Source of the DNA: Paraphysomonas bandaiensis | Lineage: Eukaryota > Protista > Chrysophyceae | Reading direction: 5' to 3' | DNA length: 64,000 bases | Assembly: GCA_965644295.1 (NCBI GenBank) | Contig: CBFFRP010000001.1 | Coordinates: 148,743-212,742, forward strand | Shown: positions 1 to 64,000 of the stretch, piece after piece | Layout: each line of letters opens with the position of its first letter | How positions within the stretch are numbered: position 1 is the first letter of the stretch | Made by a program: the position numbers and the translations under genes | Notes under the pieces: generated by a model | What the model was told of the DNA's origin: nothing | Seen by the model: only the letters and a program-made list of their open reading frames with translations | Database searches by the model: none

Positions 1-1050
1 TGTAATCGCCACAGATGTGTGAATCGAGTGGTTAGTCGGGGGCCGCGCTTCCCCCTAGAAGTTTTTCGCTGTGGGGATGAGCAACAGGACAAGGGCTGGG
101 GCGTACGCTCCACAGTTGATATTCCACCTGGTTCTTTTGTTGCAGATTATATTGGGGAAATTCTGGAGGAGAAAGAATGCGAAAATCGTGGGGTACGATA
201 CGGCGACGAATACCTTTTTACGTTAGACTCGTGGGGCCGTGCTACAGGCAATCAACGCCTGGAAGATCTTGGAATTTCCAGGGAGCAACAGCGGTGGCGC
301 CACACACATAGTGTTCAACTTACTCTTGCAACAAGCCCAAGCAAGCCCAACGGATCTGCGAAGCCAGATGAATTGTGTAGGAGGGAAAAGCTACCTATTG
401 ATCCTTTGCTTTGTGAAGTCGCCTCCATGTCCAGATCGGAAATACGTGAGTTGCTTGGATCAAAACTTTTTGATACCATCTGCCGGTCAAGTTCTGTCCT
501 TAAACGTAATGGTCGTTTGGTTTTGTGTGGTGGGCGGGGCACTGACGTAGAAGGGAAAGGCTCACTTGAGCCATACCTCCCAACATCTCCTCACTTCCGG
601 AGGAGATGGATGCAGATGTGGTCTGATGCCAGGGCAGTAGTCACCGACAGAGTGTTGAGTGAAACGGAGGGTCGACATGACACTTTTGCAATTGATGCAA
701 AGTAAGTATTTAAATGTAGAAATGTTTTTCCAGTGTGTCCTTACATGTAGATGTTGTAGATGGTGCGGAAATGTCGGGAGATTTCTGAACCATTCGTGTG
801 ATCCGAATTTAGAAAAAGTCAACGTTTTTGTTGATTCCCACGATGCGAGGGTTCCACGGTGGGTTTGATAGTAAATGTCGTATATTTTGAGTTAAATTAG
901 GTTTAATGTAGGGTTGCTTTTTTTGCAAATAGTTTGATTAAGGCTGGGACAGAGTTGTGCTATGACTACGGCTACTTTACTGGGTACGTTGAAGGAAAGC
1001 ACCGCACATGTTTATGTGGCGCTGCTAATTGTAGAAAGGAGATGTATTAA
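1..1050 (+). CDS. 3' part of a SUV39-family H3K9 methyltransferase with split (SETDB1-like) SET domain and post-SET; 5' end outside window
   Basis: KGWGVR...FVADYIGE...GDEYLFTLD, then a ~150-aa insert, then FAIDAK. Intron 702-759, then [16 protein letters not shown]. Intron 859-911, then VAFFA...ELCYDYGY...CLCGAANCR and TAA at 1048-1050. GT-AG splicing keeps the frame. Confidence 0.9.
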
Positions 1051-2172
1051 TGAAATAATAGTCACTTCCCTCAACGCCTTCAATGTTATTTTTACGTATT
1101 ATTATTGCACTTATCTGGTTACACGAAACAAAATAATGTAGAATGTTTTCACTGTTGTTTCCCACTTGATTTACATGACTATTCACTTCCTACATTAACG
1201 TTCTGCTTGCTCACTGCGTTTGCTTTGAGTGAAAGAGCGCAAGTTGATACGTTTTGGAGCTTAAGCATTGTCTCTAAAACGCCTTTGCTGATAATAATAC
1301 GTTCAGTACTAAAAGATATTGTGTGTGGTGCTACCTTAATATTACTAATTTGTAGGTTAATTAACAGACCATGAATCCTAATTACTATTTCTACACATCA
1401 TTATTGTAATATTGTAATGCTATATTAGTTCTGACTCTTAAATGTCTTTTGCTAATAATAAGACATTCAGTACTATCTTATAAATAGTATATAGTCATAC
1501 ATCCTTCCTTTGTAAGTATATTAACCTGTTACACCGTTGAGCTGATTTCACCTCTATTGTACACTATAAACTCACTTCAATTACACGAAATACATATCAC
1601 ATCATGCTGCAGAAATCATTTGCATAATGTCTATCACAACTCTACAACTACGACATTCTAGACTACTAATACTGCATATATATGTTTCTAAAGTTCGACA
1701 TGTCGTTGTGTTAGAACTAACTTTAGAGAGTCATATTGGTTTTGTACACATGCGCTAATAAAATATCCCAGAAGAGGTATGCAACATACTATGCATTCGA
1801 CTTTGACATGCCTAGGACTATGGACGTGCTATGCAATGTAGTATTTTAGTTGCATGGTGAAAACGGAGTTATAAGTAGTAGTATTTCATATTGTATAAAA
1901 TTATATTCTGCTTATATTTAAATCAGCTAGGGACATCTGCTAATATCGTGGTGTGATTCCTTCAATAGTCAATTCTATTCAATTCAACTGCATCGTTACC
2001 ATTTACCACAAGCAATCCCGCTATATATGTTCTTCATATAATCCAATCGCACTGCAGTAAGAAATAAGTCGAAAAATCAGCAGTATTTCTGAGAGTACGA
2101 CAATAAAATCTGTTCTTTGCATATATACTTCTATCGATGATAAGCCAAAATGTGGAGCCGATTCTGCATGCC

Positions 2173-2814
2173 TTAACTAACGGGGCATTTCCAAAAATTT
2201 CTCCACTCCAACTGTATGAAATCACACCATGCCTCGCGCATGTGTTCCGGAACATATTCTAGGGGTGTAGCCCCGCGATTGTCTGCCACAAAAACGAGCT
2301 GTGGATCCAGTCGCAGCAGCAGCTTCGCAATTTTAAATGAGTTTTCTCTTCGCCAGCAGAGATCATGTAGAGGAACTCGTCCGCAGTCGTCTGCTACCAG
2401 TTCCGCCCCATTCTCCAGAAGGAAAGTTATTGCCTCGAGTGAAGACCGCTTGCAAGCCAGGTGAAGTATGGACTCGCAGAACCGATTGCAGGCCGACATA
2501 ACGTACCCCTCGTTCATCAGTTGAGACAAACGATTTACATCTGAAGTTCGCACTGCAGATAATAGAGTGCTGTCGTAGCTACGGATTTGCTCATCACTCG
2601 GGTGTATGCGATACTTGGACTCGATTCCCGAATGAAAGATAGACACGTTGCCCTGACGGTTGAGAAGCATCTGCAGATAGATGAACGGGCACTCATACCC
2701 TAACATCGACCGCATATTGTGTCTCAGGGACTGTTCTTCACTGCCAATGAGTTGACTCTTGCCGTAACAGGAATCTAGTGGCAGATTCATATCATGGAGA
2801 CGCTGTGAGGTCAT
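2173..2814 (-). CDS. Ankyrin-repeat protein, single exon
   Basis: Ankyrin motifs NRFCESILHLACKR, DDCGRVPLHDLC, DNRGATPLEY. Confidence 0.8.
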   Translation of the reverse strand: MTSQRLHDMNLPLDSCYGKSQLIGSEEQSLRHNMRSMLGYECPFIYLQMLLNRQGNVSIFHSGIESKYRIHPSDEQIRSYDSTLLSAVRTSDVNRLSQLMNEGYVMSACNRFCESILHLACKRSSLEAITFLLENGAELVADDCGRVPLHDLCWRRENSFKIAKLLLRLDPQLVFVADNRGATPLEYVPEHMREAWCDFIQLEWRNFWKCPVS

Positions 2815-3595
2815 ATCTAATTATCAACCCCCTAATAGAGGCCGTACATAACAGTTTACTCGTTGCAGGTAAGAGTAGTGCGGTGAGTGTCATCATATGC
2901 AGGTTCGTGTGCGTGGTAAGATGCATGATATTCCGGCTCTATCAGTCCACGTCCATCTCTGAGTCAGTAATGACGTATTCGGCCCATGCGGAACGACTTC
3001 GTGTCAACTGGATATGATACACTGCTGTATATATACGTGTAGTTCACACCCCTACAGCTGTATCTAGAAACTCCAGAAATGCAGGAATTCTTGCAGCAGA
3101 AGATCCTTCTCCGTACTGGTGTACATGTAGAGATGGACGTCAGGTCAACCCATGGTGTGAGTGTACTCTGTACACTAATAACAAAGCAACACATTCAGAT
3201 ACCCCATTATGCGCTGTCTGTTGTCGCTGTAGTAACACTTTCTGGTGGTGTGAATGCTGTGGACTCTTGTCGACTATGTGTCCTCATCCGACCACCAGAG
3301 AGTGATATCACACCGCTGCCCATTCATGTCAGTGCGTACATACTGTCCATGCACATCAGCTGAATGTGTGAAACATATACACTTAGTTATTATGCACTGG
3401 CGCTAGAGAACACTTCGTGTGGGACTCTTTACCATTAGATGCTTATTGCTGGGAAGCATTTCTTGTAAAAAATCCGTTGGGACATAAATATTTCTATCGT
3501 ATGGTGATCTTACATACGTCAATATATATATATCTGCTTTATTGCAACTTCAAAATTACTTCTTTCACAATATTATATATATATATATATGCATT

Positions 3596-4110
3596 TCAAT
3601 ATATTGTAAAATAAATTGATTAGTGGACCGGACAAAATTTCCATCAATATTGTTTTCGTTAAAGTAGCTCGCAATATATTGCAATCAATATTTTGATTGT
3701 CATATACCGAGAGCTTCTTAACTGTAGGGTGCAAAATATGAGTCCATATATATAAATTATGAAGCAATACAGAGGATAATGAAGCTAATGTTGGCTATGC
3801 GGAAGTATATATTTAGTCAATTAAGAAACGAAAAATTAAAATATCTAAGTACAATGTGCACGAGTCATGTTGTATGTACTTCCGATCCGATAAATGTAAA
3901 CGCCTGTTCAGCGCAGCAAACCCTATTTTATTAGCGTTGCGGAAACGTATCATACCACTTTTAATATGATGATGTTTCTGAAAGCAAATCGACAATTGCG
4001 GCCGGATGCATGCATATTCAATCTACGGATGTGTTTTCTTACTAATCAATGATGCTGCTACATTGTAATAGTATGTTGGGCCGGTTCTAAAATTGCAATA
4101 TATTGTTTCA
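3596..4110 (+). mobile_element. Degraded non-autonomous hAT element (CAATATATTG family)
   Basis: Colinear similarity to the TSD-bounded element at 51463-52624. Remnant of the hAT C-terminal dimerisation motif (RLFSAA...MFLKANRQL) at ~3900-4005. Ends approximate. Confidence 0.7.
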
Positions 4111-4867
4111 TTGTTACCGAACCATGGTGTATATGATAACATGATAACCGAGTTTTGTGTATGTATGTTGTATGTATGCCGCATTATGTCATCGTAACAG
4201 ATATAATATTGAGTTTCATAGACTGCTTGGAATGCCAGAACAATTATAAGCTAGTAAGAATCAGTAGTTTGCGTTGCATTAAAATGGCAAGGCATTAAAA
4301 TTGAGAGATAAATCTGGATGCGACACTTCGTATGTACAATAAAAGAGTAAACTTCCTCGATAAATAGTTGTATAAATTATCCATTCGTTCGTCGTACAGG
4401 TATCGTTCGAGAGTATACTGTTTTATTATTACCAACCAGTTTACAAGGCATACTTCTCAGACACAAAATTACGTAAAATTTCTATCATCTTAATATATCA
4501 TCGAAGGACACCTTTGATACAAAAGTAATCAAAAAGTATATTATGTCATTCACCAGATCTCAAGAACTGGAAACTTGCATAATCGACAGCGCTTCCACCA
4601 CTGGGCTCAATGAAGGTTTCGCACACATTAGATTGTATCACATAGTTCTATCAACTGGGCATCACCACACTACTAGCCTCATAACTATCAACTTCCCCAT
4701 AACTTCAAGATAGAGCTGCGCATACTACTCCATATCGTTGCCTAACTCAATGAGACTGAAAGAGATACCACGACTCCTTTATGGCTTGCCAACGCGTGTA
4801 ACAAAATGAGTGAGATTTACACAATCAAAGAATAAGTGTATGTAATGTTAGCACCCGCAGGTACGGT

Positions 4868-5092
4868 TCAAGACTCCGGCTCCGCTAAACACTGTACAAT
4901 TTTCCTCTTATTTTCTCGCTGCTGGCAACAGCATTTGTATAGCAGAATAAGTAGGACGAAAATAATTATGACGATGAAAGCTAGAACAAAAATAGATATC
5001 TGAGGAGGTGAATCGTCACCTTCTGGCGCTGTTGGTGACAATGTCGGAGAGTTGAGAAGCTTTCTAGATCTGATACAACCATGCCCACTCAT
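4868..5092 (-). CDS. Possible exon of a small single-pass membrane protein
   Basis: Hydrophobic run IFVLAFIVIIIFVLLILLY followed by KCCCQQRENKRK (typical basic/Cys cytosolic stop-transfer); candidate intron upstream (~5097-5152). Full gene model not resolved. Confidence 0.4.
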   Translation of the reverse strand: MSGHGCIRSRKLLNSPTLSPTAPEGDDSPPQISIFVLAFIVIIIFVLLILLYKCCCQQRENKRKIVQCLAEPES

Positions 5093-5635
5093 TTCCCTCT
5101 GTAAAGGAAATTCAATTTACGAAATAGGAACAATACACCCTTGAAAAATTACCACATGCAGGTAAAGCATAAAAAGTGCAACTGACTGGTATTCATTATC
5201 TCGCTATTCATAAAATTTAATGCCATCTTGCTACTTCGTTTGTGGTGTGCGGAACAATAACACTCTGTGCAGCTAGCTAGCTGTACTGTACTGGACGAAA
5301 CGGTTACTTGATGTTGACTAGACCTCCGTATACTGTAATATACGGTACAAGTGTGCTTATAGTGGACACTGCTATATACCGGTATATATACCGTATACTG
5401 TTGTATATGGAATATGGGGTCCTATTTGTCGAGAAGTACGAAGTTTTTTTACGTATTATTTTCTGTATACATGCGTATTCCTATCATGATAATATGTATG
5501 TACATGTACACCATCCGCATGGCTGGCCGGCAGATTAATGTATGCGTTAGCTAAGTCACTTGCATGGCACCTCATCATTTGGAGTGTTCGTTGTTGCTTA
5601 CTTAAGTGTGGCAACGGACTTTTTTCTCAGTTCAG

Positions 5636-7228
5636 ATGTTGGGTTGTAGGGTGCATAACTTCACCCGCTACACTCTTAGGGATACATGCAGGTCTATTGC
5701 TGCTCCTCGCCGCTTCCTATCGAAACATCGTGTACTCTTCCGAAAATTCAGCTCATCATTCCGGAATATAGACAGAAATGAAGTATTTCACTTGCTGGGG
5801 CTGACTTCTCTGAGTTCAGATGATATTCAAAAATGTTTCGATCGATATAAAGCTCCAGACGGAAATTTAGATATATCTGAAGTCAGACGAAGTTTGGCCA
5901 CCAGCCGAACTCTTTCTACTAAAGAAATTGATGAGGTTGTAAATGAATTATTTGTTAAGCACAACAATACCATATCGGATGTGCAGTTTGATATCATTGT
6001 TAAAGGGATGGCAAAGAAGTTTGATACCCGAGTTTGGCCTATCGCACTCTCTTTCGTCCTAACTGGTATAAGTGTTGGTGTCATTGTCCCTTGCATGCCA
6101 ATTCTTGTAAATGAAATCAATATGCCGTCATATCAGTTTGGGATGGTGGTATCGTCATTTGGAATTGCAAAGCTGTTTGGAAATATTCCCTCAAGTCATT
6201 TTGTCAGTGCGAATGGAAGGAAGCCATTGATCACTGCCGGTTTAGGAATTACTGCGGTGGGTATAGGTGGCCTAGGTGCTGGTCTTATTCCTGGTTTGGG
6301 ATTTCCATGGATATTTTGCTGCCGCCTTTTAACTGGTATTGGAGTCTCGGCTATTACAACTGGAGGACAAATGTATCTGGCTGATATCTCCACGCGACTT
6401 AATCGAGTGCAAACTATGACACCTGTAATGATGGGTTTTCAGGCAGGAATGTCATTGGGCCCTGCTATTGGTGGCAGTATGATAGAAACAATAGGTGTTG
6501 GTCCAACGTATTACACCGTTGGAGGACTAATTTTAGGTGTTGCGGCCCTGAACATGCACATACTATCGGAAACTTTGCGGACGCCACAAGTGAGTGTGCC
6601 AAAACCAAAATTAAAAGATGCGTTTTCAACTTCTGTGGCATCATGGAAACGTATTGTTAGGCAATATACTGATCTAAACCAAATTCTTCTAGTCAATACA
6701 GCGTACTGGACAGCGTTATCGGGAATACAGATGACTGCGCTTCCTATGTTTATGGTTGGCTCCAATCTATCCTTAGGCCCAAGTGAAATAGGTTTTTGCT
6801 TCGCGAGTATGGCAGTGACATCCGTCGCTATGTCACAACCTCTTGCCTATATCGCTGATAGATATAGCAAAAAGTACTTGATGCTTGTGGGTTGCGGGCT
6901 CATATCATCATCGTCGATGCTTCTACCGTTTGCATCATCCGTCGATAGTTTAATGATTTCGTTGCTCCCTCTTGCTTTGGGGTCAACAATTATGCAAAAT
7001 GTTCCCACTGCATATGTGGTCAATATTTGTCATGAAGATGACAAGGTTCAAGCGACTAATTTGCTTCGTACTTTAGGGGATGTGGGCTTAATAGTTGGTG
7101 GCACAACTTCTGGAGTATTAGCAGCAGTGCTTCCCTTAGATGCTGTAATTCAAACTCAAGGACTACTACTTTTAGCTACTACGGCGTATATATGGTGCAA
7201 TAGCTACCAGCAAATTTTTCGGTTATAG
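5636..7228 (+). CDS. MFS transporter (DHA1-like) with Arg/Ser-rich N-terminal presequence and a degenerate EF-hand pair
   Basis: Intronless ORF, first ATG at 5636. About 12 hydrophobic segments with MFS motif-A-like loops (SANGRKP; ADRYSKK). N-terminal FDRYKAPDGNLDISE and EIDEVVNELFVKHNNTISDVQF helix-loop-helix pair. Confidence 0.85.
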   Translation: MLGCRVHNFTRYTLRDTCRSIAAPRRFLSKHRVLFRKFSSSFRNIDRNEVFHLLGLTSLSSDDIQKCFDRYKAPDGNLDISEVRRSLATSRTLSTKEIDEVVNELFVKHNNTISDVQFDIIVKGMAKKFDTRVWPIALSFVLTGISVGVIVPCMPILVNEINMPSYQFGMVVSSFGIAKLFGNIPSSHFVSANGRKPLITAGLGITAVGIGGLGAGLIPGLGFPWIFCCRLLTGIGVSAITTGGQMYLADISTRLNRVQTMTPVMMGFQAGMSLGPAIGGSMIETIGVGPTYYTVGGLILGVAALNMHILSETLRTPQVSVPKPKLKDAFSTSVASWKRIVRQYTDLNQILLVNTAYWTALSGIQMTALPMFMVGSNLSLGPSEIGFCFASMAVTSVAMSQPLAYIADRYSKKYLMLVGCGLISSSSMLLPFASSVDSLMISLLPLALGSTIMQNVPTAYVVNICHEDDKVQATNLLRTLGDVGLIVGGTTSGVLAAVLPLDAVIQTQGLLLLATTAYIWCNSYQQIFRL

Positions 7229-7599
7229 TATACTGCAACTTCTTTGATATATGTAATAAGCACTCTAGTATCGTACTTTGTACTCTGATTTCAAGGAATT
7301 TAAAAGCTGTATTTCAAGGAGTTTAAATTATATATGTAACTTGAAGAATACAGTAGTGATTAACAGTATTATGGGAACTAATGTCATAGTAGTATTTATA
7401 TGAATATCTGATTATTACATGAGAACGGTTGTGTACAGAAACTAGTTTTACATCTATAGACTAACTAGTAGCTGGACTTGCTATATGCGACTAGTAGAAG
7501 TATTTATATTAGTGAAACTGATATATATTGACTGTCAAAGATCGTATGAACATGATTGGTAGTTGGGATGATAAGAATTTGGCGATTATTAACAATTAA

Positions 7600-7850
7600 C
7601 AATGAATTATAGGAGTAAATATTCTTCAAGTAGCGATACATAGTTGTTTTCTTCTTGCTGCGCTTGGTGTCTTCTCGTCAGAGAGTCGACACCATCATCT
7701 TCATTTTCCTCTTCTTCATGAGTTCTGTCCAACCATCTCATGAACTAGGCCAAATGAATTGCGCAACATTTCTTTCACTCTCTTTTCAACTTGCTGCGCC
7801 AAAGCATCCAGATATTTTATTATTCTACTTCTTGATATTGGCTTCAGATT
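7600..7850 (-). pseudogene. hAT transposase fragment
   Basis: Minus strand reads KYLDALAQQVEKRVKEMLRNSFGLV..DGWT (region of the first catalytic Asp of hAT transposases), broken by frameshift. Confidence 0.5.
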
Positions 7851-8097
7851 GATACACACACTACTGTAAACTGTAAATTATAAAATTATATAATCAAGTA
7901 TAATGTTTCAAACTAGAATAAGTATGTGTTTAAATTTATCCATGACCAAAACTCTAAATATCCATGATTTCGACGGCAGAAAAACAGTTCAAAGCGTTGA
8001 TAATACCATGCACATACCACTGTGCACGTCTGGTTTGTAGTGATCTTCAATAATCCTGCAGTATCGTGTATAAGGCATGATATGTAAGATTATTACA

Positions 8098-9057
8098 ATT
8101 CAGAAGTGGAGAATACGGAATACGTAGCTAGCCGAGTTCCTATGAACTTGGCTTATGGCATACAACCCACGAGAGTACTGTGCAGTAGTTAAAGTCTTAT
8201 GTATAAGTAGTTTGATGAAAACTAGCAGGGCCAGGTAAAAATATATTGGATTGCAATATATTGCAATTATTTATTTATGCGTGCTACAATATATTGATTA
8301 TTATTTAAGCATGCTAGTGCGTCTTAGAAAATATATTTGGTTAATCATTAACGACTCTTTATAATCGCATAACTCATTATTGCTGGCAATATATTGCAAT
8401 ATATTGATGTCATCCCCTGAAAACTAGTCAAGCTAGATATACTTCTACTTTCTACCTGTAACTAAAACTAGTACAAATTCACATATCCTACTATGTAACG
8501 CTACAAAAGTTGCCTGTGCGTCGCCGCAAGCACCAAGGTGCGACCACTTTCGTCCTTGTATGTGAGAGAAAAGATCTCTTGTATGTGAACGTGAGTCCGT
8601 GAAGCGCAGATGCAGAGAGGCGTTCCTTGGGGTAAGGATCTGCAGGGCTCTGGGAAGGCACATGGTTCTGAATTAGTGAGTCGAGTGTTTCTAGCTTGAG
8701 ATACATGGGCGAGGGGGTGGGTTGGGACTCCGGCGTATCTGGAGATGGCGCGGGCTACGAGTTGGGCCTGGGGTGAACGGGGTATTGGGCTACCTGCTGC
8801 TGAAGTCAAGCATTCAGGCTGTTCACCTTAAGGATTAAAAATCCTGAAGTTAGCAGATTTTAGGTATATCAGCATTCTGCTTGCTTACTGAGTGATAGAG
8901 CGAACGTGGTTGCACCTTGGCGCTTGCCGTGACGCACAAGCAGCTTTTGTAGCGTTAAATAGTAGGATATCAGAGCTAAGTACTAGTTAGTTAATTTTCA
9001 ATGTTACATTAGTTCTGACTCTTACACGCCTATTGCTAATAATAAGACATCACTACT
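8098..9057 (-). mobile_element. Hairpin-ITR repeat family, copy 1 (non-autonomous)
   Basis: Inner inverted repeats ~8483-8547 and ~8906-8970. Reverse complement of 14343-15056. Outer end motif CGCCTATTGCTAATAATAAGACATC at ~9027-9051. Confidence 0.85.
8226..8419. mobile_element. hAT-type MITE (194 bp) inserted in ITR-family copy 1
   Basis: CAGGG...CCCTG ends; 8-bp TSD AAAACTAG at 8218-8225 and 8420-8427; CAATATATTG subterminal repeats; empty site in the paralogous copy at ~14935-14942. Confidence 0.92.
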
Positions 9058-10230
9058 TCTATGACTTTTGAACATTTTGTTCGATTAGATTGCTGAAGAA
9101 GCGTTATGCCGTTAGACTAGATGGATTATTATTTTAAATAGGCAATTGTGCGTTGTCATGATGTCAACAATATATGCAACAGTTGGATTTTCTGAACACA
9201 AGAATAGGTGCATTTTTTGATCAATATGGTAAAATGCAAGCGTTGCAGTATATGTAGTACGAAACTACTGTATATACCAACATTAAGCTCGATAGGGCTA
9301 ATGACTTATGTATGGTAATGTACACTACATCCAACACGCTGTCCAGTAGAGAACACAGGAACTGCACGAGTGTTTACTCACACCTTAGTAGGCTCTTCAA
9401 CATACTTCCACACAATAGAGCAGACACTGCTCGAGAGGACAATACAGTGACTTTGTTGGCGCTAATAACATATATAAGAAATAATGTACTACAACATTCA
9501 TGTCAATACACCACCTGAAAAGCAGTTGACGGATCTCAATAATAATTAGATGATGACTGCACGAGCATCACTTATCGTGTTCGGCGAAAGCTGGTACCTG
9601 TAATGCGGTTGCGCAGCTTTATACCATTACAGGCTGGTACATATAACACATACAGCACAACTATTAGCATATTAATTCAATAACAAGTTTCACTATACCA
9701 AACGGTACATGAAGCCTGGTGGACTATATCTACCATTACAGGTTTAGTCGCAACGACATTGAATCAACCTCTGTGTCTCGAACTGGAGGACCGAGTAGAA
9801 CTGAAGTATGTTATAATGAAGCGTATTAAACAAGTACATCAGTCTACAAGCATGGCTGTAGAATATCAGAAAAATGCTTGCATAAAACAAAAACTGGGAA
9901 ATCCATGTATGTACTGTTCGTTTAGGGGCTGAAAATAGGATTTCTACTTCGTTCGTAGGACATGGTATTTTTCGTAGTCCAGCTTTTTGAAAAAGTCAGG
10001 TTTCTGTTTTGTGGAACATATCCACAAAAGTGTATCATTTCCGTTTTTGGTTTGTGCGACACACTGCAGTGGCAGCAGCACACTGTATTTAATAGTAAAG
10101 TATAGCATTTCGCAGGCAGCTAACTTATTATTAACGTCTTTGAAATTCTGCCTGTCGTATACTTTTCCTTGACAATTTCATCCTCATATAGAAATAGATA
10201 TTACGAAGAGAGCCCGACTGTGTGGTGATT

Positions 10231-13200
10231 ATGTCCGGCTCCAATGATAAGTCCACCCGTGGGCCATGGCTACATGCTTGGTACGATCCTCTAGCGGGTA
10301 TAAAGACGCTGACCCCTCTGGTGCGTCTAGGTGATCTTAATTCGGTGGGAATCTCTGTATAGCCAATCAAACGATATAATATATATTCGACTATTAGGAT
10401 GGTGATAATAAGCTTTTGATATGCGACATCGATAAGAAACTCAAAGTCTACAAGGGCACTGCTCTGATAGTGGAGCATGCGTTACTGGACAGCCCAGTCT
10501 CTATGTGCGTTACATACACTGAAAATGTTTCGGTAAGTATTATGGATTGACCTTTCGCTTGTCGAATACTTATGGTCAACAGCCTCAGATCCCCTCGGTG
10601 GCAGTCGCAGCCGGGTCACATATATTTATTTACCGACATTTGAGACCGTACAGAAAGGTAAATAAGTTTCAAAGTATATATGACTTTTGTTGGTTTATTC
10701 ATGTCTACAGTGGAGCTGTCCGCCTGTGGATATCAGCGAAATGGAAACCAATATATGGGAAGACCTCAGGTACACGTTGGCATCCTGGTTTCGATAGTGA
10801 ATTCATTTATGTGCTTGTAACGTACGGTATACAGATCGGATAAGATAACCCCAACTGAAGCCCTGGCAGCTCTCTCTCAGGCGAGAGACAATGGCGTGAA
10901 ACTCTCCTCTCACTCCCTTGACCTCATCATGATTGAGGTATGTCGTAATATTGTAGTATGTAATTGTATCCGTTTGTGGCTCACGCCCTGTATCTGCGTT
11001 CAATGAGTATGTGCCTTCAATACATTGATGAAATTCGTGTTCATGTGACGTAGAACGAGGGAAAGCTGTTGGAGTATGTGAATGAAACGAAGTTCCTACA
11101 GCTCTCTCAGCAGACACTAATTACTTGCATGGAGGTACGTGCACCAATACAGTCAGTGTATTCGAACTTGTAGTTATTTCGAGTTGAAATGCATTCACAC
11201 ATCACTTTTTTTGCTCATGAGAAGGCATGTGTCACTTTTTATTATAGGTGATCAAGAAGGACTCGGACGATGAGGATGCTGTCAGCCTTCTTGTCGTAGG
11301 GACAGAGAATGGTGTCGTTTATATTCTTCCCACAGGTATCTCAACTTGTGCTGCTGCATGTACAATGTCTAAGTGTCTGTATAGATCCTGCTGGATCAAC
11401 CTACATTTGCAAGATTCAACTTCAGAGTACCCCCGTCATCCTTAACGTATCTGGACTCTTTGATACTGAATGGAGGTAAAAGATATTAGCCCACTCACCT
11501 CATCACTTTATCATGTCCACTTGATCTGGTTATTGTATTCATTTCTTTCTTTTGTGCTCAGAATCATAGCTGCATGTCGGGATGGTAAGGTTTACAACAT
11601 AAAGGACGGCGATATACGTGGTACGGCAGTGCTGACTGGCAATGTAATCGATGCTGGTAGTCAGGTGGTAGCTTTGGCTAAGCAAGATAAGGTACAATGA
11701 TACCATTCGGTACACCTGCTGTATATGAGTCTGACTACACTTTCAGCTCATATGGGTGGCTACAATGGACAGAACCATATCATGCTACACGATTAGGTGA
11801 GCAACTCTGGTTAGTACAATTGTTTACTAAAGCTTTCTGTCATAGAGGCAAGAGGGCATCTGGCATCCAGATTCAAGATGATGACATTGTTGATATGATC
11901 GTTCTCAATGTTCGCCGCATGCAGATATCCTGTGCCCTGTTAGTGGCCCTTGCCTCGGGAGAGGTATGAGATCGTTGAATAGGAATGTCGTGTAACATTG
12001 CACAGATAAGGATGTACCATGACAACAAAATACTTCATAAGTTCAGCGTAGAGAAGCCTGTTTTAGCAATGCGGTTTGGAGTATATGGCAGGGAGGTGAG
12101 AGTATTATAGATCGTGTTCATGTCGATACATACTGTCTGAGACCCTAATTTTTACCACGTTAATGCGAACAGGACAACTCTTTGGCGATAGTGCACGGCA
12201 AGGGTGCTATCACCATTAAGATAATGCGTAGATCGGTAGGGCGAAGTATTATGAAAAGTGAAGCTGATGTGGCTCATGCGTCTAATTTAAGGCTGATATG
12301 GAGGCCAATGGTGGTCTGAGTGCAGCTACAGGACCCCCATCAGAACAAGACGTGCCCTTGCAAATACCGAAGTATGCACATACACAATACTTCACTTTAT
12401 CTTATTGTTCAATACAACTTATCTAGGAAGACGAAGTTGTTCGTGGAACAGACTCAGAGAGAGATGGAGCAGGTTGATGAGTAATACAAATTTGTGCAAA
12501 TCATCACTGGTGTAGACAGTATCATTTTGTTCATATATATTAGACGATTATTTACATCAAGCGTGCTTATTACGTAGGCATGTGATATCCACAAGGCTTT
12601 TCAGCGTGATCTCTGTAAGATGCGGTTGGAGACGGCTCGGGCGTACGTCAAAACGCTCACCACTGATGGACTCTCCCCATTGGTATCAAATGTGTTGCTA
12701 TATATGAAGCACCTTTGTCTACTAATGTGACATTCTATGCTACTTTTCTAAGTCATAGACTAAATTATGGATACATCTATACTATTGTCTGTTATTGGTG
12801 AGAACTATATGCATTAACTTATCAACAGGGTGGTGGAACTGGGACTGGAGGCAATGGCCAGGAGGTTAGAATTAGCGCACAAGTGAAAGGGTGAGAGCCG
12901 GCTTGTATGTCTGCTAATACGTTGTGTGAGGGGTTTGGTATTGAGTATTGTTGGTGACATGTTTTAAACGAAAGTTTTTGTCATCAATACGTATTAATAT
13001 ATATTCTTCATTCGGTCAGATTGGGACCACGGTTTCTACTGTGCATATATCTCCAAAATGTTGGGCACACTCCGGTTATGGGGGTAGGTTTTCATGTGTA
13101 TCCGATGTCTTTGTGTACTCACTTGTACTATGACCATCCACCGCTTTCATAGTTACGACTCATGTTCAACTACGACTCCACCTTATATTCCTGTGGGTAC

Positions 13201-13574
13201 GGGGAAGAAGGGGGTAGCAGTGGACAGAAACACAGCATTCCAATCCCGATTATACTACCGGTAAACGCCTGTTTAATTGTGCTATTGTACAGTTGAACCT
13301 ATCGCTTGATCATGTCGTATGTGCCGCATTCTCGTAGTTTCTGATATATTTGCTCATATTTGTATAGGGCCCCAAGCATGTGGTGGAGGCTGAGATGCTT
13401 TCTATAGACCCGATGGGAAGGGCTGGACAGGTTCTGGTACTGCTAGGGAGTTCTTCGAGGTTTGTCACTATGTCACGTCACCGTAATATTCATTGATCGT
13501 TCTTCCTCAGTTCTGTCCCTGTTCTTGCCGCTACCGTTCGCATGCCAGTGAGTGAGCCCAGTATCAGTTTTTAA
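10231..13574 (+). CDS. BBS1: Bardet-Biedl syndrome 1 protein (BBSome subunit), ~20 short introns
   Basis: Spliced motifs WLHAWYDPLAGI, GDLNS|DGDNKLL, PSVAVAAGSHIFIYRHLRPY, KKDSDDEDAVSLLVVGTE, FGVYGRE|DNSL, KTKLFVEQTQRE, FQRDLCKMRLETARAYVK, ending RMPVSEPSISF*. Confidence 0.93.
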
Positions 13575-14342
13575 GCATTCAGTGTAACCATTGAAGTTAT
13601 CAGTTTTTGAATGGATATGTTAACTGATAGGGCAGTTGTTTGTGATACAGGCCTACTCTCTTTGTGCTGTACGTTAATAATTGTACAGTGTATTTCTTCT
13701 TGGTAATTTCCCGGCATCTATGAACCTCCGGTTAGTTAAATCTATGGAACTGTGCTATTTCTGGGTTGGTTGTATGGGTCTCTCTTGAATAGGGTTTTCA
13801 TATGATTGATGTAGTTCCGGAACTGACGGGAACTATATCAGTGTATCCCCTATACAATTTTAGAAACTCGTGCTTTATGGGAAACACTACCTATCCTACC
13901 AAATAATGATGATACTAGAATAGTGTTACCGTACATGACAGCGTAGAATAAAGTGTTGCATTGCGTAAAATGGTGCAAGCAGTTGACAATGGTGTTGATG
14001 GGTCTAACTTGGACGAGCTGGATGACATAACTAGCGAGTCGCTGGAAGTATAATTTTGAAGAAGTTGAGTTTTTATGCGTTTAGCAATTAATAATGTAGT
14101 GGATGTAGAGAAATCTTGTTTTTAATGACATTAGTTACAGATCAACACCGTGAGTATGTAACAACGTAATATATATATGCATACTACTACCATATAATAT
14201 ATTATCGTGCTATGTTTAATAGTACAAAGTTTCTACTATTGACTAATTAAAAATACTTAAAAGCGACAATCAACTGAACTTCTGGCACGTTTATCAGTAA
14301 TAATAGATGCAGAATAAACTGCACCAGTGTCTACACACAGTA

Positions 14343-15056
14343 GACGTTTTAGAGTCAGAACTAATAATGTAACATTGAAAATTTAAAAGTTACTAACTAT
14401 AGTACCTAGTACTTAGCTCTGATATCCTACTATTTAACGCTACGAAAGCTGCTTGTGCGTCACCACAAACACCAAGGTGCAACCACTTTCGCTCTATCAC
14501 TCAGTAAGCAAGCAGAATGTTGATATACCTAACATCTGCTTACTTCAGGATTTTTAATCCTCAAGGTGAACAGCCTGAATGCTTGACCTCGTTCGCCCCA
14601 GGCACAACTCGTAGCCCGCGCCATCTTCAGATATGCCGGAGTCCCAACCCACCCCCTCGCCCATGTATCTCAAGCTAGAAACACTCGACCCACTAATTCA
14701 GAACCGTGTGCCTCCCCAGTCCCCAGAGCCCTGCAGATCCTTACCCCAAGGAACGCCTCTCTACATCTGCACTTCACGGACTCACGTTCATAGAGATCTT
14801 TTCCCTCACATACAAGGACGGAAGTGGTCGCACCTTGGTGCTTGCGGCGACGCACAGGCAACTTTTGTAGCGTTACATAGTAGGATATGTGAATTTGTAC
14901 TAGTTAGTAACAGGTAGAAGTATATCTAGCTTGACTAGTTTTCATCAAGCTACTTATCTATAAGACTTTCATTACTGCACAGTACTCTCGTGGGTTGTAT
15001 GCCATAAGCCAAGTTCATAGGAACTCGGCTAGCTACGTGTTCTCCAATTCTGAATC
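14343..15056 (+). mobile_element. Hairpin-ITR repeat family, copy 2 (non-autonomous)
   Basis: Inner inverted repeats 14422-14486 and 14824-14888; inverted paralog of 8098-9057; remnant LIQNRVP...DPYPKER before the right ITR. Confidence 0.85.
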
Positions 15057-15511
15057 ATAACCAGCGTTGTCCGAACGCGTAGCTACAGTAAGCACATAAA
15101 GTGCAAGAACGGATAAATGTAGCCGTGATTATAAAAGATACTGGTCTACACTAGTGTTACTGGCGTAGAGCCTAGATTATAACAGATATATTATACAGTG
15201 CGTACTGGATTAAAATTTATTCGAAAAGTGGTGTAGAGCGAGAATTCATAGTACGAGTTATCGACGATCATAAGAATGTAACAATTTACGAACCTCGCCT
15301 GCGAGATATTTTCTTCTACATTTTCTATCTAACCGACATTAGCTATAAGTGATTAATCTTAAAATCTATTGAAATGTCAATGAGTTCTGACCAGGCTATA
15401 ATATGTGGCTTGACTGTGTAAATACACGTAATGTCAAAAACATTTTTGTTCAAGTAGTATGCCAGTATCAAGCATTCCACCTTGTTTTTGAGTCATGCCA
15501 AGGCACAACAT

Positions 15512-16641
15512 TCAGTTTACAGAATTTCCCCAAATCTGTATTGTGTTGTCATAAAATGAGCATGTGGCTACCGACCAAAGTAATTTTTCCTCGTCGCTAC
15601 TAATATCTTGACAGCATTGTAGTTTCAACCAGTCCATCCCGTAAGTTAACCTGTCCGTATTATCATCTACAAGTGCACTGACTTGTTCCAGACCGTTCTC
15701 ATCGGAGTATTCGTATAATGACGCGCCCCCATGCATGCAAGCTGTAGCCAGGAAGGATTTCCCTCTGTTCCGATGCATATCATCCAACAACTTCCACTTG
15801 ACCCGCCAGACACCACCAGCTGTAATAACACAAATATATAGGCAGCATAAAGAACAGTCCAGTTCAACAGACACCTGCAACACGCACCTGTCTCTTGTTC
15901 ATGAAGTGGGGAGTCCATGTACCTGTCGTCCCATATTCTCACAGATCCGTCGTAGCTTCCCACAGCTAAGAGATGCGCATATGATAGTGAAGGGTTCCAC
16001 TGCGCGCTTGTAATACCAGCTGTATAATGCTTTGCAGAGGCGTGAACGGGGGAGACAGGGCAGCGGGTATCCCACAGCTTTAAGTACAAATCGTCTCCTC
16101 CACTCACCAACAATTCCGGGTTGTGTGGACTGAAGGCAGTTATCCATGCTGGAACATGTTCACCAAACATGCAGTGAGCGTCCTGGATGCAAATAACCTC
16201 ACGTAAACCCGATGAATCTACGGTATAGACTGCCACGCAGCCGTGCTCGTAAGAAACGGCAACATTTCCATTGCATGAATCTGACGAGCCTACACTGTCC
16301 CAACAAAGAGATAAAGCTAAGCCGGCATCTCGACTACTTTCATAAGTTTTAATATGAGTGAGTGTGCTATCTGATTGGGAGTACAAAGCAATATGTCCAT
16401 TGGAGAGGGCACATGCGAGAAGGTTCCCTTTATATTTCATGTCGAGAACACCAGCATCGGTATCAACACAGTGAGCGATGCCATCTTTATTGCAAATAGC
16501 AACAGCACCCTTTCTAGTATGTGTATCTTCGTTTAACTCATACATTCCGCACGTGAAGCATTCGGTATCGTTTTGTGACGGCAATGAAGTCACTTCAATG
16601 CTACAGCAGTGTATAGGAGCTTTGAACGAGGAAAGCAACAT
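15512..16641 (-). CDS. DPH7: WD40 diphthine methylesterase (DPH7/RRT2/WDR85); one intron 15820-15887
   Basis: CGMYEL, GVLDMK, AWITAF, VSGGDD..LKLWDTR, AGIT, VGSYD..VRIWD, GGVWRVKW, ACMHGG, LTYGMDW, ATCSFYD: the full DPH7 motif series. Confidence 0.9.
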
Positions 16642-19015
16642 CACCGCAGAATGAGACTTTAGAATTGTTCAATAAGAAGCAGACATAGTTGGTTTGGTTG
16701 TAAGTTAAGGCAGTGGCTCCTCGTAATAATCTTGAATGGCTCCTCTTCCTACTCTGTAGTCATCATATACCGTATCGGACGTACTACAGCAGTAGGAATA
16801 ATGTATAAACAGAAATACATATATACCATATATACAATGCGGGAGTACGTGAAATTCTGTCACACTCATGTATACCTTTCAGTTTGTGTCGGTTGTAGAT
16901 GTGTGTTTTTGGAATACGGTGTTGTATTATGTGAAGTGTGTATGTATCATATAACGCATCTCTTCATATGTTACTTTAAACTATCAACAGTGCCATGAAA
17001 GGAGATGATATCCACACCAGAAACAGAAGAATATCTTCTTCACCGTCGTGTTTCTTTCAACCTCTGCTCTGAAGCGATCCAGGTTCTTGTATGCATGTGA
17101 GGGTGACTGTTAATAGAGCTACATACCCTCTCACATACATACACATGTACACCCCTTGAGACAGGCACACACGTACATACCCACCGTAAAATAACAAATA
17201 TTAGTTATATTATGGTGATAGCGTGCCACTTCACCTATTCTTATTTCACGTATATTAAGGAAGGAGGATTTGGTTATTGTTTGCTTAACTGAGTGAACTA
17301 CGGCCCTCTTCTGATTGCCATTCACACGCGCTGGTACACCACAGTGGCCAAGGTCTTCTGAATTAGTCACAGTACCTCTCTGTATTGCTTTATTTCCCTA
17401 ATTTTCTGGAAACTACGAATATCTTGAAACTTGAAAATAGACCCTAATATATATCTAACAGTGGTTTTCGTAGCTGGCTTATATACAACAATCAACTTTC
17501 TTAGTCAAAAATTTACATATATTTCAAGTGCAAATAATATATATACTGTAGTAGACATACATACTGCGTATATTATTACTACTTAGTATAATATTGAATA
17601 GTACTCACTTACCTCTACTACTAGAACATAGCCTACTATAGAAACTGCCATAACTGAAATTACCAACATCCTTACATTCCATTCCTAACTCCCGATACAA
17701 TTCTTTCAAAGCACTTTCATATACTCTACAAAACTATTAGGATTCAGCTTACAAATACATGATGCTGGACTAGAAGGATGGCCTCACAATATGGCACCTC
17801 TGCAGTTTTTATTGACTAGTGACAGCTACTCTGGTTTTTACTCTCAGTGTGTATAGTTCATATTATCTACAGTTCACTGATTATTTCATTGAGGGGGCGT
17901 ATTAGGATTCAGTTTAATACAAGATTGGAATCGCATTTCAGTACACTCCCATGCTCGTTTAAGAAAGAATTCTATTGTCTTTCTTGCACGTAGATGAGAA
18001 TCATCCCTATCAGCTTTTGTCAAAGCTTGAAGTCCACATAAAAGCCGATATGGTTGGATCCCTTCTTGTCGATTACCAAAATGTCAGAGGTCCCACAAAG
18101 TCTTCACACTAATGCACTATAGCCTTTAACATGTAATGCACTGTAGAGGTCCTCCTGTCATTGGGTATATCATTTGGTCCATCTAATTTCTTCCGGTCGT
18201 TAGCTGTATTGCACTGAACCCCAAAGAACTCCATCACTCGGTCTTTGTTGGCAAAAATTATCAGCTTATCTTCATCATCCAACCATTCAGGATAATGAGA
18301 ACAAAAGCACTACGTCATATGCCTCACTTTGCCAGTATACATTGCCTTTGTTTTGGCATGAATTAAGAGAATGAGAGACGTTCTTGAAGTCGATGAGGAG
18401 GAAGCTCGAGATGTAGCAGGAGAAGTATCATCTGAGAGGACCCATGGTATTAAATACGACAAGATATTCAATGTAGGTTCGATATTAAAGTGAATATGGT
18501 TTCTACGCAGATCACATATATCATACAGATACAACCTTGTATCTTTTGCATACGATTTCTACGTAGAAATCTCCGGAATTCTACTGTATTCTACATAGAA
18601 ATCTCCGGTATTCAGTGTGCCATGATAATTTCACGTACGGTAAAAATCTGATATTTCAGTTTTATTTTGTTGATATTCCAGGCGTAGGTGAAACATAGTC
18701 ACACGCTACCCAAAAAATACTGCCACAGTATTTCACCTACGGTGCATATATGCATATACAGCAGTATTGTTCTTATGTCTTAGGCCACGGCACTGAAACT
18801 CACAAACGGCTAATTATAGCACGAGCAGCAGCGTGCGGAGAGTTTCCAACGGCAATTTACATCAAAATTCGAAATTTTGTACCTTGTATGATTTTTGGCC
18901 TGATGGAGTGTGACTTGAGTCCGAGTGACAATAACACCCTGCTGTTTAAATATCTTCCAACCTGATTTACAACAATTCAGTAGTCTCAGAGAGATACCTG
19001 CTCTGCAGTGCGGTC

Positions 19016-20775
19016 ATGAACACTTCCTCCGCTTCTTCAAATGAATCGAGCATGAATAACGCTACAGTGGCGCTGAAGGAGCACATTGACCAGAGCACAC
19101 AGAATTCAAAATCTGATACCCCGAAAGAGCAGCCACAACCCACTGTAAATAATATGTCTTATACCAAACGATCTAATAAATCAATTTCAGGATTGTGTCT
19201 CTAAAAGATCTCAAAGTGAAGACGAGAAAGTTTTCTGTAATTGTAAGAAGTCGAGATGCCTTAAACTGTAAGATGCATACACTCATATATGCCAGAAAAA
19301 CTGACACGATTGCGTAATTATGTTATATAGATATTGCCAATGTTTTGCGGCGAAAATAGTGTGTAATTCTTCATGCAATTGCATTGCTTGTGCGAATATA
19401 GTGGGGAACGAGAAAGTTCGTGAAGATGCAGTCAAATTAATACTGGAAAGGAATCCCAATGCTTTCGATTGCAAATTTAAGACGACGGTACATGACTTTA
19501 TCTATATTTTCTCTGTAATTAGCTATTGTAAAGGAAACGACTGCAACGGGAAACTTATCTCACAAAACAGGGTGCCGGTGCCGCAAGTCCATGTGCCTTA
19601 AAAAATATTGCGAATGCTTCAACGTTAGTACTTCACGTCATTTACTCTTATCTTATTATGTAAACCCCATTACTTCAGGAGGGTGTACTATGTAGTTCAA
19701 GCTGCACATGTTTGCAATGTGCGAATGATGGCAGTGGACGGGTCCCATTGAAGCCCCCTAAGGAGCCGAAAGATAGGTAGCCTCGGAATATGCTTGTAGT
19801 TGCAGACCTAATCTAACTACAAATATACAGTCGTACTTCAAAGAAAGTACCATCTAACAGCGAAGATGTAATCATGCGTGCAGCTGAAGTGCGTTTTAAG
19901 AAGTGTATATTGTCTTCTTGTATTCACTGTGCTGTGTACAGGTTCTTCTGCAGGCACGCGACGATGGAAAACAAAAGACATCCCGCCGAGATTCCAGTGA
20001 CAGCACTTCCTCTAGTGCTAGTTCTTCAGAGGACCGCTCTGTCCATGTTAGCAAACGTAAGCGGCAGTGGATAGAGCTTGCAGATCACCAACGCCGCCTC
20101 GGTGAGAATCATCAATCCCAGTCGTCCCTTCTCTCTGCTGATCGACCATCCATCCTATCCCGATTATCCCATCCGCCGAAAAGTCGTGTTTCGCCCCCCC
20201 GTGTTGGAGCTATAGGAGATGGAACAATCTCTGCTGAACCTCTCTCTACGAATAAATTAACATTAGCTCACTCCGCTCGGAAGCCCGCGCGTCCTATTTC
20301 CATCCGCACAGCCTCGCCGAACAGTCTAATATGTGCCTCTGCGTTATCTTTACTTAGCGGAAACGACCTTTCGCCTCGGTCTTTGGGTGCCGAATCTCCT
20401 CCGCACATGTGGGGGGGCAACTCAGATGTAGTCCGGCGTCCTTGTACGAAGGATCGCTTTTCCCCACATACCACTCCCTCCTGTGGCTCCTCGAATGCAT
20501 TCCGGCGTTCCAGATCACTGTCCTCACAGGACAGCACTTCCTCTGAAGATGTAGAGACACCGTACAAAATTCGGCGGTCCATGAGTCTTCGGGATGTTGA
20601 CAGTTTCTCCGACCAGCCTTTGCTGACCTCCATTAACGGAATAAAGTGCTTGTTTCCCAACTCCGATGAAATTTCCTTAAATCATGTAGGCAGCCATGAC
20701 ATTAACCGCAATTGGACGAAGCCCGTTGTTGACGTGATGAAATCCGTATCGACCGTCTCTTCGACTAATTTCTAA
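19016..20775 (+). CDS. CRC-domain (tesmin/TSO1/LIN54-like) DNA-binding protein, ~6 introns
   Basis: CNCKKSRCLKL|YCQCFA...CNCIACAN, hinge ILERNPNAF, GCRCRKSMCLKKYCECF...CTCLQCAN, long Ser/Pro-rich last exon. Confidence 0.9.
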
Positions 20776-21376
20776 GTGCTGAGTTATGGAAAATGATGTA
20801 GATCCGTTGCTGCTGGCTGGATGTTTGATCGTTCTAGCATTGCAGTTTCCGTTGCATCACGAAGCGCACAGTTAGAAGCATGTAGTGGTATGTATTTGCG
20901 CTAAACTGGTGTGCAATTTATAGTAGAAGTAGAACTACTGGCATTGTTAATCTTGTTAGCCCCAGTCTCGGCATTCGTGAAGCAGAACTCGATCGCTTAT
21001 TAGATGATTAGTTAGTACACTTTATTTGCATATATAATAGGTAGTAGATTGTCATTGTTAAAAAGTGTTTCCCAAAGCTTTTTTTGCTTCTTTTCTGGTA
21101 GTACTAATCACATAACAAAAAAAGGTTTATAATATCTATGCTCTCAACTAGTTGACACTGACTCTTGAGGAATGTGTTAAGACTTGGAACTTGCAGACAG
21201 GCTAGCGTAACAATTAATTGGTGACAGGTGTCCAACAATATTAATTGCAATTATTAATCAAGCATCCAATTAATTGCTTTTAATACTATTGATAGATTTT
21301 AGAATAACTTTCTGAACTATAATCTCATCCCAAAGAAACATTATTAACATTTTCAGATTTCAAGGTATCTAGGTTT

Positions 21377-22609
21377 CAGGGCTGCGTATCAATTAATTGT
21401 CAATTAATTGACGCAGGTTGTAGTCAATTAAAATTGCAATTATTACTTGCTGTCTCAATTTCAACTATTGCAATTAACTGCAATTAATTGCAATTATTTA
21501 GTACTAAAATACACTAGCTGCGAATATAGCTACCGCAACTGTCATTTCATTCTAGAGGCAACGATTCATGCGTAAAAACATAATTAGCACTAAATGTTGA
21601 GGAGTCAAGCTCTTGAGCAAGCCCATCATAACAATCGTAGCTCTACTGAACAACCTCTCAACCTTATTGGTTGTGCTATGCAAGTGTTTCATCCGTAACG
21701 AGTTTGCTGGTTAAGTCTTGCTCGCTTCCGCTGCCTGCTACCATCAAACAAACGTTGCGCTGCGTCGTCATTCGGAGCTAGACTCGCACCGTCATAATCT
21801 TCTTCTTCCTCATCGAACAAATATATTTTAGTTTGATCCTTTGCCGTCCGAGTTACGGCTTCGTTGCCACATTGAATCTTCACGACTGCCTTTTCGAAAG
21901 CAGCGTTATGAATAATAGCAGCACCGTCGCCCAGATGACGCTCAACAATCGGGTGCATTATGAAGGGTTCGTCAATCAATGTGCAAACGTCGTGGAAGTC
22001 AAGCTGGTGTTAACCTTACTTCTGTAATTGTACAACACTTATTTTTATAATACAGGGCATAATATACATGTATATACTCTGTATATAGGTGGATAGTCCT
22101 ACAATTAGACTTTTAACACATCGGAACCAAACTCGAATGATCGCATATGATTAGAAGCAAGTAGCGATCAATCACGGAAAATGTGGAGCCCCTTTCCTGC
22201 AAGACAAATCTCTATTGTAGCCTCTTCGTTGTTATTATCATCATTTACTTTCTCAAATAACACTCGTGCAATGACTTCTGGTGCCAATTTGTCGCTCCTA
22301 TCGCTAATTAATTAAATGAATTACTATGTGAGATAATCCTATGGATATTATAGTCTTTCACCAATCTTCGATTTTTATCCAAAAATTGGATATTTTTACT
22401 AAACATGCCGTTTTTTAACAACTTTTCAGCATAAAAAGGTGGGGTTTTTAATATCAATTAATTGCAATTAATTGACAATTAATTGAAGCCAGCTGGAGTC
22501 AATTATAATTGCAATTATGAATCGATGTCCCAATTTCAACAATTGCAATTTCAATAATTGACAATTAATTGCAATTAATTGAAAATCAATTAATTGATAC
22601 GCAGCCCTG
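21377..22609 (-). mobile_element. Non-autonomous hAT element (CAATTAATTG family)
   Basis: Perfect 23-bp TIR CAGGGCTGCGTATCAATTAATTG; 8-bp TSD CTAGGTTT (21369-21376 and 22610-22617); transposase remnants HLGDGAAIIHNAAFEKAVVKIQ and NKVERLFSRA. Confidence 0.95.
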
Positions 22610-23906
22610 CTAGGTTTTATTCGCTTGCAAAACTCTAGTCACATAACAATCTTAGCTTTGCTAAACAACCTTTTTCACAAACATTGGTAGAGCTATACGA
22701 ATACTTCATGCAACAATGATATATCGTATTGGAAGTTTGATGCGGGCTTTTTGGCGCTTTCGGTTGTCTTTAAGTAAACGAATGGCGTCGTCTTCCTCCT
22801 CCCCATCTTTTTCTTCATCAAGTTCACCTTCATGTGCAGGTACCTCATTTATCAAAAAGCGTCGCACCTGTGCGTTTTCAGCGCGGTTCAGTTCTTCTTC
22901 CCTACCGCACTGAATTTCACTACTACTCTCTCGAAATCTGCATTTTGAACAATTTTCGTGTCTGCACCCAGGTGAAATTTCATCCCAGGGTACTGACCAA
23001 TTAAAACATCAAATTTGTACCACGAAAGCGCACGAGCAGGGTAAGTAGTACTGTTCATAAAGGTGATGGCGGGGTCGTCGAATCCCAGTAGAAAGCAGAT
23101 CTGATACCTCCCGCTGTTGCTGAACTTCGTCAGGAAATGATGTCCGGACTAGCAGAGCTTCGCGTGATCTTTTGATGAGAAAAATGATGATCATCTACCT
23201 GCAGATGGTCCTCCACCTGCTTATGATCCTCCGCCTACTAGTAATGTGCCCCCAACGGCTGTTGCCGCGTCGTCTCTCCGAGCATAGGTGAAGATCGCTA
23301 TATTATGCGTATATATGCAATGTATCCAAAATCAGGCTATTCGGTTGGAGCGTTTCCAATCTCAAGAGAGGCAATAATGCAGCTATATATATGAGAATAA
23401 TATAGTATTATTACAAAACACAAGTGGCAGAGCCAACTTGTAACGCAATAAATATTGCTAATAACAGCTATACTTGCGCTTTTTCTTTATCTTTAACCTC
23501 TCAGGTACAAATTACAGTAAAACAGTAACTCAATACTTATATATGAAACCTGGTGAAATTGCTTTTTACCAGGTTTTAAGTATTACCTCGACATCGCGTC
23601 AGTGCCCAAGTGAAATTTCATCCCAGGGTACTGACGAATTAAATCATCAAATTTGTTCATTCGATGCCATCCTGTTGAATAAATATAAGAATGATAAGTA
23701 AGGCTACCCAATGCTTCTAGTCCATTATTGTTGTACACACACTACACGGATCCTCTGTATTAAGAAAAGGTATTCTTGCACATACATACTTCTCTCCCCC
23801 TCTGATAGTGGTACCTAACGGATACAACTATAACGTCATTTACACAACTATACTTGAATATTTCGAAGTAGTTGAATATGCTGTCATATTATATGCTATG
23901 TATCTA

Positions 23907-24933
23907 AAGTCGAGGTAATATACCAAAACCTGGTAAAAAGCAATTTCACCAGGTTTCATATATAAGTATTGAGTTATTATTTTACTGTAATTTGTATCTG
24001 AGAGGTTAAAGATAAAGAAAAAGTCGCAAGTATAGTTGTTATTAGCAGTATTTATTGCGTTACAAGTTGGCCCTCCTGCTACATCTGCTTCGCTTGAGAC
24101 TGCAAACGCTCCAACCGAATAGCCTGATTTTGGATACATTGCATACGCATATAGCTATCTTTACCACTACTACTTACAGTCAGTAGTATTAGTACCTATG
24201 CTCGGAAACGACGCGGCAACAGCCGCTGGGGGCACATTACTAGTAGGTGGAGGATCATAAGCAGGTGAAGGATCATAAGCAGTTAGTACAGTGTATAGCA
24301 ACAACGCACAACAATAATCAGAACAATACCGTATATATACAAAATACGACCCCGTCACCATCTTTATGAACAGTATTACTTACCCTGCTCGTGCGCTTTC
24401 ATGGTATCTCTTCCTCCGCCTCCGGGTCGTCATTCGATATGTCGCCATGAATGTCGACGACATTCTTCTTCCCGTTGCACTTCTCCTACACCATCATATA
24501 TACACAGTTAGTACAGTGTATAGTAACAACGCACAACAATAATCAGAACAATACCGCATATATACGACATACTACCCCGTCACCATCTGTGGGTGTGAGA
24601 TGGTATATGGGTGTATAGTGAGATGGTATGTGGGTGTATTTTGAGATGGTATAGTGGTGTTTAGTGAGATGGTAAAGTGGTGTATAGTGAGATGGTTATA
24701 GTTCATACTTGTAAACTGTATGTGTAATATATATATGTGTAGTCGGTGACTTTTATTGCTGTAAAACGGAAGTAATATGGAAGAAATTAGTAAAAAATAT
24801 TATAAATAATACTTTTCATACTGTTATTATCTTCATAGTTACTTATTGTGCATAGTTATACCCTTTTCCAACCATCATCAAAAATTTCACCAGGTTTTAC
24901 ATCAAAAACCAGGTTTTGGTATTACCTCGACTT
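23907..24933. mobile_element. TIR element with AGTCGAGGTAATA..CCAAAACCTGGT ends (superfamily unassigned); inverted partial copy at ~23020-23592
   Basis: ~27-bp TIRs at both ends; internal direct repeat (~24280-24362 and ~24505-24587) and a GTGAGATGGTA minisatellite; absent from the paralogous hAT segment at ~47040-47140. Confidence 0.7.
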
Positions 24934-25675
24934 CTAGACGATCGTTATAGAGGTGCTCAGATTGTTTTTTGCCAACGATCTTTGACATATTATCTCTTGC
25001 ATGCTGATTACGATTAATACAATGATAATACTACTATATATGCTAACATAATATAATGGGTATGTACCTAAGATCAGTAGCTAGATATTATTGTAAGATG
25101 CTATATATAATTTAGTCATCCAATTAATTGGCAACATTTACCAATAATAATAATTGAAATTATCACTTTTAAAGCCAATTAATTTAATTGGAAATCCAAT
25201 TAATCATTGTTACGCAAGCCTGCTACCTATAATGGTCATTAATATCTATCTACTCGCCCGGCAGGTTGTAGTCAATTGTAATTGCAATTAGTACTTGCTG
25301 TCCCAATTAATTGGTAACCATAAATGGTAATACCATTATAACTGCAAGGACGTGATATTATTTTGTTAATGGCCATTATTTTTCATCGTTATGTTGTAGC
25401 CTTTACTAACTAGTTACTACCGTTCATTTCTTCTGATTAGCGCCCAACATATATCAATATATTGCAAAATAATTAACAATTATTATTGGTCTTGAAAATA
25501 CTTTTTGTTGTTGGCAATATATTGTTGACTGGGCCTGCTACAATACAGCCTAGCATACGACATCCATTAATAACTAAATAATCTAGGATATTACACTTAT
25601 AATTCGCATATACTATCTTACCCAAACTATTCGTATAAATTCTTTCGTATTTTATAATGGTTGCAACATCCAACA

Positions 25676-27756
25676 CTAATGATAATTACTCGTATTATCG
25701 ATGTCACCGTCAGGAATAATATCATATTCACGCTGCTTAAAAGGATTGAACTGAGATATTCGTGCTGGCCACGGACTGCTGCTATTACTTCTGGGATACT
25801 CTCCTACTTGGCTTGATCTCTCCCATCCTTGTCTATTACCAAATAATCTTCGCGCAATACAACCAGTACACATTCCACCAATAATAATGCCTGTGAATTG
25901 ATAGTTAGGGGCTGTCGAGTAAAACTAGCACGAATACCTATACACAACGCCAGTAGAACTTTCCCCCAGTATTCAACGCTAGGCTCAGTTTCTAAGTAAA
26001 CCGGGTAGGAATTGACTTCGCGCAACATAAATCCGTGTGACCAACTCATCTGTATACAGTGCACGGGAGACATGACATGACGTATGATTAGATATGAAAG
26101 TGGATGAGAACCTGCAGCTCCAAAGACCCATCTGGTAGAGTGAACGTGCTATTGCCAATGAAATCATATCCATCTGTCATCATCATGCATCAGACAAGAA
26201 GAAAAAGCATGCCATTGACCTTCAAGCAGTGTCACCATGTAGCCTGCAAGGAAACAGGAATAAGGGAGAAGCTCAGCATGCCGCTGATCCTTGATAACAT
26301 CCGTCAGTCCAGCATCGTATAACACGAGATCGCTGAATGACATACTGCATAACTTCGTGGCTTTCTCTTTCAGCTTCTCCAGCGACGAGGTACCGGGCAT
26401 TTTCAGTAGCTGCCAAGAATATTTGATAAGGCCGGAAACGACAAACTTCGTAACGCCATTGTGCCCTGCAAGAGAAGGTTGATAAGCCCCTGCCAAACCA
26501 CACTGACCGCCATATACGTCCTGGCAGTAGGCACTGCGCTTAGTGTGAAATTGTCCAGATATTCCATCCATGCATCGCGCTAGTTGGTCTCCTGCGGGAA
26601 CAGACGGTCCGTGAACCTCTACTGACTTACGGGGGGAAATTGACGTCAGCACTGATTCACTGTAGCCAGCGTAGAAGCAGTATTCAAGAGCACGAGGAAC
26701 AACTGCAGACCCTTCCGAAACACTATCTGCAGCTGCATCTGCTACGTTGGCCAGGTGCATAGAACGAATATTCTCGAAGCCGTAAGAAGTGTACGCCCTC
26801 ACATAGAGATCCCAGTGTGCAGACCCTGCCAGCTGTACCCGATATGCACCTTCTGCTAGAGGCATATCTACTGGTCGAGAAAATGCTATATGCGTAGAAC
26901 TATCGCCCAAATAGATCACCCCAAGAGTGTGGGACAGTTGCCGCCTGCCATAAGATGGAAGCAAAATATCTAAAGCGTGATTGACAGCTGTCCAATGAAA
27001 GGCTGCCTCCTCTTCCCCTGATAACATCTGAACGAAATCGTCCTGGAAGAGAAATGGGGACAGGGTCGAGTTGCTAAAAACATTTCGCATTGTGCTAAGT
27101 ATGCGCTTCTGATATATCGGAGAAAGTGCCCTTGAACCGTCTGCAAATACAGGGTCGTCAACAACAGCTAACACCGAAAATACTTTACCGTACCTCCCAA
27201 AACAGCGTAGAGAGGATAAGACCCCAATTCGGTATCATGCTCAGACAATATTTCCTGGGCACTCGCAATCACACGCAAGAGCTGACTTCGAAAACGAGTG
27301 CTAGCCGGTTCTGACAAAAAGGAAACCACTCCTGGATAAAGACGATCCGACTGAGACGGCTTGGAGCGTGGTCGAGAAATCGGGGGAGCAGAGGCGTCAA
27401 ACAACCGCTACACAAATTCTTATTGCTGACTAATATATCAAGGTAACTTAAAAGTATGCACTTACCACGTTCCACGTAAAAACTTGAACATCAATGTAGT
27501 CGCTCTCTGCACAAAAAAATCGTTAGATCGGAGCAGATTCAGATCAGAGAACACGCCTCACATACCGGCAATAACGAGTACACATTTACGGGTTGAATAA
27601 GACAGATCAGAACCATCTGTGTAGCCTGCAACCAGATAAATCAAACAAACGACAGTTATTTCGTAGTATTAATTATATATGCAAGCACTATATCGTACAT
27701 AGAGAAAGGACAGCTAATATGCATCCGACAAGAAGATGTATCCCTTTCGATGACAT
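25676..27756 (-). CDS. GDA1/CD39 (NTPDase/apyrase) family protein with signal peptide and C-terminal TM; ACR motifs degenerate
   Basis: MSSKGIHLLVGCILAVLSL signal; ACR3-like SGEEEAAFHWTAVN; ACR4-like GVIYLGDSSTHIAF; Cys pattern and ACR5-like SWSHG; TM VLLALCIG|IIIGGMCTGCIA; ~6 introns. Confidence 0.8.
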
Positions 27757-27855
27757 CACTCACAACAGCATCAGCACAGAAGCCTTAGTGTCAGGACATT
27801 CGAGGAGGATGGCAAGAGCGAGCTGTGTTGAATAATGTACCTAGACACTGTAAAC

Positions 27856-27982
27856 GTATGTATGTATGTATGTATGTATGTATGTATGTATGTATGTATG
27901 TATGTATGTATGTATGTATGTATGTATGTATGTATGTATGTATGTATGTATGTATGTATGTATGTATGTATGTATGTATGTA
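27856..27982. repeat. (TATG)n microsatellite
   Basis: Perfect tetranucleotide run. Confidence 0.99.
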
Positions 27983-28724
27983 CTACGTAGGTACCATATG
28001 TAGGTAGCTATACGCGTATATCTTCGTAGTACGTGGATATCTTCCTGACGTTACAAGCTTTCTCCACTATTGGCATTCAAACCACATAATATCTACCACA
28101 TTATATTGCCGATACCTGACCTGTGCGCTTCTTGAAGTTGATAGTAGCTGTGGTCTGTACCATGGCCATCCCCTGAGCATGATCTGTAAAAATATACCAG
28201 AACACACCGAGGGAGGATGATGATCACCAAACCGAGAACAAACGGATCAGCAAAACCGTTAATCTACCTTCTATGCCAAGCAAATCACAAGGAAAGAACG
28301 AAGTAATCTAGGTCAGAGCTAAGTACTTATACTCACTTTATAGCAGTTACACGTCACATATCGTATCATACAGTATGAGCAGTACTGAATACATTGCCCA
28401 GTTGTCCATGATATTCACCTAGTCGAGAATAGAAATTTTGCTTGAACATGGAGCATATTGGTTAACGGAAAATCGTAATTGTTTAATAACATACTTACTC
28501 AATTACTCGAACGGTGTAGTCATGCCCATGTCGCTAGATATTCTTAAAAAGCAAGGTCAACTACAATGGAATGGACCCCCCCTCGTCTTTTCTATTATAC
28601 GGCTCATCAATGATTTCTTCTTTTTCATCTCTTAATCTTTGCAATTAGCTCTTAGAGTTTATCATTCTGCTTAACTTGCGTTAGGAGTACCACTTATTTA
28701 ATATTTATATCCTCGGGATAGTAT

Positions 28725-31700
28725 TGTAGGACTATCCACTTACATATAGAATATATACGTGTACATGTCCTGTATTATATGATTAGTAGTACAGTACTGT
28801 ATTGTATACGTGTACCATGTAGTTAGGAATACAAACTGTAGGGAATGTGATTGTTGTTGGGATTAGCAATAGCCGTTGATATTGTAGACAGTATTATTAG
28901 CCGTTGATATTGTAGACAGTATTATTCATGATTCATTATACGATAATAATCATTATTTTGTACTTCTGTACTTGGGTATTGCTTTGCACACATACACATA
29001 TGTATGCAAGCCCACAGTAATATTACTTAATAAGTAGTACTCAATCTCTGTGATATAACAATATTATGGGGGAAAGTAAGAGAAGCAAAATAAAAGCAGC
29101 TCCTCAAATAGAGGAATTGTTAGCTGCTTCGGGTTCTTCGTCTAAAAAGACGAAAAGAGAGAGAGAATCCTCTCGAAAACGAGCAAGAGATGCAACAACA
29201 TCATCTCAAATGCAATCTTCTCCTCAAACTGAAACATCAGTAGAGGCGGAAGGAGAATTGAGTGGAGTATCATTTCGTGAGCTCTCTTCTTCTCAACCAA
29301 AGAGAAAGAAGCAAAGGAGTGGAGATCCGCACCCCAACAGGAGTGAGCGCATTGACTTGAATGAAGTCATTGCAACGGAATCCACTCCACATGAAGTAAT
29401 CAATACCGACTCTATTCCCTACTTAGGTAGTGTGCAAGATGAGGATATCATCGAATTTTGTGAAAATCTCTCGAAAAGAGATCCTAAAGGGACAAAATTC
29501 ATAAGGTCAGAAATCATGGCACCAACAGTGCGTGATATGCTTCAGTTTCAGCGACAGCAGGATTTTGGAGATGAGTCTGACGAGGACTGGCTAGATCCTA
29601 ACATTGTAACTACTGAGGAATTGATTCAGTGGTTAAAGCAAGCCTTTCTAGAGGAAGAGGAGCGATACTCTGATACATTGGAGCCTCTTCCTAGGTTCAT
29701 AGATAATATCATTGGACCAAAAGTTAAGGTGGATATTCATGTTCCTAAAGTATTCTTAAAAGAATATGGACGTCTGAATGAGCTTTATAAGCTCATTCCG
29801 GAGGCAAGTCTCACAGAGGTCGCCTCGGATACCATAGTCAAAACCCTCAAAAAAAAACATCAAACTTGTGGGCGGACATTCCTTCAGAAAGGATGCCAAA
29901 GAGAAATTTATAGCGGATATAGGCCAAGGTCAATCTGCACCAAAAGATTTCGGAGCATTCTGTAGAAAGGTGCGAGAGCTTAACAATGACTATAGTCAAG
30001 CTGTGAGAAAAGTAAAGAGGATGGAAACTAAATTGGATTCCAAAGAAACGTCTAAGTCTAACAAGTCTAAGACTACAAAAACAACATCCTCCAGCTCATC
30101 CTCAAGTACTAAAGCAACAACTGATACTAAGGAAGCATGTTGGATATGCGGTAATCTTCATAAAGGTGACTGCACCCGCAAAACCTGTGCATGGGCTAAC
30201 CATGAAAAGAAGCCATGGAAAGATTCCACACAGGGCAAAAAATATGCGGCTATGGGTTGGAGTACCTGCCCTTATGTGGAGAATCCTGATGGTCCTCCGA
30301 GATCGAAAACAAGTAAGTTATCATGCCCTAAGTGTTTATATATAAATGCTATTGGCATGAATAATGATATGCTCGATGTCTTTGTATGTCCTAAAGCTGA
30401 TGTCAATGTACAACAGGTAAAGGAAAATCTAAGGGCTAAAGCCTTATTGGACACGGGGGCTACTGGGAATAATTTCATTAACCAAGAACTTGCTGATATG
30501 TTAGTTGCTAGGTATAATATTCCATTGCACGAGTGTAACATTAAAATTTGTAGTGCGCTTGATAATGCTTGTTGTAGTAGCAAGCAATATATGATAATAA
30601 CTATAAGATTAACTGATGAGTATAACAATACTCTTGATATTGAGTTGCAATGTTTGATTATAGATAGCACCTTTGATATCATAATTGGTAGAGAAACTAT
30701 CAAGAAATATAGATTAGTTGATCATTTTCCATCTCACTTTATGGAAAGAGAGTTAGCAGGGAAAATGCTAGCTACGGCCGCGGGCCATGCTGAGAAGACT
30801 CAGCTTCTCTCGGAACATATTAGTGAGAGAGCCACATGTTATAATAACATGGAAACATTAAGGCGCCAAGCTAAGGAACACCTTAGTTATAATAATAATT
30901 TACTTACAAGTAATAATAGCTTGGTTAGTACTATGTATTCACCTCCAATATCATCCATGCGTATAAGTGCATATGAAAAGGAAGATATAGGCGAGATTAG
31001 AGATAACTATCTGGAGTCAATCCCAGAAGAAATAGTTACAAATACTCAGGAAAAAGTAGAAGGTACTACGTTACCAACTAAAATCTCTGGTCCCGAATCT
31101 TTACAAAGGAGGGTGAGAGAAATCCATGAAATCTATAAGGATAGATTTAAAACCACAGTGTCGGATATGCCAATGGATGTTCCACCTTTTGAATTAGAGG
31201 TAGATAGGGATGCCTGGGAACAACCAAAACATTGTGGTCCGCCACGAAAGATGGATCGAGTACGACAGTATGCTTGTAAAAAGCAAATCGATACATTTGT
31301 GGAGCATGGAATAATACAACCAAGTACGGCTCCTTATTATAGCCAGGTATTATTAGTTCCCAAACCAAATGATAAATGGCGATTCTGTGTAGACTATAAA
31401 GGTCTAAACAAGCACACACAGAGGGAACGTTGGCCAATACCTAACATCAAAGAAATGTTAGAACGTATTGGGTCTAAGAAACCCAAATACTTCATAATTC
31501 TGGATTTAGTATCTGGTTATTACCAGGCTAAAATTTCAGAGTACTCGAGAAAGTGGACGGCATTTATAACCTTCTGGGGAGTATTCGAATGGCTCCGACT
31601 ACCCATGGGTTTGAGTGGTGCTCCATCATACTTTCAACGAGTATTAACAACAATTGTGCTTGCCGGGTTGATTATGTTCATATGTGAATTATATCTAGAT

Positions 31701-34259
31701 GACCTGATTATATATGCTTCTACAGAAGATGAACTAATTGAAAATTACGTTAAAGTTCTAGAACGCTTCAGGAAATACAATGTTTACATTAATCCTGAGA
31801 AAGTGAAAATAGGAGAGTCCGAAGTACAATATGTAGGACATACTCTAAATGAGGAAGGGTTACACTTTACTAGAGAACGTCTGGATAGTGTATTAAATTT
31901 CCCAAAGCCTGAAACTATGAAGGGTCTAAAATCTTTCCTCGGATTGGCAAATTATTTTCGGGATCACGTGCACAACCACTCCTTAGTGGTGAGACCGTTA
32001 AATAAAATGCTTCTCAACTATCATAGACGTAAACGTCTACAATGGACAGAGGATGCCAATGAAGCATTTGAAAAGATCAAATTGATGATCCATGAATGTC
32101 CAACATTATTTTTCATTGATGACGAGTCACCAATATATTTATTGACCGATGCATCTGATTATGGAATAGGAGCATACCTCTACCAAGTAGTAGATGGTGT
32201 AGAACGTCCAATAGGATTTCTCAGTAAAACATTCGATGAAAGAATGATGAATTGGGATACACCTCAGAAAGAAGGATATGCTATATACTATGCCTTAGAT
32301 AAATGGGACTACCTATTAAGGTATAGATACTTTACGATCAAAACAGATCATAAAAATATTACTCAGTTGAGAACTGATTACGCTAAGGATAAGAAAGTTC
32401 AGCGATGGTTGAAATGTTTCCAAGCATATGATTATGATCTATGTGATATTAAAGGATCTGATAATGTTGTTGCTGATGCATTTAGTAGACTATGTGCATT
32501 AGAATCTAAAATGGAAACAAAATGTGCTTCCCTAATTCCCGATATTAAAGTTCCAAACAAGGAATGGGAAATTATTAAAAGATTTCATAACAATGTTACA
32601 GGTCATCATGGTATTGGTCGTACAATACAAAAATTACGAGACAATGGTCATAAATGGTCAAAGCAAGGGGCACATGTGACAAAATTTATTAAAACTTGTC
32701 CTTGTTGTCAAAAGATGAGTAGAATTAAACCAATAATTAATGCTCATCCCTTTACTGTCTCAACATATGGCCCGATGCAAAGAATAGCAGTGGATTTTAT
32801 TCAGAGTCTGCATCCAGATGAGGATGGATACACTAATATATTAGTGATTATCGATTCTTTTTCTAGGTGGGTAGAATTAATCCCTACTAAGAATCTCACT
32901 GCCATGGCGGCGGCAAAGGGATTGCTTCAACACCTGGGTAGATATGGAGCACCTATTGAGATTCATTCGGATCTTGGACCAGCATTTGTGGATGATTTAA
33001 CAAAATCATTGATAGAAATGGTTGGAAGTAATCAATCATTTTCGATGGCGTATTCTAAAGAAGAAAATGCTATAGTTGAACGTGCTAATAAAGAAATTTT
33101 AAGGCACTTAAGGAATATTATATTTGATAAAAATGTACTAAATAATTGGTCAATGTATCTACCTTTAGTACAAAGAATTATGAATTCTTCTAAACATAGA
33201 AGCACCGGCGTTACTCCCGCTAGTATTCTATTTGGGAACGCAGTAGATTTAGATAAAAGTTTATTCATTGAACACAATGAGTACTTGGACGGGAACGAAC
33301 AAAAGCTATCACATTGGATAGATAGAATACAAAAGGTTCAGTCCACTATTATGGATATTGCAAGACGAAATCTTCGCAAACATGATGAAATCCACATGGC
33401 AACTGCACCAAATATACAAACAAAAGAATTTCCAATAAATTCTTATGTGTTAGTTGAGCATAGACAAAATGCTTTACGTCCTGGACCGGCAAGTAAATTA
33501 TTACCATATCTTAAAGGTCCAATGCGAGTAGTCAATGTTATTGGAGATAAATATACTCTTCAAGATATTGTTACTAAACGTAATAAAGACTATCATATAA
33601 AGAAATTAAGGGAATTTAATTACGATCCCTCTACTATTGACCCCTTACAAGTGGCATGTAAAGATGGTGGAAACTTTTATGCTATTGACCATATTTCAAA
33701 AATAAAAGGTCGAGCTAAAGGTCCGAAAAGTCAAATAAAATTTCTAGTACATTGGATAGGGTATGAAAAACCTACATGGGAACCATGGGCTAACGTTAGA
33801 AAAACGTATGCTCTACAAAATTTCCTAACTCAACATCCTGATGAAAATGTAAGAAATTTACTACCTCGAAATGTGGTTTATTCTTCTGATGAAGAAGATT
33901 AATAACAAAGTTTACAGAATTGAGTGTCAATATAACACATTAACACATCAATTATAAGGGGAGGTAGTGTAGGACTATCCACTTACATATAGAATATATA
34001 CGTGTACATGTCCTGTATTATATGATTAGTAGTACAGTACTGTATTGTATACGTGTACCATGTAGTTAGGAATACAAACTGTAGGGAATGTGATTGTTGT
34101 TGGGATTAGCAATAGCCGTTGATATTGTAGACAGTATTATTAGCCGTTGATATTGTAGACAGTATTATTCATGATTCATTATACGATAATAATCATTATT
34201 TTGTACTTCTGTACTTGGGTATTGCTTTGCACACATACACATATGTATGCAAGCCCACA
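28725..34259 (+). mobile_element. Full-length Ty3/Gypsy chromovirus LTR retrotransposon
   Basis: 292-bp LTRs 28725-29016 and 33968-34259 (TG...CA, identical by eye); 4-bp TSD GTAT; PPT AAGGGGAGGTAG before the 3' LTR. Confidence 0.97.
29066..33902 (+). CDS. Gypsy gag-pol (gag, Zn knuckle, protease, RT, RNase H, integrase, chromodomain); one frame break at an A9 run (29849-29857)
   Basis: CWICGNLHKGDC, LLDTGA, YLDD, TDASDYGIG, GHHG...CPCC, integrase core, FLVHWIGYEKPTWEP. Confidence 0.95.
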
Positions 34260-34763
34260 GTATAATAGCTTGGCTATCTTCCTTGAGATAGAGTCGTTGG
34301 TCTCCTTCCCTAAAACTTCCTAGTAGTTCCTCGTTTAAAGCGTTCCTAGGTTTCTTAAGTGCTTCAGAACATAATTTCAATCACATTGAACTTTGTTACA
34401 TTTCTTGTATCTGGAAAGTCATAAACAACTGTTCTTGCGTTCTGAGGTAATTATTTTTACTAATAATTTTATATCTCTCAATATCTGAATAATTGATTCA
34501 TTCCTTGAGTTTACATGTTTTCTTTTCTTGGGATTCATATAAGCAATAACTATTTAGAAACCTTCCGGGAGTTCTATTTACGTTTTCATCTATACTATTT
34601 TTTTATGTCACCCGTGTCGTGTAACTCTGTATAAAATATTATGCTTTGTTATCTCTTAAATTAATTATCATTATCAGGTAGATAGAAATGCGTTGGCTTT
34701 TCTCTTTGAAAAGATATTCATTATTCATTGCACGAAGTGTTTAATTTTAATTATTCCAAACCC

Positions 34764-37700
34764 AAATAAGATTTAAGGTTAGTCTTAATATTTAGTAAGA
34801 ATATACTTGATATTATTAGAGATAAAGATTGAACGATAAGGCCTAATAGTATAATAGCAAGACACGTTTGAGCAGAGCGTTAGCACCACACACATGTGCG
34901 TATCTTGTACAGTCGCGTATCATGTATAGTTTGGTAATTATTCAGTCTATTTGGTATTTCATTGTATATGTGTGTTGTATTCACGCGTTAAGAGATATAC
35001 GTGAATCAATGACTCCTAATACTCCCCCTCAATGAAATAATCATATGGCGTATACATAGATATATGGATATAGGTGTATATATTTGGAGATAGTTCTACT
35101 GAGGGTAAAACCCACGAGTGCAATCACAGATTGTGGATTACACTGATGTCAACATACAGCATACTCGTGGGAAACTCCGTAGATCTCTAAGTCATCCATC
35201 GTGGTCTCTTGGTTGAGTTCTCTGCCGGTGGGATAGATACTTTTGTTCTTTTATTGCTAGCAGGTATGTTGATACCTCCCCCCCCCATTAGTGAATCCCG
35301 CAATCTGTGGAACGTGTTTGATGTGAGGGGTTTAGTTAGAATGTCGGCCAGCATCTCGTTTGTAGGCATGTAATCAACAATAATAGAGTGCGATGCGACT
35401 TGTTCTCTTATGAAGTGATATCTGATGGCAATATGTTTTGTTCGTCGGTGGTGTACGGGGTTTAGGCATAGTTGAATTGCACCTTTGTTGTCACACCATA
35501 TGGTTGTTGAGTATGGCATGTGGAAGCCCAATTCCGAGAGTAGTGACCGTAGCCAAATAGCTTCTTGACATGCTGTTGATAGTGCCATGTACTCCGCTTC
35601 TGTAGAGGATAGAGCTACAGTGGTCTGGAGTCGTGATTGCCAGGAAATGAGACAATTTCCAATAAAGAAGCAAAACGCTGTGGTCGACCTGCGAGTTAAG
35701 TTACAGCGTGCCCAATCACTGTCAGCGAATCCAGTTAAAGTAACAGACTTCCCGGAGTACTGTAGACCTTGATCGATAGTGCCTTTGAGGTACCTAAGTA
35801 TGTTTAATGCGGCTTTGCATGTAGTTAGATTTGGATTAGTACTGAAACGAGCAAGGGTGTTTACAGCATATGCAATATCAGGTCTAGTGCACACAGCAAT
35901 ATACATAAGTGAACCTATGAGCTCCTTGTAAGGAAAATTTTGGACAAATTCTTGATTTTCTTGAGATAGTTGTTTCTTTTCGAGAATGTCTATATGAAAA
36001 TTTGTTGTCATGGGGTGACTACGTGGCTTGCAATCTTCCATGTTGAATCTGTGGAGTAGGTTCCGTATGTATTGAGATTGATTTAGTGTCGTAGTTCGAT
36101 TCTGTATATCCTGTTTGACGAATATGCCGAGGTAGTAATCTAGGAGGCCGAGATCATGAATGTCGAATTTTTCAGCTAACGAATTCTTGATTTGGATGAT
36201 GTCAGTCCTACTTTTACCGGCGATAATGATGTCATCGACGTAAACTGCCAGAATTATGGGTCGACCATTGATTGATTTCGTGAATATGCACGGGTCGGAC
36301 ACTAATCTGGTAAAACCACAGTCTAACAAATAATTAGTACAACATTTATACCAATTTAACCCGGACTGTTTGAGTCCGTATATACTCTTTAGAAGTCTGA
36401 GGACTTTACCGTTTGGAACATTGAGACCAGCGGGTGGATACATGTAAATTTCCTCTTGGAGGTCTGCATTGATGTAAGCAGTGGAGAAATCTACCTGGTG
36501 AAGCTCCAACCCAAGTATAGTTGCTAGTGCTATGACTGTTCTCATTGATGTGGCCTTTGCGACTGGGCTGTAGGTTTCGTTGTAGTCTTTACCCTCGACC
36601 TGGGAGAAACCTTGAGCCACTAACCTCGCCTTGAAGGTAACCTCATCTCGCTTGACCTTTACCCTAAACACGAATTTTCCCCTTATAATGTTGGAATTTG
36701 CTGGTGGTGTCGTTATCCTCCAACAGCCTTTGCTCTCTAGAGACTTGATTTCTTTGTTGATGGCTTTCAGCCATTGTTCCTTGTACCTGCCTGATAGTGC
36801 CTCGCCAACATTGTTAGGTGTGTTAGGTACATCATTGCTACATGTGTCATTTGCATGCATAATGATGTCAACATCATTCATGTATAATGTTCTGTAACTA
36901 TCATGTTTATCAGGTGTTTTGTGGTTGTACAAATATCTTTTATCAACATCACAGTGGTATATATTATCACCGAATTTGTGTACATTCATGATTACCCTTT
37001 TCCTGGTCTGCCTCTTGCTGTGGAGACTTTTCTTTACGCAACGGCTCACCTTGTGTCGGTGGGGTGTCCTTACACCCGTAATTGTGCCATCCGGGCTTTG
37101 CCGGCTCCTGTCACCCTGGGAATTCACAGTCTTGATAGCTCGTTTGACCTTACGAGCAGGGTGATCACGCTTGTTGTCACCCCGTGCCTCCTTCGGCACT
37201 GTATTCCGCTGAGCTTCTGCTGTGCGGCGAGGCCTTGCCTCCTTTTCATTTGAGTAGGGTCCTCTCAAATGGCTGTGACTCCCGCCCCGTGTGGCGTCAT
37301 GACGGCTGTCGGTTGAATTGCTCCTCCCTGGAGCTGTTCCTTCCACGGGGCATCCTGGTTCCTCTTGCGGGGGTGATACCGCGTTCTGATAACTGAAGTG
37401 CTCGGCGGTGTATCTTTCGATGTCCGCAGCGTGTATTGGGTCATTTAACTCGATGACTCGCCCTTCATTTTCTCGTGGGGCCAATCCTCTGTAAGCAGCC
37501 ACGTGGCCTTTGATGACTGTGATTCTTGTCGTGATGTATTGGAGGCCATCCTGTGGATCTGTGTGGGTCATTCCAACGAGGTATTGGAAGCTCTCGGTTG
37601 TTCGATTCTCTGAATTTTCTTCTCTCAGTGATGATTCGATTTCAGCGTAGTAGTTTTCCTTGACGTCGGGGATGCACTCATTGAAAAAGACGTGACTTGA

Positions 37701-40391
37701 GATTACGAAGTCCTTGAGTGAAGGTACATATATGACGTACCCTGGTCCATCTTCTCGGTATCCCATGAAGTACCCAATATGGCTATGTGGAGACCAATCG
37801 TTTCTTCTCTGAGACTTGTCTATGAATGTATGGCATTTGCAGCCCCAAATCCTGGCGTAAGATAAATCGGGGGCCTCGTCGTGGATGAACTGATACGGTG
37901 ATATGAATCCCTTTGCAGTGGCGCATGGCAGGCGATTTTTCATATGCGTGACGGTGGACATAGCCTGTTCCCAGAAGTTGGGTGGTAGGCCCGAGTTGCA
38001 AATGGATGCAAGCGTTCTTTCCTTGGTCGTGCGCCATGGTCGTTCTTGTGTGGGGTTGTCTTCTGGCGTGTACGGAGCGTTGAAGGTCCAGGTTGATCCT
38101 AATTTTCTCAGCAAGTTCAGTACACGATGTGATACTAGCTCACGGCCACCATCAGCATGATAGTGTATTAGCCGTTTGCCTTTCGAATGCAGATAATCCA
38201 CAATTTTCTGAATGCACTCAATGACAAAATCCTCGGTTCTGTGTTTTCCATAGAATGTCCAACTGTATCTTGAAGCTGCATCGGTAGCTCCAAAGACTAC
38301 GGTGTTTCCTGTGACTATTGCTGGAGGTGAAAATGGTCCAGTAAAATCAACTGCTATAAGTCCTCCAAGCTCCTGCGATCTTCTGGTTTTTGTCGGTATC
38401 ATTTGCCTTGTCTCGCGCCTATGTTTCCTCCTGTGAGCCTTGCCTTGTGCGCAGCCATCACAAAGGCCTTCTGGTAGCTGTGGCGAGCTCAGGTCGGATT
38501 TTGAAATAGTGATTCCTTTCACAAGATTCAACTTTAGTGCTTTTTGAATTAAGCCAATGGATGCGTGGGTCAACCTTCGATGTGCCAGGGAGATCGAGGA
38601 ACCGCTTGATGTAGATGCCAAGTTGCACTGGTCTTGGATGTAACCTAAATCGGATAATTTGATCTCGTATAGACCGTTTTGTTTCCTGGCTGTGGTTAAC
38701 AAAATTCCATCGTGGTATACGCGTGCCTCGTTTGGTCCGAATATAATATTGCAGTTGGCGTCTGTTGTCAACTGGCTGATAGAAATTAAGGTCTTTGACG
38801 CGTCTGGAACTAGCCTGCACTTGCTAATCAGTCCAAGCTTGCCGTATCCCAATGCCTGCATTTCTGATCCTGATTTGGCGGTGTAAATTGTGGTTTGATC
38901 GTAAGTGAATTCGGAGAGTAAGCTTCGTGCTGCTGTAATTGATATTGTGCAGCCAGAGTCTAGAATGCCAAATTCCTGCTTCTCGTGTTCCGTATGTAGG
39001 ACGTGGTTGTCTGTGATCATCCCAGAGAATGCACTGTAGTCATTGTCATCGTTTGGCCCCTCATCGTCATAGTCTTCCAGTCTTAAGTTCGAATCCCGAT
39101 GACTGTTTCTTGGGTATTTTGATGATGTGTTCTTGGAGTGATGCCCTTTCCCTCTTTTGTCGTCGTTTCGTTTGTTTGTGGACTTCTGCATCTGTTGTAT
39201 GTGTTCCCACGAGTGCTTGCACTCTGCTGCAATGTGGTTGGATCCATTGCATCTGAAGCACTTAACTTCGCGCGAGGCTCTTGTGACTTTGCTGGGCTTG
39301 TTGAATTTCTTCTGTTTTCGCTGCCCGTTGTTGTGCTTCTGCTTCTTCGGTAGACGGGGGTTAAACGGCTGTTTGCCTGTTGAGCTGTAGTTTGCGCTGT
39401 CCCGTTTGGTTTCCGTATTTTGTGATAGTAGGGAGCCTACAGTGGAATGCTCGAATGCTCTCAATCTTCTTATCAGCGTTTTATAATCATCAATTGGGTT
39501 CATTTGGAGGTTGATTGCCAGGTCCTTATAGGTCTGGTTCTCATTTGAGACCATCCCTTGTCGTATTCTTGAAATAAGGTCTTGTTCAGAGACTTTGTGG
39601 CCATGTGTAGCGAGCTTTAATCGCAATTTTTCGACTTCGTCCAGGAATTGATTGATTGTTTGAGCTTGCTTGATTTTGATTGATTGCAGTTGGCCAATGA
39701 GGTCGGTTATCGTATCATTTGAGGTCTTGTCTTTGAAATGCTTTTCGATCTCTGACCATGCCCTTTTTCCATCTCCTTCAGGGACTGTTTCGATAATACC
39801 CTCTGCTTCCTCGTTTTGGCCAATCACCGCGCTGGATAGAAGTGACCATAGGTAATTGTTGCCCTCCTCGAAATACTGCATATTTTCGTCGTAGGCGTTT
39901 TTCCTGTATAGGTAGTCCTCTTCTGTTTCTTCCTCTTGACGTATAGGCTCCTCTGGCGCATCGTTTCTTAGGATGTATACTATCTTAGGCTTACGAAAGA
40001 ACCAGGCTCTACTTTTCTTCTGCCATTTTGAGAAGTTCTTGGCGTCGAAGGGTGGCATGGAATCCTTCCTCTTGTCCGATGAGTCGGAGTCGGAGTTATC
40101 GTAACTGTTAGTCTTAGAACTCATCCGCTGCCAAAATAAGATTTAAGGTTAGTCTTAATATTTAGTAAGAATATACTTGATATTATTAGAGATAAAGATT
40201 GAACGATAAGGCCTAATAGTATAATAGCAAGACACGTTTGAGCAGAGCGTTAGCACCACACACATGTGCGTATCTTGTACAGTCGCGTATCATGTATAGT
40301 TTGGTAATTATTCAGTCTATTTGGTATTTCATTGTATATGTGTGTTGTATTCACGCGTTAAGAGATATACGTGAATCAATGACTCCTAATA
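34764..40391 (-). mobile_element. Full-length Ty1/Copia LTR retrotransposon
   Basis: 258-bp LTRs 34764-35021 and 40134-40391 (identical by eye); 5-bp TSD AACCC (34759-34763 and 40392-40396); PBS TGGCAGCGG; PPT GAGGGGGAG. Confidence 0.97.
35187..40124 (-). CDS. Copia polyprotein, intact 1645 aa
   Basis: CFRCNGSNHIAAEC, ILDSGCT, HRRLTH...CDGC, integrase core (VDFTGP, HADGG, QERPW), KARLVAQG, YVDD, ADSDW, ADILTK in Copia order PR-IN-RT-RH. Confidence 0.97.
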   Translation of the reverse strand: MSSKTNSYDNSDSDSSDKRKDSMPPFDAKNFSKWQKKSRAWFFRKPKIVYILRNDAPEEPIRQEEETEEDYLYRKNAYDENMQYFEEGNNYLWSLLSSAVIGQNEEAEGIIETVPEGDGKRAWSEIEKHFKDKTSNDTITDLIGQLQSIKIKQAQTINQFLDEVEKLRLKLATHGHKVSEQDLISRIRQGMVSNENQTYKDLAINLQMNPIDDYKTLIRRLRAFEHSTVGSLLSQNTETKRDSANYSSTGKQPFNPRLPKKQKHNNGQRKQKKFNKPSKVTRASREVKCFRCNGSNHIAAECKHSWEHIQQMQKSTNKRNDDKRGKGHHSKNTSSKYPRNSHRDSNLRLEDYDDEGPNDDNDYSAFSGMITDNHVLHTEHEKQEFGILDSGCTISITAARSLLSEFTYDQTTIYTAKSGSEMQALGYGKLGLISKCRLVPDASKTLISISQLTTDANCNIIFGPNEARVYHDGILLTTARKQNGLYEIKLSDLGYIQDQCNLASTSSGSSISLAHRRLTHASIGLIQKALKLNLVKGITISKSDLSSPQLPEGLCDGCAQGKAHRRKHRRETRQMIPTKTRRSQELGGLIAVDFTGPFSPPAIVTGNTVVFGATDAASRYSWTFYGKHRTEDFVIECIQKIVDYLHSKGKRLIHYHADGGRELVSHRVLNLLRKLGSTWTFNAPYTPEDNPTQERPWRTTKERTLASICNSGLPPNFWEQAMSTVTHMKNRLPCATAKGFISPYQFIHDEAPDLSYARIWGCKCHTFIDKSQRRNDWSPHSHIGYFMGYREDGPGYVIYVPSLKDFVISSHVFFNECIPDVKENYYAEIESSLREENSENRTTESFQYLVGMTHTDPQDGLQYITTRITVIKGHVAAYRGLAPRENEGRVIELNDPIHAADIERYTAEHFSYQNAVSPPQEEPGCPVEGTAPGRSNSTDSRHDATRGGSHSHLRGPYSNEKEARPRRTAEAQRNTVPKEARGDNKRDHPARKVKRAIKTVNSQGDRSRQSPDGTITGVRTPHRHKVSRCVKKSLHSKRQTRKRVIMNVHKFGDNIYHCDVDKRYLYNHKTPDKHDSYRTLYMNDVDIIMHANDTCSNDVPNTPNNVGEALSGRYKEQWLKAINKEIKSLESKGCWRITTPPANSNIIRGKFVFRVKVKRDEVTFKARLVAQGFSQVEGKDYNETYSPVAKATSMRTVIALATILGLELHQVDFSTAYINADLQEEIYMYPPAGLNVPNGKVLRLLKSIYGLKQSGLNWYKCCTNYLLDCGFTRLVSDPCIFTKSINGRPIILAVYVDDIIIAGKSRTDIIQIKNSLAEKFDIHDLGLLDYYLGIFVKQDIQNRTTTLNQSQYIRNLLHRFNMEDCKPRSHPMTTNFHIDILEKKQLSQENQEFVQNFPYKELIGSLMYIAVCTRPDIAYAVNTLARFSTNPNLTTCKAALNILRYLKGTIDQGLQYSGKSVTLTGFADSDWARCNLTRRSTTAFCFFIGNCLISWQSRLQTTVALSSTEAEYMALSTACQEAIWLRSLLSELGFHMPYSTTIWCDNKGAIQLCLNPVHHRRTKHIAIRYHFIREQVASHSIIVDYMPTNEMLADILTKPLTSNTFHRLRDSLMGGGGINIPASNKRTKVSIPPAENSTKRPRWMT

Positions 40392-40774
40392 AACCCTAAT
40401 CCTAACCTTAACCCATTCTTTACTTTTGAGTGTTTTTTTAAATCAAACTCTTCAATTACAGTTATGCCAGACACACGTGGAATTTGAACCAACCTCTTAT
40501 TATGTAAACTTTGAGAACTGTTTTGGTAGTACAGTGTTTTATTTTCAGGTACACTACTACGAAAGCATCTCACACAACGAAGTATTGAAACCAATGTTAT
40601 TTTATTTCACCATTCGATATGACTTTCTTAAGGCACATTGTAGCAGCAAAAATAGAGAGAGAAATATATATGAAAGAGATACCTATACAGGAGACATATG
40701 CATAATGTCTAAACAGTACATTCTACAGGCGAATAATTACATGGTACCATGAAGGACTATATTCAACGTGGGGC

Positions 40775-41877
40775 TCATCGGGATACGAGGTGAAGGTTTG
40801 TCATGAGAAGGCACACTGCACATGAATGTGAAACTCAAAAGTTAACCATAAGCTCAGTAATACCTTGCTCAATAGTGTCCAGTGCCTCCTCTAGTGCGGC
40901 TCGGTATTTGGAGCTATGTACCAACTTGCTAACAACAACTATCAACAGCGATCTACAGAAAGAATGAAAGCTCAGAACAGATAGTGACCACACGGACAAA
41001 TCTCTCACCTCTCCTGAATACGCCATAGTAGGAGACGGGAGTTATGGGAGGAGTCCAGCATAATGTGAATACAATCGTCATCAACATTAGCCACTACAAA
41101 AAAATTACGACGTGATAGCCAAGCAGTACACCTACTTATATCAGTGCAAAGCCCAGTTAGAGCCTGCAAATTAGCCAGCACTCCAAGCTGATCAATTTCA
41201 GGATTTGGGGAGGCAACTGTTCCATCTTCTGTCACCAAAAGTGCCTTCAGTATTCCTTTGTTATATTGTACTGAATACAAAGTACATAAGTGCAGTCAAG
41301 AGTACAATGATGATGCACACATTGGTATAACACAGGTTTCACCGAGTTTCTAATGATGTCGGCAATCTTGTTATGAAAGCCGTGAAAATCTTTTAAGTTA
41401 AGGCCAAAGTTGGTGAGATCTGATGAATATTCCTGTATAACGAATATTGACTTAAAGAAGAAACCCAGTTCAGGTGTACCGTCGTAAATGCGTTGAGTAT
41501 TTCACTGCATATCAAACGGCCAAACGCGCACCCATCATCGCGGTCGTGAAATAATGCACAGAACACCTTCGCGACGTCATTTGTCACAAGAGTAATCGCC
41601 ACTGTAAAAACCAAGAAAGTGGTTACTACTGGATAAAGAACCATTCGCAACTTACCATTCGATAGTTCTATGTATGATACTTGCATCCCCGATGTTTGCT
41701 GGGAAAATTCAATCATTGCAGTCAGAAGTGATCCAATCAGGCGTGGCTGGTATAATTTTACACTGGTGAGATCTGTCATCACAAGGCGAATGCAGTCACC
41801 TGAGCTACAGAGTTAACAAACTCTTTTGAAAAGAGAACCAAACCACTTGTCGCCATCAGTAAGACATTATGTATCAT
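40775..41877 (-). CDS. Conserved-looking uncharacterised protein, predicted longin-like N-domain plus roadblock-like C-domain; ~7 introns
   Basis: Spliced MIHNVLLMATSGLVLFSKEFVNSVAQ|PRLIGSLLTAMIEFS...FCALFHDRDDG...EILNAFT...GILKALLVTEDG...LLIVVVSK...LVSR*; GT-AG introns keep the frame. The fold assignment is inference. Confidence 0.75.
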
Positions 41878-41992
41878 GATTACACTATCTATGTAAGGCT
41901 CGGTGCTCAAGCTGAATACACTAACTGTGAAATAATTACATGTATTTTAACTGCTCCTCACAAAACCGTATTATTTAAGTTTACGTATTACG

Positions 41993-41995
<3 letters not shown>

Positions 41996-42025
<30 letters not shown>

Positions 42026-42503
42026 TGTATGTATGTATGTATGTATGTATGTATGTATGTATGTATGTATGTATGTATGTATGTATGTATGTATGTATGT
42101 ATGTACATGTATGTATGTATGTATGTATGTATGTATGTATGTATGTATGTATGTATGTATGTATGTATGTATGTATGTATGTATGTATGTATGTATGTAT
42201 GTATGTATGTATGTATGTATGTATGTATGTATGTATGTACATGTATGTATGTATGTATGTATGTATGTATGTATGTATGTATGTATGTATGTATGTATGT
42301 ATGTATGTATGTATGTATGTATGTATGTATGTATGTATGTATGTATGTATGTATGTATGTACATGTATGTATGTATGTATGTATGTATGTATGTAGGTAG
42401 GTAGGTAGGTAGGTAGGTAGGTAGGTAGGTAGGTATGTATGTATGTATGTATGTATGTATGTATGTATGTATGTATGTATGTGTGTATGTAGGTAGGTAG
42501 GTA
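41996..42503. repeat. Compound (TATG)n/(TAGG)n microsatellite, ~500 bp
   Basis: TATG run with CA interruptions at ~42106, 42240 and 42362, and TAGG tracts near the right end. Confidence 0.99.
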
Positions 42504-42566
42504 AAGTGTCAAACATGCTTCATATTTCTCTGTTTGATTTCATGAATGGATTGGTAGTCAATACTC

Positions 42567-45500
42567 ATGTCGCGAAAAGTAGGCAAAGGTAGTAATAGAA
42601 GAAACGTGAGGAGTGCTGCCACTAGTGGGTTCGCAACTGGTTTTCTGGATAACAGCAGACCTGTTTCTCAATCTGGAGCGAGAAAGGGGGGCATGCCTGT
42701 GGAGAGTGATGATGATGATGATGACCTGCCGCCGCTTGTAGGAGAAGATGATGATGATTCTAGTGGATCGGTGCCTGAGTTAGTATCTAACAGCGACAGT
42801 GACTCAGATGATGAGAAATTCCTCCCACCTGCACCTGCTCGAAATAGATTTGAAGAGGACAGGCTACGGAAAGCTGAGCAGGAGCAGAGAAGATTAGAGG
42901 AGGAACGAAAGAGATTAGAGGAGGAACAGAAGAGATTAGACACACTAAAGAAGAAAGAAGAGCTGGAAATGAGGATGAAAGAAGAGTTGAGGCGCAAGGA
43001 AGAAGACCGGAGAAAGTTGGAGTTGTTACGCAGTTGGAGTGCTAGCCTCATTCAAAGCCGGTACAGGGGCCACTTTGTGAGGACAATATATGCACCGGAA
43101 ATAGCTCTACGAGTGGAGTCTCGACGAGCCTTCTATTCGAGATGGGGAGCCACTCATCACGTGGTCACTTCCAAAGCTTGTAGCAACAAGGCACCCAAGG
43201 CTTTCTCGTGGTCTGATCAGAAAGTCCGCTACGATATGGTGGTGTGTGCGGACGAGACGGAGGGAGTGGGTGGCTTGAGAGAATTCCGAGAGATTACAGA
43301 GAAGGTTGCTTTTGAGAAGCCTTCTGTCACGGAGATAAACGACGAATATTTTGACTCTGACCCGTTAGAAGAAGAAGTCAAACCAGAGAATGAGCGAAGA
43401 GAAGAAAAATACTTGGTGCTGGCGTCCGTAGATAACATAGAGATATCCAATCCTGTCAACAAATGGTTAGATGCCGCTGATTCTAAGTATAGGCAGATGT
43501 TTCTGCGGCGTATCGAGGAGCTGGCGCGTGGCCACCGAAGCTATGCATACAGCAAGCGTCTTATCGGATGTTCCCACCCACTCTTTGAGGCCAAACTAGA
43601 TGCTGGTATGCGTATCATGTGGACTGAGCTTCACAGACAAGGTGAAGCGCCCTCCATTATGGTGAGTAGTTAGGTTGTAGGTATGCTATCCTCTCATGCA
43701 TTTCCCAGATTTGGTTTGTGAGCAAGCACGACAAGGTGCCTCATTATGTGAAGCTCATGAATATGTATTTTTCTCGTCAGAAGACTGCACGTGATGCTGC
43801 TGTGGGTATTGAAGGTGATGCAATATCGCTTGGGGAGCATACCTGTCTTCTTGACCCAATAGGAAACTCCCCAATGAAAATCTATATGGCATCTAGGGAT
43901 GACCTTGCCACGATAGGGATCTCAAACCGTAAGCTACCACTGCGGCTCAGCTCCCATGAGAAACGCGTTAATTCACACGAGGGAACTGTACTCTTATTAG
44001 GTCGATCTGGGACAGGGAAAACAGTATGTCTGTGTAACCGCATGACCCAGGATCGCATTCACCTTAAGAGCTCGCATGGCAGGAACGTTATCACTCAACT
44101 CTTCGTTTGTAGAAGCCGGAGACTAAGAGACAACGTTTCGAGATACCAACAAGAGTACTGCTACGCTGGTACCGGCGACGACATGATGTCTGCGGATTTT
44201 TTAACGATAAACAGTTTCATTGCGCAGCACATGGCATCGGCTGTATTCGGCAATCGTGGGCGGCTTCGCTTTGAAAAAGTAAAAGAAGTTGACTTTCGGC
44301 GGTTTAAAGAGGAATTCTACCATGATATACGCCCGAAGAAAGGGCAAGTTCTTGATCCACTAGTTGTCTGGACTCAAATTCGGTCGTTTATAAAAGGGTC
44401 TGTAGAAACTGTAATGCATGCACTGGGCCGAGGAGAACCGAGACCCGAATCTTGGGAGTTTGGTAATGATCCCTGGGTGCACAAAGAGCAGTACATGAAC
44501 TTTTCCTCTGGTCGATGCAGGTTGACAATGGAACAGAGAATAGCTGCGTATGATATGTTCGTACATTACCAGCACGAATTGCATCGGCGAGGCCTTTGGG
44601 ATGAGGGGGACCGCATTATGGATTTAATACGTGGCTCACAGCTTAATGGTACGCTCAATTACTCTGGACGGGACGGCCCCTACGACAAGGTCTATGTGGA
44701 CGAGATTCAGGATAGCACACAAGCGGAGATCCTTCTCTTCTTCCTTGCAGCGGGTATGAATTATCAGGCATTATTCCTTGCCGGAGACCCCGCACAGAGC
44801 GTTGTTGAGGGAGTTGACTTCAGGTTTGAAGAGGTACGACAGCTTGTGTACCTAATTAGCGGGAAAACAGCACGCTTAGATAAGCTCGAGAAGCTACAGG
44901 TCAACTACCGCAGTCATGCTGGAGTTATTAGCTGTGCTGCTGGAGTCCTTGAACTGTTGTTCTCGATATTCCCAGATTCTGCGAAAGTTCTTCCCAAGGA
45001 CCAAGGGCTTTGCAATGGCCCGCGCCCTGTGTATATCCGCGACTTTGATCACGAGAACTCTAAGCTGCGACACATTCTGTTGACGGATCCTAAAATGGTT
45101 GTGCTAACTCGAGACGAATACTTCGTGGGAGAGTTCGAGGATACGCTATCCTCTGAGCACGGAATGGCTGATATCATACCCTCTAGTACCCTCAAGCTCA
45201 GCATCAGAAATGCGAAGGGAATGGAATTCTCTGATGTTCTACTTGTAAACTTTTTTTGTGTCCTGTCCACAGAGGAGCAATCTTGGTGGAAACGGACATT
45301 AGACAGGACTGCAAACAGCGTTGAGGAGACACAGTTCCCACAGATGGAAACTCAGCTTAAATTATTGTACACCGCAATTACCCGTTGTTGCAATCGACTC
45401 GTTTTCGTAGAGACGAAGCAGTCCCGGGCTGGAGATGCCTTCTTTCGGTGGCTTAAACATAATGATTTAGCTGAAGAGTATGTTCAACCCTCACAGGATG

Positions 45501-45898
45501 CTGATGCTGTCACGGGATTAATGAATAATGATGAGTGGCGCGCTAGAGGAATTGAGAGAGTGATGGCAGGTGATGGTAGCATTCCGCTATTGCGAAATGC
45601 TGTGAGCTGCTTTACTTGCGCTGGTGATAAGGATTTGTTGGCTAGAGCCCAGCTCCTCCTCGACATCGAATTATTTAAGAACCGTATGTCCAATTTGTTG
45701 AATGTAACGAATACTTTTGACGATAAGACTGAAGCTACTGTTGCCGATATGATAAAGAGATGTGTTGAAAAGAATATGTTCGTTGACGCAAGTGACATGT
45801 GTGAACTGGTGTGCCCGCATATTGACAATAACCACCAAAGACTTATTTTTCAAAAGGAGGTATATGATGTTGTTAAATATTTAGCGTCACAACACTAA
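42567..45898 (+). CDS. TRANK1-like protein: acidic/coiled-coil N-terminus, IQ motif, RelE/ParE-like domain, UvrD-type SF1 helicase; one intron 43662-43708; ~1094 aa
   Basis: IQSRYRGHFVR; LFEAKLDAGMRIMW; GRSGTGKT, VDEIQD, AGDPAQS, NYRS, AKGMEF, LYTAITR. The 47-nt GT-AG intron joins the two ORFs in frame. Confidence 0.88.
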
Positions 45899-45982
45899 TA
45901 TGTTGTGATGATGTGTAACTTGACCAGCGTAATAACTATAACATGTTTTTCAATGGTGTTTCTGTGACCTACACTTGTTCGT

Positions 45983-47452
45983 TCAGTATATTGGTGGCAA
46001 TTTACCCCTGCTCAAGACATTTAGTTCGAGCAGAAGTGGGTTAGTTCTTCTTTCCTTCCACGCTGAATTTTGAACAATTTCTGCGTCTGCACCCAGATGG
46101 AATTTCATCCCAGGGGACTGACGAATTAAATCATCAAATTGTACCCGGGCATCATCTAGATCACGCTGTTCTTCTGTATCTGATTGCATGATTTTATAGA
46201 CGATGTTAAACTTCTCTAAAAGCACTCCTATTCTGGCACGATCCACCACTGACAAAAAGCAACACATCACCATTAAAATCACACCTACGCAGATGCGCGG
46301 ATAATTCATATAATATACAGCGAAATCCATTTGATGTTCAGCTTAGTAGGTGTGGTAGTCTATTCCTGCGCAGCTTACTTGCACTTTTTAACTGACGTAG
46401 TTTGGTGCATAGTTGGACAAAAAGTTATCCACCAAGTCGGAGTACCCCTCAGCCCTCAGCTGTCAGAAACTTTATTACAGCCAGGTTCAATAATTGTGAC
46501 TTGTGCAACCCATTAAAGGTGATGATGCCCACATATAACGGTTCAATTAATCTGGCCATTTTCGGGTTACAAGCAGTGTTGTCACCAGTAATGAACTCAA
46601 CACAATTGAAGTCCAACTACATTAACTTTAACTCATCAAACAGATAATCTCCGATTAATTCTGCTGTAAAATCAGAATCCTCATCTTCATATATTGCACT
46701 CCACAGCATAGATAGCAACACTTGTTTGACATATCTATCTAAAGGATCACTTCCTTGTCAAACCACCCCGCATGGGACTTGTGGTGTGGTTTGAGAATTG
46801 CGTCTACCCTGATCCATTTTTTTGCTTCATTAGGCCCTTCTCGACTGCATATTATTCTCTGCATTGCTATTTAAAATCCCAGTTTTTTAGTTCTTCTCTT
46901 GTAGTTCCAAAATACTCATAAAATCTGTTCATTCGATGCCATTCCGTTCAAAAACTTTAATAGTGATAAGCATGACTATTCAATGATTATTGTCCATTAT
47001 AGTTACACCCACACATATATACTACTTTTCCTCTGATAGTGGTACCTAACGGATACACTACTATACTTGAATATTTCGAAGCAGTGGAATATGTGCAATC
47101 CCCTAATATATTTCTTTGCCAGAACGATCTTTGACATGCTACAATATATTGCTCCTGCGTGCTGAGGTTAAAGTGTATACTAACCCTATATACTACTATC
47201 ACACGTTATACAATTATGATTAATAAAATGATAACGTGGCCTTGCACATATATATACAATGTCATGGTCAAACTTCTATATAATAATATGCAAACAATTA
47301 ATGGGTTGTACCTTTGAGCATTAGCTATATACATCATTTTAAGATGCTATCTATATATATAATATATCATTGGCAATTTTATTAATTGGCAACATTTACC
47401 AATAAGAAAATAATAATTGAATCTGACACTTTTAAAGCCAATTAATTTAATC
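45983..47452 (-). mobile_element. Decayed hAT element with transposase remnant
   Basis: DARVQFDDLIRQSPGMKFHLGADAEIVQNS; ~46920-47450 is colinear with ~23650-23880 plus ~24960-25190. Confidence 0.7.
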
Positions 47453-47463
47453 GGATGAATCTA

Positions 47464-49075
47464 TAGTAGTGAATGTCTTATGATTAGCAATAGGCGTTTA
47501 GGATTCAGAACTACTACTGTAGCAAAGCAATTTAACTAACTAACTAGTGCTTAACTCTGATATCCTACTTTATTTAACGCTACGAAAGCTGCTGGAGTGC
47601 GTCACCGCAAGTACCAAGGTGCGACCACCTCCACTTTAACGCTATCACTCTAAGCAAACGCAGTGAGCAAGCAGAATGTTGATATACCTGACATCTGCTG
47701 ACTTCAGAGTTGTTGAGTCCTTAAGGTGAACAGCCCGGATGCTTGACTGCAGCAAGAAACCGAAACCCAGGATGGATGCCCTTGAGGTGGGCCCATTCCC
47801 GGATGACTGTTTATTTGCCAAGGCCCGGGTTCCTGAATATAAGGGCTTGGATTACTGCTCACTACCTAATAACAAGAAGAACACGAAACATCATTGATGA
47901 CAGTGTCAGGTCTCTAACGCCCTACTAACTGCTAACATCCTTGTCCCTAACACGATTGTAAGGCTCGACGACCAAGAAATGAACTTTACCAGAACTACTC
48001 AATTCTAACGATTGCGAAGCGGAAATATAATAATATATTGTATGAAGTATACACTATCTGTATTATTAATAAATGGGTGCAGTATATGCTATATGCTACC
48101 ATGTTTGAGTGAAAAAAAACATATAATTGTTGAAAGTTTGTCCAACACACTCATAACACCACTGCAGTGTCATACACACACACAGTACACTCTACCTCCT
48201 CCTCGAGAACCCCCAGACAAACTATCTCCTCTCCCTTCGTCTCTGATACCTTGCCGTCATCTTCCTTCCACACATACTCTATGCCTCAGCCTGTACCCCC
48301 CTGCACCAACACAGACACTAACAAGGGCAGCTGAGGACGTCCGAGTGTCTCCTCCAGACCATCATCATCATCATCTCGTGCATAGGTCTATCAGAGTACT
48401 CGACCTCAGTGACTCTTGTTCTGTTGCGCAGTCTCACTCTCCTCAATCAGATGTTGCCTCTCTTGCACCATCTCACTCCCTCTCGACTCCCTGTAGCTGG
48501 ACACACCGGATGACCCTCACATCCCACCCCTGTACAGCTATACACCCTCTTGCATGTGTTCTCTACCGCTGGCTAAGACAGCAAAAGAACCGATTTCGAC
48601 GCTTCTTCACAGTAGGCCATAACCTTTTGCAAGACCTTCATCATCCACATACCTCCGAGCCACTTGGAACAATGCCTAAAGGAAGGCCACCAGATCGCCA
48701 ATCTCAGAAGGGCATATTACTGTTTCCCCTAACTGCCATAAGGCTAATAAGTCAGTCCCCGTGAGGTACATAAGGCTATCTATCATATAGCGAGTGGAGT
48801 CTCATCCCAAGAGGAGACCTCCAGATCACACGCGCCGGTGAGTCCCAGGACACACGATCATGGCGAGCCTCATAACACACACTAAGAACGGAAGTGGCTG
48901 CACCTTGGTGCTTGCGGCGACGCACAAGCAGCTTCTGTAGCGTTAAATAGTAGGATAAAAGAGTTTGTATTGATTAGTTACGGGTAGTAGTCTAACTAGT
49001 ATGACTAGCATTCTTCTAGCCACTAATTGGTGCAGGCTTTCAACGCCTATTGCTAAATAATCAGACATTCAATAT
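47464..49075 (+). mobile_element. Hairpin-ITR repeat family, copy 3 (longest, both outer and inner ITRs)
   Basis: Outer IR 47471-47498 / 49042-49070 (GAATGTCT...TTAGCAATAGGCGTT); inner IR ~47561-47628 / 48894-48957; ORF remnants MPKGRPPD (~48732) and HPKRRPPDHTRR* (~48804). Confidence 0.85.
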
Positions 49076-49531
49076 TGAAAGTTTGTTTTTGTATCTATTC
49101 TTTTGTATGAAAGGTATGAGCAGTAAATATTAACTTGGCGAATAATACATACAAGTATTTCTTTATCTCTCAGAAAAGTATTCAAATAAAAGGTTTTTAA
49201 GACATGCTCCCTGCACACTATATAACCTGATGTGAATACGAGCAGTAGCACTTGATTCTAATTTATTCCGGGTATAAATGTGGTTAGCTATAAATATGAA
49301 ATCAGATATTACTTCGATTAGTCAAATCGGGTTCTATAAAATTCATTTCTTTCGAAACGTAAATCGAGAATGGATCCTTAATCAAATTACACAATTACTA
49401 CCATATCCAAAGTTTTATTTTCCCAGAAATATTGATAGTGGCCAGTACAGTGTCTCGATGGTAAAAGACAACAAATTAACAACAATAGTATCGAAAGTCT
49501 CATATCATCGTTAAACATCGGCCGACGCATG

Positions 49532-50221
49532 TTACATTTCCTCCTGAGAACGGCGTACCGTCTCACGTACACGCCTCTTGAATTCTTTCCTATCATTACG
49601 CCACATCACCTAATCACACATATATAATACATGAATGATAAAAGAGGTCTATCATACCGCAGCATCGATATTTGCCGGAGACTCGTCGTTCGGATCCGAA
49701 AGCATAGAAACGACAGATACTATTATAGCCTCCACACTAAGAATTGGACGCCACCTTTCCTCGGCTGTCTCCTATACGCAATATTAAAACGAAATCAATA
49801 GACTGCTAACACTTACCAGCTCATTGAATTTGTCTTCTCCAGGGGGGTGTAAAATTGATATGCACACCTTTCCATCATCGTACACTGTAGACAAATAAGA
49901 ACAGCATGGAATAGTTAATTATACTAACCATTGGGGTGCCACATATGGGTCAGAAACGTCATTACAGGTGGAGAGTTAGGAAAGTCTTGTGGAAATTCCA
50001 GTTTAGCTGAAAAGAAGCCTCCTTCATATGGCGTGTCGCTTGGGCCGATTATCATAAGCTTCCAGTTGAATATGTTATCATCATCTCCTAGTCCAACAGA
50101 GACCCCTTCAGGAGGATTTCTTGACAACTCTGCGGATAATAATAAATACACCCACATGTTATTCAGTTTCTTCTTTACCGAGAAGTTGACGCCTGAGAAG
50201 TTCTGTCGCATAGCTGCTCAT
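49532..50221 (-). CDS. UBC7: Ubiquitin-conjugating enzyme E2, UBC7/UBE2G type; 4 introns
   Basis: [15 protein letters not shown]|LSRNPPEG...PYEGGFF...MWHPN|[22 protein letters not shown]|..ERWRP...[13 protein letters not shown]|..RRSQEEM*; acidic loop after the catalytic Cys. Confidence 0.93.
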
Positions 50222-51462
50222 GCTGATAGAAATATCAATGCGCTCCACTCCACAATGACACTACTTATTGTGGGGATATCTCCTAGATACTCCTCGGCAA
50301 AGTCTTGCAAATATATTTATTATATCTGCGGTGCACTATTTTAAGTGGAGCGTTTTCGCTGGTCTCATTGGGTGCCTTCTTCTCTGCTGCCTGCTGTGGA
50401 TGATGCACTGGCTGTATAATTGCCGGTATTTATACACAGAGATGCTCCTGTTGTCTGGGAGATTGCAGACCTTCGCTTCAGCACTGTGTATTTGACTCCA
50501 TTTTTCCTATTTTATACTCCAAAACCTGGTTTTATTCTAAAACTGGATAATGTTTTCTGAAAAGTGACGACTATCTTTGGATTATGTTATTGAATACTTG
50601 AATACAGTGCAAGGCATACTTTTTGTTTACGGCACGGTGTGAGTGTATTACATCAAACCCAATAATTTTACACACCACTGCATTACGGCTCAGAGACTAC
50701 TAACGCTGAGTTGCACTCCTCTGCTGTCTTATTTTAAAAGAAATGTGACTTATTGTTTGTATGATGACTGCACACATAGATTAGACTGAGCTGACTATGG
50801 AACACAACGCTATAGAGCGTATATATGGAGGCGTCTTCTGATACACTGTCAGAGAGGAGTCCACACTCTCCTCTGGTTTCATACTTGCTACTCTTTCTGT
50901 AACACATGGTACAATGAGCAACATCAGACACTCCCAGCATTGCCAACTCTCTTAATGCAATTTCTTCGTTATTTTCATTTATTTTCTCAAAGAACACTCG
51001 TGCAGTGACTTTTGGTATAGCACCAGCTTATCGCTCATATTGTTGATCAGTTAAATGAATTATAAGTCAAGAATGACTTAGATGGAACTGCTGCTGTTGC
51101 TGTCTATCGGTAGACGTCATATATGAAGCTCTTGTTTATCAGTCCGTTGAATTGTATATTCCGTCTCTCAGGTGCAGAATGAACACATATAAACACACGT
51201 TTAAGGTCCTAAAGTACGTTTGAATCTTTAACTAGCTACATGTTGTCGTAATCGAATTCTTTGGGTTTAGCTGTTTGTTAGCAATTAGAAATTTAATTTC
51301 TTGGAAGCTTTTAAATTATGACCATGACTTGAATAAGTAGAGTAGTGGTTAACAGTAGAACATGAATTAATGATAGTAGGAGACAACATGAATCTAGTGA
51401 CTAACAATGAACTATATGAAATTTCGATTATAACTTTAACAATTGGGAAATATTATTCAACC

Positions 51463-52624
51463 CAGGGCTAGGAACAATATATTAAATTGCAATACATTAT
51501 ACAATATATTGATTGGTCGACCGGCCAAAAATCCCATCAATATTGTTTCTGTTGAAGTTGCTCACAATATATTGCAATCAATATTATGATAGTCATATAA
51601 GAGAAGATCCTTTACTGTTGGGCGCAAAATGGATATAAATAATCCGGAAAATAAGAAAAAAGCCTATTTTGGTATTATTTATGCGTTGCCAGCTCAAACA
51701 GTACTCTACACATGTACGTATAGTCTCTTAATATAATATATATTTTCATACTGATAAATAAGATGAATGCATACAAGAGTAGAGATAATTACCGCTGTTT
51801 TTGGAGTCTGGTTGCAGGCGAAACAAACAAGACCTGAGAAGTTTGAAAGAGTTTCCAAGCTGCTTCAGACAGGAGGATCAAGTCAAGTAAATCTTTCTGA
51901 ACGCCGGAACATCTTTTGATGCCTTATTGATGGACTTCGGGGCAAGGTATCCCCTATCTGCTTTAAGTAAAAAGAGCTCCATTGTTAATGATTCGAATTT
52001 AGGGAATATGGAATTGCAAAATTTCAAACAGGCGAATAATTTGATTAGACAAGATCTGAGATAGATGCTGTTAGAATATATCTCCGTTCAGACAGTGATT
52101 ACAACAATACAGAGGATGATGAAGCTGATGTTGGCTAAGCGATTAAATATCTTCAGTCAGCTCAAAAATTAAGAAACGTACAGGTCCACGAGTCATGTGG
52201 TATGTACTTCCAATACATGGGAACGTCTGTTCAGCGCAGCTAAACATATTATATCAGTGTTGCGCAAAAGTATCCATCCTACTTAATATGCTGTTGTTTC
52301 TGAAAGCTAATCGACAGTTGTGGCCGGATACTAGCATACTCCAATTAATTCTGTGAATGAACATGGTGATGTTGACGTCACCGATGATGGCTCAGAGGAT
52401 GAGGACGAGGTGGATTTTTATTAGCTATAAGCAGTAGTTGTCAGGTGATGTTAATGACTGATACTAAGAATGGAATGTACGGATGTGTTTACTTACCGAT
52501 TAGTCATACTAATATATTGCAATATATTGTAATTGTATTGTAGGGCCTGTTTAAAATCTCCATCAATAGTATTGTTGGAATGCTCTCTAACAATAGTATT
52601 GCAATATATTGTTTTCTAGCCCTG
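51463..52624 (+). mobile_element. Non-autonomous hAT element (CAATATATTG family)
   Basis: TIR CAGGGCTAG(G/AA)AACAATATATT; 8-bp TSD ATTCAACC (51455-51462 and 52625-52632); remnant ERLFSAAKHII...MLLFLKANRQLW. Confidence 0.95.
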
Positions 52625-52808
52625 ATTCAACCTCTAGTCAAATATGTTGCAAAACCGAGTCACACTATTTTTGGTCAAAGTAATAAATGACGCAATTAGT
52701 TAATTTTGGTATTATTCAACCTTATCGATCTTATATCCATTGATTACACACTGTGACTTCTAAGATACCATCTCACACCACATAATATTATATTAGTGGC
52801 TTATAGAG

Positions 52809-53600
52809 CAGGGCGTGGTAACCGTTAATGGCCATCATTAATACCTACTAACTTAGAGTAGATAATACCGCTCATAATAGATAGTATATAGTGCTCCCTG
52901 ATTTAATTTTAATAGCAGATGATTACAAATTGTAACTACTTCTTGCTCTCTACTGACACATCAGGATCTTTTTGCAGGGATTCATGAAGGGAATAAGCAT
53001 CCCACAACATGAAATTGGCTCGTAGGAATAGCAACGATTCTAGACGGTATGGAATCATGTTTCTACGCTCAGGTGTGATAGTCAACTTCGCACGACTAAA
53101 GAGCCTCTCAACAACATTAGATTGTGCTTCAATATGAAGCAAGCAGCGGTAGTTGGACTCATAGGTACCAAGTCGAGCTCTCTTGGCGACCTCGGCGCTC
53201 TTCAGAATACGCTGTGCAAAATCAGTTCCTTCACTCTCGTCCTCTTTATTTCTGTCGGGCGCATTAAAATCAATAGATGAATCCAGTTGCAGATGTCTAA
53301 CTGCTCATCTCTCATTGCCTGCCAACTCTCTTTCATCGTTCCCTTAAATTATAGCCACCGCCTTCAGAAAAATTGCACTTGCGACAATGCTTGCGTTCAG
53401 GGAAAGGTATAGATGCAGCTCTGGAAATTCTTGTAGCAGTATATCACATAACTGGCGGGCTTTTGATACAAATTGGTTCCATCTCTTTGTAAGGCGAGCG
53501 TAACACTCTGTAAGTTTCAAGTTGCGTCAAATATTGTTTCATCTTTCAATAGTTAGCTGGAGTAAGAATCTGGAGTAAGGAGATACTTTCTTTCTTATAA
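52809..53600 (-). pseudogene. hAT transposase 3' remnant with one CAGGGC end
   Basis: QSNVVERLFSRAKLTITPERRNMIPYRLESLLFLRANFMLW (52936-53142); CAGGGCGTGG terminus at 52809. Confidence 0.75.
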
Positions 53601-53712
53601 AGGACAATAAATTGCCCCCGTGAAGTCTCTCATTTCCCGAAATTCTCTCGAGTTCCTCTTGCCAAGAAAAATCCGCATGTTTGCCGCCCTTTATGGCTAT
53701 ATATGATTCACA

Positions 53713-54862
53713 CATATAGAAAAGTCTGATTATTACATGAGAACGGTTGTATCTAGAATTTGTAATGTAGCTATGGACTTAATAATATGAGTCGCTATTT
53801 ACTGAATTCTTCAACCATCTCGGGACTGCTTGTGCATTGCTGCAAGCACACTTGGTGCAACCATCCCTTGTATTGGAGTTAGTCCGGGGGTCTACCTTTG
53901 GGCAGTGTTTCTGGCGTTCCAGTGCCGCACGTTACTTGAGGAGTGGAGTGAATGACATGTATGTGGGAGTGTAGGTCGGTTACGGAATGTCTGCTAGTCC
54001 TTGTGTTAGGAGTGCTGTCTATGGCAAGTAGCTGGGATTGGACCTTGTCGATGGTTTCTCGGAATACTATTCTCCCACATCTACATATATTAATATATAT
54101 ATATTATAACTCTGACCCACCCTTAAATGTCGCGGACCCCTACCCCAAAGGGCAAAACACATCCATCGTACACATTAGGATGTTGCAGGTGCATTATTAT
54201 AGTACTACCATCTCATTAGAAGGCAGTTGTTTCCGGAGTGGATGTGCAGGCCTGGGCTGGGGTCGGGTTCGAGTGGGGGGTATGATTCTAGGAGTGGATG
54301 TTGCTCGGAGTAGCTGGAGTAGTTTCGGAGTGGGGTCGGTCCTCTGGGTGGGGTGGGGTGTATTGCATCGGGGGATGTGGGGAGCTGTATCGCATAATAT
54401 AGGTTCTTTGCGTCGAGCACAATGTGTAGACATGGCTACATGGCTCATATGGCATGGAACAACGCCCAAACGGTGCATGGCGACACCGCCACATTCCACC
54501 ACACCATCACCCTCTCAGTCCACACATCTAGTGCTCGGTACACTCAGGACCTTAATACAGAACCCGGTACCTCAGAGCCAGGCGGAACCGTATCCCAAGG
54601 GGAGACCCCCGGACAACACGCGCCAGTGAGTCCTCAGACACACGAGCAGGGCGAACTCACACACAACATCAAGAACGGAAGTGGTTGCACCTTGGTGCTT
54701 GCGGCGACGCACAAGCAGCTTCTGTAGCGTTAAATAGTAGGATAATAGAATTTGTGCTGATTAGTTATGGGTAGAGGTCTAACTAGTAGACTAGTATTCA
54801 ACTAGCCGCTATATCGGAACGAGTTTTTAACGCCTATTGCTAAATAAAAAGACATTCAATAT
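53713..54862. mobile_element. Hairpin-ITR family copy 4: composite of two opposed 3' ends with RT-derived interior
   Basis: Left: B-type hairpin 53823-53863 with LPKGRPPD* on the minus strand (stop 53879-53881). Right: YPKGRPPDNTRQ* (stop 54627-54629), A-type ITR ~54680-54745, outer end 54857. 54038-54065 is identical to 62162-62189. Confidence 0.8.
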
Positions 54863-55209
54863 GGCATGGAACACAACAGCGGCTTCGAAATGGGACGGTA
54901 TGTGTGTGTTGAGTGGAATAGAGTGGGCGGAGGTAACGGTGAAACGGAGGTTCTCTGCGGTCGGCACCATGTGTAGACTAGACTGTATCGCGACGAAAAT
55001 AATGCGCGGACAGGTCGATATGGCTCATGGAAGATAAGGAGTTGTGTGTGTTTGTTGTTAATGTATGGGGTGTGATGTAAGAAGGTATAGTGGCATAGTG
55101 TAGGAAGGAGTAGATGCAGTGAGGTTGGAGTGTGTCGTTGTGGAACCAGGATGGCGTATACCTGGTATACATCAGAATACTGGAGTGGTAAGGAAGAGCG
55201 TATATGGGC

Positions 55210-56936
55210 TGTAGTACTCTTGCGCAGAGAAAAAACACGGTACTCGGTCGGAAGTCACGGATGCTACAGATCAATAAACGGACGGAATACCCCCGTTGCC
55301 TTTTTACACTTCTAGTCTACAGCCGTACACAAAACACTGCATAATATAACACCAGTTAATGGACAGTATACGATTTACCTTGCACATATGTTACATCGTA
55401 CATAACCTCCACATCTGATTGACATAGCACACTCGCACGTAAATGATCAGCCGTTGTGCAGGGAAAGAATTGATCCAGATCTCCTACATTTGGTAACTCC
55501 ATAGCGTGCCCTGAGAGTCCTGCCACGGTACATTTCCTGGTCGCCGGCCTTATATTGTGCAGTAATGCAGGGTGAACCACTGATACGTCCGCCTGATTAT
55601 CTAGCAGTGCCTCGTACTACCTGAATGGGTGGCCTCCGGATGTGAATGCGTTCTTTAGGGTCACCGCACAGTTTCTCTCCCCAACATATCAGGGGTTTCC
55701 TCCGTTGTTCTCTGTGCCGTGGATTCTTCTGCCCTCTTTTGAATTCTTTGTGGTCGTCTCTGTCGCCATTTTCGTCAATGTCGCCTGTGAGGTTCTCCTT
55801 TATTTGTGCCTTTCCGTTTGATTTAGTAACGAAGGCTGCTCCTCCTGCCGTGCGCGTTTGTCGCTTGGCCGGTAAGTATTTGGACACCTTGTTGTAAATT
55901 TCATTTATATGTGTTGGCGCACTCTGTGTTCCCATTGTAGTTTTAAAATCGCTGTATCTCGCGTCGTCTAGATCGTTGAAAAAATCCATCGCCACACCGG
56001 TGTCTGGCATTTTTGCGTTGTCCATTTCTTTTATATGCCTCCAGTAAATAATCAAATTTCTCCTTGTAACTCACGATGCTTTCGAACGTTCCTTGCCAAA
56101 CTTCTTGGTATTTTCGCCTAGTCTCTGCTTTCATTACTGCTCCCACATTGGAGCTTGTCGCCACCTTGTGTGTCTTTTTTATTGCAAGCCATAGCGATAG
56201 TGGATAATAGTTTTATAGCGTCGTGGGATTCGTTGCTCAGGTGCTGTATCATGAATCCGTACAGTGGGATTCTGTTCTTGGCCATATCTCTCCTATGGCC
56301 CGAGATCTTCTGATACATTGATCTTCGATCTCCTTGTACCCGATGGGGTCTGTCCTCGGATTGACATCCCTGGAGTCGGGTCTCGGTGGCTCGTAGTACT
56401 CGTCAAGGTCTCCGTACCTCACCATGGCTTCGGCCACCAATTTCTGCTTGAAGATAGGCAGATTACATTTTGCGCCATATCTTAGCATTGGCACTGCGTC
56501 ATAACTGTGAGACTCTTGTCTTCTTCCAGATCTTGTATATCTGGGATATCTCTCTTTTGTCGTTTTCTTCATAATTTTCTCTTACGCAGACAAAAAACAC
56601 GGTACTCGGTCGGAAGTCACGGATGCTACAGATCAATAAACGGACGGAATACCTCCGTTGCCTTTTTACACAGTCTACACTACAGGTAGTCAAAGCAAGG
56701 TTCTCTTTGCAGTTACTACAGAACTCGTTAGTAAGAGAAAATTATGCTTCAATGCACCAAGGTGCTTGCAGCAATGCACAAGCAGTCCCGAGACAACTCA
56801 GTATTTAGCAACTTTGACACCACTAGTCTAAAGTCGTAGATAGCTAAAACAAAGTAGTTCTCTCTTGTAATAATCAGATCTTTATATATGCTTCTAGTCT
56901 ACAGCCGTACACAAAACACTGCATAATATAACACCA
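55210..56936 (-). mobile_element. Decayed, internally deleted Copia-like element (gag + protease only) between short LTR-like direct repeats
   Basis: Repeats 55210-55351 and ~56580-56933 (the latter interrupted at ~56670-56890); frameshifted gag (VPMLRYG, QHLSNES, QGTFESI, AMDFFNDLDDARY) and protease LLDNQADVSVVHP; no TSD found. Confidence 0.75.
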
Positions 56937-59900
56937 TACACCTCTATGTGCCCTATGCATATCTTATACAGTCACTTCAAGTACTAAACTGAAAAGAACA
57001 TCCTCTGATTTCTCTACGGGCGGGAGACGTATGTTGGGAGTTCCTACGGCGTGTACTCTGGACAATATACAGTGTAATATACGGTATATTCCAGTGGTGT
57101 AGGTTGCGTGTATATGACTGAGTTTCGGTGGTGTGTGTGATGATGTTGGAGTGGGTGTGATGGAGGAGTGTAAAGTATGAAAACACCGTAGACGAGGTTT
57201 GTGATGGAGCTCTGGTACCCTTAATATTCCACAGGGCGTGTTCGGTGCAAGTAGGCGCCTCCAGGGTGGTTTCGGGTGTTGTGGGATAGGCCAGTAAGCT
57301 TGGAACAGCGTTTCCAGATGTTTCAGCGAGCTGATGTGGGCGAAATTGGCTGTTGAGTAAACCCGCAGCTGTCGGATATGCAGCTGCGGGGATGGCACTG
57401 GGGGAGGCCATGCTGTGGGTCAGAGCAACACTGCCAGGGATGCATCCCTGCACTGGAGTGTGTGTAGGCTCGATTTGTAATGTGTTATTGGGTGTTTGCG
57501 TCTATCCAAAGACCTGAATGTGTAGGTGTTGTAGTGTGGTCACCGTGAGGTGGATGTGGTCATGTGGACGGAGGTAGAACATGTAATAAGAAGTTTTCTT
57601 AAATGGTGCCTGTTGCTTCCTAGAGCTAGAGAATTATATATGATTCACACAAGTCGTGTAACCTTGCTGTATATCTTAAAAGTTGGACCAGCCCTCCACT
57701 TGTCGGACTGTAGATGGTCCAACACTCGAAATAAAAGAATTGTGGTCACACTCATCTTCCATACGAAAAAACACAATACAAAAAAAGTGGGGCCAGACTG
57801 GTCCGCTTTTTGTCGAAAACGTCTCCATGGTATATGTTGTATGGTATATATATATACACCAGAGTAATAATAATAACTTGCTTTTTGCTTTTAGTTAGTT
57901 TTTTCAACTTTGGGGGGAAAAATAGTGTTTTTATGCAAGTCTAGAAATATGCATATTTTTAATGTATTTTTTAGAGTTTTTGGGTACGTTGCTTGCTATG
58001 TATATATTGCTCACCAGGAAACTATTCTCTAAAACTCTAGAATGCATTGAGAAGATATTTAACAAGGTTGCCACAAAGTACTTGTAGAGTTGCATGAACA
58101 TTATTGTCTATTATTGTTTAGAGTTTCTTCGGAGTATAGAGGAGATACATACTATATTATCTTAAAAACACTCAGTTCTATATATAAAGTTGATGTGATG
58201 ACCAAACCTGCTGGTGCAACGCTTTAAACCTGGTGAAATTTTAAATGTTGATTTAAGTTGTTTTGCAATATAAAAGTAATGTAGTATATAGTAGGTGTAA
58301 AAAGAACATGTTATTAGAGATATTTAATAAATTTTATATTAGTTACAGGTCCAAAAAGTGAGAATGTAACGGTTAATGTAACGGTTACATTTATATATAT
58401 ATAATATACTGCTCCCACATTGGAGCTTGTCGCCACCTTGTGTGTCTTTTTTATTGCAAGCCATAGCGATAGTGGATAATAGTTTTATAGCGTCGTGGGA
58501 TTCGTTGCTCAGGTGCTGTATCATGAATCCGTACAGTGGGATTCTGTTCTTGGCCATATCTCTCCTATGGCCCGAGATCTTCTGATACATTGATCTTCGA
58601 TCTCCTTGTACCCGATGGGGTCTGTCCTCGGATTGACATCCCTGGAGTCGGGTCTCGGTGGCTCGTAGTACTCGTCAAGGTCTCCGTACCTCACCATGGC
58701 TTCGGCCACCAATTTCTGCTTGAAGATAGGCAGATTACATTTTGCGCCATATCTTAGCATTGGCACTGCGTCATAACTGTGAGACTCTTGTCTTCTTCCA
58801 GATCTTGTATATCTGGGATATCTCTCTTTTGTCGTTTTCTTCATAATTTTCTCTTACGCAGACAAAAAACACGGTACTCGGTCGGAAGTCACGGATGCTA
58901 CAGATCAATAAACGGACGGAATACCTCCGTTGCCTTTTTACACAGTCTACACTACAGGTAGTCAAAGCAAGGTTCTCTTTGCAGTTACTACAGAACTCGT
59001 TAGTAAGAGAAAATTATGCTTCAATGCACCAAGGTGCTTGCAGCAATGCACAAGCAGTCCCGAGACAACTCAGTATTTAGCAACTTTGACACCACTAGTC
59101 TAAAGTCGTAGATAGCTAAAACAAAGTAGTTCTCTCTTGTAATAATCAGATCTTTATATATGCTTCTAGTCTACAGCCGTACACAAAACACTGCATAATA
59201 TAACACCATACACCTCTATGTGCCCTATGCATATCTTATACAGTCACTTCAAGTACTAAACTGAAAAGAACATCCTCTGATTTCTCTACGGGCGGGAGAC
59301 GTATGTTGGGAGTTCCTACGGCGTGTACTCTGGACAATATACAGTGTAATATACGGTATATTCCAGTGGTGTAGGTTGCGTGTATATGACTGAGTTTCGG
59401 TGGTGTGTGTGATGATGTTGGAGTGGGTGTGATGGAGGAGTGTAAAGTATGAAAACACCGTAGACGAGGTTTGTGATGGAGCTCTGGTACCCTTAATATT
59501 CCACAGGGCGTGTTCGGTGCAAGTAGGCGCCTCCAGGGTGGTTTCGGGTGTTGTGGGATAGGCCAGTAAGCTTGGAACAGCGTTTCCAGATGTTTCAGCG
59601 AGCTGATGTGGGCGAAATTGGCTGTTGAGTAAACCCGCAGCTGTCGGATATGCAGCTGCGGGGATGGCACTGGGGGAGGCCATGCTGTGGGTCAGAGCAA
59701 CACTGCCAGGGATGCATCCCTGCACTGGAGTGTGTGTAGGCTCGATTTGTAATGTGTTATTGGGTGTTTGCGTCTATCCAAAGACCTGAATGTGTAGGTG
59801 TTGTAGTGTGGTCACCGTGAGGTGGATGTGGTCATGTGGACGGAGGTAGAACATGTAATAAGAAGTTTTCTTAAATGGTGCCTGTTGCTTCCTAGAGCTA

Positions 59901-60680
59901 GAGAATTATATATGATTCACACAAGTCGTGTAACCTTGCTGTATATCTTAAAAGTTGGACCAGCCCTCCACTTGTCGGACTGTAGATGGTCCAACACTCG
60001 AAATAAAAGAATTGTGGTCACACTCATCTTCCATACGAAAAAACACAATACAAAAAAAGTGGGGCCAGACTGGTCCGCTTTTTGTCGAAAACGTCTCCAT
60101 GGTATATGTTGTATGGTATATATATATACACCAGAGTAATAATAATAACTTGCTTTTTGCTTTTAGTTAGTTTTTTCAACTTTGGGGGGAAAAATAGTGT
60201 TTTTATGCAAGTCTAGAAATATGCATATTTTTAATGTATTTTTTAGAGTTTTTGGGTACGTTGCTTGCTATGTATATATTGCTCACCAGGAAACTATTCT
60301 CTAAAACTCTAGAATGCATTGAGAAGATATTTAACAAGGTTGCCACAAAGTACTTGTAGAGTTGCATGAACATTATTGTCTATTATTGTTTAGAGTTTCT
60401 TCGGAGTATAGAGGAGATACATACTATATTATCTTAAAAACACTCAGTTCTATATATAAAGTTGATGTGATGACCAAACCTGCTGGTGCAACGCTTTAAA
60501 CCTGGTGAAATTTTAAATGTTGATTTAAGTTGTTTTGCAATATAAAAGTAATGTAGTATATAGTAGGTGTAAAAAGAACATGTTATTAGAGATATTTAAT
60601 AAATTTTATATTAGTTACAGGTCCAAAAAGTGAGAATGTAACGGTTAATGTAACGGTTACATTTATATATATATAATATA
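56135..60680. repeat. Head-to-tail tandem duplication, unit 2272 bp
   Basis: Every ORF recurs at +2272 with identical translation (e.g. 56249/58521, 56964/59236); junction at 58407-58408 with TA microhomology. Confidence 0.95.
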
Positions 60681-61159
60681 ATAATATATTATATAAAATA
60701 CACGCATACTATAGTATATTACAAAGTGCTATCTCTATACTTACAAGCGATAATGAACTGAACTTCTGGTACAAGGTATACATTGAACAAGACTCCGACC
60801 ATCGGTGGGTGTAGAACCGGACGACAGTTCGTGGACATAATCCAGGGAAAGGGACATAATATGAAGGGGGCTAGAGGGAAAATTCACCGCTTGGAAGATA
60901 CGTCAACAAGCAGTTCAAGGGCTTCTCACTCGGGAGAGGATAACTCTGCACTTCACAAAGTTGAGCAACGAAGCCACATAGAGACTGCTGGTACGTACGT
61001 GTCTTCTTTTGAGGCATATGCCCGATATGATCTCTTCACTCCAAGAGGATGTTCAGGAGTGCCCACCTTCTCAAACGTGAACTGCAGTTCGGTCCACCCC
61101 TCCTTTGCGAAGCGGCCGATATCTAAATCAATGCACCTATCCAAAATCTTTTCCACATA

Positions 61160-64000
61160 TATAACACTTTGAGGTTGTGGTCACAGTCTGTGCATTTGGC
61201 TGCTGTTGTGAGTTCGTCTCCATGTTTGCCCTTAGCCCTATTTCTGCCATCGCGTATGATTTGTCCCAGACGTATGCAGTTTCGCGGATGCGGTCGTGGA
61301 ATGGGACATAGCAGTTGGGCGGGTGTGGAGCTTGAGGGGATGGAGTTTGTGTGGGAGCCTGGTGCCGCTGCGTGTCCAGTACTGCGAGTCTCGGCTTGCG
61401 CTTGCGGGGTACGTGCCGTCACGCGTGAGGATGTATTGGTGGAGGTCCCATTGGTGTTGGAGTTCGGTGACATCCCCTAGCATGGGTCCACAGTCGGTGT
61501 GGAGGAATTTGTCGTATCTTCTCCATTGCCATTGGCCGGCAGTGAGGAATTCGTCGATGAGGTGTGTGATCTCAGTCGTGACCACGCTGTAGTTTGTGCC
61601 GCCTAGTATTTTGTCGATCGCCGACCACTCTCCACTGGCAGCAGCGACGTCATTTAGCTAATAGATGCCGCTAGTCGTTGTTAGGTCAGTTGTTTCCGAT
61701 CTTGTGTTCGGCGTTACAGACAGAACGGACTATCGGATTGGTCGCTGTGTGTTTCAGCAGGCATTCGTAGTACGGGCTTCTGTGCGCGGCCGCCGCCGCC
61801 GAGAGAGAGCTTCCGTGGTTCGTGTTTGGACTGCTTGGCAGTCGGTGCACATAGGGACGGTGGGGGATACGAGTTTAGAGAACGTGAGGGCTGCTGACAT
61901 TGCCAGGGTCTCGTAGGTGTATGGGGTTATCCCGGGTAAGGTATGCTCGGGGGCTGTAAGTCGAAGGATTTTGGTTATGCCTGTGCTCCAGTTGGTTTTG
62001 GGTGGGAGCCAGACAATTGCTGCCCCCCCATAGTGTGTTGCGGGCTGTACGTGGGCGTCGCCGAGGAGGTGAGCAGGAGTGAGGTTTGTGCGAGTGAAGG
62101 AACCATCAGTGAAGATGGCTTGAAAGTCGTGTGGATGATTGTTGTGTAGTTGAAGTTGGGTTTGGACCTTGTCGATGGTTTCTCGGAATTGGGGCGTGGC
62201 CGGGGATGGGGGCTGCAGTCGAATTCCGAGCTGGTGTCCCCATTGGACCAGGCTAGTGATGTACAGGTCGATGTCTGGGCGATTGTGATCGTGACGTTTT
62301 AAGATGGATATGGCGGCTCGCTTGGGTTCCCCCCCCAGGGTGATGGCCCTTTGGAGTGTGTGCCACTTTTGGGTCTGGGCCCATGTGGAGAACTTACGCA
62401 GGCCAAGTCCTTTGTATTTCGTGGGCAGATAGATGAGGGCTGTGGGGTATCCTGGGGGTAGTCGGAGGACCTTCCTGGCTGCTCGTGCAAGGAGTTTGTC
62501 TATGTCCAGGTATCTGTCGTACGTCCAGGAGGCTTTGGTGGCCTTGTAGAGTAGTGTCGGGAGTACTTGTGTGTTAAGCACTAACAGTTTACAGTCTGGG
62601 GATGCACATTTGTAGCGTAGGTGTGTTGCGGAGGTGGTGACGTAGTCGACACACCAGGCGTGCGAGTCGGTGTCCTTCGAGGAGAACGGGAGTAGAACTC
62701 CGAGGTATTTGGTGGGGACTGTGGTGGCTCTGATGGGGATGGTGTGCGGGTGCCAATTCCAGTCTCTAATGGTTATGGTGGGCTCTGTGTCTAGCATGGC
62801 CTCAACTTCAAAGGGGGAGCCTATTGCAATGCATTCCGTTTTGGCTATGGCGAGCTGCATTCCCGTGAATGCACAGAAGGATGAGAGTCTGTCCGCCTTC
62901 ATCTGCGCGGTGGCAATGGAGTTGGTTATTTGGGAGAGGTCGTCCGCGTACGCTTTGTCCTGACTGTCGTCCTTAAGGTCAGACCAGCAGAGAATCATGT
63001 CGAAGATGACGATCCATGCGACTGTGGACTCTGTTCCGCCCTGTGTGACGCCTCTGTCGGCGGAGAAGCCCATGTCGGGGTGTTGGAGGAAGGAACCGTC
63101 GGATTGACTTAGTTCCTCTAGGGTTTTGGGATCGATGTGGTCAGCCATGTGCGGTGTCCAGATGTAGGTGCGCCCCTCGCTGTCGAGTTCGCTGAGCCAT
63201 CTGATCGTGTCTTCTGGAACCCCAAGTCTCGCCCACGCGAGTTTGAGGAGGTTAGGTGCAATGGAGTCGAAAGCTTTTTGAAAGTCCCAAAAGGTGCATA
63301 GTTTCGCGTGTCCTGTGAGCTTTGCCAGTTCGGTGGCCGCTAGTACACGAAGGATGGCAGTGTCTGTTCCATGTCTCCACCTGTAGCCGTGTTGCGCCGG
63401 GTGTAGGACATCATCGTCTTCCCAGATTTGGAGGAGTCGGTGGGTAATAATGCGTGTCATCAGTTTGCGGAGAACCTCGAGCAAACCGATCGGTCTTAAG
63501 TTTTTGAGGGAGGTGTTTCCCGGTTTCTTGAGTAAAGGGGTCATGACTCTGTCTTTCCACCAGTGTGGGATGTGGCGGTGAGTCCAGAGCGTTTGTAGGA
63601 GACCGAGTACTTCTATTTTGACTTGTGGGGTCCAACTTTTTATCATGTTTGTGGTGACCATGGACGGTCCGGGTGCTTTGTCCTTGGCCATATTATCAAG
63701 TGTGGAGTGGAACTCATGGATCGAAATTTGTTGCCGGAGGGCTTCCTGTATCTTTGCTGAGGTGGATGAGCCGACCTTTGTTTTGCATAGTTTGCGTAGT
63801 CCGGAATGATGTTGTATCGGGATAGCGGAGTTTGGGTGGAGCGGATTGTGTAGGTTCTCACCGGCGGTTAGTTCGCGCCACCAATTGTCGTCGTGGTGTA
63901 GTCTGTGGGCGGTGGGGTCCATGCCTTTGGGGAATGCGTGGTGTGCCGTGAAGTGCTTGTTCAGGGCTTCCTGTATCTCCGATGGAATGGTGATCGTGGC
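61160..64000 (-). mobile_element. Non-LTR (LINE-type) reverse transcriptase + RNase H ORF, open to the window edge; frameshifted C-terminal part
   Basis: KAPGPS, LRPIGLL, QHGYR, DFQKAFD, RGVTQG, YADD, KYLGV, GLGL, then RNase H-like FTDGS...YETLA...TDCQA; broken tail with WDKS/GRNRAK/CTDC at ~61180-61290; no stop between 63922 and 64000. Confidence 0.9.

Follow-up and report, generated by a model that had tools for sequence, protein, structure and literature searches.

The region at 47464-49075 of the window (the whole 64,000-nucleotide stretch of Paraphysomonas bandaiensis DNA analysed here) very probably consists of two separate, oppositely oriented insertions of LINE-dependent retroposons with a common LINE 3' tail, and not of one element bounded by inverted terminal repeats (ITRs). 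An old family A copy on the minus strand lies ~300 bp from a family B copy on the plus strand, with the 5' ends facing each other, so that the homologous tails at the two outer ends read as nested inverted terminal repeats. The kind of element behind this region is already known, and neither a new retroelement class nor an integration route other than TPRT is required. The region contains the following features.

47464-47826, minus strand: family A non-autonomous retroposon, 5'-truncated, aligning to positions ~232-592 of A copies with 78-80% identity.
47553-47632, minus strand: hairpin block of the inverted A copy, the same block as in the B tail (left arm of the apparent inner inverted repeat).
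47827-48129, no strand: single-copy spacer of ~300 bp between the insertions, outside any repeat, as judged by a match to itself only and single-copy contig depth.
48130-48141, plus strand: left copy of a 12-bp target-site duplication (TSD), TTGAAAGTTTGT, identical to 49075-49086.
48142-49074, plus strand: family B retroposon, 5'-truncated, covering ~710-1645 of a 1.65-kb non-coding element, 98% identical to full-length copies among L022-L030.
48885-48963, plus strand: hairpin block of the B tail with a CUUG-loop and a GNRA-loop hairpin, conserved in A, B, D and LINE 3' UTRs (right arm of the apparent inner inverted repeat).
49075-49086, plus strand: right copy of the 12-bp TSD TTGAAAGTTTGT, identical to 48130-48141.

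An earlier note had described one family recurring at about 8098-9057, 14343-15056, 47464-49075 and 53713-54862 (copies 1 to 4 below), and repeats at these places were indeed found by self-BLAST. The region 47464-49075 itself matches 1191-1477, 8452-9057, 14338-14957, 54592-54862, 56753-56785 and 59025-59057. The inverted repeats reported in that note, ~28 bp outside and ~65 bp inside, are present as inverted similarities of ~30 bp (47467-47498 versus 49042-49074) and ~70-80 bp (47553-47632 versus 48890-48965). The two halves behave very differently in searches of the 62.5-Mb genome, from which 42 loci were fetched in all. The left 297 nt have thousands (~3000) of first-look candidates, the best non-self match being 83% identical, whereas the right 272 nt are found with 100% identity at at least 40 other loci. 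The stretch 48139-48803 matches at least 39 loci with 97-98% identity, and all of these matches have one common start point. Between the halves, 47761-48138 matches only itself, and the contig depth of the spacer is 28-115, compared with thousands for the repeats. The left arm is ~80% identical to its own family and the right arm 98-100%. The arms thus differ in both age and subfamily, the left A copy being older and the right B copy recent. No TSD surrounds the composite as a whole; TSDs flank halves instead, and the composite recurs nowhere else in the genome. The ORF at 48012-48764 has no match in Pfam and resembles a chance frame in a non-coding repeat.

Family A is ~570-590 bp in full length, and its sense strand has the 3' end ...GACATTCACTACTA. 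The left-hand copy has its 3' terminus at 47464, with the sense strand ending ...AAGACATTCACTACTA. A TSD was sought around the terminus of this old copy and nothing convincing was found; several A copies elsewhere have candidate TSDs of 8-11 bp, ~570-590 bp apart. Most A copies stand without an inverted partner: in 16 of 20 other copies, none is present within 9.8 kb (9.8 kb on the 5' side was covered). Direct partners (L012, L013 and L014) and inverted ones (L002, L010, L016 and L019) occur with similar frequency. The proposal that intervals between inverted pairs are bounded units is contradicted by these unpaired copies, as well as by the single-copy sequence at 47761-48138.

Family B was defined from nine fetched loci (L022-L030). 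The element is non-coding and ~1.65 kb long. Its 5' end, ATTCTCTGCCCTACGATGG..., is fixed, and its 3' end reads ...CAGACATTCAATAT(A), i.e. ...CAATAT(A); L025:795-2440 is a full-length example. Seven full-length copies elsewhere have TSDs of 9-13 bp, some with 1-5 extra nucleotides (A or T) at the 5' junction. A fixed 3' end, such TSDs and such 5' junctions are hallmarks of TPRT. The copy at 48142-49074 terminates in ...CAGACATTCAATAT, and 5' truncation is also seen in L026, where the B copy starts at ~635. The statement in the earlier note that no TSD is visible does not hold, as TSDs flank 48142-49074, 54462-54862, 7398-7498 and 56680-56891 in addition to the seven full-length B copies. In full-length members the 3' end is a defined ...ATAT(A) tail and there is no ITR, which comes close to the outcome that the same note had named as speaking against its own reading.

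The insertion of the right half is polymorphic. Public run X3 represents another sequenced isolate. In record 11 of its contigs (2817 nt), 47783-48129 is joined straight to 49075-49300 with a single copy of the TSD. This is the exact empty site for the B insertion at 48142-49074. Contigs from runs X1 and X4 span the filled junction of this insertion, and the X3 contigs in records 9 and 11 keep the left-hand A copy and its junction at 47464. The B copy was therefore inserted on its own beside a pre-existing A copy, since X3 retains the left half only. The insertion is recent and polymorphic, being present in X1 and X4 and absent from X3. The comparison of filled and empty sites that had been suggested as a check on an ITR-bounded element thus removes the right half only, and one copy of its TSD stays behind. 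At least 40 B copies are 97-100% identical, which suggests that family B is probably active at present. Contigs of family B were found in polyA marine metatranscriptomes (run X9); they are compatible with transcription of the family and are no proof of it.

These observations bear directly on the reading of the region as a single retroelement with nested inverted terminal repeats, a panhandle transcript and non-TPRT integration. The outer and inner inverted similarities at four places in the window and the absence of poly(A) are what such an element would show. However, its halves would have to be of unlike age and subfamily, the right halves have TSDs of their own (12 bp at 48130-41 and 49075-86, and 11 bp at 54451-61 and 54863-73), and the empty-site allele in X3 still has the left half. 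In addition, the composite neither has a TSD around the whole nor recurs as a unit, most family members lack an inverted partner, and the LINE encodes a standard APE. This reading is essentially excluded. The new class that had been proposed falls on the same grounds, namely the separate TSDs, the empty site in X3, the two subfamilies and the APE in the LINE.

Two independent neighbouring insertions, as in 47464-49075, are also found in copy 4, and the other copies and fragments in the window consist of tails of the same kind.

7398-7498, minus strand: solitary 5'-truncated LINE tail of ~100 nt, with the TSD AGTATTT(ATAT) at 7391-7401 and 7499-7509.
8452-9057, no strand: copy 1, a D-type tail (minus strand, hairpin block 8452-8564) abutting an A-type tail (plus strand, 8778-9057, terminus at 9057).
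14338-14976, no strand: copy 2, an A-type tail (minus strand, 14338-14590) abutting a D-type element (plus strand, 14590 to ~14976).
53715-54348, minus strand: left arm of copy 4, an internally deleted or diverged LINE copy, identified by blastn to the LINE 3' parts of L033 and L037 (73-85%) and by tblastn.
54462-54862, plus strand: right arm of copy 4, a B-like 3' tail of ~400 bp, 85% identical to the B tail.
56680-56891, plus strand: solitary 5'-truncated LINE tail of ~212 nt, with the TSD AGTCTACA and a paralogous empty site at 55309.

On its 3' side, the left arm of copy 4 terminates at 53715. It contains the LINE 3' UTR, the C-terminal ~110 aa of the ORF and 36 nt from the RT region. This RT piece accounts for the match between 54038-54065 and 62162-62189, which is exact over 28 nt, as had been reported, and extends to 36 nt at 94%. 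A TSD was sought around this deleted LINE copy at 53715, and nothing convincing was found. The B-like tail at 54462-54862 is flanked by its own 11-bp TSD, GGCATGGAACA, at 54451-54461 and 54863-54873, read directly from the sequence. The ORF at 53952-54629 is without a match in Pfam and looks like a chance frame in a non-coding repeat.

We considered double priming in a single event, in which both nicked target strands prime on the tails of two RNAs and yield a head-to-head chimera. Such an event would naturally produce the tail-out arrangement seen in each of the three close pairs in the window. However, a single TSD should then flank the pair as a whole and no TSD its halves, and copies 3 and 4 show the opposite. 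Moreover, X3 carries the left half without the right, and the divergence of the arms from their families is very unlike (80% on the left, 98-100% on the right). Double priming is therefore very unlikely, and separate insertions remain our preferred explanation for these pairs.

Copies 1 and 2 are mutual inverted duplicates with 89-98% identity. When the junction at ~14590 was used as a query, A copies matched one side and D copies the other, and only copy 1 spanned both. Matches to the D family end near 14959, and ~80 bp of flank outside the element (14977-15056) are common to copies 1 and 2 only. The common flank and the unique junction indicate that the two copies arose by local segmental duplication, not by transposition of a unit. 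The inverted duplication (8098-9057 and 14338-15056) contains a 190-bp indel at 8226-8418 and brackets ~5.3 kb.

The end fragments listed in the earlier note are solitary 3' tails at 1411-1477, 7398-7498, 56680-56891 and 58952-59163. The fragment at 1411-1477 is such a tail, and the one at 56680-56891 is repeated at 58952-59163 within a tandem duplication of 2272 bp. This duplication (56135-58706) shows 100% identity over at least 300 nt. It carries the LINE-tail insertion and is therefore younger than the insertion.

The orientation of the pairs could also reflect a true preference of independent TPRT insertions for sites just upstream of, and antisense to, an existing copy, through local chromatin or the endonuclease. 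The three independent close pairs in the window are all tail-out, and three further tail-out pairs within 2 kb are found at L002, L010 and L030. Outside the window, however, pairs within 2 kb comprise three tail-out, three direct and one tail-in, the choice of the window pairs came from a reading aimed at inverted repeats, and the sample is tiny. Since the pairs are few and those in the window were chosen as inverted, we give a mild insertion bias a small chance, clearly above that of double priming. Independent insertion by TPRT, with or without such a bias, is the reading followed below.

The elements are held together as a group by their 3' tails. We aligned the tails of two LINE lineages, of families A, B and D and of the fragments in the window, and found two conserved blocks, a hairpin block and a terminal block. 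The hairpin block reads ...GGUUGCACC(UU/AA/AU)GGUGCUUGC(G/A)G(Y)(R)A(Y)GCACAAGCAG..., and the terminal block reads ...AATAATCAGAnnTTnATAT in the LINEs and B and ...AATAATAAGACATTCACTACTA in A. The presence of the hairpin block in two opposed tails gives rise to the apparent inner inverted repeat, and the terminal block gives rise to the outer one in the same way. Copies end in ...ATAT(A) or ...CACTACTA without poly(A) or a simple repeat, which confirms the absence of poly(A) reported previously.

The proposed hairpins are GCAC-(CUUG, CAAG or CAUG)-GUGC followed by UUGC(R)-(GNRA)-(Y)GCACAA. The two-hairpin structure was proposed by hand, and pairs were counted over 40 distinct tail sequences, each pair being formed in 34-39 of the 40. 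Pair 18-23 is G-C in the passengers, whereas the LINEs have A-U there; this is the one base pair that shows covariation. When RNAalifold was run on the tail block, neither local hairpin was recovered. Structural support for the hairpins, which comes from counts on a structure proposed by hand, is therefore modest. Whether a tail has a CUUG or a CAAG loop depends on its lineage, all tails being read in sense orientation. A group of LINEs at 49% identity may carry the CUUG-type tail. The hairpin block may be the recognition site of the RT, as its conservation across LINEs and passengers suggests.

These termini also bear on whether the copies could be a TIR DNA transposon or MITE with captured LINE fragments. 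The ~30-bp terminal inverted similarity and the heterogeneous internal regions would fit such an element. However, the composite ends have no fixed-length TSD, neither the copies nor their surroundings yielded a transposase ORF, and the termini are the LINE's own 3' terminus. The 5' truncation and the variable-length TSDs are what TPRT predicts. We regard this explanation as extremely improbable and take the termini as the 3' tails of retroposons.

The passengers were searched for RNA-derived heads. Rfam at the gathering level detected no ribozyme (hammerhead, HDV-like or other) and no SINE head in the window and 12 loci, and its E-value mode gave neither on 47300-49300, L025:700-2500 and L006:150-900. 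No 5S, 7SL or tRNA was found by Rfam inside the passenger elements, and ARAGORN was negative for tRNAs in 10 loci with A or B copies. Passengers A and B are not classical SINEs, as a Pol III-type head is not detected while the tail in common with the LINE is present. It is worth noting that L002 (G000:C441) contains two tandem 5S rRNA genes at 478-597 and 784-903 (100.7 bits each), which lie outside the element; this gene pair is near a pair of A and B tails.

The partner LINE is represented in the window by one copy that is cut by the window end.

61172-64000, minus strand: body of the partner LINE with its RT domain, running off the end of the window, 3' end missing.

The RT ORF at 61754-63922 (minus strand) matches RVT_1 with E=7.5e-19. 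The LINE from which this fragment derives is present in many genomic copies, and open frames in some of these reach 3731 aa. The window copy is 93-94% identical to L033 over ORF residues 475-1375, and the match ends at 61172. Pfam searches of the 1655-aa segments of L033 and L037 place Exo_endo_phos (E=2e-7 and 1.7e-6, residues ~74-190) upstream of RVT_1 (632-910). We note that the evidence for APE comes from L033 and L037, as this part of the window copy would lie beyond base 64000. The domain order in these segments indicates that the partner is an autonomous LINE with an ordinary APE endonuclease upstream of its RT. Of the LINE-type RT and RNase H ORF described earlier, the RT stands, and RNase H was detected in the presumed LINE region neither by Pfam, also at relaxed settings, nor by a PDB sequence search. 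Neither a tyrosine recombinase nor a GIY-YIG domain was detected in the neighbourhood of the copies, and APE and RT are the only Pfam domains in the 1655-aa ORF segments.

The LINE ORF ends ...LPKGRPPD (...GPPDTLPKGRPPD), ~170 nt before the 3' terminus, which leaves a 3' UTR of ~170 nt. The PKGRPPD-type ORF end noticed just before the 3' tail is therefore the LINE's own C-terminus, and the coding remnant is real; family B and the right arm of copy 4 keep the PKGRPPD codons as a relic. With the 3' tail and these codons in common, the idea of the earlier note that the copies are non-autonomous or deleted derivatives of an autonomous LINE-RT element is borne out.

In metagenomic relatives of the LINE (P0001 and P0002), a SET domain (PF00856) is followed by APE and then RT in one protein. 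A histone-methyltransferase-like SET domain in a LINE would be unusual, and a literature search on SET-domain LINEs in stramenopiles gave nothing specific. The order with SET is known from these metagenomic relatives; the L033 locus (G000:C644:8342-13477) is a segment without the far N-terminus of the giant ORF.

In the mechanism that we propose, an autonomous LINE with APE and RT and a structured 3' tail, free of poly(A), is at work in this stramenopile genome. The non-coding families A (~590 bp), B (1.65 kb) and D, as well as deleted LINE copies, bear the LINE tail, and their RNAs would be copied in trans by the LINE machinery through TPRT. The endonuclease would nick the target, and the RT would recognise the tail, as in the 'stringent' type, and prime on it. 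The outcome would often be a 5'-truncated copy with a variable TSD of 8-13 bp. TSDs of 8-13 bp are found in 11 insertions overall. The variable TSDs, the 5' truncation and the empty sites indicate standard TPRT, to which stringent recognition of the tail would be added. Insertion by TPRT, the common tail and the APE and RT domains are seen directly in these copies, and the assignment of particular passengers to particular LINE lineages is putative. In the established stringent-type model, the 3' UTR of the template is what the RT recognises, and copying in trans extends to non-autonomous RNAs with the same tail (PMC3747384). Stringent-type LINEs do not need poly(A) (PMC3747384).

The window also contains repeats and genes of other kinds. 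Two LTR retrotransposons are located at 28721-34263 and 34761-40396, with LTR pairs (300 and 266 nt) that are 99-100% identical and long ORFs of 1344 and 1645 aa. A nested palindrome at 23018-24406, centred near 23750, has inverted arms of 56-99 nt with 90-97% complementarity. Tandem arrays with an 8-bp period occupy 41851-42500 and 27728-28116, and the ORFs on both strands there are probably repeat artefacts. An ORF pair at 42567-45898 includes a UvrD/SF1-like helicase (PF00580, E=1.8e-10). For a host gene in the window, diatoms and other ochrophytes supply the closest named relatives, with identities of at most 46%.

Stringent-type pairs of LINEs and SINEs with a common 3' tail include UnaL2 and UnaSINE1 of eel and SINEs with CR1/L2 or RTE tails. 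As in these pairs, the passengers described here carry the 3' UTR of the partner LINE with a conserved stem-loop, poly(A) is not needed, and variable TSDs and 5' truncation are observed. Unlike those SINEs, the passengers have no detectable tRNA, 5S or 7SL head, and passenger B, at 1.65 kb, is too long for a SINE. The tail differs as well: it has two tetraloop hairpins side by side, one with CUUG or CAAG and one with GNRA, and it ends with ATAT or ACTACTA. In addition, the host is a stramenopile, and the partner LINE has unusually large ORFs. The LINE itself resembles APE-type LINEs in the position of Exo_endo_phos upstream of RVT_1. Further points of agreement are 5' truncation, TSDs of variable length, and 5' junctions with additional nucleotides or small deletions of the target. 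It differs from the usual members of this type in its open frames of up to 3731 aa and in its metagenomic relatives with SET upstream of APE. The likeness to DIRS and to Penelope-like elements with inverted pLTRs is a superficial one of inverted terminal similarity only. Unlike in those elements, the RT here is of the LINE type with an APE, the apparent ITRs belong to separate insertions, and no tyrosine recombinase, GIY-YIG domain or hammerhead ribozyme was found.

These differences raise the tentative and rather doubtful idea that the LINE represents a new stramenopile lineage, with giant SET-APE-RT ORFs (~3700 aa) and a double-tetraloop 3' handle that would mobilise head-less passengers, including an active 1.65-kb element, perhaps with a preference for head-to-head insertion.

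The analysis removes a false lead, as no new retroelement class or non-TPRT route is needed. What it describes instead is a clean case of stringent-type tail sharing between a LINE and its passengers in a marine stramenopile, with a polymorphic insertion and its exact empty site, and the tail offers a candidate RNA motif for recognition by the RT. For annotation, inverted neighbouring tails of this kind could be mis-called as TIR elements in diatom-like genomes.
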